Positions 1 through 64,000 of a stretch of DNA of 64,000 bases are shown in pieces. The notes below the pieces were generated by a model. The model did not search any database. It was not told the origin of the DNA and was given only the letters and a program-made list of their open reading frames with translations. Each line of letters opens with the position of its first letter. The first letter of the stretch is position 1. The position numbers and the translations under genes are program-made. Source of the DNA: Candidatus Saccharimonadales bacterium (GTDB lineage: Bacteria > Patescibacteriota > Saccharimonadia > Saccharimonadales > 2-12-FULL-41-12); assembly GCA_041906505.1 (NCBI GenBank), contig JAYRJB010000007.1:18964-82963 (forward strand). The letters run 5' to 3'.

Positions 1-936
1 AGTTTTTTGTCGGATCGATTGAGATTTTTGGCAATCACGGCATGGGCACCGTCAAGAATGTGCTTTGTGCTCCTATAGTTTTGTTCGAGTCTAATCACCG
101 TGGAGCGAGGAAAGTCTTTTTCGAACATCAAGATGTTCTCGTAGTTTGCCCCGCGCCAAGAATAGATGCTTTGCCAATCATCACCCACAACTGCAATGTT
201 GCGGTCGGACCCAACCAGTAACTTTATTAAGCTATACTGTGCCGCGTTGGTGTCTTGATACTCGTCTACCAATATGTAATGAAACTGCTTTTGCCATTTT
301 GCTCGCACTTCTGGGTGAGCTTGCAACAATCCAACCGTTTTGGCGATGAGATCATCAAAATCTAGCGCCGAGGCATTTTTGAGCAACGCTTCATAGTGCG
401 GAAAGACCTTGCTGGCGATAGTCTGCAATGGGCCTTGTGCGCTTGCCTGGTAGTCGTGTGCCGATACGAGCTCATTCTTTGCACTACTGATTAAGCCCGA
501 GATTTGTCGGGGCAGATAGTCCTTTTCGTTAATGTGGAGTTGTTTGTAGACCTGCTTAATGGACGCCACGCGGTCGGCTTCATCAAATATCACAAAGTTT
601 GCTGGCACTCCAATGTAGGATCCGTCTTGGCGCAATATTTTTACACAAATGCTGTGAAAAGTGCCCATGAACGGTAAAAAATCTCGATTATCTGGATTTT
701 CTCTAAGCAATGCGGCCAGTCGCTGTCGCATCTCTTTGGCAGCTTTGTTAGTAAATGTGACCGCGAGAATGTTGTACGGCGAGGTTTTTTTATGCGAGAT
801 TATGTAGGCAATCCGGTGGGTAAGGGTTTTGGTTTTTCCGCTCCCGGCACCTGCTTGAATAAGCAAAGGCCCTTCAGTTGTAATAACTGCCCTCTGTTGC
901 TCGCTATTGAGGCCGTCAAGGATTGCGTCAGACATC
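1..936 (-). CDS. UvrD/PcrA-family ATP-dependent DNA helicase, N-terminal part (3' end of gene lies outside the window)
   Basis: Reverse translation from the ATG at 936 reads MSDAILDGLNSEQQRAVITTEGPLLIQAGAGSGKTKTLTHRIAYI..., a Walker A motif and UvrD-like motifs. The frame stays open to position 1. Confidence 0.8.
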
Positions 937-1012
937 TATACATTTTAGCAAGCTTCTTCGCATCTTAAGCGTTGTGCTTTAGACCAAAATTTTACTGCTA
1001 TATTTTTTCACT

Positions 1013-1657
1013 CTAGAGTATGTCGGTGAACGGTTCAAAACCCACATCAATCAATTCAGCATCAACCCCAAAATTGACTGCCAATACCACGATCACCAAA
1101 AACACTACCAGAAACATCAAGGCTCGCCGTCCAGACTTTCGGTGAGCTTCTTCCCCAATTGGTACAACATATTTTTTTGAATCAATTATCTTCTGAATTT
1201 CTTCGCGCTGTTTTTTGGCTTGGGCTTCTGCCTTTGAGGCTTCTTTTTTCGAACTTACCTCTTGGGCAAGCGCGTCAACCGCCCCCGCGTCCCCGCCGTC
1301 ATTCAGAGGTTCATCTTCGGTTTTAGTCTGATCACCGTTTTCTTCTTCGGGAACTTCTGTTGAAGTATCGTCACTTGAGGCGTTGTTCTTCATGTCATCA
1401 CTTATTGGGGCAATTACTTTTTTCTCAGTGATAACGGAGTCATTTGATTCGTCTTCTTGTAGTTTTGCGATCTCTACATCAGCATCTTTAATAACCGCAG
1501 TTTCTTTTTGTTTCACCATTGGGTCCTGGGTCATCCCTCCTGGATGCTGTGTGATAATCGGTCGCCCTGTTGCAGGCGGAGCTGCTTCGCCCGGTTTTGC
1601 AACATCAAATACTTTTGATTGGTCTGGGGATTCTTTTTTGTTGTTGGTTGTTGCCAT
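1013..1657 (-). CDS. Hypothetical acidic, low-complexity protein with a C-terminal transmembrane anchor
   Basis: 214-aa ORF rich in D/E/K/S with a single C-terminal hydrophobic helix (LMFLVVFLVIVVLAV). It abuts the tpiA stop, consistent with co-transcription. No recognisable domain. Confidence 0.5.
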   Translation of the reverse strand: MATTNNKKESPDQSKVFDVAKPGEAAPPATGRPIITQHPGGMTQDPMVKQKETAVIKDADVEIAKLQEDESNDSVITEKKVIAPISDDMKNNASSDDTSTEVPEEENGDQTKTEDEPLNDGGDAGAVDALAQEVSSKKEASKAEAQAKKQREEIQKIIDSKKYVVPIGEEAHRKSGRRALMFLVVFLVIVVLAVNFGVDAELIDVGFEPFTDIL

Positions 1658-2443
1658 TTATTCTTTTCTTTCTCTATGAAGACGATAGGTCGCATCGACA
1701 ATTGCAATAAATTTTCGATAATTTAAGCTTGCGCTGCCAACTAACGCGCCGTCGCAGCCCTCAATTTCAAGATACCCGCGGACGATATGTTCATCTACGC
1801 TACCTCCGTATAAAATTCGGACACTATCGGCGGCATCAGCGCCATACAACTCCATGATCTGATGACGAATAAAATCCATGCTCTTTTTTACTTCGTAAGG
1901 TTTTGCGAGTGTACCACCAAAGTTACTAATAGCCCACACTGGCTCGTACGCAACAACTACTTCACGAACATCTTCTGACGTAAGATCGCTCAAGCCACTT
2001 ACGATTTGATCATGCAGGACTTGCTTGGTTTCTCCGTTTCGTCGCTCTTCTCCAGTTTCTCCTACACAAAGTATTGGTGTGATGCCGTTTCGCACACTTG
2101 CGGCAACCTTATCACGGATCATGTCGAGCGATTCGTTAAAATAGATCCGTCGTTCAGAATGACCAATTATTGCGTAGTGCACAAGCTCTCTTAACATCGA
2201 AAAAGATACTTCTCCAGTTAGGGCGCCTTCGTCAGCAGGATGCGCGTCTTGGGCAGCCAGCCGAAATCTTCGTCGATCGATCTGCAGACTCAGCGGCTGA
2301 ATTGCAAGCATGCTTGGGGCGACCACGACTTCAATATCACGGTGCCCAGAAATGTGTTTTTGCAACCGCGCGAGCAACACACTAGATTGCGACACATTTA
2401 GGTGCATTTTCCAGTTTCCAGCTATAAGTGTGCGTTTTATCAT
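1658..2443 (-). CDS. tpiA: Triosephosphate isomerase
   Basis: IAGNWKMH, GHSERR and VAYEPVWAI motifs. Length 261 aa. Confidence 0.93.
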   Translation of the reverse strand: MIKRTLIAGNWKMHLNVSQSSVLLARLQKHISGHRDIEVVVAPSMLAIQPLSLQIDRRRFRLAAQDAHPADEGALTGEVSFSMLRELVHYAIIGHSERRIYFNESLDMIRDKVAASVRNGITPILCVGETGEERRNGETKQVLHDQIVSGLSDLTSEDVREVVVAYEPVWAISNFGGTLAKPYEVKKSMDFIRHQIMELYGADAADSVRILYGGSVDEHIVRGYLEIEGCDGALVGSASLNYRKFIAIVDATYRLHRERKE

Positions 2444-2462
2444 GATGCTTTCGCTTATTGTA

Positions 2463-3755
2463 TCACTTCGCCTCTAGGGCCTCTACTCCCGGTAGTTTCT
2501 TGCCGCTCATGAGCTCCATGCTTGCGCCACCGCCAGTAGAAACGTGATAGAAATGATTTACCAAATTTCTTCCTTCAACGTATCCTACAGTGTCGCCACC
2601 GCCCACAACTACCCTTGGTTGGTGACCGAACTGTCCCAGCATGGCCTCCACTACCAACTCGGTGCCTTGTGAGAACGGCCCACTTGGCGTTTGTAGACCA
2701 CTCACCTCTGTCACGCCCATCGTACCGTTCCATATTACCGTATTAGAAAGTTGCATGGTGCCCGCGATAAACGCGCCCGAGAAGGGCCCAATGTCGAGAA
2801 TTTTTTCCTTTGCAGAGACTTCGCTCGCTTCTGGCTTTGGTGGCTTTGGGTAGCTTTCGATGTCTGCAATCACTTGTGTTCCCCAGTCAACAATTCTTGT
2901 TCGAACTTTGCTGTCAATCTCTTTTGCAACTACGCCGTCTTGGGGCACATAAAAAATAAAGCGTTGTTCTTTGGCTTTCTTTTTTGCTTTGGCAATAATG
3001 TCTCGAGCAAGCGAAATATCATCCATCTCAACTAGACTGTCACCAACTCCAATACCCTGCGCCAACAGAAACGTATTGCTCATTGCGCCGCCAATTGCAA
3101 CCACGTCCGCAATATCTATCAAACGATTAAGCAGTGCAATTTTGTCAGATATTTTTGCGCCGCCGACCAGCGCCATGAGTGGCCGTTCTGGATGATGCAT
3201 AACCCCATTGATAGTGGTAACCTCGGCCTCTAAAAGCAAGCCACTCACCGACAACAGATGTTTGGTGATTGCATCGGTGCTCGCATGAGCTCGATGAACA
3301 ACTCCAAAGCCATCCTGGACAAACACGTCGATATCCTGGGCTAGTTGGCGCGCAAAACCGTCATCATTTGCTTCTTCTTCTTTGTGAAATCGTAAGTTTT
3401 CTAGCAACAGTACCTTGCCGTGTTCGAGGTTTCTTATGCGCTCGCGTGAGTCATCGCCAATGCAATCCTGGCTAAAATGAACTGGCGAATCAAGGAGGCT
3501 AGCCAGTCGCTTTGCAACAGGGTGAAGCGACAATACCTTGTCCTCTGGGCCTGCGGGACGACCAAGATGGGAGCAAATCACCACTTTGCAGTTTTTTTCC
3601 ATCAGATACTTAATCGTTGGCACCGAACGTGTAATCCGGTAGTCGTCGGTAATTTTTCCGTTCTTCAAAGGCACATTGTAGTCGGCCCTCACCAGCACGA
3701 TTTTTCCTAATATATCAATGTCCCTAATAGTTTTTTTATCAAAATGACTTGTCAT
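2463..3755 (-). CDS. pgk: Phosphoglycerate kinase
   Basis: LVRADYNVP N-terminal motif and GGGAS/GGGDT glycine-rich segments. Length 430 aa. Confidence 0.93.
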   Translation of the reverse strand: MTSHFDKKTIRDIDILGKIVLVRADYNVPLKNGKITDDYRITRSVPTIKYLMEKNCKVVICSHLGRPAGPEDKVLSLHPVAKRLASLLDSPVHFSQDCIGDDSRERIRNLEHGKVLLLENLRFHKEEEANDDGFARQLAQDIDVFVQDGFGVVHRAHASTDAITKHLLSVSGLLLEAEVTTINGVMHHPERPLMALVGGAKISDKIALLNRLIDIADVVAIGGAMSNTFLLAQGIGVGDSLVEMDDISLARDIIAKAKKKAKEQRFIFYVPQDGVVAKEIDSKVRTRIVDWGTQVIADIESYPKPPKPEASEVSAKEKILDIGPFSGAFIAGTMQLSNTVIWNGTMGVTEVSGLQTPSGPFSQGTELVVEAMLGQFGHQPRVVVGGGDTVGYVEGRNLVNHFYHVSTGGGASMELMSGKKLPGVEALEAK

Positions 3756-3763
3756 GATAGCGC

Positions 3764-5194
3764 CTACAGCACCCTTACCTTTATAGTGTCTGTTGTGCCC
3801 ATCACGCCGGGATATTTCCCAGAGGCGGTCACAACCACATCACCCCTTTTTAGCACTTTACTCCGATGAAGCCAATTGGTGAGCTTGGTAGCTTGAAGTT
3901 TATTGTCGGGGCGAACATAGCTTTTTGTGCCATACACAACTGCAAGCTGCTGGGCCACCCGCGGAACAGACGTGGCCGCGATTATTGGTATATTCGGCCT
4001 TCGAGATGAAACGTGAAGTGCGGTTGCACCAGATTTGGTTTCGGCAACAATTGCAACGGCACTAACCGAACTGGCCAAGCTGATAATAGCGTTTGATATA
4101 GCTCGGGTCTTACCGGGCAGACTATCTACATCAATAAGCATTGGACTATGCAGGGCGTGACTCTGCGTGTACGTTACCACACGCTTCATTACAGCAACGG
4201 CCTCTATCGGATATTTTCCGCTCGCGGTCTCGTCGCTTAACATTACTGCGTCTGTACCAAGCAATACGGCAGTGGCAACGTCAGACACTTCGGCTCGTGT
4301 TGGCTCGGGCGACTCACTCATGCTCGCCAGCATTTGGGTTGCTACAATAGTTGGCTTGGCATACTTCATCCCCAACTCAATAATTTTCCTCTGGATAATT
4401 GGCACTTCCTCGGGCATTGTCTCGGTGGCCAAGTCGCCACGGGCCACCATAAGGCCGTCGGACTCTTGTGCAATCGACTCCAGGTGCACAACCGCAAGTC
4501 TCGTCTCTATCTTTGCGATAATTTTTGCCGACGAACCCAAGTTAACCAATAATCGACGTAGTTTTTTTATGTCTTCGGGCGTCTGCACAAAGCTGAGCGC
4601 AACATAATCTATGTCGTTCGCAGAACCATAAGCAATATCTTCTTTATCTTTTCTGGTAATAATATCTCCCAAAAAATCTGTGTCCGGTACATTGATCCCC
4701 TTGCGTTTTATCAAAATTCCACCGTTCTCGGCGCGCACAAACACCTTTCTGTCTTTTACTGCAGTTACCCTGGTTCTAATCTTGCCATCATAAAGATAGA
4801 GTCGCTCACCACGCTTTACTTTTTTACTGAGGTCATACTGGATTGGCAGCACACCAGTCCGCTCATAATCAGCTTCATAACCTAATGTGAGACTTTGCCC
4901 TGGGGCAACATTTACGATACCTTCGAAGTCCCCCAGGCGTATCTTGGGGCCTTGCAAATCTTGAATAATTGCCACCGGCTTCCCCGCCGCTTTTGAGGCT
5001 TTGCGAATCCATTCTATCTGTTGATCTCGCTCTTTATGCGTACCATGACTAAAGTTAAGACGAAGACCGTTCGCACCCGACTTTATGAGCCGCTCTATCG
5101 ACTCGTATGAATTTGTAGAAGGACCAACCGTGGCCACAATCTTGGTTCTCTTAAACGCCTTAAGAGGCACGTTTGGTATTTTATGTGTTGACAC
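3764..5194 (-). CDS. pyk: Pyruvate kinase
   Basis: KIVATVGPS start motif and MVARGDL. Length 476 aa. Confidence 0.92.
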   Translation of the reverse strand: MSTHKIPNVPLKAFKRTKIVATVGPSTNSYESIERLIKSGANGLRLNFSHGTHKERDQQIEWIRKASKAAGKPVAIIQDLQGPKIRLGDFEGIVNVAPGQSLTLGYEADYERTGVLPIQYDLSKKVKRGERLYLYDGKIRTRVTAVKDRKVFVRAENGGILIKRKGINVPDTDFLGDIITRKDKEDIAYGSANDIDYVALSFVQTPEDIKKLRRLLVNLGSSAKIIAKIETRLAVVHLESIAQESDGLMVARGDLATETMPEEVPIIQRKIIELGMKYAKPTIVATQMLASMSESPEPTRAEVSDVATAVLLGTDAVMLSDETASGKYPIEAVAVMKRVVTYTQSHALHSPMLIDVDSLPGKTRAISNAIISLASSVSAVAIVAETKSGATALHVSSRRPNIPIIAATSVPRVAQQLAVVYGTKSYVRPDNKLQATKLTNWLHRSKVLKRGDVVVTASGKYPGVMGTTDTIKVRVL

Positions 5195-5374
5195 TCGAAA
5201 TCATCCCACCAGTTGATTTTCTGATTGTATATCTGTCAATAGTGTAACCGTTTATGGCTATTTGGAGCAACTATTCTACCCCGGATGTTTTTCTTAAGCT
5301 TCGAGCTAAAAGTCCTTGGTTCCAATCGAGTTTTTGGGCAATAGGGGTTCTCCCACGAACTATCAATGCAAAAA

Positions 5375-5399
5375 CCCCTCAAAACGAGGGGCTCTTGCA
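5375..5399 (-). terminator. Rho-independent terminator after tRNA-Glu
   Basis: On the minus strand: GCCCCTC-GTTTT-GAGGGG followed by TTTTTGC. Confidence 0.6.
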
Positions 5400-5400
5400 C

Positions 5401-5475
5401 TGGTGACCTCAAGGGGAATCGAACCCCTATTGCCGGGATGAAAACCCGGTGTCCTAACCGTTAGACGATGAGGCC
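5401..5475 (-). tRNA. tRNA-Glu (anticodon UUC), CCA encoded
   Basis: Manual cloverleaf: acceptor GGCCTCA/TGAGGTC, D-stem GTCT/GGAC, anticodon stem CCGGG/CCCGG with loop TTTTCAT, T-arm AGGGG-TTCGATT-CCCCT, then A-CCA. Confidence 0.85.
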
Positions 5476-5477
5476 AT
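5459..5477. repeat. 19-nt direct repeat, copy 1 (tRNA-Glu positions 1-17 plus 2 nt upstream)
   Basis: cgttagacgatgaggccat is identical to 5638..5656. Confidence 0.9.
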
Positions 5478-5637
5478 ATGCTGTGACATGTTTGAGTTGT
5501 TAAGTTTGCTGATTCGTTCTAGTGCTCTCTCGAACGGTTAAGATGTCCTGGTCACGTCCCGCGACGCCGAAACTTCGCGATTGGCAAACCAGTTGCCATC
5601 GGAAGGTTTCCTTGCAAACTGCCACTGGCAGTTCTCA

Positions 5638-5656
5638 CGTTAGACGATGAGGCCAT
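5638..5656. repeat. 19-nt direct repeat, copy 2 (orphan duplicate of the tRNA-Glu 5' segment)
   Basis: Identical 19-mer 160 bp upstream (in tRNA orientation) of the intact tRNA-Glu. No cloverleaf follows it. Confidence 0.9.
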
Positions 5657-5840
5657 TATCTCTTCTTTAGCTGGGTTATTTTAGCAAATAAACCCCAGAA
5701 GCTCCACCCTTCTGAGGTTTATCGTTTTTGCTAAATTGTAGTGTTAGTTTTTTGAGCGGTCAGTCGTTGCTCTCGTAACTAATGAAACATTAGCACATTT
5801 TGTGGTTCTTGACTAGACCACTTATCCACAGAATGCGGGT

Positions 5841-7466
5841 TTAGACGCGGTAGTACTTGCGAGAGAAGACGTAGTAGCCAACACCGCTCGCAAGACTGAC
5901 TGCAACAAAGATTGCGGCGACATCACCAGGACCTGTGTCCGGCAACGAGGTTGTAGTCGTGCCGGGAGGCGTAACGGGGGGAGTTGGAGGGGTTGGTGGC
6001 GTTGTAAAGTTGAGCGCCGCTGCACACTTATCGCTCTCAGCAATCTTTAGCTCACCGTTCACCAAAACCTCAACCTTTACCCGAGCAACATACTGTCCAT
6101 CTTTTGCATAGGTGTGCTCGACCATATTTTGGTCGGTCTTGAATTCTTCTGTGCCATCACCAAAGGTGTAGAAATATCGCTTGATGGTTGCACCATTGGT
6201 TGCCGTAGCGTTTGTAGTGAACTTAACTGTTCTACCTTGCAAAACTTGAGCTTGCAACAGATCACAACTATACGTTGGGTTTACTGGAGGATTACAGTTC
6301 TCTTTAGTAATAACTACGTCGGAGCTATCTTTTACTTCGTTCGGTGTTTGAGTCGATTTTGCATAAGCTACGTTTCTAACCCTTACCTCGCACCCTTCGA
6401 AGTCACCTTTTGTCACAGTATTAAAGATTATGTAACGTATTCCACCCGACGGATAGGTGCCGAGTCCTAGACCGCCCCCAAACAACGGAGCATCATTCTG
6501 GACTTTATCTTGATTTGCATCAATCATTCGAACACTACCAGGCACCAACTTTACGTGAGGAGGTAGTACATCACGAACATTTACTTGAGTCAGTGTTGAA
6601 TTGCTTATGTTCTTGGTGCCAAGGCGCCATTGAACCTCTGTTTCTGGTTTGGTCGATACTTCTTTCTTCCAGCCCTGGTCGCCCTTTACTTTAACTTCTT
6701 TAACAAGTTGTAGGTTAGGAGATTCTTGTGGAATTACCCTAACTTTTATCTGGACAACCGCTTCATACTGGAAACAGCCGGGTAGCTCACCGTTTAGAGC
6801 GTTAAACCCTATTGGTGCTCCTGTTGTTACTACTGAGTCGCTTAGCTTTGCGCCATTAATTGGACCATTGTTATAGATGATCGCAGAACCAGGCACATAT
6901 TCGACTCTAAACTTCTTGTTAGCAGTAAAGTCGACAGTGTCTTCTACCATACTCGCATTGCTTGCGCTTATGTAGCTTCGTGCGCGGAGCACTTGTTCAG
7001 TTGCGGTCGGAAGCGCGATACGCACTTTTGTGTTGTGAGCAATACCCTTGCCGCTCGCATTTGTATTTTGGTTGGCATTGTTATGCACATAGGTTCTAAG
7101 AACGATTTCCTTTGAACCTTCAGTGACCTCTGGTAGCACATTCTTGTAACTCCCCGCAGCGGTTTGGTCGCTTCGTCGAGCATCAAGGAAAGCTCGCTCG
7201 TCCCCGTAGCTTGGTGTATTAACGAAAGAGTTGAATACAGGGCCGTTTAATGAACCACAGCGTCCATTTTGGGTAGCTGGATCATTCGGATCAGTACAAT
7301 TACTATTTGCACTTCCCTTGTTGTAGTCAAATGTTGGTCGATCGGGATAAAACTCGGCATTCACCGCAAGCGGTACTGCGACCGCAAACCCGAGACCCAA
7401 GACAGCAATTGCGAGCTTGGTTTTTCTGCCGAGGGCACTTATCTTATTAGTAAATTTCATTCTCAT
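5841..7466 (-). CDS. Sortase-anchored cell-surface protein (signal peptide, PKD-like domain, Pro/Thr-rich stalk, LPXTG sorting signal)
   Basis: N-terminal signal peptide MRMKFTNKISALGRKTKLAIAVLGLGFAVAVPLAVNA. PKD-like segment YFYTFGDGT...HTY...GQYVARVKV. TPPTPPTPPVTPPGTTTT linker. C-terminal LPDTG, a hydrophobic stretch, then RKYYRV. Confidence 0.8.
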   Translation of the reverse strand: MRMKFTNKISALGRKTKLAIAVLGLGFAVAVPLAVNAEFYPDRPTFDYNKGSANSNCTDPNDPATQNGRCGSLNGPVFNSFVNTPSYGDERAFLDARRSDQTAAGSYKNVLPEVTEGSKEIVLRTYVHNNANQNTNASGKGIAHNTKVRIALPTATEQVLRARSYISASNASMVEDTVDFTANKKFRVEYVPGSAIIYNNGPINGAKLSDSVVTTGAPIGFNALNGELPGCFQYEAVVQIKVRVIPQESPNLQLVKEVKVKGDQGWKKEVSTKPETEVQWRLGTKNISNSTLTQVNVRDVLPPHVKLVPGSVRMIDANQDKVQNDAPLFGGGLGLGTYPSGGIRYIIFNTVTKGDFEGCEVRVRNVAYAKSTQTPNEVKDSSDVVITKENCNPPVNPTYSCDLLQAQVLQGRTVKFTTNATATNGATIKRYFYTFGDGTEEFKTDQNMVEHTYAKDGQYVARVKVEVLVNGELKIAESDKCAAALNFTTPPTPPTPPVTPPGTTTTSLPDTGPGDVAAIFVAVSLASGVGYYVFSRKYYRV

Positions 7467-7487
7467 ATTCTCCTTTACAATCTTGCT

Positions 7488-9056
7488 TTATCCTTGGGGA
7501 TTCGGGTCAGTAGTTGGTGCGGGGGTACCAGATCCGTTTGCTGGTTCAGCTGGAGCGGGTGTTGGCGTGCCTTCTTGGGCAGGACCTGTTGGGGCAGGTT
7601 GATTAGGTAGTGGTGGTGGGGTTGGTTCTTGTGCAGGTGTAGCGGGCTTTGATTCACCAGGAACATAGCCCGATTGATCGGGAGTTTGACCAGCAGGACC
7701 CTTCCCTGCCTTATCTGGAGTACCCTTGTCTTGGTCTGCAGGAACGTTCTTATTGCCAGGCAATCGTCCATCGTCTTTTTTGGGTGAAACTCTCACAACT
7801 CTTTCACCTCCAGTTTGGTTGGTGGTTGTAGTCTTGCTTGGTTTTGGCTTATTCACATTTCCGCCACCGGTTGTATTGGTAGTAGAAGTTCTTTGGCCTT
7901 GGCTCGTGCTAACAGTGGTTCCAACGAACTCACGTACACTTACGGGGTTTCCTTGAACATCATTCCAACAAGTTCCAATGGATTGATCACTTCCCCCACC
8001 AACCTTAAATAGTGCTTTCTTGCCATTTTCTAGGGTCATTTCCAAAAACAATACATTGCTAAAGTTCTGTCGAACACTAAATACGTCATGTTCGTTTCGT
8101 TGCGCCGCATTCTCGGAATTAGGAATAGACATTTTTAGAAGACGATAGTTCGTGTCTTCGTCAGCCATTTTGTTGAGTATCCAAGCACGAGCCTCGCCTA
8201 CGCTGGTTGGAAGCTCAGAAGTGAGCGGACGATCGTGAAGGTTGTTATAAGTTGTTACCACATTTCCATCGTCACTGTGTCGGCTAAGAGCTACCATCTC
8301 TATAGCGGTTTGAACTGTGATTGCTTCTTTATTGACAGCAGCGTGTGCTTGCTGATTATAAGCATGGGAAACACTTATTTCTGGTGAGTCGGCAATTTTT
8401 CTGACGTTTGCCTTCGCATCAGCAACCGAACCGCTCTTGATGAGCTTTGCAGCCTCGTTCAAGCTTGCACCTCGAAGTGCGTTATCACTTGGGAAGGCAG
8501 TTTTAGCGTGGGCGCTGGTATTGGACTTATGAGGTTTTTTGTTAACGTCCTTGAAGGATGCAAGGTCGAAACTAGCTTTGGGCGCTTTGTCATTAACGCC
8601 ATCTTTTGCCGCCACATAGATGCCGCCGCCAACAACAGCAGTAACCGCCATGGCGCCGATCGCTGCAAACTTTGCAGCTTTTCGCTTGAACCAATTCTCT
8701 TTCTTGTGTGCTGGAGAGTTATCTGCTGCACCTGTAGTGCTTACGTCAGCGTCTGCAGAGGCTTGTGCTCTCGACCCTTGAGACTGTTCGTTGTCTGCAA
8801 GACCAGCGATAACTGTCGTGTGTCCAAGCTGTTCTACGAGCGTGTCGAGCCGACTTCCCATAGCTCCCAAAGCACTTAGACGTTCTGCCATTTCAGCAAG
8901 CTCTTGCCTAACTTCATTCTGCAATTCGGCGAGTTTATCGCCTAGGGCTTGATTTTGAAGTTTTAGCTGTTCATTTTCTATGCGAAGAGCTGCAACTTGC
9001 TGCTCTGGCGCTTGCGGATTCGTATTGACTTCGTGTGACTGTGACATATATGTCAT
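7488..9056 (-). CDS. Hypothetical bitopic membrane protein: cytoplasmic coiled-coil, one TM helix, extracytoplasmic domain, Pro-rich C-terminal tail
   Basis: N-terminal heptad-rich region (LKLQNQALGDKLAELQNEVRQELAEMAERL). TM helix FAAIGAMAVTAVVGGGIYVAA. C-terminal PAPT/PTPP low complexity. Stop lies 21 nt upstream of the LPXTG gene start, so probably co-transcribed. Confidence 0.6.
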   Translation of the reverse strand: MTYMSQSHEVNTNPQAPEQQVAALRIENEQLKLQNQALGDKLAELQNEVRQELAEMAERLSALGAMGSRLDTLVEQLGHTTVIAGLADNEQSQGSRAQASADADVSTTGAADNSPAHKKENWFKRKAAKFAAIGAMAVTAVVGGGIYVAAKDGVNDKAPKASFDLASFKDVNKKPHKSNTSAHAKTAFPSDNALRGASLNEAAKLIKSGSVADAKANVRKIADSPEISVSHAYNQQAHAAVNKEAITVQTAIEMVALSRHSDDGNVVTTYNNLHDRPLTSELPTSVGEARAWILNKMADEDTNYRLLKMSIPNSENAAQRNEHDVFSVRQNFSNVLFLEMTLENGKKALFKVGGGSDQSIGTCWNDVQGNPVSVREFVGTTVSTSQGQRTSTTNTTGGGNVNKPKPSKTTTTNQTGGERVVRVSPKKDDGRLPGNKNVPADQDKGTPDKAGKGPAGQTPDQSGYVPGESKPATPAQEPTPPPLPNQPAPTGPAQEGTPTPAPAEPANGSGTPAPTTDPNPQG

Positions 9057-9267
9057 TCCTCCCCTAGTAACTCCACTAGGATTCTTACTTTAAGTTATTC
9101 CCCACACCTCTCGTGCTTATCGGCACAAAACGTGTTATGACATACAATATATCACAAGAATTCGTAATTGTCAATATTGTTAGATAATTATATTCATAAG
9201 CAAGTTCACCTCTGTCAAAGCAACGACTTCTAGTGCAATTGACTGGACTTTTGCTGTCAGTTACTGC

Positions 9268-10878
9268 TTACGGACTGGGTTTCGAAGAGGGCTTTGGAAG
9301 CAACTTTGTAATTTCGAAACAGAAGCCAAAAGTACTACCATTGCCTTCTTGGCTTTCAAACAAGATGGTGCCACCTTGAGCTACCACAACTTTCTTTGCC
9401 ATAAATAGGCCGAGGCCGCTGCCATCTGGGCGAGCCTTCCGTGCGTTTGACGCACGATAAAACTTGGTAAACATATGGGCTTGCTCGTTCTTGGGCACAC
9501 CAAAACCACTGTCCTTAACGGTAAAATAAAGATGTTTCTTATCTTGCTTCAGCTCAACCGCAATTTTACCGCCACTGGGCGTATAGTAAATTGCATTGTC
9601 AATATAGTTCATTATCACTTGGCGTATTTTTGTTTCGTCAAGCATGAGCGTTGGAAAATCCTTAGGTTTGGTGTAGGTTATCTGGAGCTTCTTGTTCGAA
9701 AAAGCCTCTTTTAGTTGGTCAATCTCACTCTGAATAACATCTGGCAAAAAGGACTCAACTGGATTAATTACAAACTTACCGGTTTTCAGTCTCGACACAT
9801 TCAAAAGATCAGCAATTAGATACACCATCCGCTGCGAGCTAGAAAACGCTTGCCCCAAGAGCTGACGTTGGAGAGGTGTTATTTTGCCCGCATCGCCCTC
9901 TAAAACCATGCTCACATAGCCCTTTACCGAAGTAAGGGGTGTTCGCAGCTGATGGCTGGCCATGCTAATAAATTCGTCCTTGGTGTCATCCATTTCCTTT
10001 AGTTTTTGGTTGGTACGACGAAGTTTTGCAGTGGCCTCTTCAATGCGCTCCTGGAGAAGTACGTTAAATTGCTGAATCTCTTCGAAACGCAGCGAGTTTT
10101 GGATCGCAATAAGAAGTTCGTCGGCAATAATTTCAATAATTCTTATGTCGTTGACGCTGTACGCTTTACCGCTTTTCTTTGGACCCAAAATAAGATACGC
10201 CACCGCCTCTTTTGTTTGGTAATACTCTTCTACAAGTGGGCGGACAATTGCTAGGTTATTCTCGACCAGCACTTTTTTTAGCTCACCTTCTGAATTATCA
10301 ATTTCGGCGGTAATCGCCATAATCTGGCCACGTTTTAGCAGCTCTTGTCGTAAATCGTCAAGATCATGAGCGCTAATTGTAACTTTCGATTCATTTCTTA
10401 TTTTTAGCTTGCCTAATTCCAGATCCTTGATCGCAATCAAACAAAACTGAGACTTTATGTTCTCCTCGATAACGCTTGCGACGCGGCGAAGCAGAATACC
10501 AACCTCGATGTTGGAGGCGATTGCGTGGTTCAGTTCATTTAAGAAGCCTTGTGGATCATAGCCGTCCCGGAAAAACAAACGATTGGTAATTTTATCGAAC
10601 GCCTGCTTGAAAAGTGGTGCCGTGGCGGCAACTAACAGCGCAGCTACGAACGGAATAATGTCATTTGGGCTCGAGGTATCGCTAGAAAATATTTGGGTGG
10701 ATCCAAAAATAATCCCCACATACAGTGCTCCAAGGATAGTAATTAGCAGCGTATATGCCAAAGATCTCGCAGCGATTAGGCGAACGTCAAAAAACCGCCT
10801 GCCTACGCCCCTATATAACAGCATGCTGGCGACAACAATAGCCAGAACCAGAATTAAGGCAGTTATGCTTATCCACAT
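9268..10878 (-). CDS. Two-component sensor histidine kinase (membrane-bound)
   Basis: Two N-terminal TM helices. H-box SHQLRTPLTSVKGY. G-boxes GSGLGL and GGTILFESQEGNGSTFGF. Confidence 0.85.
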   Translation of the reverse strand: MWISITALILVLAIVVASMLLYRGVGRRFFDVRLIAARSLAYTLLITILGALYVGIIFGSTQIFSSDTSSPNDIIPFVAALLVAATAPLFKQAFDKITNRLFFRDGYDPQGFLNELNHAIASNIEVGILLRRVASVIEENIKSQFCLIAIKDLELGKLKIRNESKVTISAHDLDDLRQELLKRGQIMAITAEIDNSEGELKKVLVENNLAIVRPLVEEYYQTKEAVAYLILGPKKSGKAYSVNDIRIIEIIADELLIAIQNSLRFEEIQQFNVLLQERIEEATAKLRRTNQKLKEMDDTKDEFISMASHQLRTPLTSVKGYVSMVLEGDAGKITPLQRQLLGQAFSSSQRMVYLIADLLNVSRLKTGKFVINPVESFLPDVIQSEIDQLKEAFSNKKLQITYTKPKDFPTLMLDETKIRQVIMNYIDNAIYYTPSGGKIAVELKQDKKHLYFTVKDSGFGVPKNEQAHMFTKFYRASNARKARPDGSGLGLFMAKKVVVAQGGTILFESQEGNGSTFGFCFEITKLLPKPSSKPSP

Positions 10879-10951
10879 TGGTAAGCATTATGTACTAATT
10901 TTGGCTAAAAACAAACGCCCTTGAAAAGAGATATGCTCACGCACAAATCTC

Positions 10952-10961
10952 GACACGTGTC
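10952..10961. promoter_or_regulatory. Perfect 10-bp palindrome GACACGTGTC in the divergent kinase/regulator intergenic region
   Basis: Seen directly. Located between the divergent starts at 10878 (-) and 11036 (+). Confidence 0.3.
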
Positions 10962-11035
10962 TCATAATTCGCAATGTATGCAACAACAAGCCTAGCCCAT
11001 AGATAGTTTTATTATTTTCATCTACAATAGGGCCT

Positions 11036-11422
11036 ATGCCGGACCAAACCTACAAAGTCGCTATTGTTGAAGACGATCAAGCGATTTCCCAGATGTACCG
11101 AATGAAGTTCGAAGCCGAAGGCTACGAGGTCGACACTGCAGAAAATGGAAGACTTGGCCTTGCGCTGGCTGAGTCCATGAAACCAGATATTATTTTGCTT
11201 GATTTGATGATGCCAGAGATGAACGGCGATGAGATGCTCGAAAAGCTACGACAAACTTCATGGGGCAAAAACACAAAAGTAATCATTCTTACCAATATGG
11301 GCGAACAGGAAATACCCCCACGCATTCGGGAACTTGGTGTGACGAACTTCATCTTAAAAGCTGACATGACCCCCCGCCAAGTGGCCGAGATTGTTCAAAA
11401 GAATCTTAGCAGCCAAGGATAA
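11036..11422 (+). CDS. Single-domain (CheY-like) response regulator receiver protein
   Basis: VAIVEDD...LLDLMMPEMNG...KVIILT: acidic pocket and conserved Lys of a REC domain. 128 aa with no output domain. Confidence 0.8.
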   Translation: MPDQTYKVAIVEDDQAISQMYRMKFEAEGYEVDTAENGRLGLALAESMKPDIILLDLMMPEMNGDEMLEKLRQTSWGKNTKVIILTNMGEQEIPPRIRELGVTNFILKADMTPRQVAEIVQKNLSSQG

Positions 11423-11428
11423 GCCGTC

Positions 11429-12742
11429 TTGAAAGTTGCTATCCTCGGTTACGGCGGTCAAGGGCAAAGTGCCCTCGAATACTGGTCGAATTTGGGTGCT
11501 AAGGTAACAGTTTGCGACAAAAACACTGGGGTTGCTGTTCCCCCAAACGCCTCAACCCAGCTCGGAGAGGACTATCTTGAAGGCTTAGACCAATTTGACC
11601 TTTTGGTACGAACACCAGCGCTTCATCCAAAGGATATTATTGCTGCAAACCAAGACACACCGTCAATACTTGCAAAAATTACTTCGGTCACCAATGAATT
11701 TTTCCGAGTCTGTCCAACCAAAAATCTCATTGGAGTAACCGGCACAAAAGGAAAGGGCACCACCAGCTCGTTGCTTGCAAAAATGCTCGAAGCCAGTGGC
11801 AAAAGAGTGCATCTAGGCGGCAACATTGGCATACCCCCACTAGAACTACTTAAAAACGGCATTACCGGCGATGACTGGGTTGTGTTGGAGCTTGCGAACT
11901 TTCAAACTCTTGACCTTAAATATTCACCGCCTATCGCCGTGTGTCTTATGATGGTGCCAGAACATCTGGATTGGCACCAAGATTTTCAAGACTACAAAAA
12001 CGCAAAAAAACCGCTGTTTTCCCACCAAAAAGAAAGTGATGTTGCGATTTATTTTGAAGAAAACGAGCATTCAAAAGAAATTGCCAGCTCCGGAAAGGCA
12101 AAACTCATCCCCTACTATTCGCCACCGGGAGCGTTCGTGAATTCAAAGCAAGAAATTCAGATAGACGGCGTCGTTATCTGTCACACGCGCGAGGTCGCGC
12201 TGTTAGGAAAACACAACTGGCAAAATATTTGTGCGGCAATCACCGCATTCTGGCAAATCAGCCACGATGCCAATGCGGTTCGCACGGTTGTTACCTCTTT
12301 TTCTGGACTCGAGCATCGACTTGAGTTCGTTCGCGAGTTGGATGGGGTCAAATATTACGACGATTCTTTTGGCACCACACCGGAGACGGCCTTGGTTGCA
12401 TTGCAAGCTTTTGCGCAACCAAAGGTACTTATTGTTGGCGGATCGGATAAAGGCGCCAACTTTGCAGCCCTCGCAAAAGGCATTGCCGAATACGGCGTGC
12501 ATTCGATTGTAAGTATCGGGGTTACTGGTCCAAAAATAGCTCAATTAGTCAAAAGCTTTAATCCCTCAATTAACGTTGTTGAGAATTTGCAAACTATGCC
12601 GGAAATTGTCCAATCCTCAAGAGAGCTTGCAAATCCTGGAGATGTGGTTTTGCTATCAACTGGTTGCGCTAGTTTTGGGCTATTTCAAAACTACAAAGAT
12701 CGCGGTGATCAGTTTAAGTCAGCCGTGAAAGCACTTTCCTAA
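11429..12742 (+). CDS. murD: UDP-N-acetylmuramoylalanine--D-glutamate ligase
   Basis: N-terminal KVAILGYGGQG Rossmann motif and Mur-ligase P-loop GVTGTKGKGTT. TTG start 6 nt after the regulator stop. Confidence 0.85.
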   Translation: MKVAILGYGGQGQSALEYWSNLGAKVTVCDKNTGVAVPPNASTQLGEDYLEGLDQFDLLVRTPALHPKDIIAANQDTPSILAKITSVTNEFFRVCPTKNLIGVTGTKGKGTTSSLLAKMLEASGKRVHLGGNIGIPPLELLKNGITGDDWVVLELANFQTLDLKYSPPIAVCLMMVPEHLDWHQDFQDYKNAKKPLFSHQKESDVAIYFEENEHSKEIASSGKAKLIPYYSPPGAFVNSKQEIQIDGVVICHTREVALLGKHNWQNICAAITAFWQISHDANAVRTVVTSFSGLEHRLEFVRELDGVKYYDDSFGTTPETALVALQAFAQPKVLIVGGSDKGANFAALAKGIAEYGVHSIVSIGVTGPKIAQLVKSFNPSINVVENLQTMPEIVQSSRELANPGDVVLLSTGCASFGLFQNYKDRGDQFKSAVKALS

Positions 12743-13361
12743 GCTTGGACACAATTGCTTGCTCTGGCTGAAGAACAATAGCCTTTTCTGCCGCGTACGT
12801 ACCAATTATCTGTTCTATCCAATGGTAGTGCGTACAGCCTAAAACAATAACGTCTGCATTTTGCTCGAGACAATCATCTATTGTGGCTTTTATCCGTTGT
12901 CGATCAATACTGTCTTGTTCGATCATAAGAGCCCAGTCTGAACAATTTGGCTCAATAATAACTGAGGTAGTAGCATACCTTGCACATAATTCTTTGTAGC
13001 GCGCACTCGCGAGCGTTCTTGGGGTTGCGCACACCGCAATTACACCACTTTTTGAAAGCGCTGTTGCTTGTTCAATCATTGGCTCCACACCAATCAATGG
13101 GACCCCTACGCTTTCTTGGAGCCTTAAAAGAATGGTCGTACTGATCGTATTGCAGGCTACGACGATCACCCCGCAACCACTCGCTTGGAGGCTCAAAACA
13201 TGGGGCAATGAGAGGTTATAGAGTTCCTCTTCGGTTTTTGTGCCATACGGAATGTGTTCGGCGTCATTTTCATAAACAATGTCGTAATTTGGAAACGATA
13301 ACTCAAGTGCGTTCGCCACCGACTTTCCGCCAACTCCAGAATCAAAAACCCCAATTTTCAT
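12714..13361 (-). CDS. murI: Glutamate racemase (short form)
   Basis: IGVFDSGVGG, ACNT and GCTHY catalytic motifs. 215 aa. Its 3' end overlaps murD by 29 nt (convergent). Confidence 0.8.
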   Translation of the reverse strand: MKIGVFDSGVGGKSVANALELSFPNYDIVYENDAEHIPYGTKTEEELYNLSLPHVLSLQASGCGVIVVACNTISTTILLRLQESVGVPLIGVEPMIEQATALSKSGVIAVCATPRTLASARYKELCARYATTSVIIEPNCSDWALMIEQDSIDRQRIKATIDDCLEQNADVIVLGCTHYHWIEQIIGTYAAEKAIVLQPEQAIVSKLRKVLSRLT

Positions 13362-13912
13362 GTGCTATATCTCCAGAGTTCTGAATCGGAGCCTAATTGT
13401 GACGGGATATACTCTGTAACAAGTGACTTATGGGGTATCTCAAGCTGGGTTCTTTGGTTAGGGTTACCACGATCCCAAACAGAAACTGCTAGGCTTATCT
13501 TGTTTGCAAGCGACTCAAAGCCTAAAACTTTGCGACTATTAGTAAAGCGATTGAACACATCCTCTATCATGACCCCCCTAAAACCATACTCAGCAATATA
13601 TTCCGAATGCTTGTCAGCATACGAAATATTTTTATCCGAATCTGCCTGTAGGACTACCAAATTTAGTTTTGTAAGATCTGCGACGCGTTCCGCGAGCCAG
13701 TTAGCACCATTTGGTACGCCCACCACAAAGTCTGGTGCGTCTTCAATTGCTAGCTTGCCAATTCTTTGGATGACTTTTTTTGAGAGATCTGGATTTTTAT
13801 GCAGTCGCTCAACATCAAGTTTGTTATTTGCAGCCACACCCGAAGCAAACACTGAATCTTCCCTCACAAAACATGTTTGTAAAACGGCTTCTCTGAGTTC
13901 TTTGATATCCAT
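13358..13912 (-). CDS. Phosphoribosyltransferase-fold protein with a degenerate PRPP loop (OPRTase-like)
   Basis: DFVVGVPNGANWLA and VMIEDVFNRFTNS resemble OPRTase D.V.G.ALGG.P.A and VLLVEDVITTGGS, but the TTGG loop is lost. Confidence 0.4.
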   Translation of the reverse strand: MDIKELREAVLQTCFVREDSVFASGVAANNKLDVERLHKNPDLSKKVIQRIGKLAIEDAPDFVVGVPNGANWLAERVADLTKLNLVVLQADSDKNISYADKHSEYIAEYGFRGVMIEDVFNRFTNSRKVLGFESLANKISLAVSVWDRGNPNQRTQLEIPHKSLVTEYIPSQLGSDSELWRYST

Positions 13913-14733
13913 TAGTTGTTTGCTATCTTGCTGGCTGAGCGGATAACATTCTCAAATAATGCGCAGACGGTTAATGGACCAACCCCACCCTTTGGGGGAG
14001 TCATCGTAAGATCATCACGCTTATATACCTCTGGCGCGAGATCGCCGACCGTTTTGCCATCTTCGCTTGCGGTGCCGGCATCTACCACCACCGCACCTTG
14101 CTTGATCATGTTCGAAAACAAAATGGCTGGACTTCCAGCCGCAGTAATAATGATATCTGCGTCTATACTTAACGTGTTAAGTGTTTTGGTTTGCCGGTTT
14201 GCGACTGTGAACTCATGGCCAGAATCTTTAAGTAGTTGGGCTAAAGGTTCTCCAACCAGTTTGCCTTGACCAATGATTAGGATTTTCTTGCCCCGTAAAT
14301 CAACGTTGTAACCAGCGAGCAACCACATAATTGCCATCGGCGTTGCTGGCTCAAAAATTGAACGTTTACCAAGCGCGTCAACATCTTTATTTGCGATTAC
14401 CATGTCACATATTTCATCTGTCTGACTTGGGTCACTAAGTGGCAGTTGCACAATAATTCCGTGAACCCCTGGTTCTGCATTTAATTGCGCAATGATATCT
14501 GGCGCAGCAGCTTGCGCAACGGTGTGAACTTCGACCTCGACCATGATATCGGCCCCGTAGGCCTTCTTTAGTCGTACGTACGTATTAATTACAGGATCAT
14601 CGTTAACTTGTACAATCGCAAGCTTTGGGATGATCTTATGAGCTTGCCGTAGCGTTCGTACCTGCTTTGCCTGGCGGGCTTTTATGTATCCAGCTAGTTC
14701 CGTTCCGCTCATCAATTTTTTTGCCATAGTCAT
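13912..14733 (-). CDS. folD: Bifunctional methylenetetrahydrofolate dehydrogenase/cyclohydrolase
   Basis: The ORF is trimmed to the internal Met (MTMAKKLMSGTEL...). The 138-aa upstream extension overlaps the divergent dedA gene and carries no similarity. Has the FolD NAD(P)-binding GxGxxG (ILIIGQGKLVG). Confidence 0.8.
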   Translation of the reverse strand: MTMAKKLMSGTELAGYIKARQAKQVRTLRQAHKIIPKLAIVQVNDDPVINTYVRLKKAYGADIMVEVEVHTVAQAAAPDIIAQLNAEPGVHGIIVQLPLSDPSQTDEICDMVIANKDVDALGKRSIFEPATPMAIMWLLAGYNVDLRGKKILIIGQGKLVGEPLAQLLKDSGHEFTVANRQTKTLNTLSIDADIIITAAGSPAILFSNMIKQGAVVVDAGTASEDGKTVGDLAPEVYKRDDLTMTPPKGGVGPLTVCALFENVIRSASKIANN

Positions 14734-14772
14734 AATAGTATCTTTTTGGTAACACCTCATCAAGGGAGCATA

Positions 14773-15390
14773 ATGTACTGCATGGATGTCACGGAGATCT
14801 TGCAGTCTGTGGGTTACCTTGGTATTTTTCTGTGCGTCTGTATCGAAAGCGGGATTATTTTTGGTTTGCTGGTGCCGTTGCCAGGCTTCTCGCTGCTTTT
14901 TGCGGCAGGTGTATTTGCTGCCAACGATCGCCTTAACATTTATCTTGTATTGTTGAGTGGCCTTTTGGGAGCAGTCTTGGGCTACATAATTGGATACATT
15001 ACCGGGAAACGCTACGGGAGAAGATTGTTTTACGAGTCCAGAAATAAGAGGTATTTCACTGCTGCCCAAGGAGAACGGACCGAGAAATTCATGCAAAAAC
15101 ACGGCTATATAACATTGTTTGTTGGGCGTTTTTTGCCCATTGTTCACACCGTCGCCCCCATCTTAAGCGGCGTTGCAAAAACGCCAATTGGCCCGTTTAT
15201 GATCATAAACCTGCTGGGTGCAGCAGTGTGGGTGTGTTCGGCCACATTTTTAGGGTATTTTGTTGGCGCTTCACTACCTGGAGCACAATACTACGTAGTG
15301 CCTTTTGTGGTCATCCTTGTAGTCATTCTCAACACTAGATTCGCCAGAGATTATATCAAGAGACTACTTGCCAGAATCGAATCGCTTTAA
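14773..15390 (+). CDS. DedA/SNARE-associated family membrane protein
   Basis: Start moved to the ATG at 14773, preceded by AAGGGAG with a 4-nt spacer. Typical DedA G-x-x-x-G/GRFLP signature (LFVGRFLPIVHTVAPILSGVAK). Confidence 0.75.
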   Translation: MYCMDVTEILQSVGYLGIFLCVCIESGIIFGLLVPLPGFSLLFAAGVFAANDRLNIYLVLLSGLLGAVLGYIIGYITGKRYGRRLFYESRNKRYFTAAQGERTEKFMQKHGYITLFVGRFLPIVHTVAPILSGVAKTPIGPFMIINLLGAAVWVCSATFLGYFVGASLPGAQYYVVPFVVILVVILNTRFARDYIKRLLARIESL

Positions 15391-16646
15391 GAAGCAGAAA
15401 CAAACGTGTACGCATACCCAGATCGTCCAGCACGTCCAGCACGACCAATTCGGTGAACATAGTCGTCGTATGACTGGGGCTGCGAGTAGTTGATAACGTG
15501 TGATACGTCGGCAACATCAATACCTCGGGCCGCCACGTCCGTCGCAACCAAAACTTTTACTTCGCTGTCACGAAATCTGCGGAGCGCTCGCTGTCTTTGT
15601 CCTTGAGATTTGCCTCCGTGAATGGCGTCAGCCTTAAAACCTCGATCGATGAGTTCTTTGCTGAGGCGCTCGACACTGCGCTGAGTATCATCAAAAAGCA
15701 ACACTTTCGAGACTTCGTCTTTAGTAAGGAGATCATGAAGTTGATGTAGTTTGTCTTGCGTCGTCTCGTACGCAACAATGTCTTGTTCGACATTTTTGCT
15801 TGCTGCGCTGGTACGAACAGAGATACTAACTGGGTCCTCAGAAAACTCTCGTATCAATTGATTAATTTTTGGATCAATGGTTGCCGAAAAAAACAGCGAC
15901 TGTCTTTTTGTTGCAAGTTCACCGAGAAGACTTCTGATGTCGCCAATGAATCCCATATCAAGCATTCTGTCGACTTCATCGAGGACTACGATATTAAATC
16001 GACCTAAATCTAGTGTGCGTCGTTCGACGTGATCTTTGATTCTGCCTGGTGTCCCAATAACCATACTAGGGTTAGCTTTTAGGTCGCGAATCTGAGCACC
16101 CATCGGTGAACCACCAATAAGTACCGCGCCACGAAGTCCGCTGTGTTTTGCAAAATCTCGACACGCCGCCTCAATCTGTTGAGCCAATTCACGTGTTGGA
16201 GCAATCACCAGGGCTCGAGCGGAAGAATCTGAAATTAATTTCGTTAGTATTGGTAGTGAAAAAGCCGCCGTTTTACCAGTACCTGTGTTGGCGATACCAA
16301 TAACGTCCCTGCCATCAAGAATAGGCTGGGTCGCTTCATCCTGTATTTGGGTCGGGGTAGTAAAGCCTAGTGCTTCGATATTTCTATGAAGCAGCGGATG
16401 CAAGGCAAAATCGGCAAATGTATGCTCGGCGGTATAGTGTGTTTCGGCCTGCTCTACGGCGGGACTCACGAACTTGCTTGGGTGAATATATTGTTTTTGA
16501 TTTTTTCTTCGTACATTGGTACTACGACCATTGTTCGAGTGAAAACGACGCTGTGGTCGCCTTTGTTGATATGACATAAAAATAGAATCCTTTGTCGTTA
16601 ATTTGCTTCTCATTGTTTTTGTCATGAAACCTGAGAAAATGAGCAA
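15387..16646 (-). CDS. DEAD-box ATP-dependent RNA helicase (DEVD variant)
   Basis: Q-motif region, Walker A TGTGKTAAF, DEVD, SAT and HRIGRAGRAGRSG. Basic N-terminal tail. The exact start is uncertain; Met 16646, 16625 and 16574 are all possible. Confidence 0.85.
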   Translation of the reverse strand: MLIFSGFMTKTMRSKLTTKDSIFMSYQQRRPQRRFHSNNGRSTNVRRKNQKQYIHPSKFVSPAVEQAETHYTAEHTFADFALHPLLHRNIEALGFTTPTQIQDEATQPILDGRDVIGIANTGTGKTAAFSLPILTKLISDSSARALVIAPTRELAQQIEAACRDFAKHSGLRGAVLIGGSPMGAQIRDLKANPSMVIGTPGRIKDHVERRTLDLGRFNIVVLDEVDRMLDMGFIGDIRSLLGELATKRQSLFFSATIDPKINQLIREFSEDPVSISVRTSAASKNVEQDIVAYETTQDKLHQLHDLLTKDEVSKVLLFDDTQRSVERLSKELIDRGFKADAIHGGKSQGQRQRALRRFRDSEVKVLVATDVAARGIDVADVSHVINYSQPQSYDDYVHRIGRAGRAGRSGYAYTFVSAS

Positions 16647-16699
16647 ACTAACTCGGATTCATTTGAAATACAATTGACTAAATTATAGCACAGACATAT

Positions 16700-16744
16700 A
16701 AAAAAATCAATAGCCAGGTGGGTCCATCCCTCGCCGGGCTATTG
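16700..16744 (-). terminator. Rho-independent terminator downstream of the DUF308 gene
   Basis: Minus strand: CAATAGCC...GGCTATTG 8-bp stem followed by ATTTTTTTAT. Confidence 0.55.
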
Positions 16745-16762
16745 ACGAATACCTCCCTGTAC

Positions 16763-17326
16763 TTATTTCTTATGCGTCGCTTCGAGGCTATGCTTGACGT
16801 CGAAGGATATGGCAACCATAAGTGGACCCATAATTAGTGCGTATAGCCCAAGAACCCACACAAACGCAACGCCGGCAGCAACTGATGAATTGAGCACAAT
16901 AATGCCAATTACAATCGCTGCTAGCCCAATGATGACATTGAGCGTTTTATAGGTTGCAGTTCCCTCATCAATCAACGCACTTACAATGTCGATCAACCCT
17001 CGTACGATTAGGGTAAAGCCAACTATCAAAATTAAGGTGCTAAACGTCACATTCGGATGCCGGACAAGATATACCCCAACACCGAGACCGATTAGGCCAA
17101 AAACCAGACTCAGCCACCAGTTGCTGCGATGTCTCATGCCAAGTAAGCCACCAACAATTTCAGCAACACCCCACACGAGTATAAAAGCGCTAAAAAGATA
17201 TACGAGCGTTTGCAGTGTTAGTCCTGGCCAAAAAAGTGCGGCAATACCAAACAGTATTGCTAGAACACCCTGGATAAGACCGATCCACCACAGCTCAGCT
17301 ACAGCTTTTTCTCCGTTCATGTTCAC
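16763..17326 (-). CDS. HdeD/DUF308-family membrane protein
   Basis: Repeated GxxxxxxG hydrophobic helices with W-rich ends (GIAALFWPG...VWGVAEIVGG), characteristic of DUF308. Confidence 0.5.
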   Translation of the reverse strand: MNMNGEKAVAELWWIGLIQGVLAILFGIAALFWPGLTLQTLVYLFSAFILVWGVAEIVGGLLGMRHRSNWWLSLVFGLIGLGVGVYLVRHPNVTFSTLILIVGFTLIVRGLIDIVSALIDEGTATYKTLNVIIGLAAIVIGIIVLNSSVAAGVAFVWVLGLYALIMGPLMVAISFDVKHSLEATHKK

Positions 17327-17341
17327 AAATCTCCATTAAAG

Positions 17342-17725
17342 TTAGCTGTCTTTTTTTGCGTCTCTTTGAAATGTTTTATGTATAGCAACACCTCCTCCCT
17401 TAAAATTGCGATAGATATTGACTGCCCCCGTCAACAGCAACAAACCACCTAAACCCCACCGAACTATTGGGACAGATACAATATTTAGTGATCGAAGAGT
17501 CAGAAAGAACCCCAACACAGTTAGCGGTATACCGATTTTATAGTTTCTTTGGTTTGGATCTTCAAATACTAGAATGAGGCCAGCACACAGTAGCACAAAA
17601 CAGAGCCAGAATGGCGCAACAGTAAGTTCGATTACCGCAAAAAGCAAGCACGTTCCAAGCGCAATAAGAAGCACGTCCACCACCGCTCGCACTGCTTGCA
17701 TAAACCGAACGTTTGGATGCTTCAT
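17342..17725 (-). CDS. Hypothetical membrane protein (3-4 TM helices)
   Basis: 127-aa hydrophobic ORF coupled 16 nt downstream of the next gene. Confidence 0.45.
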   Translation of the reverse strand: MKHPNVRFMQAVRAVVDVLLIALGTCLLFAVIELTVAPFWLCFVLLCAGLILVFEDPNQRNYKIGIPLTVLGFFLTLRSLNIVSVPIVRWGLGGLLLLTGAVNIYRNFKGGGVAIHKTFQRDAKKDS

Positions 17726-17764
17726 GTTAAAACCCCTTTGTCGTGACTTAAGGTTTATGTCTGT

Positions 17765-18184
17765 TTATACACCTATGAGACCAATGACCAATCCCATGAG
17801 CATTAGTGTTACAAACTCGTTGCCAACAGTAATCAGCGTTAGCTTAGCAGGCCGGCCTTCAAAAACATCGTGTGTAACAATCCGGGCGGCTGTGAGCCCT
17901 AGCCAAAGCCAAAAAGCAGTCGTCACACTATCTTGTAGAAAACTATTTTGAAAAAATTCATTCGACAGATACGCAACGTGCGCCACAACATACGCTGTAA
18001 TGAGACTCACCACAATCGTGATCACAATTGGCTTTGCCACATTTGTGTTATTTTTTGATAGATCTACCTTCGCAAGTTTTCCCCAAGTCGTACCAAATAC
18101 GGCCCGGGCATACCATATGCTGCCGACAACCAACGAGCTCGCCATAGCAGCAATTACCCCTAGAAAATTTACTTCTACGTCCAT
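17765..18184 (-). CDS. DUF1761-like small membrane protein
   Basis: 139 aa and four predicted helices. The N-terminal AAMASSLVVGSIWYARAVFG resembles the DUF1761 consensus. Confidence 0.4.
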   Translation of the reverse strand: MDVEVNFLGVIAAMASSLVVGSIWYARAVFGTTWGKLAKVDLSKNNTNVAKPIVITIVVSLITAYVVAHVAYLSNEFFQNSFLQDSVTTAFWLWLGLTAARIVTHDVFEGRPAKLTLITVGNEFVTLMLMGLVIGLIGV

Positions 18185-18297
18185 AGTTTCCCTCCTTATT
18201 GATTTGAATTATATACCAATTTTTCTACAAATAAACTGCTTCTTTGCATACATTCACGTTGCTCTCTGTTTGTTGACGAAAGAGTTATAATTGAAGC

Positions 18298-18885
18298 ATG
18301 AGTAAAAATAGACATTTGGTAAAAAATAAAATTCTGTGGTGGGTTTTGGCGGGCGGTTCGCTGGTTGGATTACTGGCGTCGTTTATTCAGACAATTGAAC
18401 GAATTAACTACGCAAAAAACCCGACCGTGCCACTCAAGTGCGACGTTAGTGCAATTTTTAGTTGTAGTAACGTATTCGACGCCTGGCAGTCATCAGTCTT
18501 TGGATTCTCCAACTCGCTAATGTGTATTGTGTTTTTTTCGATTACGCTTGGGGTAGCCTTCGCGGGAGCAACGAGCGGGGAAATTCGCAGAACATTAAGG
18601 CTATGGGTTCACTTTTTCGCCGTTTTCTTTCTCGGCTTTGGAGCGTGGTATTTATGGCAAAGTGCCTACGAGATTGGATATATCTGCATTTTTTGCGCCG
18701 CGTGTTACGGTGCAGTGATTGCGATGAACTGGGCCTGGCTCAGACTCAATGCTCGAGACATCTTTCGGTCAAAGTCCGCAACGTCTCGTTGGCAACGAAT
18801 CGAATCCAGTGGCGCTGACACTTTTGGATGGATTCTCTGGGCAGTCATAATTGCAACCATGGTTGCCGCACCATTCATCAACTAG
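18298..18885 (+). CDS. Vitamin K epoxide reductase (VKOR)-family thiol oxidoreductase
   Basis: Loop cysteine pair CDVSAIFSC followed by an in-membrane CxxC (YICIFCAACYG). About 5 TM helices. Confidence 0.75.
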   Translation: MSKNRHLVKNKILWWVLAGGSLVGLLASFIQTIERINYAKNPTVPLKCDVSAIFSCSNVFDAWQSSVFGFSNSLMCIVFFSITLGVAFAGATSGEIRRTLRLWVHFFAVFFLGFGAWYLWQSAYEIGYICIFCAACYGAVIAMNWAWLRLNARDIFRSKSATSRWQRIESSGADTFGWILWAVIIATMVAAPFIN

Positions 18886-18932
18886 TTAAAAGGTGTTTCT
18901 TGGTTTTAGGCCTTTTCTCGGGGAACCCAGAA

Positions 18933-19151
18933 CTATTCTTTTTTAGTGATCTTGATCGCCGTTTTGGCGCTCAACCCAAGCAAAAACGGGTAAATAACAA
19001 ACAACCACAACGAATCAAGAATATTTGGAATCCATGGGTCTGATAAGAATAAATACCAGCTCTCAAGACCCAGAATTGACCCAACAATATTAACAATAAT
19101 TGCCAGCGCTAGAATAATTATGCCAACAACAAAGGTGTTCATGTTCATCAT
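18933..19151 (-). CDS. Small two-TM membrane protein (72 aa), 87 nt downstream of heliorhodopsin
   Basis: Two hydrophobic helices on the same strand directly after the rhodopsin gene. No known domain. Confidence 0.4.
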   Translation of the reverse strand: MMNMNTFVVGIIILALAIIVNIVGSILGLESWYLFLSDPWIPNILDSLWLFVIYPFLLGLSAKTAIKITKKE

Positions 19152-19238
19152 ATTGTTTGCCTAATACTATAAATTGCAACCACCCTTTTCTTGGTTTTTA
19201 CTATAACAAACATGGCCTAACAAATGTATCTCGTCCGA

Positions 19239-20003
19239 CTAAGGTCGAAGAGTGCCGCCAAAAACTTGCCAAGCAAGAAGGGATTTTGCAACCAAGCTCA
19301 AGATAATGTATGCACGCTCACCGTACAAATAATCCTTCCAGGGGCCAACTTTTTTATACTGAAGCACCATGTTTAGAGCAAAGCAACTAAAGAAAATGAA
19401 GATGGAAACAAATATCCAATACACAAAGGTGGGAGCTCGACTGCCGTTTTCGGCGCCCAACCACATGTAAAGCGCAATCACAAGCCACGGTATAATCCCC
19501 GCAAAACACCCGATGTAGTAACTCAGCCAATTCGTTGTCTTGGTGGTCTGATTGTGGACCTCCATTACGAGTCCCATGAGGTTCATAACTGATGTAAGAA
19601 CAAATATCATTAGCAAACTACTTAGGTCGTACACTCCCACGAGCGCTGCGATCGCAACCATCATCACACTTGCAGAAATCGAATATTCAACCCACCTTAA
19701 TCTATTGATTCCTAGTTTTAGTTCTTTTTCGTATCGCCGATTGTAGCTTGTGGCAATTACAAAATGAAAAATTGCTGAAAGAAAGAAAAACGCTGCAATC
19801 AACCATGGCAACTCAACGCTAAACAAAGCCGTCGTAGTTGGCTGCAGCGACTGAGTTTGTTCATTAAAGAAAAGATAGGTACCAGAAACTGGTATCTCAA
19901 ACGACTTGCTTATTAGGAGGACGATTATGCCCTGCGCGAGGTGCAAAAACCCCGCAATGATGTTCAGCTGTTTTAGTTTTTGCGATGTTATTTTTCTTGC
20001 CAT
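19239..20003 (-). CDS. Heliorhodopsin (inverted-topology 7-TM retinal protein)
   Basis: 254 aa. Near-identity to heliorhodopsin hallmarks recalled from HeR 48C12: IAGFLHLAQ, FFLSAIFHF, RLRWVEYSISASVMMVAIA (counterion Glu), GCFAGIIPW, and LQYKKVGPWKDYLYGERAYIILSLVAKSLLAWQVFGG with the Schiff-base Lys in SLVAKS. Confidence 0.9.
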   Translation of the reverse strand: MARKITSQKLKQLNIIAGFLHLAQGIIVLLISKSFEIPVSGTYLFFNEQTQSLQPTTTALFSVELPWLIAAFFFLSAIFHFVIATSYNRRYEKELKLGINRLRWVEYSISASVMMVAIAALVGVYDLSSLLMIFVLTSVMNLMGLVMEVHNQTTKTTNWLSYYIGCFAGIIPWLVIALYMWLGAENGSRAPTFVYWIFVSIFIFFSCFALNMVLQYKKVGPWKDYLYGERAYIILSLVAKSLLAWQVFGGTLRP

Positions 20004-20071
20004 ATCTCGACTATAACATAAGTACTTTTCATAAAACCAAAATGTGCTTCCACCTAAGAACGGGATGGCAG

Positions 20072-21799
20072 CTAGCGAACCATGTCAGCTATTTTCCAGA
20101 CCTTATCCGCCGCTTTGCCCTCAAATGATCTGGCGATGGTACGAGCAATTCTGGTCACATTCGCGGTAGTTGTAAACTCCCTGTCATTAAACTCTATAGC
20201 CGCCCGTTCACTCGAGGCCCGCATTCGTGCATACTCCTTAGGATCGCTCATAAGCGCTGAGATAATTTCGGCGCCACGCTGCATGTCGTGATCTCGTTTC
20301 TGGTAGTCCAGTACATAGCCCGAAACACCTTCCTGCACTTGTAGCGGCATTCCTCCGTTGTTAAAAACAACCGCTGGAACACCGTGGCGAATCCAGTCGC
20401 TAATTCGCGTTTCGCAACCCTCTGCCTCAGAGGTTTGGACGCCAACAATTTGCGCTGTGTCGCTTCCGTCAAGCCCACCGGTTGGATACATCAAGGCGTT
20501 CATAGCGGTGTAATTATGTCGCAGTCTCATTATCACAATGTCTTCGCTGTCTTCAGAAAATTGCTCCCGCCTAAGACGAAGCATCTCTTCGTACATTGGC
20601 ACCCCGCTTGGATCGTCAACTGAACCATTACCGACCAACACTACTTGTGGTAATTCGTCAGCCTCGTATCCTCTCTGACGAAGAAGCTTTCGTACATCAC
20701 AACCCAACTTCATTGCTTTGTCCATTCCTTTGGATTCGTCAAATCGGGCAACCAGAACAATTCGTTTGCGATTCATGTCAATCCTAGACTGAATATCTTC
20801 CTCTCGCCCTTCGGCGCGAAGTATGGCGTTTTTGGCATCAATTTCAGTATTGATAAATTGCAGTCCTTCATGAATTTCTGAAGGGTTAAGCCTTCGATTT
20901 AGATCGTCAAACGGATCGGTTGTTGCCGGACCAAAATAGGTTTTTTCTGACATACCTGGGTGAATAAACTGCTCTACTGGATGCGCGATGACAGCATCAA
21001 CGTCCTGGATACCACATTGTTGCAAAATATAAGCTGCCACACCTCCTTGTGGCGTCGCGGGATCTGCCATCAGCTCAGCGTGAGTATCAATGTGGTTTCT
21101 CCACAGCCATTTACTGCTTGGCTTCACTGCTTCAGCTAAAAGGGTTTTTAAGGGCGCTGGCTGGGGGTCATCAATGAAAACCACGTCCGCTCGTTGAATT
21201 ACTTCCTGCCGGGACAACACGGCTGCATTCTGAGCATTCCAACTCCAGTGAATGCTCTTATCTTCTTCTGTTAAGAACTCATCTGGTGCGGTACGACGTT
21301 GAGAAATATTATGCATTTTCTTGGTGACCACGAAGGGGTCTGGATCATTTTCACTGCCCCGGCCTTGCATGACATACCAATGGGCGTCAACTCCCAACAA
21401 CTTCAGCATATGGACCACTGGTGGACGCAACATTGCAACCCCACCACCCTCCATTGTTGGATTAATAAACACTATCGACTTTCCGTGAAGTTTCTCAACA
21501 GTGGACACAAGCAACTCCCAATCCTGTTTCGGTGTCAGCTGACGATAATCCTCTAATGAAACATCACTGTCAACCGTTACTTCGTAGGTGTGCTCGTTGC
21601 GGCTAAGGCGATAGACTTCATTGCTTCTGTCAGCCTGCGTTTCTTGTTCCTGTGTACAATCTTGATCCGTAACCAGTCTACCTATTGCACCTGCAACACC
21701 GTTTATCGGTAAATTTTGTTCCTGCTCTTCTGTCAAACACCTCATTAATGGATCAATTTCCTGGAATAATGCTTGGTTACCGTCTAATGGGTGTGACAT
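20072..21799 (-). CDS. GT4-family retaining glycosyltransferase with ~100-aa N-terminal extension (trehalose synthase TreT-like)
   Basis: NPTMEGGGVAMLRP nucleotide-sugar-binding glycine loop typical of TreT/sucrose-synthase-like GT-B enzymes. C-terminal GT1 half. The closest call is by motif only. Confidence 0.5.
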   Translation of the reverse strand: MSHPLDGNQALFQEIDPLMRCLTEEQEQNLPINGVAGAIGRLVTDQDCTQEQETQADRSNEVYRLSRNEHTYEVTVDSDVSLEDYRQLTPKQDWELLVSTVEKLHGKSIVFINPTMEGGGVAMLRPPVVHMLKLLGVDAHWYVMQGRGSENDPDPFVVTKKMHNISQRRTAPDEFLTEEDKSIHWSWNAQNAAVLSRQEVIQRADVVFIDDPQPAPLKTLLAEAVKPSSKWLWRNHIDTHAELMADPATPQGGVAAYILQQCGIQDVDAVIAHPVEQFIHPGMSEKTYFGPATTDPFDDLNRRLNPSEIHEGLQFINTEIDAKNAILRAEGREEDIQSRIDMNRKRIVLVARFDESKGMDKAMKLGCDVRKLLRQRGYEADELPQVVLVGNGSVDDPSGVPMYEEMLRLRREQFSEDSEDIVIMRLRHNYTAMNALMYPTGGLDGSDTAQIVGVQTSEAEGCETRISDWIRHGVPAVVFNNGGMPLQVQEGVSGYVLDYQKRDHDMQRGAEIISALMSDPKEYARMRASSERAAIEFNDREFTTTANVTRIARTIARSFEGKAADKVWKIADMVR

Positions 21800-21920
21800 A
21801 TTGTTGCCGTTTTGGTCTTTGTTTGGTTGTTTACATGTTTATTTTTGCTTTCGTACCACTAATTATACGACTATTGTCAATAGCACTACAAAAAAGTTGT
21901 ATATTTACTTGCACAAATAC

Positions 21921-21936
21921 TGTAACGAGTGTTACA
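21921..21936. promoter_or_regulatory. TetR-type operator 1: perfect palindrome TGTAACGAGTGTTACA
   Basis: 16-bp inverted repeat TGTAAC-GAGT-GTTACA in the divergent intergenic region. Confidence 0.7.
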
Positions 21937-21943
21937 TTATGTT

Positions 21944-21959
21944 TGTAACGAGTGTTACA
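21944..21959. promoter_or_regulatory. TetR-type operator 2: identical palindrome TGTAACGAGTGTTACA, 5 nt before the tetR ATG
   Basis: Second identical copy, 23 bp centre-to-centre from operator 1 (about two helical turns). Confidence 0.7.
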
Positions 21960-21964
21960 AAATT

Positions 21965-22558
21965 ATGACAATAACAACCCGCCAGACCATCCTAACTACA
22001 TCAAAACAACTCTTTGCACGCCATGGGTATGAAGGGTTCTCTATGCGTACTCTTTCTAGTCAAAGTGGTGTTGGATTGTCTAGTGTGTACCACTTCTTCT
22101 CTGATAAGAACGAGATTCTAAAGGAACTTTTTGACAAAACCAACACCGAACTAGGAGAAGCCCGCAAAAAGCTTCCTAAAAAAACCTCTGCCAGCGACAT
22201 GCTGCTACAGAGAATCGTGTTTCAATTTCAGCACATCGAGGACGTAGTTTTTGTACTAAAATACTATCTCCACTTCCGGCCAAAGTTCCTAAAGGTTGAT
22301 TCTGGCTATATTCCAAAAAAAGGCTATCTACATATCGAAGAAGTGCTCCAAGTTGGCGTACGAACAAAAGAGTTCACGATAGACCCTTCCGAGATTGATG
22401 AGCAAGCAAAGATTATCACCCACGCCATCAACGGATTTCTGCTCGAGTACTATCCAAAAACCCTTCGGGGACACGAGCTTACCACAGTCGCCAGACCAAT
22501 CCACGCGTTTCTGCTTCGCAGCTTAACCAATAAGGAGGTTGTTATGAGAAAGCAATAA
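21965..22558 (+). CDS. TetR/AcrR-family transcriptional regulator
   Basis: Start moved to the ATG at 21965 (MTITTRQTIL...). HTH is TSKQLFARHGYEGFSMRTLSSQSGVGLSSVYHFF. Confidence 0.85.
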   Translation: MTITTRQTILTTSKQLFARHGYEGFSMRTLSSQSGVGLSSVYHFFSDKNEILKELFDKTNTELGEARKKLPKKTSASDMLLQRIVFQFQHIEDVVFVLKYYLHFRPKFLKVDSGYIPKKGYLHIEEVLQVGVRTKEFTIDPSEIDEQAKIITHAINGFLLEYYPKTLRGHELTTVARPIHAFLLRSLTNKEVVMRKQ

Positions 22559-22605
22559 CTTGAGCATCTATTATTGGGGTAAATCATTATAAGGGAGAAC
22601 AAGAC

Positions 22606-23184
22606 ATGGAAAAGAGTAAATCAACAGGACTTATCATCGGCCTCGTTGCCTTAGTTGTAATCGTAGGTGGTGTGCTTTGGGCAGTAAATCGAGACGATAA
22701 TAAAAAAACCGAAACAACAACTCAATCGCAACAGACACAAACTACCGAGAAGAAAGCAACCGCTAATATTGTGGTGTTGGCCTCGGACACACCAACACTT
22801 TCAACCCTTGTTACAGCGGTTAAGGCAGCAAATTTGGTTGAGACCCTCCAAGGCACTGGTCCATTCACCGTGTTTGCACCAACCAACAGCGCATTTGAAG
22901 CTTTGCCTGCCGGCACGCTTGATAATCTGTTGAAGCCAGAAAACGTAGAACAACTCAAGTCGATTTTGACCTATCACGTGGTCTCTGGAAAAGTAATGGC
23001 CGCTGATCTTAAGGACGGTCAAGAAATTACCACTGTTCAAGGTGGAAAACTCGTCGTAAAGATAACTGACGGAAAGGTCTATCTTGTTGATGCGAAGGGT
23101 AACCAAGTGATGGTTGAAAAAGCAGATGTCGATGCCAGTAACGGCGTTGTACATATAATAAACGGGGTACTGCTTCCTCAGTAA
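22606..23184 (+). CDS. Fasciclin (FAS1)-domain protein, N-terminal membrane anchor
   Basis: TLVTAVKAANLVETL...FTVFAPTNSAFEALP...NLLKPENVEQLKSILTYHVV are FAS1 H1/H2 motifs. TM helix LIIGLVALVVIVGGVLWAV. SD AAGGGAGAA upstream. Confidence 0.85.
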   Translation: MEKSKSTGLIIGLVALVVIVGGVLWAVNRDDNKKTETTTQSQQTQTTEKKATANIVVLASDTPTLSTLVTAVKAANLVETLQGTGPFTVFAPTNSAFEALPAGTLDNLLKPENVEQLKSILTYHVVSGKVMAADLKDGQEITTVQGGKLVVKITDGKVYLVDAKGNQVMVEKADVDASNGVVHIINGVLLPQ

Positions 23185-23205
23185 TAAATCTACAAATAAA
23201 CACTA

Positions 23206-23242
23206 TTAGCCCAGCCTCGAAAGAGACTGGGCTAATTTCTTT
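23206..23242 (+). terminator. Rho-independent terminator after the fasciclin gene
   Basis: TTAGCCCAG-(13 nt)-CTGGGCTAA followed by TTTCTTT. Confidence 0.6.
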
Positions 23243-23267
23243 CTATAGACCAAAGGTGTCGAGGCCC

Positions 23268-23603
23268 TTACACCTTACGTTTTGACGAACGCTGCTTGCG
23301 ACGGCTTCCGTGGGACCCACCAAAAATAATGCTTATACCAAACACATATCCAAGGTTATACCAATTGCCAGAATTTGGCGATTGGTAAATCGTTACCGTG
23401 TCAGCAAATAAACTCCAAAAGAACGTTGGCACGATGAAGATTCCATGCACAAAACCCCAAAAGAAATTCGTGTACACAGTTGAATAGGTATGCGGAATCA
23501 CCGTTTGGGCATACCAAACGAACAAGCCAATAAAGACTATGGCCATCAATATGGAGGCTATTACTCCACCAACAATCATTTTCGTCCGTTTTCCGCCACT
23601 CAT
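23268..23603 (-). CDS. Hypothetical membrane protein (111 aa, 3 TM, basic C-terminus)
   Basis: Hydrophobic ORF with an RRKQRSSKRKV tail. No domain recognised. Confidence 0.45.
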   Translation of the reverse strand: MSGGKRTKMIVGGVIASILMAIVFIGLFVWYAQTVIPHTYSTVYTNFFWGFVHGIFIVPTFFWSLFADTVTIYQSPNSGNWYNLGYVFGISIIFGGSHGSRRKQRSSKRKV

Positions 23604-23735
23604 ACTCGAAGTATATCAAACTTTTTTGACAATCAAACATACTGCCAAAGTCTTTTATCGGCCACATTAGGAGGCTCAAAAATGATGCTCTTTTACCGGA
23701 TTATGGTATAGAATTAGATAGAAGGAGAGTTGATT

Positions 23736-23990
23736 ATGGCGAAACAAATGTGTCAAAGTTGTGGCCGGCCCCTCAAAGACGAGATCAAGGGTACCGAGAA
23801 AGATGGCTCTTTGTCGGAAAAATATTGCAACTTGTGTTACGAAAACGGCGCTTTTATTAACCCCGATATGACACTCGAGCAGATGCAAGAAACCTGCGTG
23901 AAGGCCATGCAAGAAATGCATTTTCCAAAATTTTTGGCAAAGCGAATCGCAAAAGCTCAATTACCAAAGCTTGAACGCTGGAGTCAGTAA
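23736..23990 (+). CDS. Zinc-ribbon domain protein (CxxC...CxxC)
   Basis: ATG at 23736 preceded by GAAGGAGAG. MAKQMCQSCGRPL...EKYCNLCYENGAF has two CxxC pairs. Confidence 0.6.
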   Translation: MAKQMCQSCGRPLKDEIKGTEKDGSLSEKYCNLCYENGAFINPDMTLEQMQETCVKAMQEMHFPKFLAKRIAKAQLPKLERWSQ

Positions 23991-24022
23991 CATTTCTGAG
24001 AAATTATATAGCAAGCTCAAAC

Positions 24023-24226
24023 ATGGTTGGTTTTGTCGTGCGCGTCAATAAGGCAACCCTCAAAATTATCGCTCTTTTAGGAAATTGCTTGTTTGTGTTT
24101 TGGATTTTAGCAAACGGCGTTAATGAGGGCTTTACAGGAACTCGAGTAGAGGTTGCATCCTACTTGGCACTAGTTGTCTTGTTGCTTCTCAATGTGTATC
24201 TTCTCTACCCAAGCGACAAATCCTAA
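24023..24226 (+). CDS. Possible small two-TM membrane protein (67 aa)
   Basis: Hydrophobic ORF in an otherwise empty intergenic gap. No supporting motif. Confidence 0.25.
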   Translation: MVGFVVRVNKATLKIIALLGNCLFVFWILANGVNEGFTGTRVEVASYLALVVLLLLNVYLLYPSDKS

Positions 24227-24258
24227 ACACACCTATCTCGAAGGTGAAGCCAGCAAAA

Positions 24259-24675
24259 CTAATAGTTCTTTTTCATTGTTAAATATGAGTCGGAGATGAT
24301 TTTTTTAAGAACCTCCAGATTTATGTCTGACAATCGATTTATATAAAGACAAGAAACGCTTGTTTTGTGTTTGCCCAGCTTTGCGAGCTCTTTTTTATAC
24401 TTGCTAAATCCAGGAATAATATAGATGGCGAGGTTTTGCTTTCGAGGCGAAAAACCCGTCATCATCCAGTCGCCCTCCTGCGAGCTTCTCTCAGACTTAT
24501 AGTGATAACTGCCGTAACCAACAATACTCTTGCCCCACATAGCGGGTTTTTCTCCAATACATTCGTCAAATATTTCTAAGAGTTTTAGGCCATCCAGCCT
24601 TTTGGAATCATTGTCAATTGAATTAATAAAATCCTCGACACTTGCATCATTCTTCTGGGTTTTTAGCTCAGCCAT
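24259..24675 (-). CDS. DUF1801 (YdhG-like) domain protein
   Basis: Start trimmed to the internal Met (MAELKTQKND...). MWGKSIVGYGSYHYKSERSSQEGDWMMTGFSPRKQNLAIYI matches the DUF1801 core. Confidence 0.6.
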   Translation of the reverse strand: MAELKTQKNDASVEDFINSIDNDSKRLDGLKLLEIFDECIGEKPAMWGKSIVGYGSYHYKSERSSQEGDWMMTGFSPRKQNLAIYIIPGFSKYKKELAKLGKHKTSVSCLYINRLSDINLEVLKKIISDSYLTMKKNY

Positions 24676-24880
24676 AATGTCATTGTAGCAAAACATAGAA
24701 ACTAGTCGTCCTCGTTTTTGCCGAACTTGGAGGACCAGGAGGGACTCGACTTTGTCGCAAATCAAACTTAGATTTGCTTAACAAACCCCTCACGGGGCTA
24801 AAGGCGGTCAACTGCCACCGGCAGTTGCCGTTCGAGTTCCACGAAACTGAAGACTTTCAGTTTCTTCTTGGCTGCCAATT

Positions 24881-24903
24881 AAAAAACCCACCAGTTCTGG
24901 TGG
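24881..24903 (-). terminator. Rho-independent terminator after tRNA-Lys
   Basis: Minus strand: CCACCAG-aa-CTGGTGG followed by GTTTTT. Confidence 0.55.
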
Positions 24904-24913
24904 AATTTTTAAT

Positions 24914-24990
24914 TGGAGGGCCAGGAGGGACTCGAACCCTCGACACCCTGCTTAAGAGGCAGGTGCTCTAACCAGCTGAGCTACTGGCCC
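24914..24990 (-). tRNA. tRNA-Lys (anticodon CUU)
   Basis: Acceptor GGGCCAG/CTGGCCC, anticodon stem CCTGC/GCAGG with loop CTCTTAA, T-arm GAGGG-TTCGAGT-CCCTC, 3' TCCA. Confidence 0.85.
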
Positions 24991-25064
24991 GTAAACTTTT
25001 TTTGAATTTTATGAGAAACCGTGTTTGTATACGCACAGAATAGTAACAAACTACCTCTGTTTTA

Positions 25065-25598
25065 TCAAGATTTTTCCAGTTGTAGCAGTTTGTTCGCCCT
25101 TTTTGCAACCGAGCCGTGTTTGCTGTCCAACATCTTTTCTAAAACCGGTAGAATCCACTCTCTCAAAGACTGGTCACCCTCTGACCAATCAAATAACACT
25201 TGCATCGTGGTGTTTTGAACTATCCAATCATCGCTTTCTATCAAATTACGTTTCATTATTTCGGTTGCACTTTGTATCTGGGCTGGACTCATTTGAGCTC
25301 GTAGCATGCCGAATAGTTGTGCGAGCGTCCATTTGGTCGAGGCTTGGTCAATTTTAGATATGTCACTTATCAATCTGTCGACATATGGCACGAGCCAGTC
25401 TGGTTGCTCCCTGCACACTCTTTTTAAGCCGTTGGAAACCCGAAGTCTGACAACCTCATCAGAAGAAAAATAACAACTATATAAATCTTCGAGCCGACTT
25501 TGGTCAGCCAAAACTAGATCTACAACCTCTATCGTTCTACCAAGCGAGTTTGGATGTCCCCCACTAAGCATTGCCTCAAAATTTGGATCCGGCCTCAT
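25065..25598 (-). CDS. HEAT-repeat protein, possibly DNA alkylation-repair (AlkD/AlkC-like)
   Basis: 177-aa all-helical repeat pattern. Only weak resemblance to the DNA_alkylation family, no catalytic motif confirmed. Confidence 0.3.
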   Translation of the reverse strand: MRPDPNFEAMLSGGHPNSLGRTIEVVDLVLADQSRLEDLYSCYFSSDEVVRLRVSNGLKRVCREQPDWLVPYVDRLISDISKIDQASTKWTLAQLFGMLRAQMSPAQIQSATEIMKRNLIESDDWIVQNTTMQVLFDWSEGDQSLREWILPVLEKMLDSKHGSVAKRANKLLQLEKS

Positions 25599-25635
25599 AC
25601 AAAAATACTAACAAATAACAAGGCCGAAGCGCGAG

Positions 25636-26574
25636 CTATATTTCTTTTTCTTCAAGAATTTGATCAAGCAATGCCATTCTAATGTATAGACCGTTGCCTG
25701 CTTGTCGAAAATATTTCGCACGCGGGTCATTGTCAATCGCAGGGTCTATCTCGCCCCCTCTCGGTAGCGGATGCATAATAACTGCATGTTCCTCCGGAAG
25801 CACTTCTAGCGCTGAGGTATCAATTGTGAAGTTGGTATCCGTAACCAAATTAGGGTGCTCAAGTCGTTCTTTTTGCATACGTGTCCAATACACAATGTCA
25901 GCCGTCCTAAGCGCGTCGTACACTTCTACCGTTTCTCGGTATTCTACGTCGTGTTCGTCGAGTTTTGCCTTTACATCATCCTCCATTTGTAGCTCTGGAA
26001 CGGAGACGAATGTAATAGAATTGTTTTCGTATTTGGCTAGTAGTTGCGCCAACGAGCGAACAGTGCGCCCATACTTTAGATCGCCACCCATCACCACGTG
26101 TAAGTTGTCGAGGCGCCCTTGGGTTGTTTGAATAGTGTGCATATCAAGAAGCGCTTGGGTCGGGTGTTCGCCTTTTCCGTCACCGGCATTAATTATGGGA
26201 ACGTTACTGACCGCCGCCGCTTTATTGGCAGATCCTGTCTCTGGGTGTCGCAGGACTATGGCATCAAAATTATACTCGTTTAAAACCCTAATCGTGTCTT
26301 CTATGGTTTCACCTTTTGCAGCAGAGGAAAACTCTCCGCCATTTTCGGTGCTTACCACACCAATGCCAAACTTTACGGCAGCTTGCTCAAAGCTCACTCG
26401 AGTCCTGGTTGAGGGCTCATAGAAAAAACTGCATAATTGTCTGCCAATATGTCGAAAGGCAAGTTCCCTTCGAGAGCCATAGCCAGCACTGTCAGCTTCT
26501 CGTAAGGCCGATGCCCGCTCAAAAATAACTTCTAGTGCTGGTGGATCGAATTGTTCGGCAGAGAGTACATGCAT
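25636..26574 (-). CDS. pyrB: Aspartate carbamoyltransferase catalytic subunit
   Basis: STRTRVSFE carbamoyl-phosphate motif and HPLPRGGEI (ATCase-type rather than OTCase HCLP). 312 aa. Confidence 0.85.
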   Translation of the reverse strand: MHVLSAEQFDPPALEVIFERASALREADSAGYGSRRELAFRHIGRQLCSFFYEPSTRTRVSFEQAAVKFGIGVVSTENGGEFSSAAKGETIEDTIRVLNEYNFDAIVLRHPETGSANKAAAVSNVPIINAGDGKGEHPTQALLDMHTIQTTQGRLDNLHVVMGGDLKYGRTVRSLAQLLAKYENNSITFVSVPELQMEDDVKAKLDEHDVEYRETVEVYDALRTADIVYWTRMQKERLEHPNLVTDTNFTIDTSALEVLPEEHAVIMHPLPRGGEIDPAIDNDPRAKYFRQAGNGLYIRMALLDQILEEKEI

Positions 26575-26656
26575 TAAGTGTAGTTATAGCAAACTTATTT
26601 CCAAGAACATATTGCTAAAGCTTGGTTCACACAATTTTCTGCGATTGGAGCAATGT

Positions 26657-27058
26657 TCACTTTGGAGGTTTTATCGATTTAATCCATATAGGTGACATAT
26701 CATTAGGGTTACCATAGTTATAATTAACAGTCACTTCTTCGTCTTTTTCAATATTTTTTATAGCAATAAATTCTACAGTTCTATCAGCGAGATGCTTTTT
26801 GTAAGTTGCGTTGGGCCTATAAGAGTGGTTGTAAATTGATCCAAACCCAAGTGCAATTGCCGCATCTGGTTGTTTTTCCCAAAGAAAATAATAATTGTAA
26901 AGTTCGCTTTGTCTGAGTTTTTCTCCCTCGCCCTTAAGCAATACCACAGGGCTAATCTCAATTGTTTCACCTTCTTTGATTGGTGTAGACGCAAAAATTC
27001 CACGTCCTGCGCCCTTAATCTTTGAACTATCGAGGTAAATTTTTTGAGAAAGTTTCAT
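26657..27058 (-). CDS. SET-domain protein (putative protein-lysine methyltransferase)
   Basis: GRGIFASTPIKEGETI, NHSYRPN (NHSCxPN-like) and EEVTVNY post-SET-like segment. Start trimmed to the Met at 27058 because upstream codons overlap the tRNA. Confidence 0.7.
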   Translation of the reverse strand: MKLSQKIYLDSSKIKGAGRGIFASTPIKEGETIEISPVVLLKGEGEKLRQSELYNYYFLWEKQPDAAIALGFGSIYNHSYRPNATYKKHLADRTVEFIAIKNIEKDEEVTVNYNYGNPNDMSPIWIKSIKPPK

Positions 27059-27062
27059 AATA

Positions 27063-27139
27063 CTTATAGCTGTGGTACCCGCGGCAAGATTCGAACTTGC
27101 GACCAACTGGTTCGAAGCCAGCTACTCTAATCCACTGAG
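27063..27139 (-). tRNA. tRNA-Arg (anticodon UCG)
   Basis: Acceptor GCCCGCG/CGCGGGT (G1-U72), D-stem GCTC/GAGT, anticodon loop CTTCGAA, T-arm GCAAG-TTCGAAT-CTTGC, ACCA 3' end. Confidence 0.8.
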
Positions 27140-27194
27140 CTACGCGGGCTCAACAATATGACCATTATATCTTCAATCGCGATTTTAGAAAAAA

Positions 27195-27752
27195 CTACTT
27201 TATGTCTTGTTCGGGAGATTTAAGAAGTTTTTGACGCTTGCTGTCGTCGTGTTGCTTGAGAGTGTTTTGCAAAACTTCTATAACTTTTTCGGCGTGCTCT
27301 CGACTCATCCCAACCCGACTTACGCCAACCGGCTGATGGCCGCTAGCAGGCGTCTGCATAAACTGTAATGTCACGCCGTGGTCATTCACAGTCGCGTGCA
27401 TTGTATCGGTATATACGACCTTATTATCGACAGGTAGATACATAACAACTTGCTTCATCAGCATGTCTTCGATACCACTCGACAAAGCTTCTCCCGCTTG
27501 ATCCAGCTGACTTTCGGCTAGATCACGAAGGTCTTGGGCTTGGTCCTCTGTAAGCAAAAAATGGCTAATAAGCATGTCAAGTAGTTCCTTGGCAGGGAGT
27601 GTCGTTCCAGATTCAATTGCGAGTAGTGTTGATTCGTCGATTTCGAGTGTCCCTGAAACATCCTGGACTGTTTGTTGCCATTGTTCTCGGAGGAATTTTA
27701 GGCGGGCACCTAAAGCCTGGTACGGCTCATGATTTTGCTCACTCATGTACAT
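27195..27752 (-). CDS. XRE-family helix-turn-helix protein with uncharacterised C-terminal domain
   Basis: Start trimmed to MYMSEQ (the upstream extension overlaps divergent murB). HTH is LGARLKFLREQWQQTVQDVSGTLEIDESTLLAIESG. Confidence 0.55.
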   Translation of the reverse strand: MYMSEQNHEPYQALGARLKFLREQWQQTVQDVSGTLEIDESTLLAIESGTTLPAKELLDMLISHFLLTEDQAQDLRDLAESQLDQAGEALSSGIEDMLMKQVVMYLPVDNKVVYTDTMHATVNDHGVTLQFMQTPASGHQPVGVSRVGMSREHAEKVIEVLQNTLKQHDDSKRQKLLKSPEQDIK

Positions 27753-27799
27753 ATATACTACGCCCCTTTTTTGACCAATACAAGCTATAATGAGCAAGT

Positions 27800-28828
27800 A
27801 TGTTGCCAGAAATAAAACAAAATATCCCCCTAAAAGACTACTCCACGATGCGCCTGGGAGGGCCAGCACGTTTCTTGTGCGAAATTACTCAAACCGACCA
27901 GATCCCGGCTGTTATTGAATGGGCAAACGAACAGAATGTTCCTTTTGTGATGATTGGGGGTGGGAGTAATATTGTCTGGTCCGACCAAGGGTATCCTGGC
28001 GTAGTAATGGTCAACAAGTTGATGGGTTATGAGGTTCAAGATCAAGGCGAGGCGCAATATTTAATTGTTGGTGCTGGTGAAAACTGGGATTCTGTTGTTA
28101 TGCGAAGCGTCGAAGCAGGACTATCGGGACTGGAGCAACTTTCGCTGATTCCAGGTTCTGCTGGAGCTACCCCAATACAAAATGTTGGGGCTTATGGCAG
28201 AGAGGTTGCCGATGTTTTGGTGTGTGTCCAGGTGTATGATATTGCTCAAAAAAAGGTAATTGTGCTTCCCAAATCGGAATGTGGTTTTGGCTATCGTACC
28301 AGCCGTTTTAAAGCCACTGATAAGGGAAAGTTTTTAGTAACCTCTATTACTTTTGCCCTTTCAACCGCGCCTCCTTCGCCACCTTTTTACAGCAGCGTTG
28401 AGGACTACCTAAAAACCAATGGTATTACCGAGATGTCGTCAGCCACAATTCGCGAAGCCGTGATGGCCATTCGAAACGCAAAGCTCCCCAACCCTGCGGT
28501 GGTAGCAAACTGCGGATCGTTCTTCCATAACCCCATCATTCCAATGCTTGAACTCGAAAGAATAAAAAATGAAAACCCCAATATTGTGTATTGGCCTATA
28601 AGCGACGATGAGGCAAAGGTTTCTGCTGGGTGGCTTCTTGAGCAACTTGGCCTAAAAGGTTACCACGAACCAAACACAGGTATGGCTATTTGGGACAAGC
28701 AAGCTTTAGTGTTCGTTAACGAAAAAGCCACAAAAACAGCGCAACTTCTTGCCTTTCGCGATGCGATAGTTCAATCCGTTAGAGACAAATACGGTATTAG
28801 CTTGGTTCAAGAGCCAGAACTCATTTAG
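27800..28828 (+). CDS. murB: UDP-N-acetylenolpyruvoylglucosamine reductase
   Basis: FAD-binding DYSTMRLGGPARF...MIGGGSNIV. 342 aa. Confidence 0.85.
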   Translation: MLPEIKQNIPLKDYSTMRLGGPARFLCEITQTDQIPAVIEWANEQNVPFVMIGGGSNIVWSDQGYPGVVMVNKLMGYEVQDQGEAQYLIVGAGENWDSVVMRSVEAGLSGLEQLSLIPGSAGATPIQNVGAYGREVADVLVCVQVYDIAQKKVIVLPKSECGFGYRTSRFKATDKGKFLVTSITFALSTAPPSPPFYSSVEDYLKTNGITEMSSATIREAVMAIRNAKLPNPAVVANCGSFFHNPIIPMLELERIKNENPNIVYWPISDDEAKVSAGWLLEQLGLKGYHEPNTGMAIWDKQALVFVNEKATKTAQLLAFRDAIVQSVRDKYGISLVQEPELI

Positions 28829-28878
28829 TTCAAAAACGCGGAAACCTATGGCGGCTTGGAGTCTTTAACAAGTTATTG

Positions 28879-30174
28879 TTATTTTTTATCGCTGGGAAGC
28901 GGAAAGTCTTTGGTAAATTCGACGACCTCTTTTTTTAGAGTATCTAGACTTTTTTCATCGTTTCGGGCGTCAATCGCACGCTTCATCCAATCGGCCACCA
29001 ATGTCATATGCTCCTCTTCCATGCCACGAGACGTAATAGCCGGAGTACCAAGGCGAATGCCACTTGGCCGAAACGGCGGTAATGTGTCATTCGGTATGGC
29101 GTTCTTGTTCAATGTAAGCCCAATACGATCCAGAGCCTTCTCGGCAACATCGCCGTCAATACCAAATGAAGTATGGACATCAACCAACAGCAAATGATTG
29201 TCGGTGCCGTTGGTAATGAGCTTGAAACCTCTGCTCATTAGTTCTTCGGCAAGCTTTTGTGCGTTCTTGATTATCTGCTGTGCGTATACCTTAAACTCGG
29301 GCTTTTGAGCCTCACCAAATGCAACAGCTTTTGCAGCGACCGTATGCATGTGCGGACCACCTTGAAACCCTGGAAACACTTCACGATCTATAAGCGTCGG
29401 TAGGTTTTTTACCGTTTTTTCGGGTGCTTTTAGCGGGTTGCCTACCACTCCCTTACTTAAAATCAAACCACCCCGCGGGCCGCGTAGGGTCTTATGCGTT
29501 GTGCTGGTGATAATGTGAAACCCAAAATCAAACGGATTGGGAAGTGCCTTTCCAGCAATTAATCCAGCAATATGTGCCATATCCGCCATTAACACTGCCC
29601 CAACCTCATTCCCGATTTCTGCAAACTTTGCATAATCCAGACTTCGAGGGTACCCACTAAAGCCAGCAAGCAAGATCTTTGGTTTTTCTTTTAGGGCCAC
29701 TTGACGCATTTCTTCGTAGTCAATCTCGCCGGTTTCTACGTCCTTAATTCCGTAGCGCACAAAGTTATAAAGTTTGGCAGAGCTGGTGACTGGGTGACCA
29801 TGCGTAAGATGGCCGCCGTGATCAAGCTTCATACCCATTACCGTATCTCCCGGCTCAAGCCAGGCTTGATAAACAGCAATATTGGCAGGAGCACCAGAAT
29901 GAGCCTGGACGTTGGCGTGATCGGCGGCAAATAAGTCCTTTGCCCTATCAATGGCAAGCTGTTCGACTTGATCGGTATTTTCTTGGCCGCCGTAATATCT
30001 TTTTCCTGGATAGCCCTCGGAGTATTTGTTGGTAAACACACTTCCCATTGCCGTGAGCACGTCACGACTTACATAGTTCTCGCTTGGAATTAGTTCAAGA
30101 CCCTCACGCTGTCTCTGTTCTTCCGCGCGAATAAGGTCCGCAATTTGTGTGTCGTTCATGGTTGTTGCCTCCAA
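28879..30174 (-). CDS. glyA: Serine hydroxymethyltransferase
   Basis: LELIPSENYVS, PLP-lysine region TTHKTLRGPRGG. 431 aa. Confidence 0.93.
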   Translation of the reverse strand: MEATTMNDTQIADLIRAEEQRQREGLELIPSENYVSRDVLTAMGSVFTNKYSEGYPGKRYYGGQENTDQVEQLAIDRAKDLFAADHANVQAHSGAPANIAVYQAWLEPGDTVMGMKLDHGGHLTHGHPVTSSAKLYNFVRYGIKDVETGEIDYEEMRQVALKEKPKILLAGFSGYPRSLDYAKFAEIGNEVGAVLMADMAHIAGLIAGKALPNPFDFGFHIITSTTHKTLRGPRGGLILSKGVVGNPLKAPEKTVKNLPTLIDREVFPGFQGGPHMHTVAAKAVAFGEAQKPEFKVYAQQIIKNAQKLAEELMSRGFKLITNGTDNHLLLVDVHTSFGIDGDVAEKALDRIGLTLNKNAIPNDTLPPFRPSGIRLGTPAITSRGMEEEHMTLVADWMKRAIDARNDEKSLDTLKKEVVEFTKDFPLPSDKK

Positions 30175-30350
30175 ATTATTCCGCTTGATGTATGCCGACG
30201 AACACCCGCAAAGGTTATTGCTTTATTGTAACCGAACAAAAACCCAAAGGCCATCGCCGAACCCCCAATATTACACAGTGGCATTTTCTCTCAATATCAA
30301 GGATTATTTTTTGTTGCCAGATTTGTCATATGTGGTATATTTATGGTGTT

Positions 30351-31871
30351 ATGTTGAATACCAACGAAAAGATCGGTCAACTAATTTATCAAATTAGGCA
30401 AGAACGAGGACTTACCCAAGCCGAGTTTGCGCGGCGACTTGGAACATCTCAGAGTGCAGTCAATCGGATCGAAAAGGGACGACAAAACTTGAGCCTCGAA
30501 ACCCTTGGGCGGATAAGTGACGTGCTGAACAAACAGATTATCTCTCTTGGTGGTGGCGCCGTAAACCTAAGAATTGAGGGCGGACACGAACTTTCTGGCA
30601 GCATTGAAACCAAAGTATCGAAGAACGCTGCTGTTTGCCTCTTGTTTGCGGCGCTTTTGAATAAAGGCACAACTAGGCTCAAGCGCATGCCACGAATCGA
30701 AGAAGTTAATCGCCTTATCGAAGTACTTACTAGCATCGGGGTAAAAGTCCGATGGATGGCTGGCAATGATTTGGAGATCCGACCACCAGAAAAATTAGAT
30801 CTTTCCAGCATTGACGCCCAGGCCGCCCGTAAAACCCGGAGCGTAATAATGATGTTTGGGCCGCTAATTCATCTGTTTAATGACTTCAAGATACCTTATG
30901 CGGGTGGCTGCAAGCTCGGAACCCGCACCGTACAACCCCATTTGTTTGCCCTCGAAGAGTTTGGGGTCAACATTGTTGCAAAAACCGGCTACTACCACGT
31001 AAGTGTAGAGCACAAAACGCCATCCCACGTAGTCCTCTACGAGTCTGGAGACACCACCACAGAAAATGTGTTGATGGCTACCGCGAGACACGACAAAGAA
31101 GTCACAATCAAAATGGCTAGCGCCAACTACATGGTCCAAGATCTCTGTTACTTCCTAAAGAAGCTCGGGGTTAAGATCGAAGGAATTGGTACCAGCACAC
31201 TCAAAGTGACCGGCGTAAAACACATCAAAAAGAACGTGACTTACTATCCAACCGAAGATCCGATCGAATCAATGACATTTATTGCTGCAGCGGTCACAAC
31301 AAATTCTTCGATCACCGTCAAGCGCGCCCCGCTAGACTTCGTTGAGCTTGAGCTGCTAAAACTCAAAAAAATGGGGCTAAAAGTTGATATGAGCAAGTCC
31401 TACAAAGCCGCGAATGGGCACGCAGACTTGGTCGACATCACCGTTCATAAACACAACGGCAAGCTGACCGCGCTTGACGAAAAAATTTACGCCCGCCCCT
31501 ACCCAGGCCTTAACATTGATAACTTGCCCTATTTTGTACCGATCGCCGCCGTTGCAAAGGGACGAACACTTATTCATGACTGGGTGTACGAAGAGCGTGC
31601 TATTTATTATACCGAGCTGAGAAAGCTCGGGGTCAACGTTACCCTTGCTGATCCTCATAGAGCTTTCATTGACGGACCAACTCGTTGGCGAGTCGCCGAC
31701 ATTGTGTGCCCTCCCGCACTTCGGCCGGCCGTACTCTTACTTATTGGTATGTTAGCCGCAAATGGTACTTCAATGCTGAGAAATGTCTACTCGATAAATC
31801 GTGGCTATGAATATCTTGCGGAGCGCTTAAATGATCTGGGTGCCAAAATTACCATCTTGCATGACATATAG
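30351..31871 (+). CDS. murA: XRE-HTH domain fused in-frame to UDP-N-acetylglucosamine 1-carboxyvinyltransferase
   Basis: N-terminal IGQLIYQIRQERGLTQAEFARRLGTSQSAVNRIEKGRQNLSLETLGRISDVL (Cro/C1 HTH). It runs directly, with no stop and no internal Met, into the MurA N-terminus VSKNAAVCLLFAALL. Catalytic Cys in AGGCKLGTRTV. C-terminal SINRGYEYLAERL. Confidence 0.8.
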   Translation: MLNTNEKIGQLIYQIRQERGLTQAEFARRLGTSQSAVNRIEKGRQNLSLETLGRISDVLNKQIISLGGGAVNLRIEGGHELSGSIETKVSKNAAVCLLFAALLNKGTTRLKRMPRIEEVNRLIEVLTSIGVKVRWMAGNDLEIRPPEKLDLSSIDAQAARKTRSVIMMFGPLIHLFNDFKIPYAGGCKLGTRTVQPHLFALEEFGVNIVAKTGYYHVSVEHKTPSHVVLYESGDTTTENVLMATARHDKEVTIKMASANYMVQDLCYFLKKLGVKIEGIGTSTLKVTGVKHIKKNVTYYPTEDPIESMTFIAAAVTTNSSITVKRAPLDFVELELLKLKKMGLKVDMSKSYKAANGHADLVDITVHKHNGKLTALDEKIYARPYPGLNIDNLPYFVPIAAVAKGRTLIHDWVYEERAIYYTELRKLGVNVTLADPHRAFIDGPTRWRVADIVCPPALRPAVLLLIGMLAANGTSMLRNVYSINRGYEYLAERLNDLGAKITILHDI

Positions 31872-31910
31872 TTGCCAAGCTGCTATAATGACCTCTGTTT
31901 TATAGCCCTT

Positions 31911-31985
31911 GCGGGTGTCGTATAATGGCTAATATACCTGCCTTCCAAGCAAGTGATGCGAGTTCGATTCTCGCCACCCGCACCA
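31911..31985 (+). tRNA. tRNA-Gly (anticodon UCC)
   Basis: GCGGGTG...CACCCGC-A-CCA. Anticodon loop CTTCCAA. Closely resembles the canonical bacterial tRNA-Gly(UCC). Confidence 0.85.
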
Positions 31986-32011
31986 ATACTTAACATGTTA
32001 AGCACACCTAT

Positions 32012-32088
32012 GCCCCGGTAGCTCAGTGGATTAGAGCAATGGGCTTCTATCCCACAGGTCGGGGGTTCGAATCCCTCCCGGGGTGCCA
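32012..32088 (+). tRNA. tRNA-Arg (anticodon UCU)
   Basis: GCCCCGG-TA-GCTCAGTGGATTAGAGC, anticodon loop CTTCTAT, T-arm GGGGG-TTCGAAT-CCCTC, CCGGGGT-G-CCA. Confidence 0.8.
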
Positions 32089-32093
32089 ATTTA

Positions 32094-32120
32094 GAGAACG
32101 AACCTCGTTGTTCGTTTTTT
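32094..32120 (+). terminator. Rho-independent terminator after the tRNA-Gly/tRNA-Arg pair
   Basis: ACGAAC-CTCGTT-GTTCGT followed by TTTTT. Confidence 0.6.
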
Positions 32121-32218
32121 AAATTGATATCCGAGAGACGGATTCACCCCTCCGACCAAAAAGGTCAAGGCGAGAAATGCCAGCGGGCTTTAGAAGCTTG
32201 TCAGTCGACAGCTGTGGC

Positions 32219-33379
32219 TTAGTCTTCGTCGACGATGTTCGCCATGGTTCTGGCAGTTGCCTTCCACCACGGTTCGAAGTCACGGTAGCCTATCCAGTCC
32301 GCTGCCAGCCGCAGCGTCCACCCCAGCCACCCGTAAAACCGCAACCGACCCCAGACAACCGCAGCCCATCTTTCTCCCACAGGAATGATATACACCGGTT
32401 TTCTGTCTCTGTACGGTATTTTTGGTTGGTCATGATATTCGCGAACAAGATTGTTCGCCACACTCACGGCATCATGAAGCGCAGTTTGGGCCATTCCAGA
32501 GTAAGTCGTCTCGGCATTATCGCCAATTACATAAATATCATCACCCGCGGAGAGATACTCATCAACAACCACTTTTTTTCGAGGACTAAGTTCAAAGTCG
32601 TTGTGGTCAAAAAAGGGATTGTTGGCAATGCCGGCAGTCCAAATAACCGTTTTACTCTCGATCTTTGTATCATTCACCAACAATACATCTTTAGTTTCGC
32701 CTTGAACTGTGGCGTTTGTCATCACCTTTATGCCGAGTCGGCGAAGTCGACGCGTAATAGCCCGAGACGTCGATTTCGGTAGAGCCGGTAAAATTTGTTT
32801 CTTTGCCTCAATTAGCTCGACTTTTACCGGCTTTCTGCCAATGTAGTATTTTTTCATTAACTTATGGATGTAGTCTGGCAACACACTGGAAAACTCAATT
32901 CCCGTCGGCCCCGCGCCGACAACAATGTAGTTAAGATCGGGCGTATGAGCATTGATGAGCTGTTCTTGGAGATGAGCCTTGAGAGCCTCGGCCTTTTCAA
33001 CCGATTTCACTGAATAGCTGTTATCGGCAAGACCGTTTATTCCAAAATAATTTGTCACCGAACCCAACGACAGCACTAGCACATCGTAGGTGAGCTTTTT
33101 GCCGCCTTTTATGCTAAGTGTTTTTTGAGTCCTATCTACTTTTGTTGCCTCGCCCTTGATCATCTGTATTGGCTTGTTTGCAATCAGCTCGCCAATTGGA
33201 ATGCTCGACACCACTCTACTGCCACCTGCCGCGGTATGGTACAGCGAGGGGTAGTAATTAAATATCGTATCCGAAGCAACGAGTGTAATTAAGAAATCGT
33301 GGTGTTTTGCCAGTTCAAGGGCCGTCTTTAGTCCACCAAAGCCCCCACCGACTATCACCACCCTTGTTTGTCTTTTCAT
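32219..33379 (-). CDS. ndh: Type II NADH:quinone oxidoreductase (NDH-2)
   Basis: Two dinucleotide-binding folds: VVIVGGGFGGLKTA and YIVVGAGPTGIEFS. Confidence 0.85.
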   Translation of the reverse strand: MKRQTRVVIVGGGFGGLKTALELAKHHDFLITLVASDTIFNYYPSLYHTAAGGSRVVSSIPIGELIANKPIQMIKGEATKVDRTQKTLSIKGGKKLTYDVLVLSLGSVTNYFGINGLADNSYSVKSVEKAEALKAHLQEQLINAHTPDLNYIVVGAGPTGIEFSSVLPDYIHKLMKKYYIGRKPVKVELIEAKKQILPALPKSTSRAITRRLRRLGIKVMTNATVQGETKDVLLVNDTKIESKTVIWTAGIANNPFFDHNDFELSPRKKVVVDEYLSAGDDIYVIGDNAETTYSGMAQTALHDAVSVANNLVREYHDQPKIPYRDRKPVYIIPVGERWAAVVWGRLRFYGWLGWTLRLAADWIGYRDFEPWWKATARTMANIVDED

Positions 33380-33405
33380 AACTTCCTTGGTGTTTAGTAT
33401 ACACG

Positions 33406-35109
33406 ATGTTACAAAGCATAAGTGTAGTTTATGCTATGCTAGCTCAAGATAATATGCAGGATTTTATCCAAAAACTACAGACAACTGGCTTTAAGGGCGA
33501 TATCAAAACAGATCAAGACACGCTTGAATTTTATAGCCATGATGCATCATTGTTTGAGGTAAAGCCTAAGCTGGTGGTTGCCCCAAAGGACTCGGAAGAC
33601 GTTCAGTTGCTTACAAGGTTGGTTGCAGAGCAAAAAAATCAATCTCCAAACCTTAGCCTCACCGCCCGCAGCGGTGGCACCTGCATGTCAGGTGGATCAA
33701 TCAATGAATCAATTATTGTGGACTTTAATGCGCATATGCACGCTGTTGGGGAAGTTACCGAAAACTCGGCACGCGTACAACCCGGCATGTTTTATCGTGA
33801 CTTTGAAAAGAAAACACTCGAACACGGTGCAATTATGCCCTCTTATCCAGCAAGTCGAGAGCTCTGTACTGTTGGGGGCATGGTCGCAAATAATGCCGGC
33901 GGTGAAAAATCGCTTGAATTTGGCAAAACCGAAAAATTTGTCCAAGAACTACGGATTGTCTTGCGCGATGGAAATGAGTACATTGTAAAGCCGCTTAGTA
34001 AGGGCGAGCTGGACGTAAAAATGAGACAAGACAACTTAGAGGGGCAGCTCTATAGGGATACGTTTGATTTGGTAGAAAAGAATTATGAGTCACTGCAACG
34101 CGCCCGCCCGAGGGTTTCTAAGGATTCGACTGGGTATCACTTATGGAATGTCTGGGATCCAAAAAAAGAAATATTTGATCTCACGCAAGTCATTGTTGGT
34201 TCTCAAGGGACCTTGGGGCTGGTGACTGATATCAAATTTCGATTGGTAAAAAACCCGGCTCATTCTGGCACATTAGTTTTGTTCTTGCGCGATTTGCGCG
34301 ATCTTGGCGAGCTGATTAACGATGTCATGACGCATAAGCCTGCAACTTTCGAAGGCTTCGACAACTATACGCTAATGTTGAGCTTTAAGCTGTTCTTCTA
34401 TTTCAGAAAAACTCTCGGTTGGATTGGGATGATGAAATTAGGCATTCAGCTTATACCAGACGCTCTCAAGTTATTTAGGGGCATACCGAAGATGGTATTG
34501 CTTGTGCAGTTTACAGGTAACACGCCACAAGATGTCGCAGACAAAGTTCATGCCTTACGGCGCTCGCTCACAAAATACGACCACGAAACGCTGTTTGAAG
34601 AAGACGAAACCGAAATAAAGGAAAAGAAGTTCTGGATCATGCGTCACGAAAGTTTTAATTTGCTGCGTAAAAAAGTAAAAGATAAGCACACCGCGCCTTA
34701 TATCGATGACTTAGTTGTAAATCCAGAACACTTACCAAACTTTTTGCCCGAACTGCGAGCCATAATAAATAAGTATGGGCTTTTGGCAACAATTGCGGGG
34801 CATATGGGCGATGGCAATTTTCATGTGATACCGCTCATGAAGCTCGAGAATAAAGATGAGCGGGCAAAATTGCGCCCATCAATGAAAGAAGTGAACGAAT
34901 TAGTGCTTAAATACGGCGGATCGCTGTCGGGCGAACATAATGATGGTATGAGTAGAGGACCTTGGCTTGAGCAAATGTACGGCCCAGAAATACTAGAGCT
35001 CTTCAAAAAAACTAAACATATTTTTGATCCCGACAATCTTTTTAACCCCCACAAAAAGACTGACGCAGACTGGGATTATTCATTCTCGCATATTCGCGAC
35101 CACTTCTGA
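33406..35109 (+). CDS. FAD-linked oxidase (GlcD/D-lactate dehydrogenase-like, FAD_binding_4 plus C-terminal domain)
   Basis: SGGTCMSGGS FAD-binding motif and HMGDGNFH in the C-terminal domain. Start uncertain (Met 33406 vs 33436). Confidence 0.7.
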   Translation: MLQSISVVYAMLAQDNMQDFIQKLQTTGFKGDIKTDQDTLEFYSHDASLFEVKPKLVVAPKDSEDVQLLTRLVAEQKNQSPNLSLTARSGGTCMSGGSINESIIVDFNAHMHAVGEVTENSARVQPGMFYRDFEKKTLEHGAIMPSYPASRELCTVGGMVANNAGGEKSLEFGKTEKFVQELRIVLRDGNEYIVKPLSKGELDVKMRQDNLEGQLYRDTFDLVEKNYESLQRARPRVSKDSTGYHLWNVWDPKKEIFDLTQVIVGSQGTLGLVTDIKFRLVKNPAHSGTLVLFLRDLRDLGELINDVMTHKPATFEGFDNYTLMLSFKLFFYFRKTLGWIGMMKLGIQLIPDALKLFRGIPKMVLLVQFTGNTPQDVADKVHALRRSLTKYDHETLFEEDETEIKEKKFWIMRHESFNLLRKKVKDKHTAPYIDDLVVNPEHLPNFLPELRAIINKYGLLATIAGHMGDGNFHVIPLMKLENKDERAKLRPSMKEVNELVLKYGGSLSGEHNDGMSRGPWLEQMYGPEILELFKKTKHIFDPDNLFNPHKKTDADWDYSFSHIRDHF

Positions 35110-35116
35110 TCTACTA

Positions 35117-35389
35117 CTATGAATGGTCAAAGTTCTTGGCTTCAGCTTTTGCTGAAAGCCTTCTGCTAGCCATACCAACCCCAAAAGAAACCACGGTTAA
35201 ATATAGCAGTCCACTCATGCATGTTTTCAAAAGAGGAGCACCTGTAGCAATAACCAAGGCAGTTCCGCTGGCAAGCGTCCCGGCGATAAATGCGTATGCC
35301 CCGTATAATTTTGCCGTTGATGGACTAAAGTAAAGATAGGTAGTCCAAACTAGGCTGAGTAGGGCAATGGATATGTGTAGTAATAACAT
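35117..35389 (-). CDS. Possible small membrane protein (90 aa) downstream of the heme O synthase gene
   Basis: Three hydrophobic helices. No motif. Confidence 0.3.
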   Translation of the reverse strand: MLLLHISIALLSLVWTTYLYFSPSTAKLYGAYAFIAGTLASGTALVIATGAPLLKTCMSGLLYLTVVSFGVGMASRRLSAKAEAKNFDHS

Positions 35390-35421
35390 AAGCTAGATAA
35401 AGTATATACGTTTCGACTGGA

Positions 35422-36276
35422 CTATGGAAGAAGGCTATCCAAAGATATCATCATGGAAAACCCAAGCAAAACTATGAGAGAGACACCAAACATTTTTCGT
35501 GCCCATTTTGTGTCGTTTGTTGTGTGAAATTGTTTTGCGCCAACGTAAAACCATATGAGGCCTAGTCCACAGACCACGAACAAGTACGTGTACCCCGTAT
35601 AGTCAAACAGGGTAAGAAGTGAGGCCGCCCCTATAAATGCCGCGACATAATAAAGTATCTGTCGCTTAGTGGCACGCACACCTTTTACCAGCGGCAACAC
35701 CGGAATGTTTGCGTCAGAATAATCCTTGCGTCGAAAAATTGATATTGAATAAAAATGTGGCATTTGCCAACAAACTAAAATAACAAAAAGCAGTACTGCC
35801 CCAAAATCCAGTGTTGAGGTTACCGCCGTATACCCCGCCACCGGTGGGACAGCCCCCGATACGCTACCCACGAGTGTGCCAAACCGGGTCCTTCGCTTGA
35901 AAATGCTATAGACAACAACGTAGGCAAACCAACCGACTGCACCAACGAGCACTGTAGTGAAGTTGGTGAACGCTATGAGTGTTGCCATACCCAAAACACC
36001 AAGTACTGTTCCGAAAACCAGTGCACTTCTTTTGGATATTTCACCACTCACCAACGCTCTTTTTTGCGTTCTTTTCATTTTGGCGTCTATTTCTTGGTCG
36101 AGATAATTATTAAACACGCACCCAGAAGCCATAACCAACGCCGAACCAATAACTGTTTGTAGCAACAACCAGCCGTCGACCGTTCCCTTGGAAGCGAGCA
36201 AAAATCCGCCAATCACGGTAAGTAAGTTGCCTCGAATAATCCCAGGCTTTGTAAGCCGGTAATATTTATTGATCAA
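35422..36276 (-). CDS. cyoE: Protoheme IX farnesyltransferase (heme O synthase)
   Basis: UbiA-fold NNYLDQEIDAKMKRT...RALVSG motifs. 284 aa. Overlaps cyoD by 4 nt. Confidence 0.85.
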   Translation of the reverse strand: MINKYYRLTKPGIIRGNLLTVIGGFLLASKGTVDGWLLLQTVIGSALVMASGCVFNNYLDQEIDAKMKRTQKRALVSGEISKRSALVFGTVLGVLGMATLIAFTNFTTVLVGAVGWFAYVVVYSIFKRRTRFGTLVGSVSGAVPPVAGYTAVTSTLDFGAVLLFVILVCWQMPHFYSISIFRRKDYSDANIPVLPLVKGVRATKRQILYYVAAFIGAASLLTLFDYTGYTYLFVVCGLGLIWFYVGAKQFHTTNDTKWARKMFGVSLIVLLGFSMMISLDSLLP

Positions 36277-36668
36277 CGAGGATTGATTCCTTCGTCTTCG
36301 ATTATGTACGAGTCTGTCGGCTGCTCAATATGCGGGTGCCTATAGTCAAGATTGTCCATAATCCAAAGCGTGCCAGCCACCAGTACGGTTACCACCATCA
36401 CCATAAAGTACAGGGCAATAGTATTCCATCTCGGCTTTGATTCCCGGCCTAGATGAAGAAAGAAAACCACCTGAACGATAAATTGTATCATTGCCAAGAA
36501 GAGCACAACGTACATAATCGTCCGGTGCGAGGGAGAGTTATGCTGGGAGTTAATATGGGCGACGACGAGACTATACGCGATTAACGTCAACGCAATTGAA
36601 AGCACAAAACCAATCACATACGAAAACAAGCTTTGACGATCTTGCGAGGAAAGTTGCTGTTTTGCCAT
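36273..36668 (-). CDS. cyoD: Quinol oxidase subunit IV
   Basis: 131-aa three-TM protein in the canonical position between subunit III and heme O synthase. Confidence 0.65.
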   Translation of the reverse strand: MAKQQLSSQDRQSLFSYVIGFVLSIALTLIAYSLVVAHINSQHNSPSHRTIMYVVLFLAMIQFIVQVVFFLHLGRESKPRWNTIALYFMVMVVTVLVAGTLWIMDNLDYRHPHIEQPTDSYIIEDEGINPR

Positions 36669-36672
36669 ACGA

Positions 36673-37272
36673 CTACCCCGCTGCCCCTATTAAATACACG
36701 ACTGAAAAAATAAAGATCCAGATTATGTCCAAAAAGTGCCAGAACAAACTCAGCAAAATAAGTCTCTTTGTGATAGTGCTGGTTATTCCTTTTTGTATAA
36801 TGCTAACAGAGAGGACTGCCATCCAAGTCAGCCCAACGGCAATATGAAGCCCGTGGGTTCCAACAAGCGTGAAATATGATGATAAGAATGCACTGCGAGT
36901 CCAGCTATTTCCTTCCTCTACAAGATGACGGAACTCGGCGATCTCCATACCAAGAAAGGCAAGACCAAGCAAAAAAGTGACACCCAGCCAGAAAAGAACT
37001 TGGTTTTTTTGACGACGATGAAGCGCCCACATTGCAAGCCCAGCCGTAAAGCTACTCGTAAGCAGTAGTAGGGTTTCTACAAGCACATACGGCAACTCAA
37101 AGATCTCCTCTCCAGTGGGGCCACCAAAGGTGTTATTGTGGAGAACAGCATAGGTTGCAAACAAGCTCGCAAACACCACACAGTCGGTCATTAAGTATAC
37201 CCAAAAACCAAGCACCGTCTTTGAGTCGTCACTATGCGGCGATAGGGCTTGGCTCGGCAACGCTTTGCTCAT
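36673..37272 (-). CDS. cyoC: Quinol oxidase subunit III
   Basis: COX3-family motifs: [18 protein letters not shown]. Confidence 0.8.
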
Positions 37273-39257
37273 AGCTTTACTGCCCTCCTTGCCCTTTTTT
37301 GCTCAATTTTCTTTATGTCGGCTGCCGGTATCACGTACTCGGTATTTTCATCGTTTGAACGAATAATAAAGCTCACAATAACGCCGAGAAGCGATAATGC
37401 GGCAAGCCAAGGAATATGCCAAATTGCTGCAAACCCAAACAAAAAGGCAAAGCTAGCAATTATTATTCCAAAGCCAGTGTTCTTTGGCAGCGCAATATCT
37501 TGGTATGTTTGGTTTGCTGGCGAGTGTGCATGAGCCTTTTTAGCAACCCAAAATGCATCTCTTTCATGAACTACTGGCAAGTGTGCAAAGTTGTAGACTG
37601 GCGCGGGGGATGACGTCGACCACTCAAGAGTTCGGCCATCCCAGGGATCGCCGGTTGTGTCTCGGTTGTTATTCCGATCCTTTATACTCACGACAAATTG
37701 CAAAATCTGCATAACCACACCCAAACCAATAATTAGCGCACCGACCCCGGCAACAATAAATAATGACTGCCAACCCATTGATGCGTCATAGTGATCAAGC
37801 CGCCTGGTTGCCCCCATAAATCCAAGTGCATATAGTGGCAAAAACGCGGTTGCAAAACCAATGATCCAGCACCAAAACGCATACCGACCAAGTCTTTCGT
37901 TAAGCTTAAATCCAAAAACTTTCGGAAACCAGTAAGAAATGCCGGCAAAGTACCCAAACACCACACCGCCAATAACCATGTTATGAAAATGAGCAACTAA
38001 AAACAGACTGTTATGAAGCTGGAAATCTGCGGGTGGCACCGACATCATTACCCCCGTAACTCCGCCAATAGTAAATGTAACCACAAAACCCATAAACCAT
38101 AGCATTGGGGTGTTAAACCTAATTCTGCCCCGATACATTGTAAACAACCAGTTAAATACTTTTACCCCAGTAGGTATGGCAATCACCATGGTCATAATTC
38201 CAAAGAAGGCATTTACGTTTGCGCCAGCGCCCATGGTAAAGAAGTGGTGCAACCATACCACATACGACAAAATAGCTATTGCTCCAATTGCCCATACCAT
38301 CGACTTATAGCCAAAAAGTCGCTTTCCAGAAAACGTAGCAACGACCTCTGAAAAAATACCAAATGCTGGGAGAATTAGAATATATACTTCTGGATGGCCC
38401 CACGCCCAGATTAGATTGACATACATCATCGGGTTGCCACCAAAGTCTGAAGTAAAAAAGTGCATACCAAATGTTCTATCAAGCGCCAAGAGGGCTAACG
38501 ACACCGTTAAGATTGGAAAGGCAAAAATAACAAGCGACATGCTCCCGAGTACGCTCCAACAAAACACGGGCATCTTCATGAGCGACATCCCCTTGGTGCG
38601 CATTTTTAGAATCGTCACTAAGAAGTTGACCCCCGAGAGCAAGCTGCCTATTCCAGCGATCTGCACGCTCCAGATCCAATAGTCAACGCCTGGGCCAGGA
38701 CTATAGGCCAACCCCGAAAGTGGTGGATACGCCAGCCAGCCGGTAGCTGCAAATTCGCCACCTACCGCCAGTGAAATATTTATCAACACCGCCCCCGCCA
38801 CATAGAGCCAAAAGCTGACGGAATTCAAAAATGGAAACGCAACATCCCGTGCGCCAATCTGAAGCGGGACTATGAGATTAATCAGTCCGAACATAAGCCC
38901 CATGGCCACAAAAAATATCATTATGGTCCCATGTGCGGTAAACACCTGCTGAAAAGTGTCAGATGAAATGATTCCACTCGAGTCTCCCACCGAAGTTGCT
39001 TGCTGGATTCTCATCATCAGAGCATCAGCTGCACCGCGAAGCAACATCGCAATCGCAACAATAATATACATAACACCTATGCGTTTTGGGTCAAGCGACG
39101 TAAGCCACTCCTTCCAGAGCCACTTCCATTTTCTGAAATACGTAAGCGCTGCTGCTGCTCCAAGCACCGTCGCTACCATGGAAACTGTCGCTCCAACCAA
39201 CAGTTTGTCATCTAGAGGAAAAACGCTGGAGGCGGCGAAGAGCTGCAAAAAATTCAT
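37269..39257 (-). CDS. cyoB: Heme-copper quinol oxidase subunit I
   Basis: [17 protein letters not shown], and HHMF-like GHHFFTMG with His ligands. 662 aa. Confidence 0.9.
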
Positions 39258-40177
39258 CTCATCATCTCCGAATAGTGCGTTTTTCGTTCGTCATTCGGAC
39301 TATCAAGAAACGAGGGGGGTGATAAGAATTTCATTACTACTTGGTCATACAAGCCCGACTCGCTCGAAGCAAAATACATTTGTGGCACGTTCTTGCTTGG
39401 GGTCGACAATTCTTTGTACATATCTTTGTCTAAAACATTACCCAATTCCCTCACCGAGCCAACCCACTGGTCGAAATCATCTTGTGGCACCGATTCGGCA
39501 ACAAACTTCATTCCAGAAAATCCCTCGCCGCTAATATTTGCTGACGAGCCGGCAAAAGAGCCAGTTTCTGATGCCCGGAGACTCAAGCGAGTTGACATAC
39601 CGCTCATCGCATATATCTGTCCACTCAACTGAGGAATCCAGAAAGAATTCATCGGCGCATCAGCAGTTATTTCAAAATCTATCGGCCTATCTTTTGGAAT
39701 TTGCACATAATTAACCGTTGCAATATTTTCTTCTGGATAGATGAAAAGCCATTTCCACTGCAGCGCTACAACCTGCACCTTCATTGCTGCCTTATCAGAC
39801 TCGAGGGGCTTAAAAGGATCCAGGTTGTGCGTACTATTCCATGTAACAATCGACAAAATAAATATTAGCAGGATTGGCACACCCCACCACACCGCTTCCA
39901 ATGTTCGATTTCCGTCCCACTCGGGGGTGTATCGTGCGGTGTGGTTCGACGCCCGAAACTTCCAGATAATATAAAAGAACAAGGTAAATACTGGAATAAC
40001 TACTACCAATGAAAGGCCGGCCGCAAATAAAATTAGGTTGCGCTCTTTTTCGGCAATTTCTCCGCGCGTCTCTAGCAATGGAATGCTGTGTTTCTGAGAA
40101 AGAAACACTATTAGACCCACCAAACAGACAACGTAAAGCAGTGCGACTCCAACTCCAAAAAACTTTCTCATACACAC
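39254..40177 (-). CDS. cyoA: Quinol oxidase subunit II (no CuA cysteine ligands)
   Basis: Two N-terminal TM helices plus a cupredoxin-like domain lacking the CxxxC CuA motif. This argues for a quinol oxidase rather than a cytochrome c oxidase. Confidence 0.8.
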
Positions 40178-40336
40178 ATACCGCTAACAATAAGCATCTT
40201 GCCTATTACTATACCAGTCTGGAGCTAAAATAATTAACAATATGCGTCACCGACAAAAAGCTATTGACACCAAGAGGCGGTGCCTTGCTCGCCATATGAT
40301 AGTAAAATTGCTAAAATTACGTAGTCTCTTGCCGTT

Positions 40337-40414
40337 TGGCGGGTGTAGCTCAGTTGGTTAGAGCGCCGGGTTGTGGTTCCGGAGGCCGTGGGTTCAATTC
40401 CCATCACTCGCCCC
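40337..40414 (+). tRNA. tRNA-His (anticodon GUG) with genomically encoded G-1
   Basis: G(-1) followed by GCGGGTG. Anticodon stem CCGGG/TCCGG with loop TTGTGGT. T-arm GTGGG-TTCAATT-CCCAT. CACTCGC-C-CCA (G-1 pairs with C73). Confidence 0.85.
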
Positions 40415-40442
40415 AAGGTCAATTTTTTAAGGATTGGCTTTT

Positions 40443-41090
40443 TTAGTTTGGAAGCCCACTCAACAAAACAAGCACTGCCAGCGGGATGGTTATATTGTCT
40501 GTTCCGTACCAGGAAATGTTTTCTAATAACGTCAGCGCAACCGGCGCAAAGCCGAGCAACCAAAACGAAGATGGTAAGTTAAGTGGTTCGACAAACAGTA
40601 GAAGCGACAGCATTATCGAAAAAGAAACAAGATAAAAACTAAGCGAGCCAATTAGAGACTTCCCATGACTCAATATTTTGTAGTGCGACGATTTGCCCCA
40701 TCTTAATCCAACATACGCCGCGGCGGAATCGGCAACCGCAAGGTGAAGAATTGCGGCCGTGAACATCCATGCCGGTGGCTCAATGAACGCACACACCGCA
40801 ATCGCAACTGGATATAATATCTCCCCCCTCGTTATGCGCTTTACACTGTGAATTGATTGAAAAACATGAAGCTTATATGACAGTACTATTACCGCTAGAA
40901 AAGCTATGCTCAGAAGTTGAATATACGTCCAGTTAATAAACAAGGGCCAAAATGCAACATAGACACCTGTTGTTGTGTGAATAATTTTTCGGCTGGTCTC
41001 TACTTGAAGTTTTTTTGCCTCCCACAATCGATCCACCACAACCAGCAATATCCATATTGGCAAAATTGCCAGCAAAAGTTGCACTATCAT
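40443..41090 (-). CDS. CTP-dependent polyprenol/dolichol-kinase-like membrane protein (CTP_transf_1 superfamily, non-CdsA)
   Basis: SRKIIHTTTG N-terminal motif and C-terminal VADSAAAYVGLRWGKSSHYKILSHGKSLIGSLSF match the VTE5/DolK pattern (RKxxH; DxxAxxxGxxxG...KSxEGS). The CdsA PGHGG..DR motif is absent. Confidence 0.5.
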   Translation of the reverse strand: MIVQLLLAILPIWILLVVVDRLWEAKKLQVETSRKIIHTTTGVYVAFWPLFINWTYIQLLSIAFLAVIVLSYKLHVFQSIHSVKRITRGEILYPVAIAVCAFIEPPAWMFTAAILHLAVADSAAAYVGLRWGKSSHYKILSHGKSLIGSLSFYLVSFSIMLSLLLFVEPLNLPSSFWLLGFAPVALTLLENISWYGTDNITIPLAVLVLLSGLPN

Positions 41091-41875
41091 AATGGTTTCT
41101 TTTGAGGCAGCGGAACAAAAACGCTCGTTTTTCTTTTGTAGGCTTGATAACTGGGATCATTCTGGTATCTTTTTTCGAGCATTGGCACACCAGACACAAA
41201 TAGAATGAGACAGGTGATCGTCAGCGGCCCAATGATTGACCACCATACTGGATTAATACTCATGCTTAGAATCCAAACTCCCCACCAAAGTAGCACCTCG
41301 CCAAAATAATTTGGGTGTCTCGAATACTTCCACAATCCTTGATCCATCACTTGATTAGCTTTTTTACGAGTCTTCAGAAAATTCCGAAGTTGTCGGTCGG
41401 CAAATATCTCAATGATAAATCCGCTCAGCCAGGTCGCAAACCCAAGCGTAAGCCACAAATCAGAATTGAATACAGTAGGGCTTGTCGCGACTGCAATAAT
41501 TGGAAGTGACACGAGCAGCAACAAAAATCCTTGCAGCATAAACACTTTCAAAAATGCGTTTAGCGCAATCGAACCTTTCCACTTTTTTCTTAACTCAACA
41601 TATCTCTTGTCTTCTTTTTTTGACCAATTTCGCTTAAAGATATGATAGCTAAGCCGAAGACCCCATGTTGTCACCATTGCAGTCACAAGTACCTGCGCAT
41701 AGTAACTTTCTCCCCAATTCGCAAATAGCTGGGACCATGCAACTACTATAAATCCTCCGCCCCAAGCAATGTCGGCGAGATCAAACTTTTTTCTGGAGAG
41801 CGCAACGACAAACCAGAAGCAAAAGTAGATAAGTGTTGCCAATAAGGCAATCAAAAAATAATCTCTTTCGCTCAT
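41087..41875 (-). CDS. DUF1295 / steroid-5-alpha-reductase-superfamily membrane protein (putative NADPH-dependent reductase)
   Basis: C-terminal WKYSRHPNYFGEVLLWWGVW is the signature of the DUF1295/SRD5A/ICMT clan. 4-nt overlaps with both neighbouring genes. Confidence 0.6.
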   Translation of the reverse strand: MSERDYFLIALLATLIYFCFWFVVALSRKKFDLADIAWGGGFIVVAWSQLFANWGESYYAQVLVTAMVTTWGLRLSYHIFKRNWSKKEDKRYVELRKKWKGSIALNAFLKVFMLQGFLLLLVSLPIIAVATSPTVFNSDLWLTLGFATWLSGFIIEIFADRQLRNFLKTRKKANQVMDQGLWKYSRHPNYFGEVLLWWGVWILSMSINPVWWSIIGPLTITCLILFVSGVPMLEKRYQNDPSYQAYKRKTSVFVPLPQKKPL

Positions 41876-42246
41876 TCACCTATCACCATTTTGGTTACTG
41901 ACGCGGTTATGGCGGCAATGGTCACCCCCCACGCCATATCGACAATGGTTACAGTCTTTGGCCACTTTTCGAGGGTCGCTTGGTTCGTAAGGTCATAGGT
42001 CGCATATGTCACGAGGCCAAAAAACGCACCCATGATTAGGGCCTCTCCCGTGGTTTCGGCCGGCCGAATGACAAACACCACGAGACCTGCGAGAAAAATT
42101 ACATAAAACAGAACAGCAGCAACCCAGTTGGGCTTTTTAGCCATGATGAAACCAAGTTGTTTTTTGTAAAACTTTCGGGCAACAGCGCCAAGCCAAACTG
42201 CATCTAATGCACTAAAGACCAGCGCTGCAACAAGAAATTCGCTCAT
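41872..42246 (-). CDS. DUF2177-like small membrane protein
   Basis: 124-aa four-TM ORF translationally coupled within the operon. Confidence 0.4.
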   Translation of the reverse strand: MSEFLVAALVFSALDAVWLGAVARKFYKKQLGFIMAKKPNWVAAVLFYVIFLAGLVVFVIRPAETTGEALIMGAFFGLVTYATYDLTNQATLEKWPKTVTIVDMAWGVTIAAITASVTKMVIGE

Positions 42247-42899
42247 TCTTTTCTATCTCCTACAATGCTACTCTTTATGGCTACAAATGGTCTAATGAAC
42301 AGTTTTTCTGTAATGTTCGCGGCATTGTTAAGGAAATTGTAGCCCACCGCTGCCAACAAAATACCAAATGCAAGATTTGTACTAATAAAGCTAAGTGGTA
42401 TTGCAACTACTGCACAAACCATCGGGGTGAGAGTTCGTATTAGCGCGCCCTTTCTTTGCTCGGCGGTTCGTTCAATATGCTCAATGCTGTCGGCCTTTTC
42501 GACATATTCCCTCATGATCAATAGCGTAAGTCCGATACAAAACACATTCACCGCGTAGATAATTATTGCAAGCGGAGTATCATTGTATACGCCTAACATA
42601 TGGGTAGTAAACGGAACAACACCCACCAAAAAAAGAAATATCCCATTTAAGTTTAAAAGATTGATGTCAATATTTTTTGCCATGATTGTGATTACAAAAT
42701 TGTGTGCCCGCCAGTACACAAACAAGACAGCGAAACTAATGAAATAGCTCAAAAACAATGTCCATTCGTGGCGCAAGTAATCCCAAAGTGCATGATTAGT
42801 TGGTGTCGATAAAACCGGAAATTTTAGTTCTAAAACCAAAAGCGTCATAACGATCGCAAAAATTCCATCCGTCAGCGCGTGCAATCTATCGTGTTTCAC
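42243..42899 (-). CDS. TMEM175/DUF1211-family putative potassium channel
   Basis: RLHALTDGIFAIVMTLLVLEL matches the DUF1211 RxxxFSDGVFAIAITLLVLE helix-1 signature. Six TM. Confidence 0.7.
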   Translation of the reverse strand: MKHDRLHALTDGIFAIVMTLLVLELKFPVLSTPTNHALWDYLRHEWTLFLSYFISFAVLFVYWRAHNFVITIMAKNIDINLLNLNGIFLFLVGVVPFTTHMLGVYNDTPLAIIIYAVNVFCIGLTLLIMREYVEKADSIEHIERTAEQRKGALIRTLTPMVCAVVAIPLSFISTNLAFGILLAAVGYNFLNNAANITEKLFIRPFVAIKSSIVGDRKE

Positions 42900-42918
42900 T
42901 ATTGCTATGCATTATACC

Positions 42919-43902
42919 CTATGTGCGGGGCATTATTGTCGAAGATTCACCAGCACGAAATGATATTTTTAGCGCCGAATGATCCGTGACAAACCTCGAT
43001 AAAACCTGGGTCTTGTCTGCACCCAATTTTTCTTTTTCGGTGTACCCGCAATGATCAATTGGAAAATCTTTGCCGGTTGAGGTTGGTTTGGTGTTATAAC
43101 CAGTAATATAGCCAATGCGATTAAGTGCTGGTGCAATCTCTTCTGGGGAGGCGTTTGCATCCAAGCACACAATGGTGGGCCTTCCCTCTTCGGTGTCATC
43201 GCCAATGAACTCTACGAGCTCATCAAACTGTGCTCGTTTTACTGATGAGTTTCCTGATGGATGGCTAGTTATGATTCTAAGGTCTTTGTCCTCGGTTCCG
43301 TCGTAGTATTTTATTGTTAGGGCAACCGTGCTGCGGTTTGCTTGAATACCGCGTTTTGCTCTGTCGAAGTCAGTATCCGCATGGGCGATGTCCCCCGCTA
43401 GCCCGGTTACAAAACCGTACGCACTCTCGACAAGCGACGTTCCATCAATACGCGTTGAAGTAACAGACCTCGGTTTTTGCTGCGTGAGTATTGCATTTCC
43501 AAGACCACCCACAAGCAATCCGTCTTTTATGTCAGAATTTACGTAGGATATGTACCAGTTCGGAAGTGCCGCGTGTATGTCATCAACGTCGTCGGCTGCT
43601 ACTTCTTGCAGGGCAATGGCGTCGGGTTGATTTTGATCTATCATCTCTTTTAGATCTTCTGTTCTGCTTGCAGTTTCGTTGTGCATATTCCAGGTAATTA
43701 CATCAATATTTTGATCAATGGTTATGTGGTGCTGTTTATTGGGTTCGATTACTACTTTTTCCCCAGAATGTATTTGTTTATATTGCCAAGCGGCTCCTGT
43801 TATTACGCTGGCTGTTACTGCCAAGGCTCCGATTCTTTTTGCCACAGCGCTACGATTCCACCGAGACTCTTGGGCTGGTAGCAATTCTTTATTTTGCTCC
43901 AT
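42919..43902 (-). CDS. Endonuclease/exonuclease/phosphatase (EEP)-family protein with N-terminal membrane anchor/signal
   Basis: DVITWNMH...PDAIALQEV catalytic N-terminal motifs of the EEP fold. Hydrophobic N-terminus. Confidence 0.65.
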   Translation of the reverse strand: MEQNKELLPAQESRWNRSAVAKRIGALAVTASVITGAAWQYKQIHSGEKVVIEPNKQHHITIDQNIDVITWNMHNETASRTEDLKEMIDQNQPDAIALQEVAADDVDDIHAALPNWYISYVNSDIKDGLLVGGLGNAILTQQKPRSVTSTRIDGTSLVESAYGFVTGLAGDIAHADTDFDRAKRGIQANRSTVALTIKYYDGTEDKDLRIITSHPSGNSSVKRAQFDELVEFIGDDTEEGRPTIVCLDANASPEEIAPALNRIGYITGYNTKPTSTGKDFPIDHCGYTEKEKLGADKTQVLSRFVTDHSALKISFRAGESSTIMPRT

Positions 43903-43940
43903 TTTGTACTGATACTATCCACGCTTACAGCACATTAGTC

Positions 43941-43966
43941 AATAAAAAAGGCCCCTCAGCGGAGCC
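43941..43966 (-). terminator. Rho-independent terminator after tRNA-Pro
   Basis: Minus strand: GGCTCC-GCTGA-GGGGCC followed by TTTTTTATT. Confidence 0.6.
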
Positions 43967-43973
43967 AAATCTC

Positions 43974-44050
43974 TGGTCGGGGATAGAGGACTCGAACCTC
44001 CGACCTCGCGGTCCCAAACCGCGCGCGCTAGCCAACTGCGCCAATCCCCG
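43974..44050 (-). tRNA. tRNA-Pro (anticodon UGG), C1-G72 first pair
   Basis: CGGGGAT/ATCCCCG acceptor, anticodon stem CGCGG/CCGCG with loop TTTGGGA, T-arm GGAGG-TTCGAGT-CCTCT, A-CCA. Confidence 0.85.
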
Positions 44051-44091
44051 TTATCTTGTGCAACAGGGGCAGTATACGTCATTTCTATCTG

Positions 44092-44883
44092 TTATTCAAT
44101 GACTCTTTGGATGTGCTCTATTGTACGAGAGAGTCCTGTCGATTCATCAACGTCAATAACCACTGCATTAAATTGATAGGGTCCTTTGTCTTCAAGCTCG
44201 TTTTTGCTGGAATTTCCTGTCTTCCACCTATCAACAATTGTGCTAGTTTTTACGCCGAGGGATGAATGCAAACTGCCACACATACCAACATCAGTAATGT
44301 GGGCCGTCCCCTTTGGCAAAATCATTGCGTCTGCGGTTGGTACATGCCAATGGTCACCAATTACGGCACTCACTTTTCCGTCTAGGTAATAGCCAAATAC
44401 GCGCTTCTCGCTCGAAAAATCTCCATGAAAATTAACAATTCTAACTTTTACAGTAGAGCTGAGTTCCCCTAGAAGCTGGTCGATTTTATTGAGGGGGTTT
44501 GTAGTTTTAATTCGTTGTGCGCCTACGGTTTGACCCAAGATGCTCGCAACAAATACTTCTTGCCCCGCCGCCTTGACCACCTTAGAACCGCACCCCTCGT
44601 TGGTCTCGGTGTTTGCCGGTCGTGTAAGTGGAATGCCCGGATTGCTATGAAGCGACCGGGTTTCTTTGTTGCTAAAGCTATGATTCCCGCCTGTAAAAAA
44701 ATCTACTCCAACCTTTTGCATCTCATGAATATCTGCGGGGGTAGGACTTTTTCCGTGTGCGATATTTTCTGCCTGCGCGATGACAAAATCTATTCGCTGT
44801 TCCTTTTTTATGTCTGACAACACCGAAGATACAACCCGCTTTCCCGCGTCACCCATAATGTCGCCAATATAGAGAATCTTCAC
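44092..44883 (-). CDS. ymdB: YmdB-family metallophosphoesterase (2',3'-cyclic-nucleotide phosphodiesterase)
   Basis: MKILYIGDIMG...GK and downstream GNH metallophosphoesterase motifs. Conserved partner downstream of rny. Confidence 0.8.
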   Translation of the reverse strand: MKILYIGDIMGDAGKRVVSSVLSDIKKEQRIDFVIAQAENIAHGKSPTPADIHEMQKVGVDFFTGGNHSFSNKETRSLHSNPGIPLTRPANTETNEGCGSKVVKAAGQEVFVASILGQTVGAQRIKTTNPLNKIDQLLGELSSTVKVRIVNFHGDFSSEKRVFGYYLDGKVSAVIGDHWHVPTADAMILPKGTAHITDVGMCGSLHSSLGVKTSTIVDRWKTGNSSKNELEDKGPYQFNAVVIDVDESTGLSRTIEHIQRVIE

Positions 44884-45435
44884 CTAAAGAACTTTTTCAT
44901 CGATTATTGTGAGCAACTCTGGAAATGAGTCAAATTGGGGATCTAATCTTTTTGAAAAGTGCTGTTTACCAGGCATAAGAATAAACTGTGCCCCAAGCTT
45001 TTCAGCGATCCATTTTGCGCCCTCAACAGGACAATGCGGATCATTATCTGAATGAATCACAAAAAATTGTTTGGCCTTGGATTTTATTTTTTCATAATCA
45101 AATGGCACATCAACTCCATGAAGCGCATCCCACCCAAGATCTCCCCTAAATGTTCCGACCAAAATTGCCGTATTGATCGTGACACCTTCGGGAAGGGCTT
45201 GAAGCAGGCCGTTGATTGCAACAGAACCCGCCGAATGCCCAATAATGACAGCATTGTCAAAGTCATAGCCGCTGGCAAGCAGGAATGCGTTATATCTTGC
45301 TATGTCGGGTTGGGCGGCTCCAGGGAGGTCCGGCACCCAGACTTCGTGTCCCCTTGCTTCCAATTGCGTTTTGAGCCACGGGAACCAATTGCTCTCATGG
45401 GTAGCTGACGTGCCATGCAAAATAACAAACTTCAT
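44884..45435 (-). CDS. RBBP9/YdeN-family alpha/beta serine hydrolase
   Basis: 183 aa. ILHG...W...GHSAGS nucleophile elbow. Confidence 0.7.
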
Positions 45436-45525
45436 ACACCTAGTCTATCCGATAGAAATGTGTGCTCGCCAATTTTTTAAACGGATCCCATATTTGTTTG
45501 GCTTTCTGTATGAGTCCACCGCCGT

Positions 45526-47040
45526 TTATTTGGCAAATTCTATGGCTCGAGTCTCTCTGATCACGTTTACTTTTATGGTTCCCGGGTATTGCATGGTTGA
45601 CTCAATTTTGGTTGCAACATCTCGCGCAAGCTTAATAGAACCGAGATCGTCTAGGTCTGTTGGTTTGACGAACACCCGAACTTCGCGCCCGGCACTGATT
45701 GCGTACGCCTTTTCGACACCCTTAAATCCAGTGGCAACGTTCTCAAGATCACGCATGCGCTCTGCAAAATTCTCAGCCGAGACATTTCGGGCGCCCGGTC
45801 GTGCGGCACTTATCGCATCCACAACTCTTACTACGAGCGCTTCTGGGGTTGTCGCATCCATGTCGTCGTGATGAGCTTCGGCAGCATGAGCAACATTTTC
45901 TGGCACACCATATTTTCGCGCAATTTCACCAGTGATGTGGTGATGCTTCCCTTCCATCTTATGAGTAAGCGCTTTACCCATGTCATGGATGAGAGCCGCG
46001 TACTTTGCAACCTTTACGTCCGCACCGATCTGATCAGCAAGTACACCAGCAAGATTTGCCATTTCGGTGCTGTGCTTTAATACATTTTGCCCGTAACTCG
46101 TCCGAAACTTCAGCTCCCCAAGATACTGTAGGATTTCTTTCGGAATCCCAATAATGCCGACTTCTCTGGCTGCATCTTCTGCAGTCCGCATCACGTCTTT
46201 TTGCACTTGTTTTTGAGCCTTATCAACGACCTCCTCAATCCGACCAGGATGTACGCGCCCGTCTTTTAGAAGCATCTCGAGCGCAACCCGAGCAACTTCT
46301 CTTCGAACTGGGTCAAATGAGCTTAGGATTATCATCCCAGGCGTATCGTCGACCATGATGTCGACGCCTGTTGCCCGTTGTAGCGCCTGGATATTCCTTC
46401 CCTCTTTGCCGATAATTCGGCCTTTCATTTCTTCGTCCTCAAGCTTTACGGCTGTTACTGTACGCTCTGCGGTAACTTCGCTCGCCATTCGCTCCATAGT
46501 CTCAATAAGAATCGCCCCGGCCTTTTCCTCGGCCAGGTCACGAGTTTCGTTTTGAATTTTGGTGACAAGCCCAATAAGATCTTGTCGAATATCACGCTCG
46601 GTCATGGTCATCAGCTTCTCGGCAGCATCAGCCTTGGTAAGCTTGGCAATTTTTTCTAGCTTTTCCTGCTGCTTGCCTCGTATGTCTCGAATCTCGTTTT
46701 TGAGAGCCTCTACTTCGTCCTCACCTTTTCGAAGTTGTTCGCTTCGCTTGTCAAGATTGTCGAGCTTTTTATCAAGAGCTTCTTCCCTAGAAAGCAGTCG
46801 AGATTCAATATCTTTAAATTCGTTGCGTCGGGATTTTTCCTCTTTGCGAGCGTCTTCGGCAATCTTTAGCGCTTCTTCTCGCGCTTCGGCAATTTGCTTT
46901 TCGGCTTCTTTTTTAGCTTTTTTTAATTCTTTTTCTATCTGTTGTTCGGCAGTTCCTAGCTTGCGCTTCGTTTGCACAGTGCTCGCCCCGTATCCCACAC
47001 CCAAGCCAGCCAACGCTAAGACGATGGTAATTGGTTCCAT
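45526..47040 (-). CDS. rny: Ribonuclease Y
   Basis: N-terminal TM, long coiled-coil, KH domain (GRIIGKEGRNIQAL), HD domain (HDMGK). Confidence 0.9.
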   Translation of the reverse strand: MEPITIVLALAGLGVGYGASTVQTKRKLGTAEQQIEKELKKAKKEAEKQIAEAREEALKIAEDARKEEKSRRNEFKDIESRLLSREEALDKKLDNLDKRSEQLRKGEDEVEALKNEIRDIRGKQQEKLEKIAKLTKADAAEKLMTMTERDIRQDLIGLVTKIQNETRDLAEEKAGAILIETMERMASEVTAERTVTAVKLEDEEMKGRIIGKEGRNIQALQRATGVDIMVDDTPGMIILSSFDPVRREVARVALEMLLKDGRVHPGRIEEVVDKAQKQVQKDVMRTAEDAAREVGIIGIPKEILQYLGELKFRTSYGQNVLKHSTEMANLAGVLADQIGADVKVAKYAALIHDMGKALTHKMEGKHHHITGEIARKYGVPENVAHAAEAHHDDMDATTPEALVVRVVDAISAARPGARNVSAENFAERMRDLENVATGFKGVEKAYAISAGREVRVFVKPTDLDDLGSIKLARDVATKIESTMQYPGTIKVNVIRETRAIEFAK

Positions 47041-47293
47041 GTATTTTCCCTTCTCACTCGCGAAACGAGGAGCTCGCCATTTTTATTGTAAGCACTCTAT
47101 CGCACGATCACTATCACTTCTTTAGTGCGAACGTAATTGGCCTAAGTATTTCTAATGCGAGGCACTCCTCGGAGTAAATTGTAATTACGTTAGTTAAATA
47201 TTGTTCAAATAAGCCAGCATAAGAAAGCTAGAATGCATGTCTCACCGACTTGCTTATAACTATACTGTGCTTCGATTACCTGGCGCAAGCAAA

Positions 47294-47683
47294 TTATTTC
47301 GTCGGTGCTGTGGTTTTGGGCGCCGCACCATAATTGGGTACCGCAACATCATTCTGGCCGTTTTGCAGCGCCAATAAACCGCTTGTTATCCATTTGTCGC
47401 CATCGGCTTGGACTAGTCTTATTCCTAGACTTGTCGCCAGAGAATTTGCGACTGTCGCTCCAATGCGAAGACCGGTAAAACTTCCTGGCCCTCCATAATA
47501 AACAATCGCGTCAATGTCCCCCCAATCGAACCCACATTTACCAAGCAGTTCTTTTATCGACGTATGTATGCTTACACTCAGTTGTTTGTGAGCTAACCAT
47601 TGCTTCCTTGCCTGCTCTTTACCATCCTTATAAAGTGCAATATCCGCCTCTGGCCTATCTGTTCGAATGCCTAGGACTATCAT
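47294..47683 (-). CDS. tsaB: tRNA t6A biosynthesis protein TsaB (truncated, N-terminal domain only)
   Basis: MIVLGIRTD...DIDAIVYYGGPGSFTGLRIG. 129 aa versus about 230 aa for the typical form. Confidence 0.75.
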   Translation of the reverse strand: MIVLGIRTDRPEADIALYKDGKEQARKQWLAHKQLSVSIHTSIKELLGKCGFDWGDIDAIVYYGGPGSFTGLRIGATVANSLATSLGIRLVQADGDKWITSGLLALQNGQNDVAVPNYGAAPKTTAPTK

Positions 47684-48135
47684 AGCTTCAGATAACTCCG
47701 TTTTGCGGGTAATGAAATGTGTACCGATCGTTCATTTTCTTGCAGCGGCTGAAGCGAGACAACAATATGGGCACCTTGAAGTACCGGCGGCACATTCTGC
47801 GCCCATTCAAGTACTGCGACGCTGTGCTCATCTTCGGCTGCCTCTTCAATCTCATGGGCCATCAAAGAATCGTTCTGAATACGATAAAGATCAAAGTGAT
47901 GGAGCGAAAGCCTGCCCTTATATACATTGCGTAGTGTAAACGTTGGGCTACTTACTTCGTCTTTGGAGTCTAGGCCACGCGCGAGGCCGCGAACGAATGT
48001 TGTTTTGCCAGCTCCGAGATCACCAACCAACTCAATAACTTCGCCACCTTGAAGCAGCGAGCCAAATTTTTCCCCGAGCAGCTCAGTTTCTTCTGAACTT
48101 GCGGATTTGATTTCTGATATCTCCGCGGTACTCAT
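47680..48135 (-). CDS. tsaE: tRNA t6A biosynthesis ATPase TsaE
   Basis: Walker A GDLGAGKTTFVRG. Start set at Met 48135; it overlaps the upstream gene end by about 50 nt and overlaps tsaB by 4 nt. Confidence 0.75.
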   Translation of the reverse strand: MSTAEISEIKSASSEETELLGEKFGSLLQGGEVIELVGDLGAGKTTFVRGLARGLDSKDEVSSPTFTLRNVYKGRLSLHHFDLYRIQNDSLMAHEIEEAAEDEHSVAVLEWAQNVPPVLQGAHIVVSLQPLQENERSVHISLPAKRSYLKL

Positions 48136-49513
48136 ATACGCCATATAGTAGCGCGAGCGAACCCATAAAACCAAGCACCGCTGGATGTAGTGGTTGTCCC
48201 TCTACCAGAGCGGCGGCTTGGTTACTGGGATTCGGAGGTTTTGTAGTTTTTGGTTTTGAACTACTGGCTTTTTTGGCAGTCACAGTTTTTGCCGATGCAA
48301 CTTTTGGGGCTGAAGCTTTTTTTGTCGCAGCCTTTTTGGGCACCACTTTCACGGCACTTGAGACACCAAAAATGGGCGGGGCAACTACATTTTGAGTTGC
48401 TGGCGATGACACAGTAGACCACTGCCAGACATTATTGGTTATCTGCCAGCTTTGACCTTCGGGAGCGTCGCTATAGGCATCAGATGCGGCAATGCTTGCA
48501 CCGCTTGGATCAAAAAGCACTGCCCTGCCAGCAGCATTGGACAACACTAGGTCTGTATCTTTGCTATAAAGCACCAGATACGTCTTTGGCCCAATCGAAA
48601 GACCATTAAGATTTTGATGATACGTGAGGTTAGTTCCCGTTTTTAACACGTAGCCCGCAAGGTCGATTGTTTGGTCATTTGGGTTAAATAATTCTACAAA
48701 CTCATCGTTATCATCGGAGGCTGGCGCAGCTGGATTTGGTAGTAGTTCAGTTATTTGTAAGGGCAAGATTGCCACGACTGGCGGCGCTGGTGTTTCCGGC
48801 GCGGGAATCGGTTCTTCTGGAGGTGGCGTTTCAATCACCGGGTCGGTCGGTGGGTCGACCACTGGATCAACTGGAGGGGTAGTCTCTGGAGGGTCTTCAG
48901 CGGGCGGAATAACACTATCTGATATCGGATTTCCGTCAGCTTTTACAAAGTCGTTACTGTTTATGTCGGTATCTTGAAGGCTAACGCTGTCAATGCTTTT
49001 TCGGGTGAGAGTTTTTAGATTGCCTGGAGCCGGTGCAGCTACAGCTTCTGGTGATTTTGCTGTTCCCCAACCAACAAGATCATGCTGCGTAAGCGAACCT
49101 GCGGCTAGGTCACTACTGACCAGCCGCAAATGACCACCGCTATCAGCAAGTGGCTCGGAAAATGATTGATTGACTTGACCCGTGTAATACGTCGCTCTGC
49201 CAAGCAGATAGTGCTTCCGCGCACCAACCAGACCATTTAACGTCACCGACTGTGATGGCGATCCAAAATCATTATTCACACGACTTGCTGGGTGATATTC
49301 AAGCTTCCAATTGTTTATGTTTATTGTTTGGTCGCTATTATTATAGAGCTCGATAAATTCATCGTTGGCATTCACAATCCCACCGAGAGTCGAACCAGTT
49401 TGAATTTCGCTAATACGCATCCCCGCCTCGTTTGGGGTTGCTGAAGCGAGCTGTGGAGGCAAAAAAGCACACACGGCGATCAAGACGCAAGCGAGGTGAA
49501 ATATTTTTCTCAT
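48083..49513 (-). CDS. Secreted/membrane-anchored protein with two lamin-tail (LTD) domains and a Pro-rich linker
   Basis: Signal peptide. Two copies of the LTD signature (NDEFIELYNNSDQTININNWKL; DDNDEFVELFNPNDQTIDLAGYVL). PPETTPPVDPVVDPPTDP linker. C-terminal TM plus basic tail. Confidence 0.65.
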   Translation of the reverse strand: MRKIFHLACVLIAVCAFLPPQLASATPNEAGMRISEIQTGSTLGGIVNANDEFIELYNNSDQTININNWKLEYHPASRVNNDFGSPSQSVTLNGLVGARKHYLLGRATYYTGQVNQSFSEPLADSGGHLRLVSSDLAAGSLTQHDLVGWGTAKSPEAVAAPAPGNLKTLTRKSIDSVSLQDTDINSNDFVKADGNPISDSVIPPAEDPPETTPPVDPVVDPPTDPVIETPPPEEPIPAPETPAPPVVAILPLQITELLPNPAAPASDDNDEFVELFNPNDQTIDLAGYVLKTGTNLTYHQNLNGLSIGPKTYLVLYSKDTDLVLSNAAGRAVLFDPSGASIAASDAYSDAPEGQSWQITNNVWQWSTVSSPATQNVVAPPIFGVSSAVKVVPKKAATKKASAPKVASAKTVTAKKASSSKPKTTKPPNPSNQAAALVEGQPLHPAVLGFMGSLALLYGVYEYRGDIRNQIRKFRRN

Positions 49514-49584
49514 TGTGAGTTGGACCGAATTGTATGCTTCTTATGTTTAGCCTGCAAGCACATTTTGTATAATATAGTTCGACC

Positions 49585-50109
49585 ATGCTAAAGCTATTCG
49601 AGTCAACCAAGGGTACGTATGTCCTGTCACTTCGAACAGGCGGGCCGATTGCTGTTGTTGGAGACCCAATAATTAACCCAAATAATTTGTTTATTGAGGG
49701 CTGGTATGTGCAGGATACCCGAACCAAAGAAGTTTTGATTCTTCTCAGCCAAGACATTCGAGAAGTATTGCCACAGGGTTTCGCTGTCAACGACCACGAA
49801 GTGCTAAGTTCAGAGGACGAGCTGGTACGACTAAAAGAACTCATCGGTATTGGCTTTGGATTAATTGGGCTTCGCGTTTCTTCAACGAGTGGAAAAAACT
49901 ACGGAAAAGTGACCGACTTTGCACTCGAGACTAATTCTTTTTACATCCAAAAACTCTATGCTTCACAACCCATTGTAAAAAACTTCTCTGGGGGCACACT
50001 CAGTATTGATCGAATGCAGATAATTGAAATCACCAATCGACGAGTTGTCATAGAAGAACCATCAGAAAAGGTGCGAGCACCGGCAGTGTCGCCTACGGTT
50101 GCGGCTTAA
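49585..50109 (+). CDS. PRC-barrel domain protein (two tandem PRC-like modules)
   Basis: Weak PRC-barrel pattern (GxxVxxxxGxxxGxVxDxxxD) occurs twice. Confidence 0.4.
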   Translation: MLKLFESTKGTYVLSLRTGGPIAVVGDPIINPNNLFIEGWYVQDTRTKEVLILLSQDIREVLPQGFAVNDHEVLSSEDELVRLKELIGIGFGLIGLRVSSTSGKNYGKVTDFALETNSFYIQKLYASQPIVKNFSGGTLSIDRMQIIEITNRRVVIEEPSEKVRAPAVSPTVAA

Positions 50110-50695
50110 GTGCATCTTTGATGTCGCCATAGCTATAACCCTGGCGGGACAAGTACGCAATAAGTTTTTTGTCATCTTGATACCTTGTTTGACGGCGTTT
50201 TCTTGTTATTTCCTCCTGCAACACATCTTTGTCGTTGGTGGTGTCAGATGATAGGACTTCGCTGATGATCTCATCCGAAATGCGCTTTGCTTTTAGTTCG
50301 GCAACGAGTTTACGACGGCTGGTAGGTTTAAGGAGTCGGCGATTTTCAACCCAAACGTATGCAAACTTGCTGTCATCAACATATCCGCGCTCACTTAACA
50401 TGTTAAGTATTAATTGAATTTTTTCATTTGTCACGCCTTTTCGACGCAAGTAAGTCGTTATTTCCCACTTACTTCGAGACCGGCGCGAAAGCAGCCGAAG
50501 TACAGCCGCGTAGTACTTTTCTGTAGTTGATTGCTCTTTATATTGAAGAATTTGCTCCTTTGATACATCTTGACCAACCCGAATGGTGGCGTGAATTAGG
50601 GTGAATTCACCAACTCCGAAGCTAAACTTTCCATCAACAAAAACAGAGTATCTTCCTTTGTCTTTGGACTGTTGTTTGATGGCGGTAATCTTCAT
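50093..50695 (-). CDS. recX: RecA regulator RecX
   Basis: Start trimmed to MKITAIKQQ. Three helical repeats with YAAVLRLLSRRSRSKWEITTYLRRKGV. Confidence 0.75.
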   Translation of the reverse strand: MKITAIKQQSKDKGRYSVFVDGKFSFGVGEFTLIHATIRVGQDVSKEQILQYKEQSTTEKYYAAVLRLLSRRSRSKWEITTYLRRKGVTNEKIQLILNMLSERGYVDDSKFAYVWVENRRLLKPTSRRKLVAELKAKRISDEIISEVLSSDTTNDKDVLQEEITRKRRQTRYQDDKKLIAYLSRQGYSYGDIKDALKPQP

Positions 50696-51159
50696 AAAAG
50701 AGGCGCGATGATAATGATTGAGATGGTCGTTCCCCACAACAGTTCGATGTAAAGCCCCCTTTGGCGCTCGCCCCACTGAATGTTGCTATGAAATTTCGAA
50801 AACCAGCTTTTAGAAATTGCCACCTTCTCTGTTAGTTCCCGATATAATCGGTATCCCCAGACAAGATCGGGGCAAATCGCCGCAAACATGCACGCCCACA
50901 CTATCCATATATTCATAGCAAGACTTTGGGTAATCCATGGGGCAATCAGAAACAAAATGGCACAAATTGCTAAATCGAGGGTAGTCACCGTTCGAAAAAG
51001 ACTGGATGAATTACGAGTTTTGGGGTTTTTTGAAACCCCAAAATGTGGCAGCACATCAAGCGCAAAGTGCGAGGCAAAGGCAATGGGAATTGCCAGCAGC
51101 GGTTCGTCAATTACCGTCGCAATGAGTGCTCCAGTGAGGGCGTGATTAGTGGCCGTCAT
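50692..51159 (-). CDS. DUF457/YdjM-like membrane-bound metal-dependent hydrolase
   Basis: N-terminal TNHALTGALIA and His-rich helices. Such genes are SOS-regulated in Firmicutes. Sits between mazG and recX. Confidence 0.45.
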   Translation of the reverse strand: MTATNHALTGALIATVIDEPLLAIPIAFASHFALDVLPHFGVSKNPKTRNSSSLFRTVTTLDLAICAILFLIAPWITQSLAMNIWIVWACMFAAICPDLVWGYRLYRELTEKVAISKSWFSKFHSNIQWGERQRGLYIELLWGTTISIIIIAPLL

Positions 51160-51457
51160 TTGAATATTTTGGGCGGGAAGCATTCTTTGCTTCCTTATGA
51201 ATAAACGCCTTTTCTAGGTCGATCTTGTGTCGGTTACAAAGATCTAGCAACAGCCAAAAAATGTCAGCCAACTCATCCTCAAGCTCACGTCTTTTCGAGT
51301 GATCACCTATCTTCATGCCATGCGTTCGGCGTATCGCTTTTGCCAACTCACCTACTTCTTCGGTTAAGAGCAAGAATACCTCCGGGATCGTTTCCTTGTC
51401 ATAGCCTCGTTCAACGACAAGTTTTGCAATGCGTGCTTGGTACTCTGGAAGTGTCAT
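51146..51457 (-). CDS. MazG-like nucleoside triphosphate pyrophosphohydrolase (small)
   Basis: LLLTEEVGELAKAIR...ELEDELADIFWLLLDLCN EExxE/DxxD helices. Confidence 0.75.
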   Translation of the reverse strand: MTLPEYQARIAKLVVERGYDKETIPEVFLLLTEEVGELAKAIRRTHGMKIGDHSKRRELEDELADIFWLLLDLCNRHKIDLEKAFIHKEAKNASRPKYSNDGH

Positions 51458-51461
51458 CTGA

Positions 51462-52487
51462 TTACTCGGTCACAACCGCCTTTTTAACTTTATCGGCAAT
51501 TTCTTTCATGGTTTTTGGGTTGGCCTCGAGATATTCTTTTGTCGCTTCTCTTCCCTGGCCAATTTTGCCCTCACCATACGCAAACCAAGCGCCGCTTTTT
51601 TCCACAATACCGTGTTCGACAGCTAGATCTAGAATGTCGCCCGACCGGCTAATTCCTTGGTTGTACATAATGTCAAATTCGGCTTGACGAAACGGCGGAG
51701 CGACCTTATTCTTTACGACCTTAACTCGAGTCCGATTGCCTACAACTTCCTCGCCAACTTTTATCTGAGATATCCGCCGAATATCCATTCGTACTGAAGA
51801 ATAGAATTTGAGGGCATTCCCGCCAGTCGTGGTCTCTGGATTACCGAACATCACACCAATCTTCATCCTAATTTGGTTAATGAAAATGATGGTGGTATTC
51901 GACCGACTGATGATGCCGGTAAGTTTTCGAAGCGCTTGGCTCATTAATCGAGCTTGAAGACCCATGTGAGAGTCACCCATGTCTCCTTCGATCTCTGCAC
52001 GGGGCACTAGTGCCGCAACTGAGTCAACGACAATAAGATCAACCGCGTTGCTTCTTACTAGCGTCTCGGTGATCTCGAGTGCTTGTTCGCCGTTGTCGGG
52101 CTGCGAAATGAGTAAGTTGTCAGTATCTACCCCCAACCGCTTTGCGTACGCGGGATCAAGCGCGTGTTCTGCGTCAATAAACGCGGCGGTGCCACCTTGT
52201 TTTTGTATTTCCGCGATGGCATGCAAGGTCAAGGTTGTTTTACCAGAACTTTCTGGTCCATAAATCTCAATAATTCGGCCTTTTGGTATCCCGCCACCAA
52301 GCGCAATATCAAGGCTTAAGCTGCCAGTTGAGACCGTCTCTACAGCCGTCTTATGAGCCTCGCCAAGCTTCATAATAGAGCCCTTGCCAAATTGTTTTTC
52401 TATAGTTTCTAGTGCCAGACCAAGAGCTTTGGTTTTACCTGCACTTTCTTCGCCACCTTTTTCTGTCCTTGCTGTCTTATCAGCCAC
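51462..52487 (-). CDS. recA: Recombinase RecA
   Basis: [13 protein letters not shown] Walker A and loop L1/L2 regions. Probable GTG start at 52487, 5 nt after GGAGG. The track's TTG at 52499 lies inside the SD. Confidence 0.9.
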
Positions 52488-52596
52488 ACGCACCTCCAAT
52501 GTGAGAATATTATTAGGCTATGCGGCTAGTATAGCACTCGGTTCTCATATATTTACGCTTGTGCTTATTTGATTTACACTACTAAACTAAGTGGTT

Positions 52597-53181
52597 ATGA
52601 AAAAATTAGAACTTCTCGGCAAAAAAGGTTTTACGCTCATAGAATTACTGATGATAATTACCCTTATTGGCATACTCTCGGGCATTACCTACTCTGTCGC
52701 AGTGCCTAGATGGCGAGAGCGAACCTATTATACCCGCAGCGTTGCTGAGATGTCGTCAATTGCAAACGGCATGAAGTTGTACGTTGCAAAATACAACGAC
52801 TTCCCTCCAGACGCCAGTCGTAATCTCCCGTCTGGTATTCAAGAATTTGTGCAGGGCCAAGAAGCAAAAGATGACTGGCCCTCAGCGCCGTTTCCAGGCA
52901 GTGTGTATGACTGGGATAATTGGCCACCAGACGGTAATGGTCCTTTGCAAACTTACCAAATAAGCATCCGCTTTTGTGGCGTTGGCGATGACGCAACGTG
53001 CAAGAAAATGGCCAAGAAATATCTGGCAGGCAGAACATCCGACACAATACTCAACAGCTGGGATAGCTACAGCGCCATGTATTACTGCGTAAAAGGTTCT
53101 TGTCGTTCACATCAGAGCAAGCCCATAAACCACCCCGGTTTTTGCATCAATTGCGGATCTAGTCAGTCACAGATCTACTAG
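52597..53181 (+). CDS. Type IV pilin-like protein (prepilin with class III signal peptide, Cys-rich C-terminal domain)
   Basis: MKKLELLGKKG|FTLIELLMIITLIGILSG prepilin cleavage/methylation motif. Eight cysteines in the C-terminal half. Confidence 0.8.
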   Translation: MKKLELLGKKGFTLIELLMIITLIGILSGITYSVAVPRWRERTYYTRSVAEMSSIANGMKLYVAKYNDFPPDASRNLPSGIQEFVQGQEAKDDWPSAPFPGSVYDWDNWPPDGNGPLQTYQISIRFCGVGDDATCKKMAKKYLAGRTSDTILNSWDSYSAMYYCVKGSCRSHQSKPINHPGFCINCGSSQSQIY

Positions 53182-53247
53182 CAGGCGCTAAGAAGTCACA
53201 GCACTCGACATCACGCTTGTGTTTTTCATGTATACTACATAATAACT

Positions 53248-55065
53248 ATGCGTATTTCAGATGGCCTGGTGGAGCAATTACTTCGAGATGCAAATAAAGT
53301 CGATGAAGCACAGCTAACGTCCCTCCGAGAGCAAGAAAAAACCGAAAAAAAGCCGCTTCAAGATATCGTTATCAAGAACAATTTGATAAGCGAAAAAGAT
53401 TTGACCAAGCTGTATTCGAAGGAAATTGACGTTCCTTATATTGAGCTCAACGCCAAAGAACTAAAAAGGGAAATTTTGCGATTAGTTCCAGAGCGAATTG
53501 CAAAACAGTACAAAGTGGTCCTATTTGGGGTTGAAGATGATGGCTCAAAATTGTTGGCCATGGAAGACCCCGATGACATTCAAGCACTTAATTTTCTACA
53601 AAAGCAGCTGGGGTCCAAAATTAAAGTACACGTTGCGACGAGCTCAAATATTTCTCAAGCACTCGATCAATATCGAGAAAATGTCAGCAGTGAACTCACG
53701 AAGGTTCTTAGTCCAGAAGAGAGCGAAAATGAGGGAGACGATGAAGACATTAGCGAAGAGGATCTGGCCGAAGACTCACCAATTGCCCAAACCGTAAATC
53801 TAATAATTGAATATGCCGTTCGCGCGGGAGCAAGTGACATTCACATCGAACCCAGAGATGACTACATTGTTGTTCGGTATCGGATTGACGGCATTCTTAA
53901 AGAGGCCAATAAATTACCAAAGAAAGTTCATGGGGCACTCGTAAGTCGCATAAAGATTCTTAGTAATTTAAAGATTGATGAGCGTCGTTCACCCCAAGAT
54001 GGTCGCTTTAAGATTCAGATTGGTAGCGGAATCTATGCGCTGCGCGTCTCTACGCTCCCGATAACTGACGGCGAAAAAGTAGTAATGCGTATCTTAAGCG
54101 AATCGAGCAAAGCCGCCACGCTCGATGAACTTGGATTTTGGGGGTCAGCACTAAACACAATCAACGATGCGATTATACAGCCGCACGGCATGATTTTGGT
54201 CACAGGACCAACAGGATCTGGGAAATCAACTACACTTTTTAGCATTCTAAGCTTACTCAACAAACCGAGTGTAAATATTTCAACAATCGAAGATCCGGTT
54301 GAATACAAAATCCCTGGCGCAAATCAGACACAAGTAAACCCCAAGGCCAACATGACTTTTGCAGCCGGTCTGCGCGCCCTGCTGAGACAAGATCCTAACA
54401 TCATTATGGTTGGCGAGATTAGGGACGGCGAGACGTCCGCACTTGGGGTTCAAGCAGCGCTCACAGGTCACCTTGTATTTGCAACTCTCCACACCAATAA
54501 TGCTGCGACTTGTCTGCCGCGCTTACTCGATATGGGTATTGAGCCATTTTTGATTGCTAGCACAGTTCGCGCGGTGGTTGGTCAAAGATTAGTCCGCAGA
54601 CTATGTGTCGATTGCCGAGAGCCCCATGCTCCAGATGAAGCAACCTTAAAACAAATTGCAAAAATTTTTCACACTGATGATGCGAAGTATATGAAGTTTA
54701 TTCATGGACTCGAAAAAGAGGCGCTGGATGCAGGAATTGGTAAGTCAAACACCAGCAAAGTAAACAAAAACTCGCCCGAAGCACTCGGAACCAGTGACGC
54801 AAAAATATTAAAAATCTGGAAGGCCAAAGACAAGGGCTGCGAATCTTGTAACCACACCGGCTATAAAGGGCGAATTGGCATCTACGAAGTTCTTGGCAAT
54901 TCCGAAAAGGTTCAACATCTTATAGTAGCCAATTCAACCAGTGATGAGATACAATCACAAGCAATAACCGACGGGATGCTTACCATGCAGCTTGACGGAT
55001 TTATTAAAGCCCTTCGCGGACAAACAAGCATTGAAGAAATTCTTCGCGTCACATCAGAGAGTTAG
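53248..55065 (+). CDS. pilB: Type IV pilus assembly ATPase PilB (GspE family)
   Basis: Walker A LVTGPTGSGKSTT, Asp/His boxes, tetracysteine motif CVDC...CESC. Confidence 0.9.
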   Translation: MRISDGLVEQLLRDANKVDEAQLTSLREQEKTEKKPLQDIVIKNNLISEKDLTKLYSKEIDVPYIELNAKELKREILRLVPERIAKQYKVVLFGVEDDGSKLLAMEDPDDIQALNFLQKQLGSKIKVHVATSSNISQALDQYRENVSSELTKVLSPEESENEGDDEDISEEDLAEDSPIAQTVNLIIEYAVRAGASDIHIEPRDDYIVVRYRIDGILKEANKLPKKVHGALVSRIKILSNLKIDERRSPQDGRFKIQIGSGIYALRVSTLPITDGEKVVMRILSESSKAATLDELGFWGSALNTINDAIIQPHGMILVTGPTGSGKSTTLFSILSLLNKPSVNISTIEDPVEYKIPGANQTQVNPKANMTFAAGLRALLRQDPNIIMVGEIRDGETSALGVQAALTGHLVFATLHTNNAATCLPRLLDMGIEPFLIASTVRAVVGQRLVRRLCVDCREPHAPDEATLKQIAKIFHTDDAKYMKFIHGLEKEALDAGIGKSNTSKVNKNSPEALGTSDAKILKIWKAKDKGCESCNHTGYKGRIGIYEVLGNSEKVQHLIVANSTSDEIQSQAITDGMLTMQLDGFIKALRGQTSIEEILRVTSES

Positions 55066-55073
55066 AAAAACAC

Positions 55074-56288
55074 ATGGCACAATTTAGCTTTACTGCTACA
55101 AAAAACGGAAAAAAGTTTAATGGCACCCTCGAGGCAACCAGCAAGGATGCGGTACTAGAAGCGCTCCACAAACAAGGAATGCAGCCTTTAGTTGTAAAGC
55201 TTACGAGTGCAAAAAATGACGGAAAACATCGCCGGGGAAGAGTAAAGCAAAAAGATCTCGTTGTATTTACGCGCCAGCTTTCGACAATGATATCCGCTGG
55301 TGTGCCGCTCACGCGGTCAATGACCACCCTACAACAACAAGCCGACAACAAATATTTTAAAGAGGTTATCAGCGGGGTGACGAAAGACATCGAGGGCGGA
55401 GTTTCTTTGGCTGATTCGCTTGCGAAATACCCAAGAGTATTCAGTGATGTATATGTCAACATGGTGCGAGCAGGAGAGGCTGGCGGTATACTCGACGAAA
55501 TCTTGAAACGACTTGCAGAACAAGTAGAAAAAGATGCAACTATTCGAAAAAAAATAAAAAGCGCCTCAGCTTATCCAACAGTAATTTTTGGAGTAACCAT
55601 TATTGCTTTTTTTGGAATTATGATTGTTGTAATTCCCAAACTCGGAAAAATCATCAAAGACTTGGGTGGGCCGGACGCAAAGCTTCCTGTATATACCCAG
55701 GCGATGCTTAATTTGAGCAATTTTATGCAAAAAAATGCCATCTTTCTCATTATCGGAGCAGTGGTGACGGTCGTTCTTGTCCGTCGCTACATACGAACAC
55801 CAAACGGAAAATATAAGTTTCATGCGCTTTTACTACGAACCCCCATCATAAAGACCATTATTACGAAGATCGCGATCGCTCGGTTTGCGCGAACGTTTGC
55901 TTCGCTTATGTCGGCTGGGGTTGGTGTGCTTGATGCCTTGGAAGTAACGGGAGGTGCCATTGGCAACAAAGTTATAGAAGCAGAATTAAAAGACGCTGCC
56001 AAGCAAGTCAAAAACGGAAAACAACTTTCTGAGCCGTTGTCGAAAAGTGCCCACTTCCCACCTATTATTGCCCAGATGTTGGCAATTGGCGAAGAAACTG
56101 GCCAAATAGACACCATACTCGTGAAAGTCGCAGACTTTTACGAAGAAGAGGTAGATGCGGTCATCGACGGAGTAAGTGCGCTCATTGAGCCGTTAATGAT
56201 TATTGTGCTTGGCAGTATTGTTGGACTGATTGCTGCAAGCGTTATGGGACCAATCGCAAGCTTGAGCCAGAATGTGAGTGGCGGTTAA
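55074..56288 (+). CDS. pilC: Type IV pilus platform protein PilC (GspF family)
   Basis: Two T2SSF repeats, three TM segments. 404 aa. Confidence 0.85.
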   Translation: MAQFSFTATKNGKKFNGTLEATSKDAVLEALHKQGMQPLVVKLTSAKNDGKHRRGRVKQKDLVVFTRQLSTMISAGVPLTRSMTTLQQQADNKYFKEVISGVTKDIEGGVSLADSLAKYPRVFSDVYVNMVRAGEAGGILDEILKRLAEQVEKDATIRKKIKSASAYPTVIFGVTIIAFFGIMIVVIPKLGKIIKDLGGPDAKLPVYTQAMLNLSNFMQKNAIFLIIGAVVTVVLVRRYIRTPNGKYKFHALLLRTPIIKTIITKIAIARFARTFASLMSAGVGVLDALEVTGGAIGNKVIEAELKDAAKQVKNGKQLSEPLSKSAHFPPIIAQMLAIGEETGQIDTILVKVADFYEEEVDAVIDGVSALIEPLMIIVLGSIVGLIAASVMGPIASLSQNVSGG

Positions 56289-56323
56289 GGACCACGTCCT
56301 CTTAAAAAATGAGCACAAAGTGC

Positions 56324-56352
56324 TTGACCTCTTAGAGCTAATGCTTAATAAT
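56324..56352 (+). promoter_or_regulatory. Putative sigma70-type promoter of the major pilin gene
   Basis: TTGACC, 16-nt spacer, TAATAAT. About 95-nt leader ending in AGGAGGGTGGG SD before the ATG at 56448. Confidence 0.35.
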
Positions 56353-56447
56353 CAGTTCTCAGATACTTATCTATCTCTTAAAGCATTAGTGAAGAGTAGA
56401 AAGATCGTAATGTTACAAAACAAATTAAACAAGGAGGGTGGGTCCTT

Positions 56448-56897
56448 ATGATCTCACTAAAACGTAAAGATAGCGGTTTTACCATCGTCGAGCTCTTGAT
56501 TGTGATCGTCGTGATTGGTATTTTGGCTGCTTTAGTAGTAACAACATTTAGCGGTATTCAGAAGAAGGCCCGTGATAGCGAGCGCCAAACTGACATTAAC
56601 GCGCTGCATGGACAAGTTGAGGCATACTATGCGCAAAATGGTAAGTATCCAACACTTGCGAACCTCAACGACACTACGTGGGTTTCAGCAAATCTAAAGG
56701 GACTTGATCCCGCTGCCTTAAAGGATCCTCGTGGTACAGGCAGCACGCTGGCTGCAACAGCAGCATCGGGCACCTATTCATACGCAGTAACGCCTGCTGG
56801 TTGTGATAACGGTACCGGTGGCGATTGTACAGGCTATACACTGACTGCAACAAACGAAGGTTCACCTGCGACATACGTCAAAACAAGCTTGAACTAG
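56448..56897 (+). CDS. pilA: Major type IV pilin
   Basis: MISLKRKDSG|FTIVELLIVIVVIGILAALVV. Strong SD. Strong terminator immediately downstream. Confidence 0.85.
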   Translation: MISLKRKDSGFTIVELLIVIVVIGILAALVVTTFSGIQKKARDSERQTDINALHGQVEAYYAQNGKYPTLANLNDTTWVSANLKGLDPAALKDPRGTGSTLAATAASGTYSYAVTPAGCDNGTGGDCTGYTLTATNEGSPATYVKTSLN

Positions 56898-56926
56898 ATT
56901 GTAGTATCTACACTAAAGTTTTAATC

Positions 56927-56958
56927 AAAACCCTAGGCAAATAGCCTAGGGTTTTTAA
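56927..56958 (+). terminator. Strong rho-independent terminator after pilA
   Basis: AAAACCCTAGGC-AAATA-GCCTAGGGTTTT, a perfect 11-12-bp stem followed by a T-run. Confidence 0.75.
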
Positions 56959-57011
56959 TAGATCAAAGCTAGTGCTTATTGCACAATAAAGCGATATACT
57001 AAACCATAAGC

Positions 57012-57434
57012 ATGGGTGTGAAAATAGAAACTGAAGATGGTTTTTCTGTAGTTGAATTACTTATAACTCTCATAATTATTGGTATTTTCTTTGGTTCGTT
57101 TACGCTAGCTTTTACCTCAATCCAAGGAATAAACAAAAAAGCCAATGATGTTATCGATGCAAATCAAATCGCATTTTCTAAAATGCAGGAATATGAAAAC
57201 AAATCCTTTACTTCAATAACCACTACCACACCTATTGGTAGCCTGGTAGAAGTCGAAAATTTCAGCAGCAGCCTTCCCACCAAGCTTGAAGCGCCACGAA
57301 CGGGAAAGGTATATGTTAATACTCTCTCTCCTACCCTAAAACAGGTTATTATCACGGTTGAATTTGGAAGCGGCAGCGCCATTCGCCGCGTACAGTACGG
57401 TAATTTTATTCAAGCTCAAGGAATAGGCAGATGA
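57012..57434 (+). CDS. Minor pilin/pseudopilin
   Basis: MGVKIETEDG|FSVVELLITLIIIGIFFG prepilin motif. Confidence 0.75.
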   Translation: MGVKIETEDGFSVVELLITLIIIGIFFGSFTLAFTSIQGINKKANDVIDANQIAFSKMQEYENKSFTSITTTTPIGSLVEVENFSSSLPTKLEAPRTGKVYVNTLSPTLKQVIITVEFGSGSAIRRVQYGNFIQAQGIGR

Positions 57435-58168
57435 AGCTGTCTCGATTCAATCAGTCCACCAAAGGCTTTACGCTCATAGAGGTTTTGGTGATCTCACCAG
57501 TCGTAATGATTACAGTTATCCTTACTATGAGTTATCTATTTAACCAGTACGGTGAGCTCACGAAGCAAGGAACCCAAATTATATTAAAAACCCAAGCCCA
57601 GACTATTTCGTTTAGCATGCAAGACGATGTATTCTTCTCAACTAGTTTCGCTAGCGATAAAAACGACAACCTAGTAGATGCCTACGCACCGTCTGGTGGC
57701 TGGAAAAGCAACACAAATCCACCTACACTTATACTGTCGTCCGTGGCCCTCACCCAAAGTCGAAAAAATGCCTCAAGAAGCCCGGTCTATATTAATACTC
57801 TCGGCTGCTCACCAGACGATGTGAAGGCTCAGAACGACGAGCTTCAAAATAACATTATTTATTTTGTGAATGGTACAAATCTTTACAAGCGCATATTGAC
57901 CGCGCCGAGTAGTCTGTCGACGTGTGGCACGAGCTACCAAAAGCAAAGCTGCCCAGAGCCGAACGCCACTGCCGCCTGCCCCAAAGACATACTTCTCACT
58001 GACAAATTGAGTAGTTTTGGCGTCACCTACTATGACGTCAACAACGCTGTGACAACCACTCCAGAGCTGGCTGAAAAAATAAAGGTTGACCTCACACTCC
58101 AAGACAAGGCTGACGCCGAAGACATCACAGCCTCGAGTAGCTTAGTTCTAAAGAAGTTAAACGAATGA
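57431..58168 (+). CDS. Minor pilin/pseudopilin (PilW/FimT-like)
   Basis: MKLSRFNQSTKG|FTLIEVLV prepilin motif. 4-nt overlap with the upstream gene. Confidence 0.75.
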   Translation: MKLSRFNQSTKGFTLIEVLVISPVVMITVILTMSYLFNQYGELTKQGTQIILKTQAQTISFSMQDDVFFSTSFASDKNDNLVDAYAPSGGWKSNTNPPTLILSSVALTQSRKNASRSPVYINTLGCSPDDVKAQNDELQNNIIYFVNGTNLYKRILTAPSSLSTCGTSYQKQSCPEPNATAACPKDILLTDKLSSFGVTYYDVNNAVTTTPELAEKIKVDLTLQDKADAEDITASSSLVLKKLNE

Positions 58169-60075
58169 AAAAGATACGAATAGTACCACGCGAAGAATCA
58201 GCCTATGCACTCCCGATGGTGTTAATATTGGTTACAATCCTAACTGTCGTAGCCTATGCCACCTTACTTCAAGCAAACAACGGCCTTAACCTCGCCTACA
58301 AGCAAACCTATATTCAAGTTGCACGAATTGCCAGTAAGGCCGCGGTCGATTTTGCTCAAGAGCAGTTTGACAACAGCGCCTGCGGCAATTACACAGGCTC
58401 AGCAGAACAAGACCTTATTGCAAACGAACGTTATCGGGCAACTATAAAATCAGAAGTAATATCTACCTCGGCAGACGGCTACGAAAAAGTAATTAAGGGC
58501 ACTGGGAGTATCTATCTGCCAAAAGCATCCTCGACCGCAAAATACGTCTTTGATATTCGTTCTGAGATCGTTCGGACCTATGCAACTTGTAAAACACCAG
58601 ACAATTTTGCGCCCAAGCTGTGGCTCGATGCAAGCGACACCTCAACGTTAAAAAAGGTTGGCAGCAGCACAACCCCCCTCACACCAACTCCGTCAACCAC
58701 ATTTGTCAACGCGGCTGACTCCACCAGAGACACGCTGGAAGAAAGAGTAGATAATGGCGGGCAAACTACAAATTCGTGGCAAAGCAATGATTTTGAGATG
58801 CACACCTGCGACAGTACAGAGTTCAGCGCCTCAGTTTGTTCAACAAACAGCACAAAGTATTTATATAACGGCATGGTGTATTCGAATGTAAATATACCTA
58901 AAAATTCAACCATAACCAGCGCCACCATTACACTCGCCTGTACGACGCCTTCAGGAACAAGCGGGGCGCTTGCTTCAGATATATACGGCCTATATAAGTC
59001 TGCGGGTAATCCTCATATTGACCTTTTTACCTCAACAGGATCAAATCAACTCAAAACACCCATGACAACAAGTTCACTTCGAACAACCGCCAAAGCGTCG
59101 GTCAGCTCAAACAACTGCCCTCCAGGAAACAATACGGTTTTTGACGTAACAAATGTGGTTCAAGAAATGGTGAACAATTCTAGCTGGAACCCAACCGGAC
59201 CCGGAAATGGCGGGCGAATGGGGTTTGGGTTTGTTCGAACCAGCGGTAATGGCAGCAGGCACCTTTTAAAAGCTGGCAATTTGCTAAACATTTCCTATTC
59301 CACGACTACCGTTAACCCCGCAAATAACCTAGACTCTATTGGCATATGGCAAGACAAGTCGGGCAACAACAATCACGCTGTTTTTGCATATGGCACAGCA
59401 CCAACCAGACAAGACGGACAAATTAACTCAAAAACAGTGGTGAGATTTAACAATGGGGCACTCTTGAGTGCCCTTAATTCAGCAATTACAAACGGCAGGG
59501 AAATGACAGTTTTCGCAGTTTCAAAAGCAAATTACACTACCTCATCCAATGCCGGTCGCCTCATCACAGGCATGAGCTCAACCGGCACCAACGACACAAC
59601 CAGCGCGCAATCAATTATCCCGATTAGACGCGAAGGACTTAACAATGCGTTTGCCCATGTCTACTCTGGGTCGGTAAATACCAATAGTTATCTTTGTGGC
59701 GGCACCTGCGCATCGACCCCCTATATATACACCTCCGCTTTCTCAATAAACAGCACCAACAACACTATTACCGCAATCCTAAAGGGCAATGGATCACCAG
59801 TTGCGACCACAAACAATGTTTCACCAAGCACAGCCACACCACCTTATACATTTTCGATTGATCAGTTTTATATTGGTGGACGGCGCAATGGAACCATGGC
59901 AACTGGCAACGGACAAGACTATTTTAACGGTGATTATGCAGAAATTGTCGTGTATGACAAGGCGCTTACCTGTAGACAGATAGAAGCCCTGGAAGAATAT
60001 TTTCGAGCAAAGTGGAACATCAACACCTCGGCATATCCAACGACCTGTCCAGCTGATGTGATTCCCACCCTTTAA
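58165..60075 (+). CDS. PilX-like N-terminus fused to large C-terminal LamG/concanavalin-like domain (putative pilus-tip adhesin)
   Basis: N-terminal ESAYALPMVLILVTILTVVAYA (PilX-type hydrophobic segment). C-terminal FNGDYAEIVVYDKALTCRQIEALEEYFRAKWNI is typical of LamG-like jellyroll domains. Ser/Thr/Asn-rich middle. Confidence 0.55.
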   Translation: MKKIRIVPREESAYALPMVLILVTILTVVAYATLLQANNGLNLAYKQTYIQVARIASKAAVDFAQEQFDNSACGNYTGSAEQDLIANERYRATIKSEVISTSADGYEKVIKGTGSIYLPKASSTAKYVFDIRSEIVRTYATCKTPDNFAPKLWLDASDTSTLKKVGSSTTPLTPTPSTTFVNAADSTRDTLEERVDNGGQTTNSWQSNDFEMHTCDSTEFSASVCSTNSTKYLYNGMVYSNVNIPKNSTITSATITLACTTPSGTSGALASDIYGLYKSAGNPHIDLFTSTGSNQLKTPMTTSSLRTTAKASVSSNNCPPGNNTVFDVTNVVQEMVNNSSWNPTGPGNGGRMGFGFVRTSGNGSRHLLKAGNLLNISYSTTTVNPANNLDSIGIWQDKSGNNNHAVFAYGTAPTRQDGQINSKTVVRFNNGALLSALNSAITNGREMTVFAVSKANYTTSSNAGRLITGMSSTGTNDTTSAQSIIPIRREGLNNAFAHVYSGSVNTNSYLCGGTCASTPYIYTSAFSINSTNNTITAILKGNGSPVATTNNVSPSTATPPYTFSIDQFYIGGRRNGTMATGNGQDYFNGDYAEIVVYDKALTCRQIEALEEYFRAKWNINTSAYPTTCPADVIPTL

Positions 60076-60146
60076 TTTAACGAAATCTGATATACTAAAC
60101 CCTATAAATAAGGCACAAGCTTAATTAAATAAAAACCCAGGGTGGC

Positions 60147-61214
60147 ATGCATACTTCATCACATTTCTACAAAGACAAACCATTGTTCGGGTTAGATATT
60201 GGTTTTAGTAGCGTCAAGGTTATCCAGCTTGAACCACACGGCAAGAAACAAAAAGTTGTTGGTTACGGCATTGGAAAATTTGATAGCAAAGCAGTGAAGG
60301 ATGGAGTTATCGTCGACTATGAACTTATTGCTCGTTCAATAAAAGAACTCTTCGAGAAAAATATTATTGGTCGAATAAATACACGGCGAGTAGCAATTAC
60401 CGTACCGGCAACCAGAACCTTCACCAGAACTATGACACTTCCCTCACTGGATGATTCCGAGCTAGAGGAAGCAGTTCGTTTAGAGGCCGAGCAATACATC
60501 CCTATGCCACTTGACGATCTTTATCTGGACTACAGTGTCATCAGAAAAGACGACAAGGGCGTTGAGCTTCTTGCAGTTGCGGCACCAAAAAACTTAATTG
60601 ACTCTAATGTCGCGCTCGCGGAAATACTTGGTCTCGAACCAATTGCGTTCGATACAAGCATTCTTGCCGCGGGGCGACTTTTTGAGAAACAGGATATACA
60701 TAATGATATTCCAGCCGTACTTATCGATTTTGGATCGGTTTCATCAGATATAACGGTGCACGACAAAACAGTCATTGTAACTGGAACTATTTCGTCTGGT
60801 GGCGATACCTTCACCGAACAAATTTCTGAAAAACTCAACATTTCCCATGCCGAAGCTCATGTTGTAAAGACAAAGTATGGACTTGGAAAGAGCAAGAAAC
60901 AAAAAGAGATAACTGAGGCGCTCAAGCCTTCGCTGGATAACCTAGTAAAGGAAGTCCAGAGAATGATTCGCTATCATGAAGAACGCTCTGGCTCAAAGCA
61001 AAAAATCGGACAAGTCATTACTATGGGAGGTGGGGCGAATATGCCTGGTTTGAGTGATTTCCTAACAAGCGCCATGCGTATTCCCGTTCGCATGTGTGAC
61101 CCATGGGAGAGCTTGGAGTTCAACAAGCTACAACCGCCGAGTCCGCTCGAAAAATCTATGTACGTAACCGTGGCGGGTTTGTCGCTTATTAGCCCAAAGG
61201 AACTGTTCGCATGA
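60147..61214 (+). CDS. pilM: Type IV pilus assembly protein PilM (actin-like ATPase)
   Basis: FGLDIGFSSVKVIQLE and downstream actin-fold motifs. 355 aa. Confidence 0.85.
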   Translation: MHTSSHFYKDKPLFGLDIGFSSVKVIQLEPHGKKQKVVGYGIGKFDSKAVKDGVIVDYELIARSIKELFEKNIIGRINTRRVAITVPATRTFTRTMTLPSLDDSELEEAVRLEAEQYIPMPLDDLYLDYSVIRKDDKGVELLAVAAPKNLIDSNVALAEILGLEPIAFDTSILAAGRLFEKQDIHNDIPAVLIDFGSVSSDITVHDKTVIVTGTISSGGDTFTEQISEKLNISHAEAHVVKTKYGLGKSKKQKEITEALKPSLDNLVKEVQRMIRYHEERSGSKQKIGQVITMGGGANMPGLSDFLTSAMRIPVRMCDPWESLEFNKLQPPSPLEKSMYVTVAGLSLISPKELFA

Positions 61215-61831
61215 TTAATCTTCTGCCTCCAGAACGCAAAGAAGACATCCGATTTGCGCGATACAATACCAGGCTTGCTGGCTGGACTACTGTTGCCATT
61301 TTTGCGTTAGTAGGCGTTGGACTCATAGTTGGGGGAGGGCTAGTTCTGATGAAACAATCAAGCAAAAACTTCTCCCGGCAGGTTGCAGAATCGAACCAAA
61401 AGCTCCAACAAGAAAATGTGGACGAAACCAAGAAGCGTGTCGATAGTATTTCAAGCAATACAAAACTCGTCGTCCAAGTTCTTTCCAGAGAAATACTATT
61501 CTCTAAACTCCTGCGACAACTTGGTGCATCGGTGCCAGCCGACACGGAGTTATTATCATTTCAAGTCGAAAAGCTTCAAGGAGGACTAACCCTCACTGCA
61601 GCTGCAAAAGATATCAATTCAGCAACACAGCTACAGCTAAATCTACAGGACCCCAAGAACAAAATTTTTGAAAAGGCTGACATCGAAAATATTAACTGTG
61701 CAGGTGCATCAAATGAGAGCAAAAAAAACCTTCCCTGCGTTGTCCAAATTCGGGCACTTTTTACAAAGAATAACCCCTACCTCTATATAACGCCGACTGG
61801 CTCAACCAACACCACGGAGAAAAAACCATGA
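61211..61831 (+). CDS. pilN: Type IV pilus assembly protein PilN
   Basis: MINLLPPERKEDIRFARYN followed by a single TM, the canonical PilN N-terminus. 4-nt overlap with pilM. Confidence 0.75.
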   Translation: MINLLPPERKEDIRFARYNTRLAGWTTVAIFALVGVGLIVGGGLVLMKQSSKNFSRQVAESNQKLQQENVDETKKRVDSISSNTKLVVQVLSREILFSKLLRQLGASVPADTELLSFQVEKLQGGLTLTAAAKDINSATQLQLNLQDPKNKIFEKADIENINCAGASNESKKNLPCVVQIRALFTKNNPYLYITPTGSTNTTEKKP

Positions 61832-62463
61832 AGCCTAAGAAGTACTTCTTCGTTATGCTAGGTGTTTTCTTGCTGCTTGTTGTGGCTATTTTGGGCGCAA
61901 CTGTCGGAGGCAACGCACTGCTACAAAAAGAGTCAAAAAAACTCACCGAGCTAAAGGTGCAAGACAAAGCTACTGAGCAACAAAAGTCTGCGCTCGCCCA
62001 AGCAAAGAAGGACATTGAAAAATACAAAGAACTAGAAACAATATCAAAAAGCATAGTCCCCCAAGACAAGGATCAAGCAAAAACTGTAAGAGAAATAACC
62101 AAAATTGCTGAAGAAAGCGGCATCCGGCTTAAGTCCTTTGTATTCCAAAGCTCAAACCTCGGCCAAGCTCCAGTTGCAGCTCCCAAGCCAGCCGAAGGCG
62201 AATCAAACGCCAGTACGCCCACGACCCCGGCTGCGCCACCCTTAAGTCAAGTGAAGCCCGTTGATGGAATTCCAGGGGTATACGCACTCGAGATTATTGT
62301 AAGTCCACAGGATAAGCAAAATATTTCCTATCAAAACTTTCTTACTTTTTTGGAGCGACTGGAAAGCAACCGCCGAACCGCCCATGTTGACAAAATCAGC
62401 GTAAGTCCTAATGAATACGGGGTAACCTTTTCGCTTACCTTAAAGGCGTACGTAAAGCCATGA
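61828..62463 (+). CDS. pilO: PilO-like pilus assembly protein
   Basis: N-terminal TM, coiled-coil, C-terminal ferredoxin-like region. 4-nt overlap with pilN. Confidence 0.55.
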   Translation: MKPKKYFFVMLGVFLLLVVAILGATVGGNALLQKESKKLTELKVQDKATEQQKSALAQAKKDIEKYKELETISKSIVPQDKDQAKTVREITKIAEESGIRLKSFVFQSSNLGQAPVAAPKPAEGESNASTPTTPAAPPLSQVKPVDGIPGVYALEIIVSPQDKQNISYQNFLTFLERLESNRRTAHVDKISVSPNEYGVTFSLTLKAYVKP

Positions 62464-62759
62464 AGCTCGACACAAAAATACTTATCAAAAAAGCCAAAGA
62501 TCTTTTGGCAAAGTACAAAAAGTATTCTGGCTTTGTGTTTATTGTCATCATACTTGGACTATACTCATTTTTGGTATTCCAGATAAGTCGACTCACTCTC
62601 GCCGATCCCGCACCGTCTGCGGTTGACCAACAGGTGCAAAACACGGGAAGAATTAAGATCGACCAGGAATCAATCAATAAAATACAACAGCTCGAAGACC
62701 AAAGCGTTCAAGTGCAGTCGCTGTTTGAATCAGCTCGAGACAATCCGTTTCAAGACTAA
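62460..62759 (+). CDS. Small membrane-anchored protein (possible PilP-like accessory)
   Basis: 99 aa, one TM, coupled by a 4-nt overlap to the pilO-like gene. Confidence 0.4.
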   Translation: MKLDTKILIKKAKDLLAKYKKYSGFVFIVIILGLYSFLVFQISRLTLADPAPSAVDQQVQNTGRIKIDQESINKIQQLEDQSVQVQSLFESARDNPFQD

Positions 62760-62762
62760 TAG

Positions 62763-63422
62763 CTAGTTGTTGTCTTTGTGGGCATACTTCTGCTCATACA
62801 TCGCCCGGGCATCAAGTAGGGCTTTTGCGTAGGCATTGGGGTTGGGACAATAATGAAAAATAAAATTATTTTGCTCGCCCGCAGTTTCTATCTTGAGCGT
62901 GCCATAGTTAAAAAGTGTCGCGAATATCCCTTTCTGTTGAGCTGTAACATCCTCGACATTGCTCATTGAAAGCTCTGATACTTTTCGATTAAATAGTCCG
63001 ACTTGTAACACTTGCGTAATATTCTGGTCAGTCACAATCAGTTGATGAGAGTTGTAAATTCGCGTTGCCAATATCATGAAAACTATTCCAAATGCGACTG
63101 CCAACAACGCAAATAAATACACAAGGGCATTTGCGGCTGCTGAACTTAAGTTCAGCGACTCTAACACCCCGCCAATAAGAAAAAATATTAACCCAAGGCT
63201 TAGTAGCAGTCCCAGCGATATTTGCAAATATACCAGCAACAAACCAAAGGGATGCTGCCGCACATCCGCAACACGTACTTCATCATTATTTATGTTCTCT
63301 ATCTTGCCTGTAGGATCATAGACTGGCTGTCTTCGGTCAAAAGCCTTTGGAGTTACTTCGCTATCAACAGGAGCAGTTCTTGGCTCTTCGTTTGACGGCG
63401 ATGCTTCTTGGTTTGGTGGCAT
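62763..63422 (-). CDS. Bacterial PH-domain (bPH_2/YdbS-like) membrane protein
   Basis: Two TM helices followed by the GIFATLFNYGTLKIETAGE PH-like motif. Confidence 0.6.
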   Translation of the reverse strand: MPPNQEASPSNEEPRTAPVDSEVTPKAFDRRQPVYDPTGKIENINNDEVRVADVRQHPFGLLLVYLQISLGLLLSLGLIFFLIGGVLESLNLSSAAANALVYLFALLAVAFGIVFMILATRIYNSHQLIVTDQNITQVLQVGLFNRKVSELSMSNVEDVTAQQKGIFATLFNYGTLKIETAGEQNNFIFHYCPNPNAYAKALLDARAMYEQKYAHKDNN

Positions 63423-63435
63423 GGTAATTGACGTA

Positions 63436-64000
63436 TTATATCAGCTTGGTTTGATCAGACTTTGCATTGATTGGAATATCGAAATGCTCATACGCTAAAC
63501 GAGTTGCCTTTCTGCCCCTCGGTGTTCGTTCTAAAAGTCCAACCTGCATTAAATATGGTTCAAAAAAATCTTCAATGGTGGTACGTTCGTCCCCCGTTAA
63601 AGCCGCCAAGGTTTCAACACCGACCGGACCACCGTGATGCCTTTCAATGAGGGTAATCAACACCTTTCTGTCAGCTGGATCTAAACCTAAACTATCTATC
63701 TCCATCATATCAAGCGCTTTTTTAGTAGTGGGGGCATCAATAATACCATCGCCATTCACGTCAGCGTAATCTCGAACCCTTTTTAGTAATCTGTTGGCAA
63801 TTCTCGGTGTTAGACGTGCTCTTTTTGCAAGATACAATGCCGAATCTCTATCAATTGGAACGCCTATTATTCCGGCCGCTCTCTCAATAATTTCTGCAAT
63901 CTCCTGGTCGCTATAAAACTCTAAACGATATTGGTGGCCGAATCGATCTCTTAGAGGAGCGGCCAGGGCGCCAGTTCTGGTGGTTGCCCCTATGATTGTA
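63436..64000 (-). CDS. ruvB: Holliday junction helicase RuvB, C-terminal part (5' end outside the window)
   Basis: Reverse frame reads TIIGATTRTGALAAPLRDRFGHQYRLEFY...LAKRARLTPRIANRLLKRVRDYADV. The ORF is open to the window edge. Confidence 0.85.
   Translation of the reverse strand, partial: TIIGATTRTGALAAPLRDRFGHQYRLEFYSDQEIAEIIERAAGIIGVPIDRDSALYLAKRARLTPRIANRLLKRVRDYADVNGDGIIDAPTTKKALDMMEIDSLGLDPADRKVLITLIERHHGGPVGVETLAALTGDERTTIEDFFEPYLMQVGLLERTPRGRKATRLAYEHFDIPINAKSDQTKLI

Follow-up and report, generated by a model that had tools for sequence, protein, structure and literature searches.

Four overlapping minus-strand genes, g1 to g4, of a very small, parasitic Saccharimonadales bacterium (CPR; Saccharibacteria/TM7) are best read as co-transcribed membrane-protein genes from three separate pieces, namely a kinase-family gene (g1), a DUF2177-DUF1295 pair (g3 and g2), and a TMEM175-type channel gene (g4), rather than as one dedicated pathway, and we judge the chances of this interpretation to be about even. 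The genes and their flanking features lie as follows in the window, which is the whole 64-kb stretch of DNA that was analysed:

40443-41090, minus strand: g1, kinase-family protein, 215 aa, ATG start (ORF list)
41087-41875, minus strand: g2, DUF1295 protein, 262 aa, ATG start (ORF list)
41872-42246, minus strand: g3, DUF2177 protein, 124 aa, ATG start (ORF list)
42243-42899, minus strand: g4, TMEM175-family protein, 218 aa, GTG start (ORF list)
42919-43902, minus strand: endonuclease/exonuclease/phosphatase (EEP)-family gene with an N-terminal membrane anchor (Pfam Exo_endo_phos, E=1.3e-12)
43942-43914, minus strand: promoter-like site after the terminator-like hairpin (consensus scan only)
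43966-43950, minus strand: terminator-like hairpin after tRNA-Pro (consensus scan only)
40339-40415, plus strand, convergent: tRNA-His, GTG anticodon (ARAGORN and Rfam)

The coordinates of the four genes in the ORF list agreed exactly with those of the initial annotation, and the 4-nt overlaps that it had claimed were read as ATGA at all three junctions (g4/g3, g3/g2, and g2/g1). An overlap of 4 nt was found in 11 of the 47 same-strand adjacent ORF pairs of the window, and three consecutive ones indicate an operon, nothing exceptional. The EEP gene ends 19 nt upstream of g4 on the same strand, and this spacing, together with the promoter- and terminator-like sites upstream of EEP, suggests that the transcription unit probably comprises five genes, EEP-g4-g3-g2-g1, with EEP as the first gene and a predicted start at the promoter-like site. 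The tRNA-His gene forms the 3′ boundary of the cluster. As to the "four-gene operon" proposed before, the overlaps stood but the conservation as a set of four did not, with TMEM175 linked in one species and DUF2177 in two lineages of the kinase-linked clade; the overlaps are also weak evidence for the translational coupling drawn from them, because in other lineages (L012 and L014) the kinase likewise overlaps an unrelated ClpB/ClpC-like AAA+ gene by 4 nt.

The motifs RKxxH, D-S-A-A-x-x-G, and GKSLIGSLSF, by which g1 had been placed in the DolK/VTE5 branch, were all present, as SRKIIH, ADSAAAYVG, and GKSLIGSLSF. Across 23 g1 homologues, E31, R34, K35, H38, G89, D121, A124, G148, E190, G196, D198, and P203 were invariant, including the RKxxH clamp in TM2 (R34, K35, and H38) plus E31, and G128 and K144 were kept in at least 90%. 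A C-terminal E...G-x-D-N-x-x-x-P motif was also found (ENISWYGTDNITIPL). The central nucleotide-site motif of the family is D-x-x-A-x-x-x-G ... (K/R)-(S/T)-x-E-G-(S/T); in the Saccharibacteria clade, I, L, V or A takes the place of the Glu of K-S-x-E-G (KSLIG), which the cyanobacterial and Chloroflexi-like relatives retain (KSWEGS). The relatives carry the names phytol kinase, dolichol kinase, diacylglycerol/polyprenol kinase, and SEC59/DGK1/VTE5 family, the closest ones outside the CPR being cyanobacterial proteins of 27-35% identity named SEC59/DGK1/VTE5 family or phytol kinase. Pfam returned no significant match for g1, with CTP_transf_1 reaching only E=0.18 (12 bits vs. a cut-off of 24), and NCBIfam returned zero matches; the cyanobacterial relatives named SEC59/DGK1/VTE5 by NCBI likewise matched no model, indicating that Pfam and NCBIfam have no model for this branch. 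The PDB sequence search with g1, profile included, gave no match. In the AF2 model of g1 (pLDDT 90.3), 8 long helices were predicted, and a fold search of the PDB returned TmCdsA as the sole sensible match, which was not significant (E=0.37, TM-score 0.36). By the motifs and the names of its relatives, not by a curated HMM, the assignment of g1 to the SEC59/DGK1/VTE5 (prenol, polyprenol or DAG kinase) family as a putative enzyme of ~8 TM helices holds; the branch call made in the initial annotation stands on that footing, with the curated HMM threshold not reached. CTP-dependence of g1 is predicted, and polyprenol, a short prenol, phytol or diacylglycerol are possible candidate substrates.

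Of the characterized members, PfPolK is a CTP-dependent farnesol/geranylgeraniol kinase with 8 TM helices and an R-K-x-x-H clamp of Arg29, Lys30, and His33. The clamp, the ~8-TM model, and the D-x-x-A-x-x-x-G and G-x-DN-x-x-x-P motifs are shared by g1 with PfPolK, VTE5 (phytol), and FOLK (farnesol), whereas g1 is about 30% identical to the cyanobacterial proteins and its Saccharibacteria clade lost the K-S-x-E-G Glu. The substrate must also differ, because the host is without chlorophyll or tocopherol metabolism. A CdsA/CTP_transf_1 cytidylyltransferase was considered for g1 and rejected: a distant superfamily relationship exists and TmCdsA is the best, non-significant PDB fold match, but the S-x-x-K-R...P-G-H-G-G-x-x-D-R signature of CdsA (PF01148) and its C-terminal part K-D-x5-P-G-H-G-G-x2-D-R are missing, with no GHGG or DR motif in 215 aa, the protein is shorter, and the Pfam score is below threshold. 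The absence of the CdsA signature had been correctly noted, and g1, with relatives named SEC59/DGK1/VTE5, phytol or dolichol kinase, does not group with CdsA.

For g2, the Pfam match to DUF1295 (PF06966) reached 231.2 bits vs. a cut-off of 20.4 (E=1.5e-68), spanning residues 21-250 and model positions 1-235 of 235, and the claimed signature of the DUF1295/SRD5A/ICMT clan, WKYSRHPNYFGE, was present. Secondary Pfam matches were to Steroid_dh (PF02544; 43 bits, residues 140-255 only), PEMT (27 bits), and ICMT (25.8 bits). A Foldseek search of the PDB with the AF2 model (pLDDT 93.5) ranked 4quv (delta14-sterol reductase, probability 1.0) first, followed by 7c83 and 7bw1 (SRD5A; TM-score about 0.6 for 7c83) and then ICMT. 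The Pfam bits and the fold ranking support a place for g2 that appears nearer to NADPH-dependent reductases than to methyltransferases, and g2, a member of the SRD5A/sterol-reductase/ICMT clan, probably acts as a membrane C=C reductase that uses NAD(P)H. A PEMT/ICMT methyltransferase by best match was rejected, since those two scores are barely above the cut-off and ICMT folds rank below three reductases. An SRD5A3/Dfg10 orthologue was rejected as well, DUF1295 being a separate family and the Steroid_dh match secondary and partial; by sequence, g2 matched SRD5A2 over the C-terminal cofactor half only (E=0.0015), and its N-terminal half gave no sequence alignment with the SRD5A2 half bearing E57 and Y91. 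The fold itself is common to both.

These assignments bear on the pathway proposed in the initial annotation, by which g2 would saturate the alpha-isoprene of a polyprenol or polyprenal and g1 would phosphorylate the product to yield an alpha-saturated polyprenyl-phosphate carrier. We regard such a dolichol-like route as very unlikely. The two proteins do match the superfamilies of eukaryotic SRD5A3/Dfg10 and DOLK/Sec59, that is, the SRD5A/sterol-reductase/ICMT clan and the SEC59/DGK1/VTE5 family of polytopic membrane enzymes, and a reduce-then-phosphorylate logic is conceivable here; the ancestral place of the kinase gene is next to murA and murB, in keeping with a carrier-lipid function, and isoprenoid scavenging is probable in Saccharibacteria, for which a complete genome from soil encodes no isopentenyl diphosphate (IPP) pathway and quinone and lipids seem to be scavenged (PMC6031116). 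However, g2 belongs to DUF1295 and not to the PF02544 orthogroup of SRD5A3, its Steroid_dh match being limited to the C-terminal cofactor half. SRD5A3 had been described as a polyprenol reductase acting directly before dolichol kinase, but its substrate has since been established as polyprenal instead of polyprenol, and it requires DHRSX for the flanking steps before and after (PMC11250103), whereas neither a DHRSX/Env9-type dehydrogenase nor any other SDR is encoded in the g1-g4 cluster. Moreover, the mechanism known for the clan, in SRD5A2, polarises a carbonyl through E57/Y91 (PMC7591894), and an allylic alcohol is therefore unlikely as the direct substrate of g2. The eukaryotic genes, in contrast to g1 and g2, are unclustered.

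The partner that g2 usually has elsewhere is g3, which matched DUF2177 (PF09945) over its full length (E=1.3e-42; 145 bits vs. a cut-off of 26.9), as the initial annotation had it, and is a DUF2177 membrane protein. Among 80 unrelated DUF1295 loci, DUF2177 was found in 30; it was directly upstream of DUF1295 in about a third of those with enough flank (18/55), and in L117 DUF1295 and DUF2177 are fused in a single ORF. DUF2177, not the kinase, is the constant partner of DUF1295, and this pair is widespread. Other recurrent neighbours in the 80 loci were CMAS+DUF1365 (10), DegV (8), an amine-oxidase flavoprotein (5), Pyr_excise (4), and TspO (3). Genomes with heliorhodopsin, those of Patescibacteria included, are characterized by DUF2177, DegV, and DUF1295 (10.1101/2021.02.16.431466), DUF2177 and DUF1295 are induced by singlet oxygen via SAK1 in Chlamydomonas (PMC4067076), and furan fatty acids are made by DUF1365 (UfaO) and partner enzymes (PMC7380195). 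This general context of fatty-acid modification and light stress speaks against a dolichol-like role of g2. The g3-g2 pair shows the canonical order and the 4-nt overlap of the module, and a heliorhodopsin is encoded within the window, about 20 kb away; unlike the module elsewhere, it is not beside heliorhodopsin, DegV or CFA-synthase-type genes, and only here does a gene of the prenol-kinase family come next. In the kinase-linked clade, DUF2177 is retained at the locus in only two lineages, most members having lost it.

The TMEM175-like identity claimed for g4 was borne out by Pfam (PF06736; E=2.3e-20, 73 bits vs. a cut-off of 25) and by matches to 5vre (CmTMEM175; E=1.1e-15 over residues 4-187) and human TMEM175 (E=7.5e-12). 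With CmTMEM175, a bacterial K+ channel, it shares a single 6-TM repeat of ~200 aa and the TM1 pattern R-x-x-x-(F/L)-(S/T)-D-G-x-F-A-I, and its own signature, RLHALTDGIFAIVMTLLVLE, differs from R-x-x-x-F-S-D-G-x-F-A-I by F to L and S to T, reading LTD where the bacterial channels read FSD. By these matches, g4 is a predicted single-repeat TMEM175-family cation channel homologue. Among 160 loci examined, a link of TMEM175 to the cluster was confined to the window and L001, which is of the same species, and g4 is therefore probably outside any conserved lipid function.

The conservation of the DUF1295-kinase pair was followed in loci retrieved by pattern and up to a cap, so that all locus counts are those of samples and not of censuses. 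The kinase was found in all 16 Saccharibacteria loci retrieved, usually between RNase Y/YmdB and murA-glyA-murB, and DUF1295 adjoins it in only three; the kinase is ancestral in Saccharibacteria, mostly without DUF1295, and the pairing was absent from the deeper Saccharibacteria kinase loci. DUF1295 stood beside the kinase in none of 54 kinase loci outside Saccharibacteria, and reciprocally no kinase was found in 63 unrelated DUF1295 loci with room for one, outside the clade. In 8 Saccharibacteria lineages, the spacing from DUF1295 to kinase was -4 to +7 nt while the genes upstream of the pair differed (VKOR, EEP, DUF2177 or YmdB), with VKOR directly upstream in four lineages. In neighbour-joining trees without bootstrap support, the kinase-linked DUF1295 proteins formed one clade and the linked kinases one subclade, within which two unlinked kinases were placed. 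This pattern indicates that the junction arose once, in one Saccharibacteria subclade, by placement of DUF1295 immediately upstream of the kinase, and that the linkage was lost at least twice, in L007 and L010. The conservation of g2 and g1 as neighbours thus extends to a tight pair in relatives but not beyond this subclade.

That the adjacency is functionally meaningless, being inherited synteny in a compact genome where overlaps with any upstream gene are routine, is an unlikely explanation in our estimate. The frequency of 4-nt overlaps in the window, the overlap of the kinase with the ClpB/ClpC-like gene in L012 and L014, and the single origin with later losses in L007 and L010 all fit it; against it, the junction outlasted a divergence that leaves as little as about 45% identity for DUF1295 and 52% for the kinase, as well as changes among at least four upstream contexts, with a move out of the RNase Y region among them. 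The persistence of the -4 to +7 nt junction through these rearrangements argues for more than accidental adjacency, and the composite interpretation may for the same reason understate a real functional link. The junction likewise counts in favour of the dolichol-like route. Its single origin and at least two losses, the 0/63 and 0/54 counts, and the fact that, in contrast to the eukaryotic route, each of the two, kinase and reductase, is mostly found without the other, count against that route. In its full form, in which the subclade would convert scavenged host polyprenol or polyprenal to an alpha-saturated dolichol-like polyprenyl phosphate via the coupled DUF1295 reductase and CTP-dependent SEC59/VTE5-type kinase, we consider it highly improbable.

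Two further readings would give g2 and g1 a joint role. In the first, which we rate as quite doubtful, both would act in salvage or detoxification of scavenged farnesol/farnesal, geranylgeraniol, phytol/phytenal or retinoids, and would supply a light-exposed epibiont with prenyl phosphates, for instance for heme O, for the handling of quinones or for making carrier lipid. Characterized relatives of g1 use CTP to phosphorylate farnesol, geranylgeraniol, and phytol, alpha,beta-unsaturated carbonyls, enals for example, are reduced by enzymes of the SRD5A clan, and in four lineages the gene immediately upstream of the pair is that of VKOR, which uses quinone; the window also encodes cyoE (the heme O synthase, dependent on farnesyl diphosphate), cyoABCD, NDH-2, and the heliorhodopsin, which needs exogenous retinal. 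This support is purely associative, however, the cyo genes adjoining the kinase in this species only, no second, diphosphate-making kinase was seen in the cluster, and the g2-g1 linkage arose once. In the second, which seems to us rather improbable, g1 would be a CTP-dependent DAG kinase of the yeast Dgk1 type converting host diacylglycerol to phosphatidate, with g2 and g3 remodelling acyl chains and the membrane-anchored EEP protein, which may be a lipid phosphodiesterase, joining in phospholipid scavenging. The NCBI family names "diacylglycerol/polyprenol kinase" and "SEC59/DGK1/VTE5" are consistent with it, as are the fatty-acyl-modifying enzymes and DegV fatty-acid-binding proteins beside DUF1295 elsewhere, the lack of fatty-acid synthesis and the lipid scavenging of Saccharibacteria (PMC6031116), and the recurrence of EEP in the neighbourhood, where it precedes DUF1295-kinase in L073 and is found upstream at a distance of a few kb in L074, L157, and L014. 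The EEP protein is, however, at least as nuclease-like as lipase-like, its only PDB sequence match being a weak one to ExoIII (E=0.09), DAGK_cat-type lipid kinases are already present in the kinase locus L006 and in the kinase-less DUF1295 locus L155, and the evidence fits DAG and prenol equally as the substrate of g1.

Under the preferred composite interpretation, g1 would be the ancestral Saccharibacterial kinase that most likely phosphorylates a membrane isoprenoid alcohol with CTP, undecaprenol or another polyprenol and possibly a shorter prenol, and would thereby serve carrier-lipid recycling or salvage, the organism being probably unable to make IPP. The g3 and g2 proteins would be a small membrane partner and an SRD5A-clan enzyme that most likely saturates a C=C bond of a membrane lipid with NAD(P)H, a module that elsewhere goes with light/singlet-oxygen stress and fatty-acid-modifying genes, and g4 would be a TMEM175-type cation channel added in this species only. 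The single insertion and the tight junction kept since are suggestive that g2 and g1 may share one lipid pool.

The large membrane-protein families DUF1295 and DUF2177, which range from bacteria to algae and plants, are not known to have an assigned function, and SEC59/DGK1/VTE5 kinases have scarcely been studied in bacteria. If g1 and g2 have nothing to do with each other, this is an ordinary operon of a compact genome; if the dolichol-like route were true, bacteria would for the first time be credited with a carrier-lipid route of the dolichol type, and DUF1295 would gain its first assigned function. The tight and persistent DUF1295-kinase pair, in organisms that must scavenge host lipids, quinones, and isoprenoids, offers a concrete hypothesis of lipid-alcohol salvage or modification, possibly for the supply of carrier lipid to the cell wall. 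The substrate of the kinase, once shown, would clarify undecaprenyl phosphate supply in CPR epibionts, and that of the DUF1295 protein would annotate thousands of genes.

The four genes that the initial annotation had read as an overlapping operon were all found on the minus strand, with coordinates that match the ORF list exactly, ATGA at every junction, and the quoted sequence motifs present in the ORF translations.

Genes of the cluster in the window
40443-41090, minus strand: kinase-like gene g1, 215 aa (ORF list)
41087-41875, minus strand: DUF1295 gene g2, 262 aa (Pfam)
41872-42246, minus strand: DUF2177 gene g3, 124 aa (Pfam)
42243-42899, minus strand: TMEM175-like gene g4, 218 aa, GTG start (Pfam)

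Pfam confirmed both the DUF2177 and the TMEM175 calls, and g4 matched the solved bacterial channel CmTMEM175 (5vre) in sequence with E=1e-15. A gene of the endonuclease/exonuclease/phosphatase family (EEP; 42919-43902, minus strand) lies 19 nt upstream of g4, and predicted promoter-like and terminator-like sites are placed further upstream, beyond this gene; therefore, the predicted transcription unit probably comprises five genes including EEP, and it ends at a convergent tRNA-His. An Rfam scan of the window returned tRNAs only. From the EEP stop codon to the GTG of g4 (in 42880-42920, minus strand) there are 19 nt, which hold a TATAAT ~10 nt ahead of the start codon and no obvious Shine-Dalgarno sequence; this motif may serve as an internal promoter, from which a near-leaderless transcript of g4 would start, or may be there by chance.

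Translational coupling of the genes had been proposed from their 4-nt overlaps, which are real, but such overlaps are frequent in this genome (of 47 adjacent same-strand pairs in the window, 11 have one), and the same kinase also overlaps an unrelated gene. Directly before the kinase gene, three loci from deeper Saccharibacteria lineages carry a ClpB/ClpC-like AAA+ gene, and in two of them, L012 and L014, the two genes again overlap by 4 nt. Tight coupling with unrelated neighbours thus happens in these compact genomes.

ClpB/ClpC-like AAA+ genes (~800 aa) directly before the kinase gene
L012: 5596-8004
L014: 5557-7950
L013: 4209-6653

No NCBIfam model and no significant Pfam model was matched by g1 (CTP_transf_1 gave E=0.18, below threshold), none of eight distant relatives tested passed any Pfam or NCBIfam threshold, and a PDB sequence search gave no match even with a 23-sequence profile. 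The family is nevertheless large, since 8,981 relatives came out of a profile search against 1.8 billion representative proteins; the homologues of g1 itself are almost all from Candidatus Saccharimonadales. Relatives are named 'phytol kinase' or 'dolichol kinase' by JGI, 'diacylglycerol/polyprenol kinase family protein' or 'SEC59/DGK1/VTE5 family protein' by NCBI, and 'phosphatidate cytidylyltransferase' in older records. In the 23-sequence alignment, E31, R34, K35, H38, G89, D121, A124, G148, E190, G196, D198 and P203 are invariant, and conservation reaches at least 90% at G128 and K144. The usual motif of the SEC59/DGK1/VTE5 family is K-S-x-E-G, and its Glu has been lost from the g1 proteins of the Saccharibacterial clade. 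The R-K-x-x-H motif is common to g1 and PfPolK, a characterised CTP-dependent farnesol/geranylgeraniol kinase in which it forms a 'charged clamp' at the CTP pocket, and eight TM helices are modelled for PfPolK as well as eight long helices for g1 (AF2 model, pLDDT 90.3). The only sensible PDB fold match of the g1 model was TmCdsA, which was non-significant (E=0.37). CdsA was ruled out as the identity of g1, because the CdsA signature is missing, the Pfam match is below threshold and the PDB sequence search gave nothing. From these sequence features we conclude that g1 is a putative kinase of the SEC59/DGK1/VTE5 family and not a CdsA; the earlier DolK/VTE5-type assignment thus holds by motifs, relatives' names and the absent CdsA signature, but lacks a curated model hit. 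Four relatives of 448-479 aa (P0345, P0346, P0353 and P0367) have the kinase domain N-terminally, followed by ~230 aa more in which Pfam finds no domain; this additional C-terminal half might be a fusion partner hinting at the substrate. One apparent protein joining a CdsA fragment to the kinase was probably a gene-call artefact or a neighbouring cdsA, and neither arrangement proved informative about g1.

The protein g2 is a canonical DUF1295 protein, as initially called (231 bits in Pfam), with thousands of relatives of 45-50% identity across bacteria and weaker Pfam matches to Steroid_dh (43 bits), PEMT (27 bits) and ICMT (~26 bits). Its AF2 model (pLDDT 93.5) ranked first with delta14-sterol reductase (4quv), next with PbSRD5A (7c83, TM-score ~0.6) and then with SRD5A2 (7bw1), all NADPH-dependent membrane reductases, and ICMT methyltransferases ranked lower. 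The related fungal 'PEMT-like' enzyme UsgR is an ene-reductase (PMC8597850). Given this activity and the fold ranking, a reductase is the best guess for the role of g2, and both the Pfam score order and the modelled fold make a phospholipid or isoprenylcysteine methyltransferase less likely. However, g2 is not an SRD5A3 orthologue, and its sequence likeness to SRD5A2 is confined to the C-terminal cofactor half. The polyprenol reduction envisaged for g2 does not agree with the chemistry now known: SRD5A2 polarises a carbonyl via E57 and Y91 (PMC7591894), and SRD5A3 reduces polyprenal, in a three-step detour requiring DHRSX (PMC11250103). No dehydrogenase for DHRSX-type steps was found in the cluster, and a direct polyprenol-to-dolichol step by g2 without one is therefore unlikely.

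The kinase-centred search, by pattern-based retrieval, yielded at least 72 genome loci. All 16 Saccharibacteria loci listed carry the kinase, and only in L001, L002 and L003 is DUF1295 beside it; L001, from an uncultured Saccharibacteria metagenome-assembled genome, is 97% identical to the window and fully syntenic. Neither DUF1295 nor DUF2177 occurs in the 54 non-Saccharibacteria kinase loci listed (L017 and L019-L071, mostly cyanobacteria). Further contigs were reached by looking up Saccharibacteria-like DUF1295 proteins.

Gene orders on the further contigs
L073: EEP-DUF1295-kinase
L074, L157/158 and L159/160: VKOR-DUF1295-kinase
L156: DUF2177-DUF1295-kinase
L155: DUF2177-DUF1295, kinase absent

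The spacing from DUF1295 stop to kinase start is -4 (five cases), -1 (two cases), +4 and +7 nt. In a DUF1295-centred control of 80 listed metagenomic loci, unrelated and all non-Saccharibacteria, none of the 63 with room for a kinase had one. In neighbour-joining trees without support values, those DUF1295 proteins that are linked to a kinase group in a single clade whose sister is L155, and the linked kinases fall in one Saccharibacteria subclade with the unlinked L007 and L010 nested within it. We conclude that the linkage had a single origin, persisted while its flanks were rearranged and was lost two or more times; the gene pair first proposed is conserved within one subclade only. Further co-occurrences are suggested only by contigs of identical length in the match lists of the two proteins. 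Among the loci listed, linkage of the TMEM175 gene is confined to the window and L001. The overlapping run of four genes stands, but the four-gene arrangement is species-specific and the unit is probably one gene longer than proposed. In the loci inspected, no other lipid enzyme takes the place of DUF1295 upstream of the kinase, where unrelated genes are found (ClpB-like, LMWPc/NUDIX, AI-2E transporter, AIR-synthase-like and a secreted 478-aa protein). A homologue of the quinone-dependent enzyme VKOR recurs close to the pair, directly upstream of it in four Saccharibacteria lineages (L002, L074, L157-L160) and a few kb off in L004 and L007.

DUF1295 has DUF2177 as its constant partner: 30 of the 80 background loci listed contain DUF2177, and in 18 of the 55 with enough flank it is the gene immediately upstream. 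In L117, one 401-aa ORF (5965-7167) carries DUF1295 (residues 23-253) followed by DUF2177 (267-388), a fusion that is Rosetta-stone evidence for joint working of the two. Other neighbours in the listed background loci are CMAS with DUF1365 (10 loci), DegV (8), an amine-oxidase-type flavoprotein and MFS_2 (5 each), pyrimidine-dimer glycosylase (4), and TspO, DUF2878, DUF1722 and a chalcone-isomerase-like protein (3 each). DUF1365 is UfaO, and furan fatty acids are formed in the Rhodobacter singlet-oxygen response by this protein, a CFA-synthase-like methylase and a flavoprotein desaturase (PMC7380195); Chlamydomonas DUF2177 and DUF1295 genes are singlet-oxygen-induced in a SAK1-dependent manner (PMC4067076); and DUF2177, DegV and DUF1295 are reported to be characteristic of heliorhodopsin genomes, Patescibacteria included (10.1101/2021.02.16.431466). 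The window fits this genome-level co-occurrence, as it encodes a heliorhodopsin (PF18761, E=3e-98) ~20 kb from the DUF2177-DUF1295 genes.

Heliorhodopsin and its neighbours
19239-20003, minus strand: heliorhodopsin, 254 aa
20072-21799: TreT-like glycosyltransferase
18298-18885, plus strand: VKOR
17765-18184: DUF1761
16763-17326: DUF308

From the neighbour counts, the three published observations and this heliorhodopsin, we conclude that g3-g2 generally goes with light/oxidative stress and the modification of acyl lipids rather than with polyprenol metabolism.

Ancestrally, the kinase lies between RNase Y/YmdB and murA-glyA-murB, and peptidoglycan genes are also found in the window. There, an aerobic respiratory island (32219-40177) separates the kinase from murA; it is apparently a lineage-specific insertion, because the kinase directly adjoins murA-glyA-murB in L003, L007, L014 and L015.

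Genes of the respiratory island
35422-40177: cyoA-B-C-D-E
33406-35109: FAD-linked oxidase
32219-33379: NDH-2-like flavoprotein

The longest ORF at 30192-31871 (plus strand) has an XRE-type HTH (residues 62-115) ahead of a full EPSP_synthase/MurA-type domain (129-546); it is an unusual HTH-MurA fusion, or else its start was called too far upstream. Several Saccharibacteria loci have homologues in the same place. At 52591-62759 (plus strand), a long same-strand gene run encodes one large 605-aa protein and several short proteins with prepilin-like N-termini (GFTLIELL, GFTIVELL and GFSVVELL). Judging by the ORF translations, it resembles the type IV pilus clusters that epibiotic CPR bacteria typically have.

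One soil Saccharibacterium with a complete genome is reported to lack an IPP pathway and to scavenge quinones and lipids, although it keeps NDH-2 and cytochrome bo3 (PMC6031116); this genome-based statement is the only one on isoprenoid synthesis in Saccharibacteria that the literature search turned up. A kinase re-phosphorylating free polyprenol, or shorter prenols such as those that CyoE needs, would be useful to such a bacterium.

Firm grouping of g1 with CdsA, grouping of g2 with phospholipid methyltransferases and absence of the pair as neighbours in relatives were none of them found outright, so that the initial interpretation is supported in part, but the chemistry, the narrow conservation and single origin of the pair and DUF2177 as the constant partner of DUF1295 weigh against the dolichol-like pathway initially proposed. 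Collectively, the locus is most probably a composite membrane operon, in which a prenol/polyprenol kinase ancestral in Saccharibacteria would have been combined with a widespread, light-stress-linked, lipid-reductase-like DUF2177-DUF1295 module and, in this species only, a TMEM175 channel; a functional reductase-kinase link inside this clade is possible.
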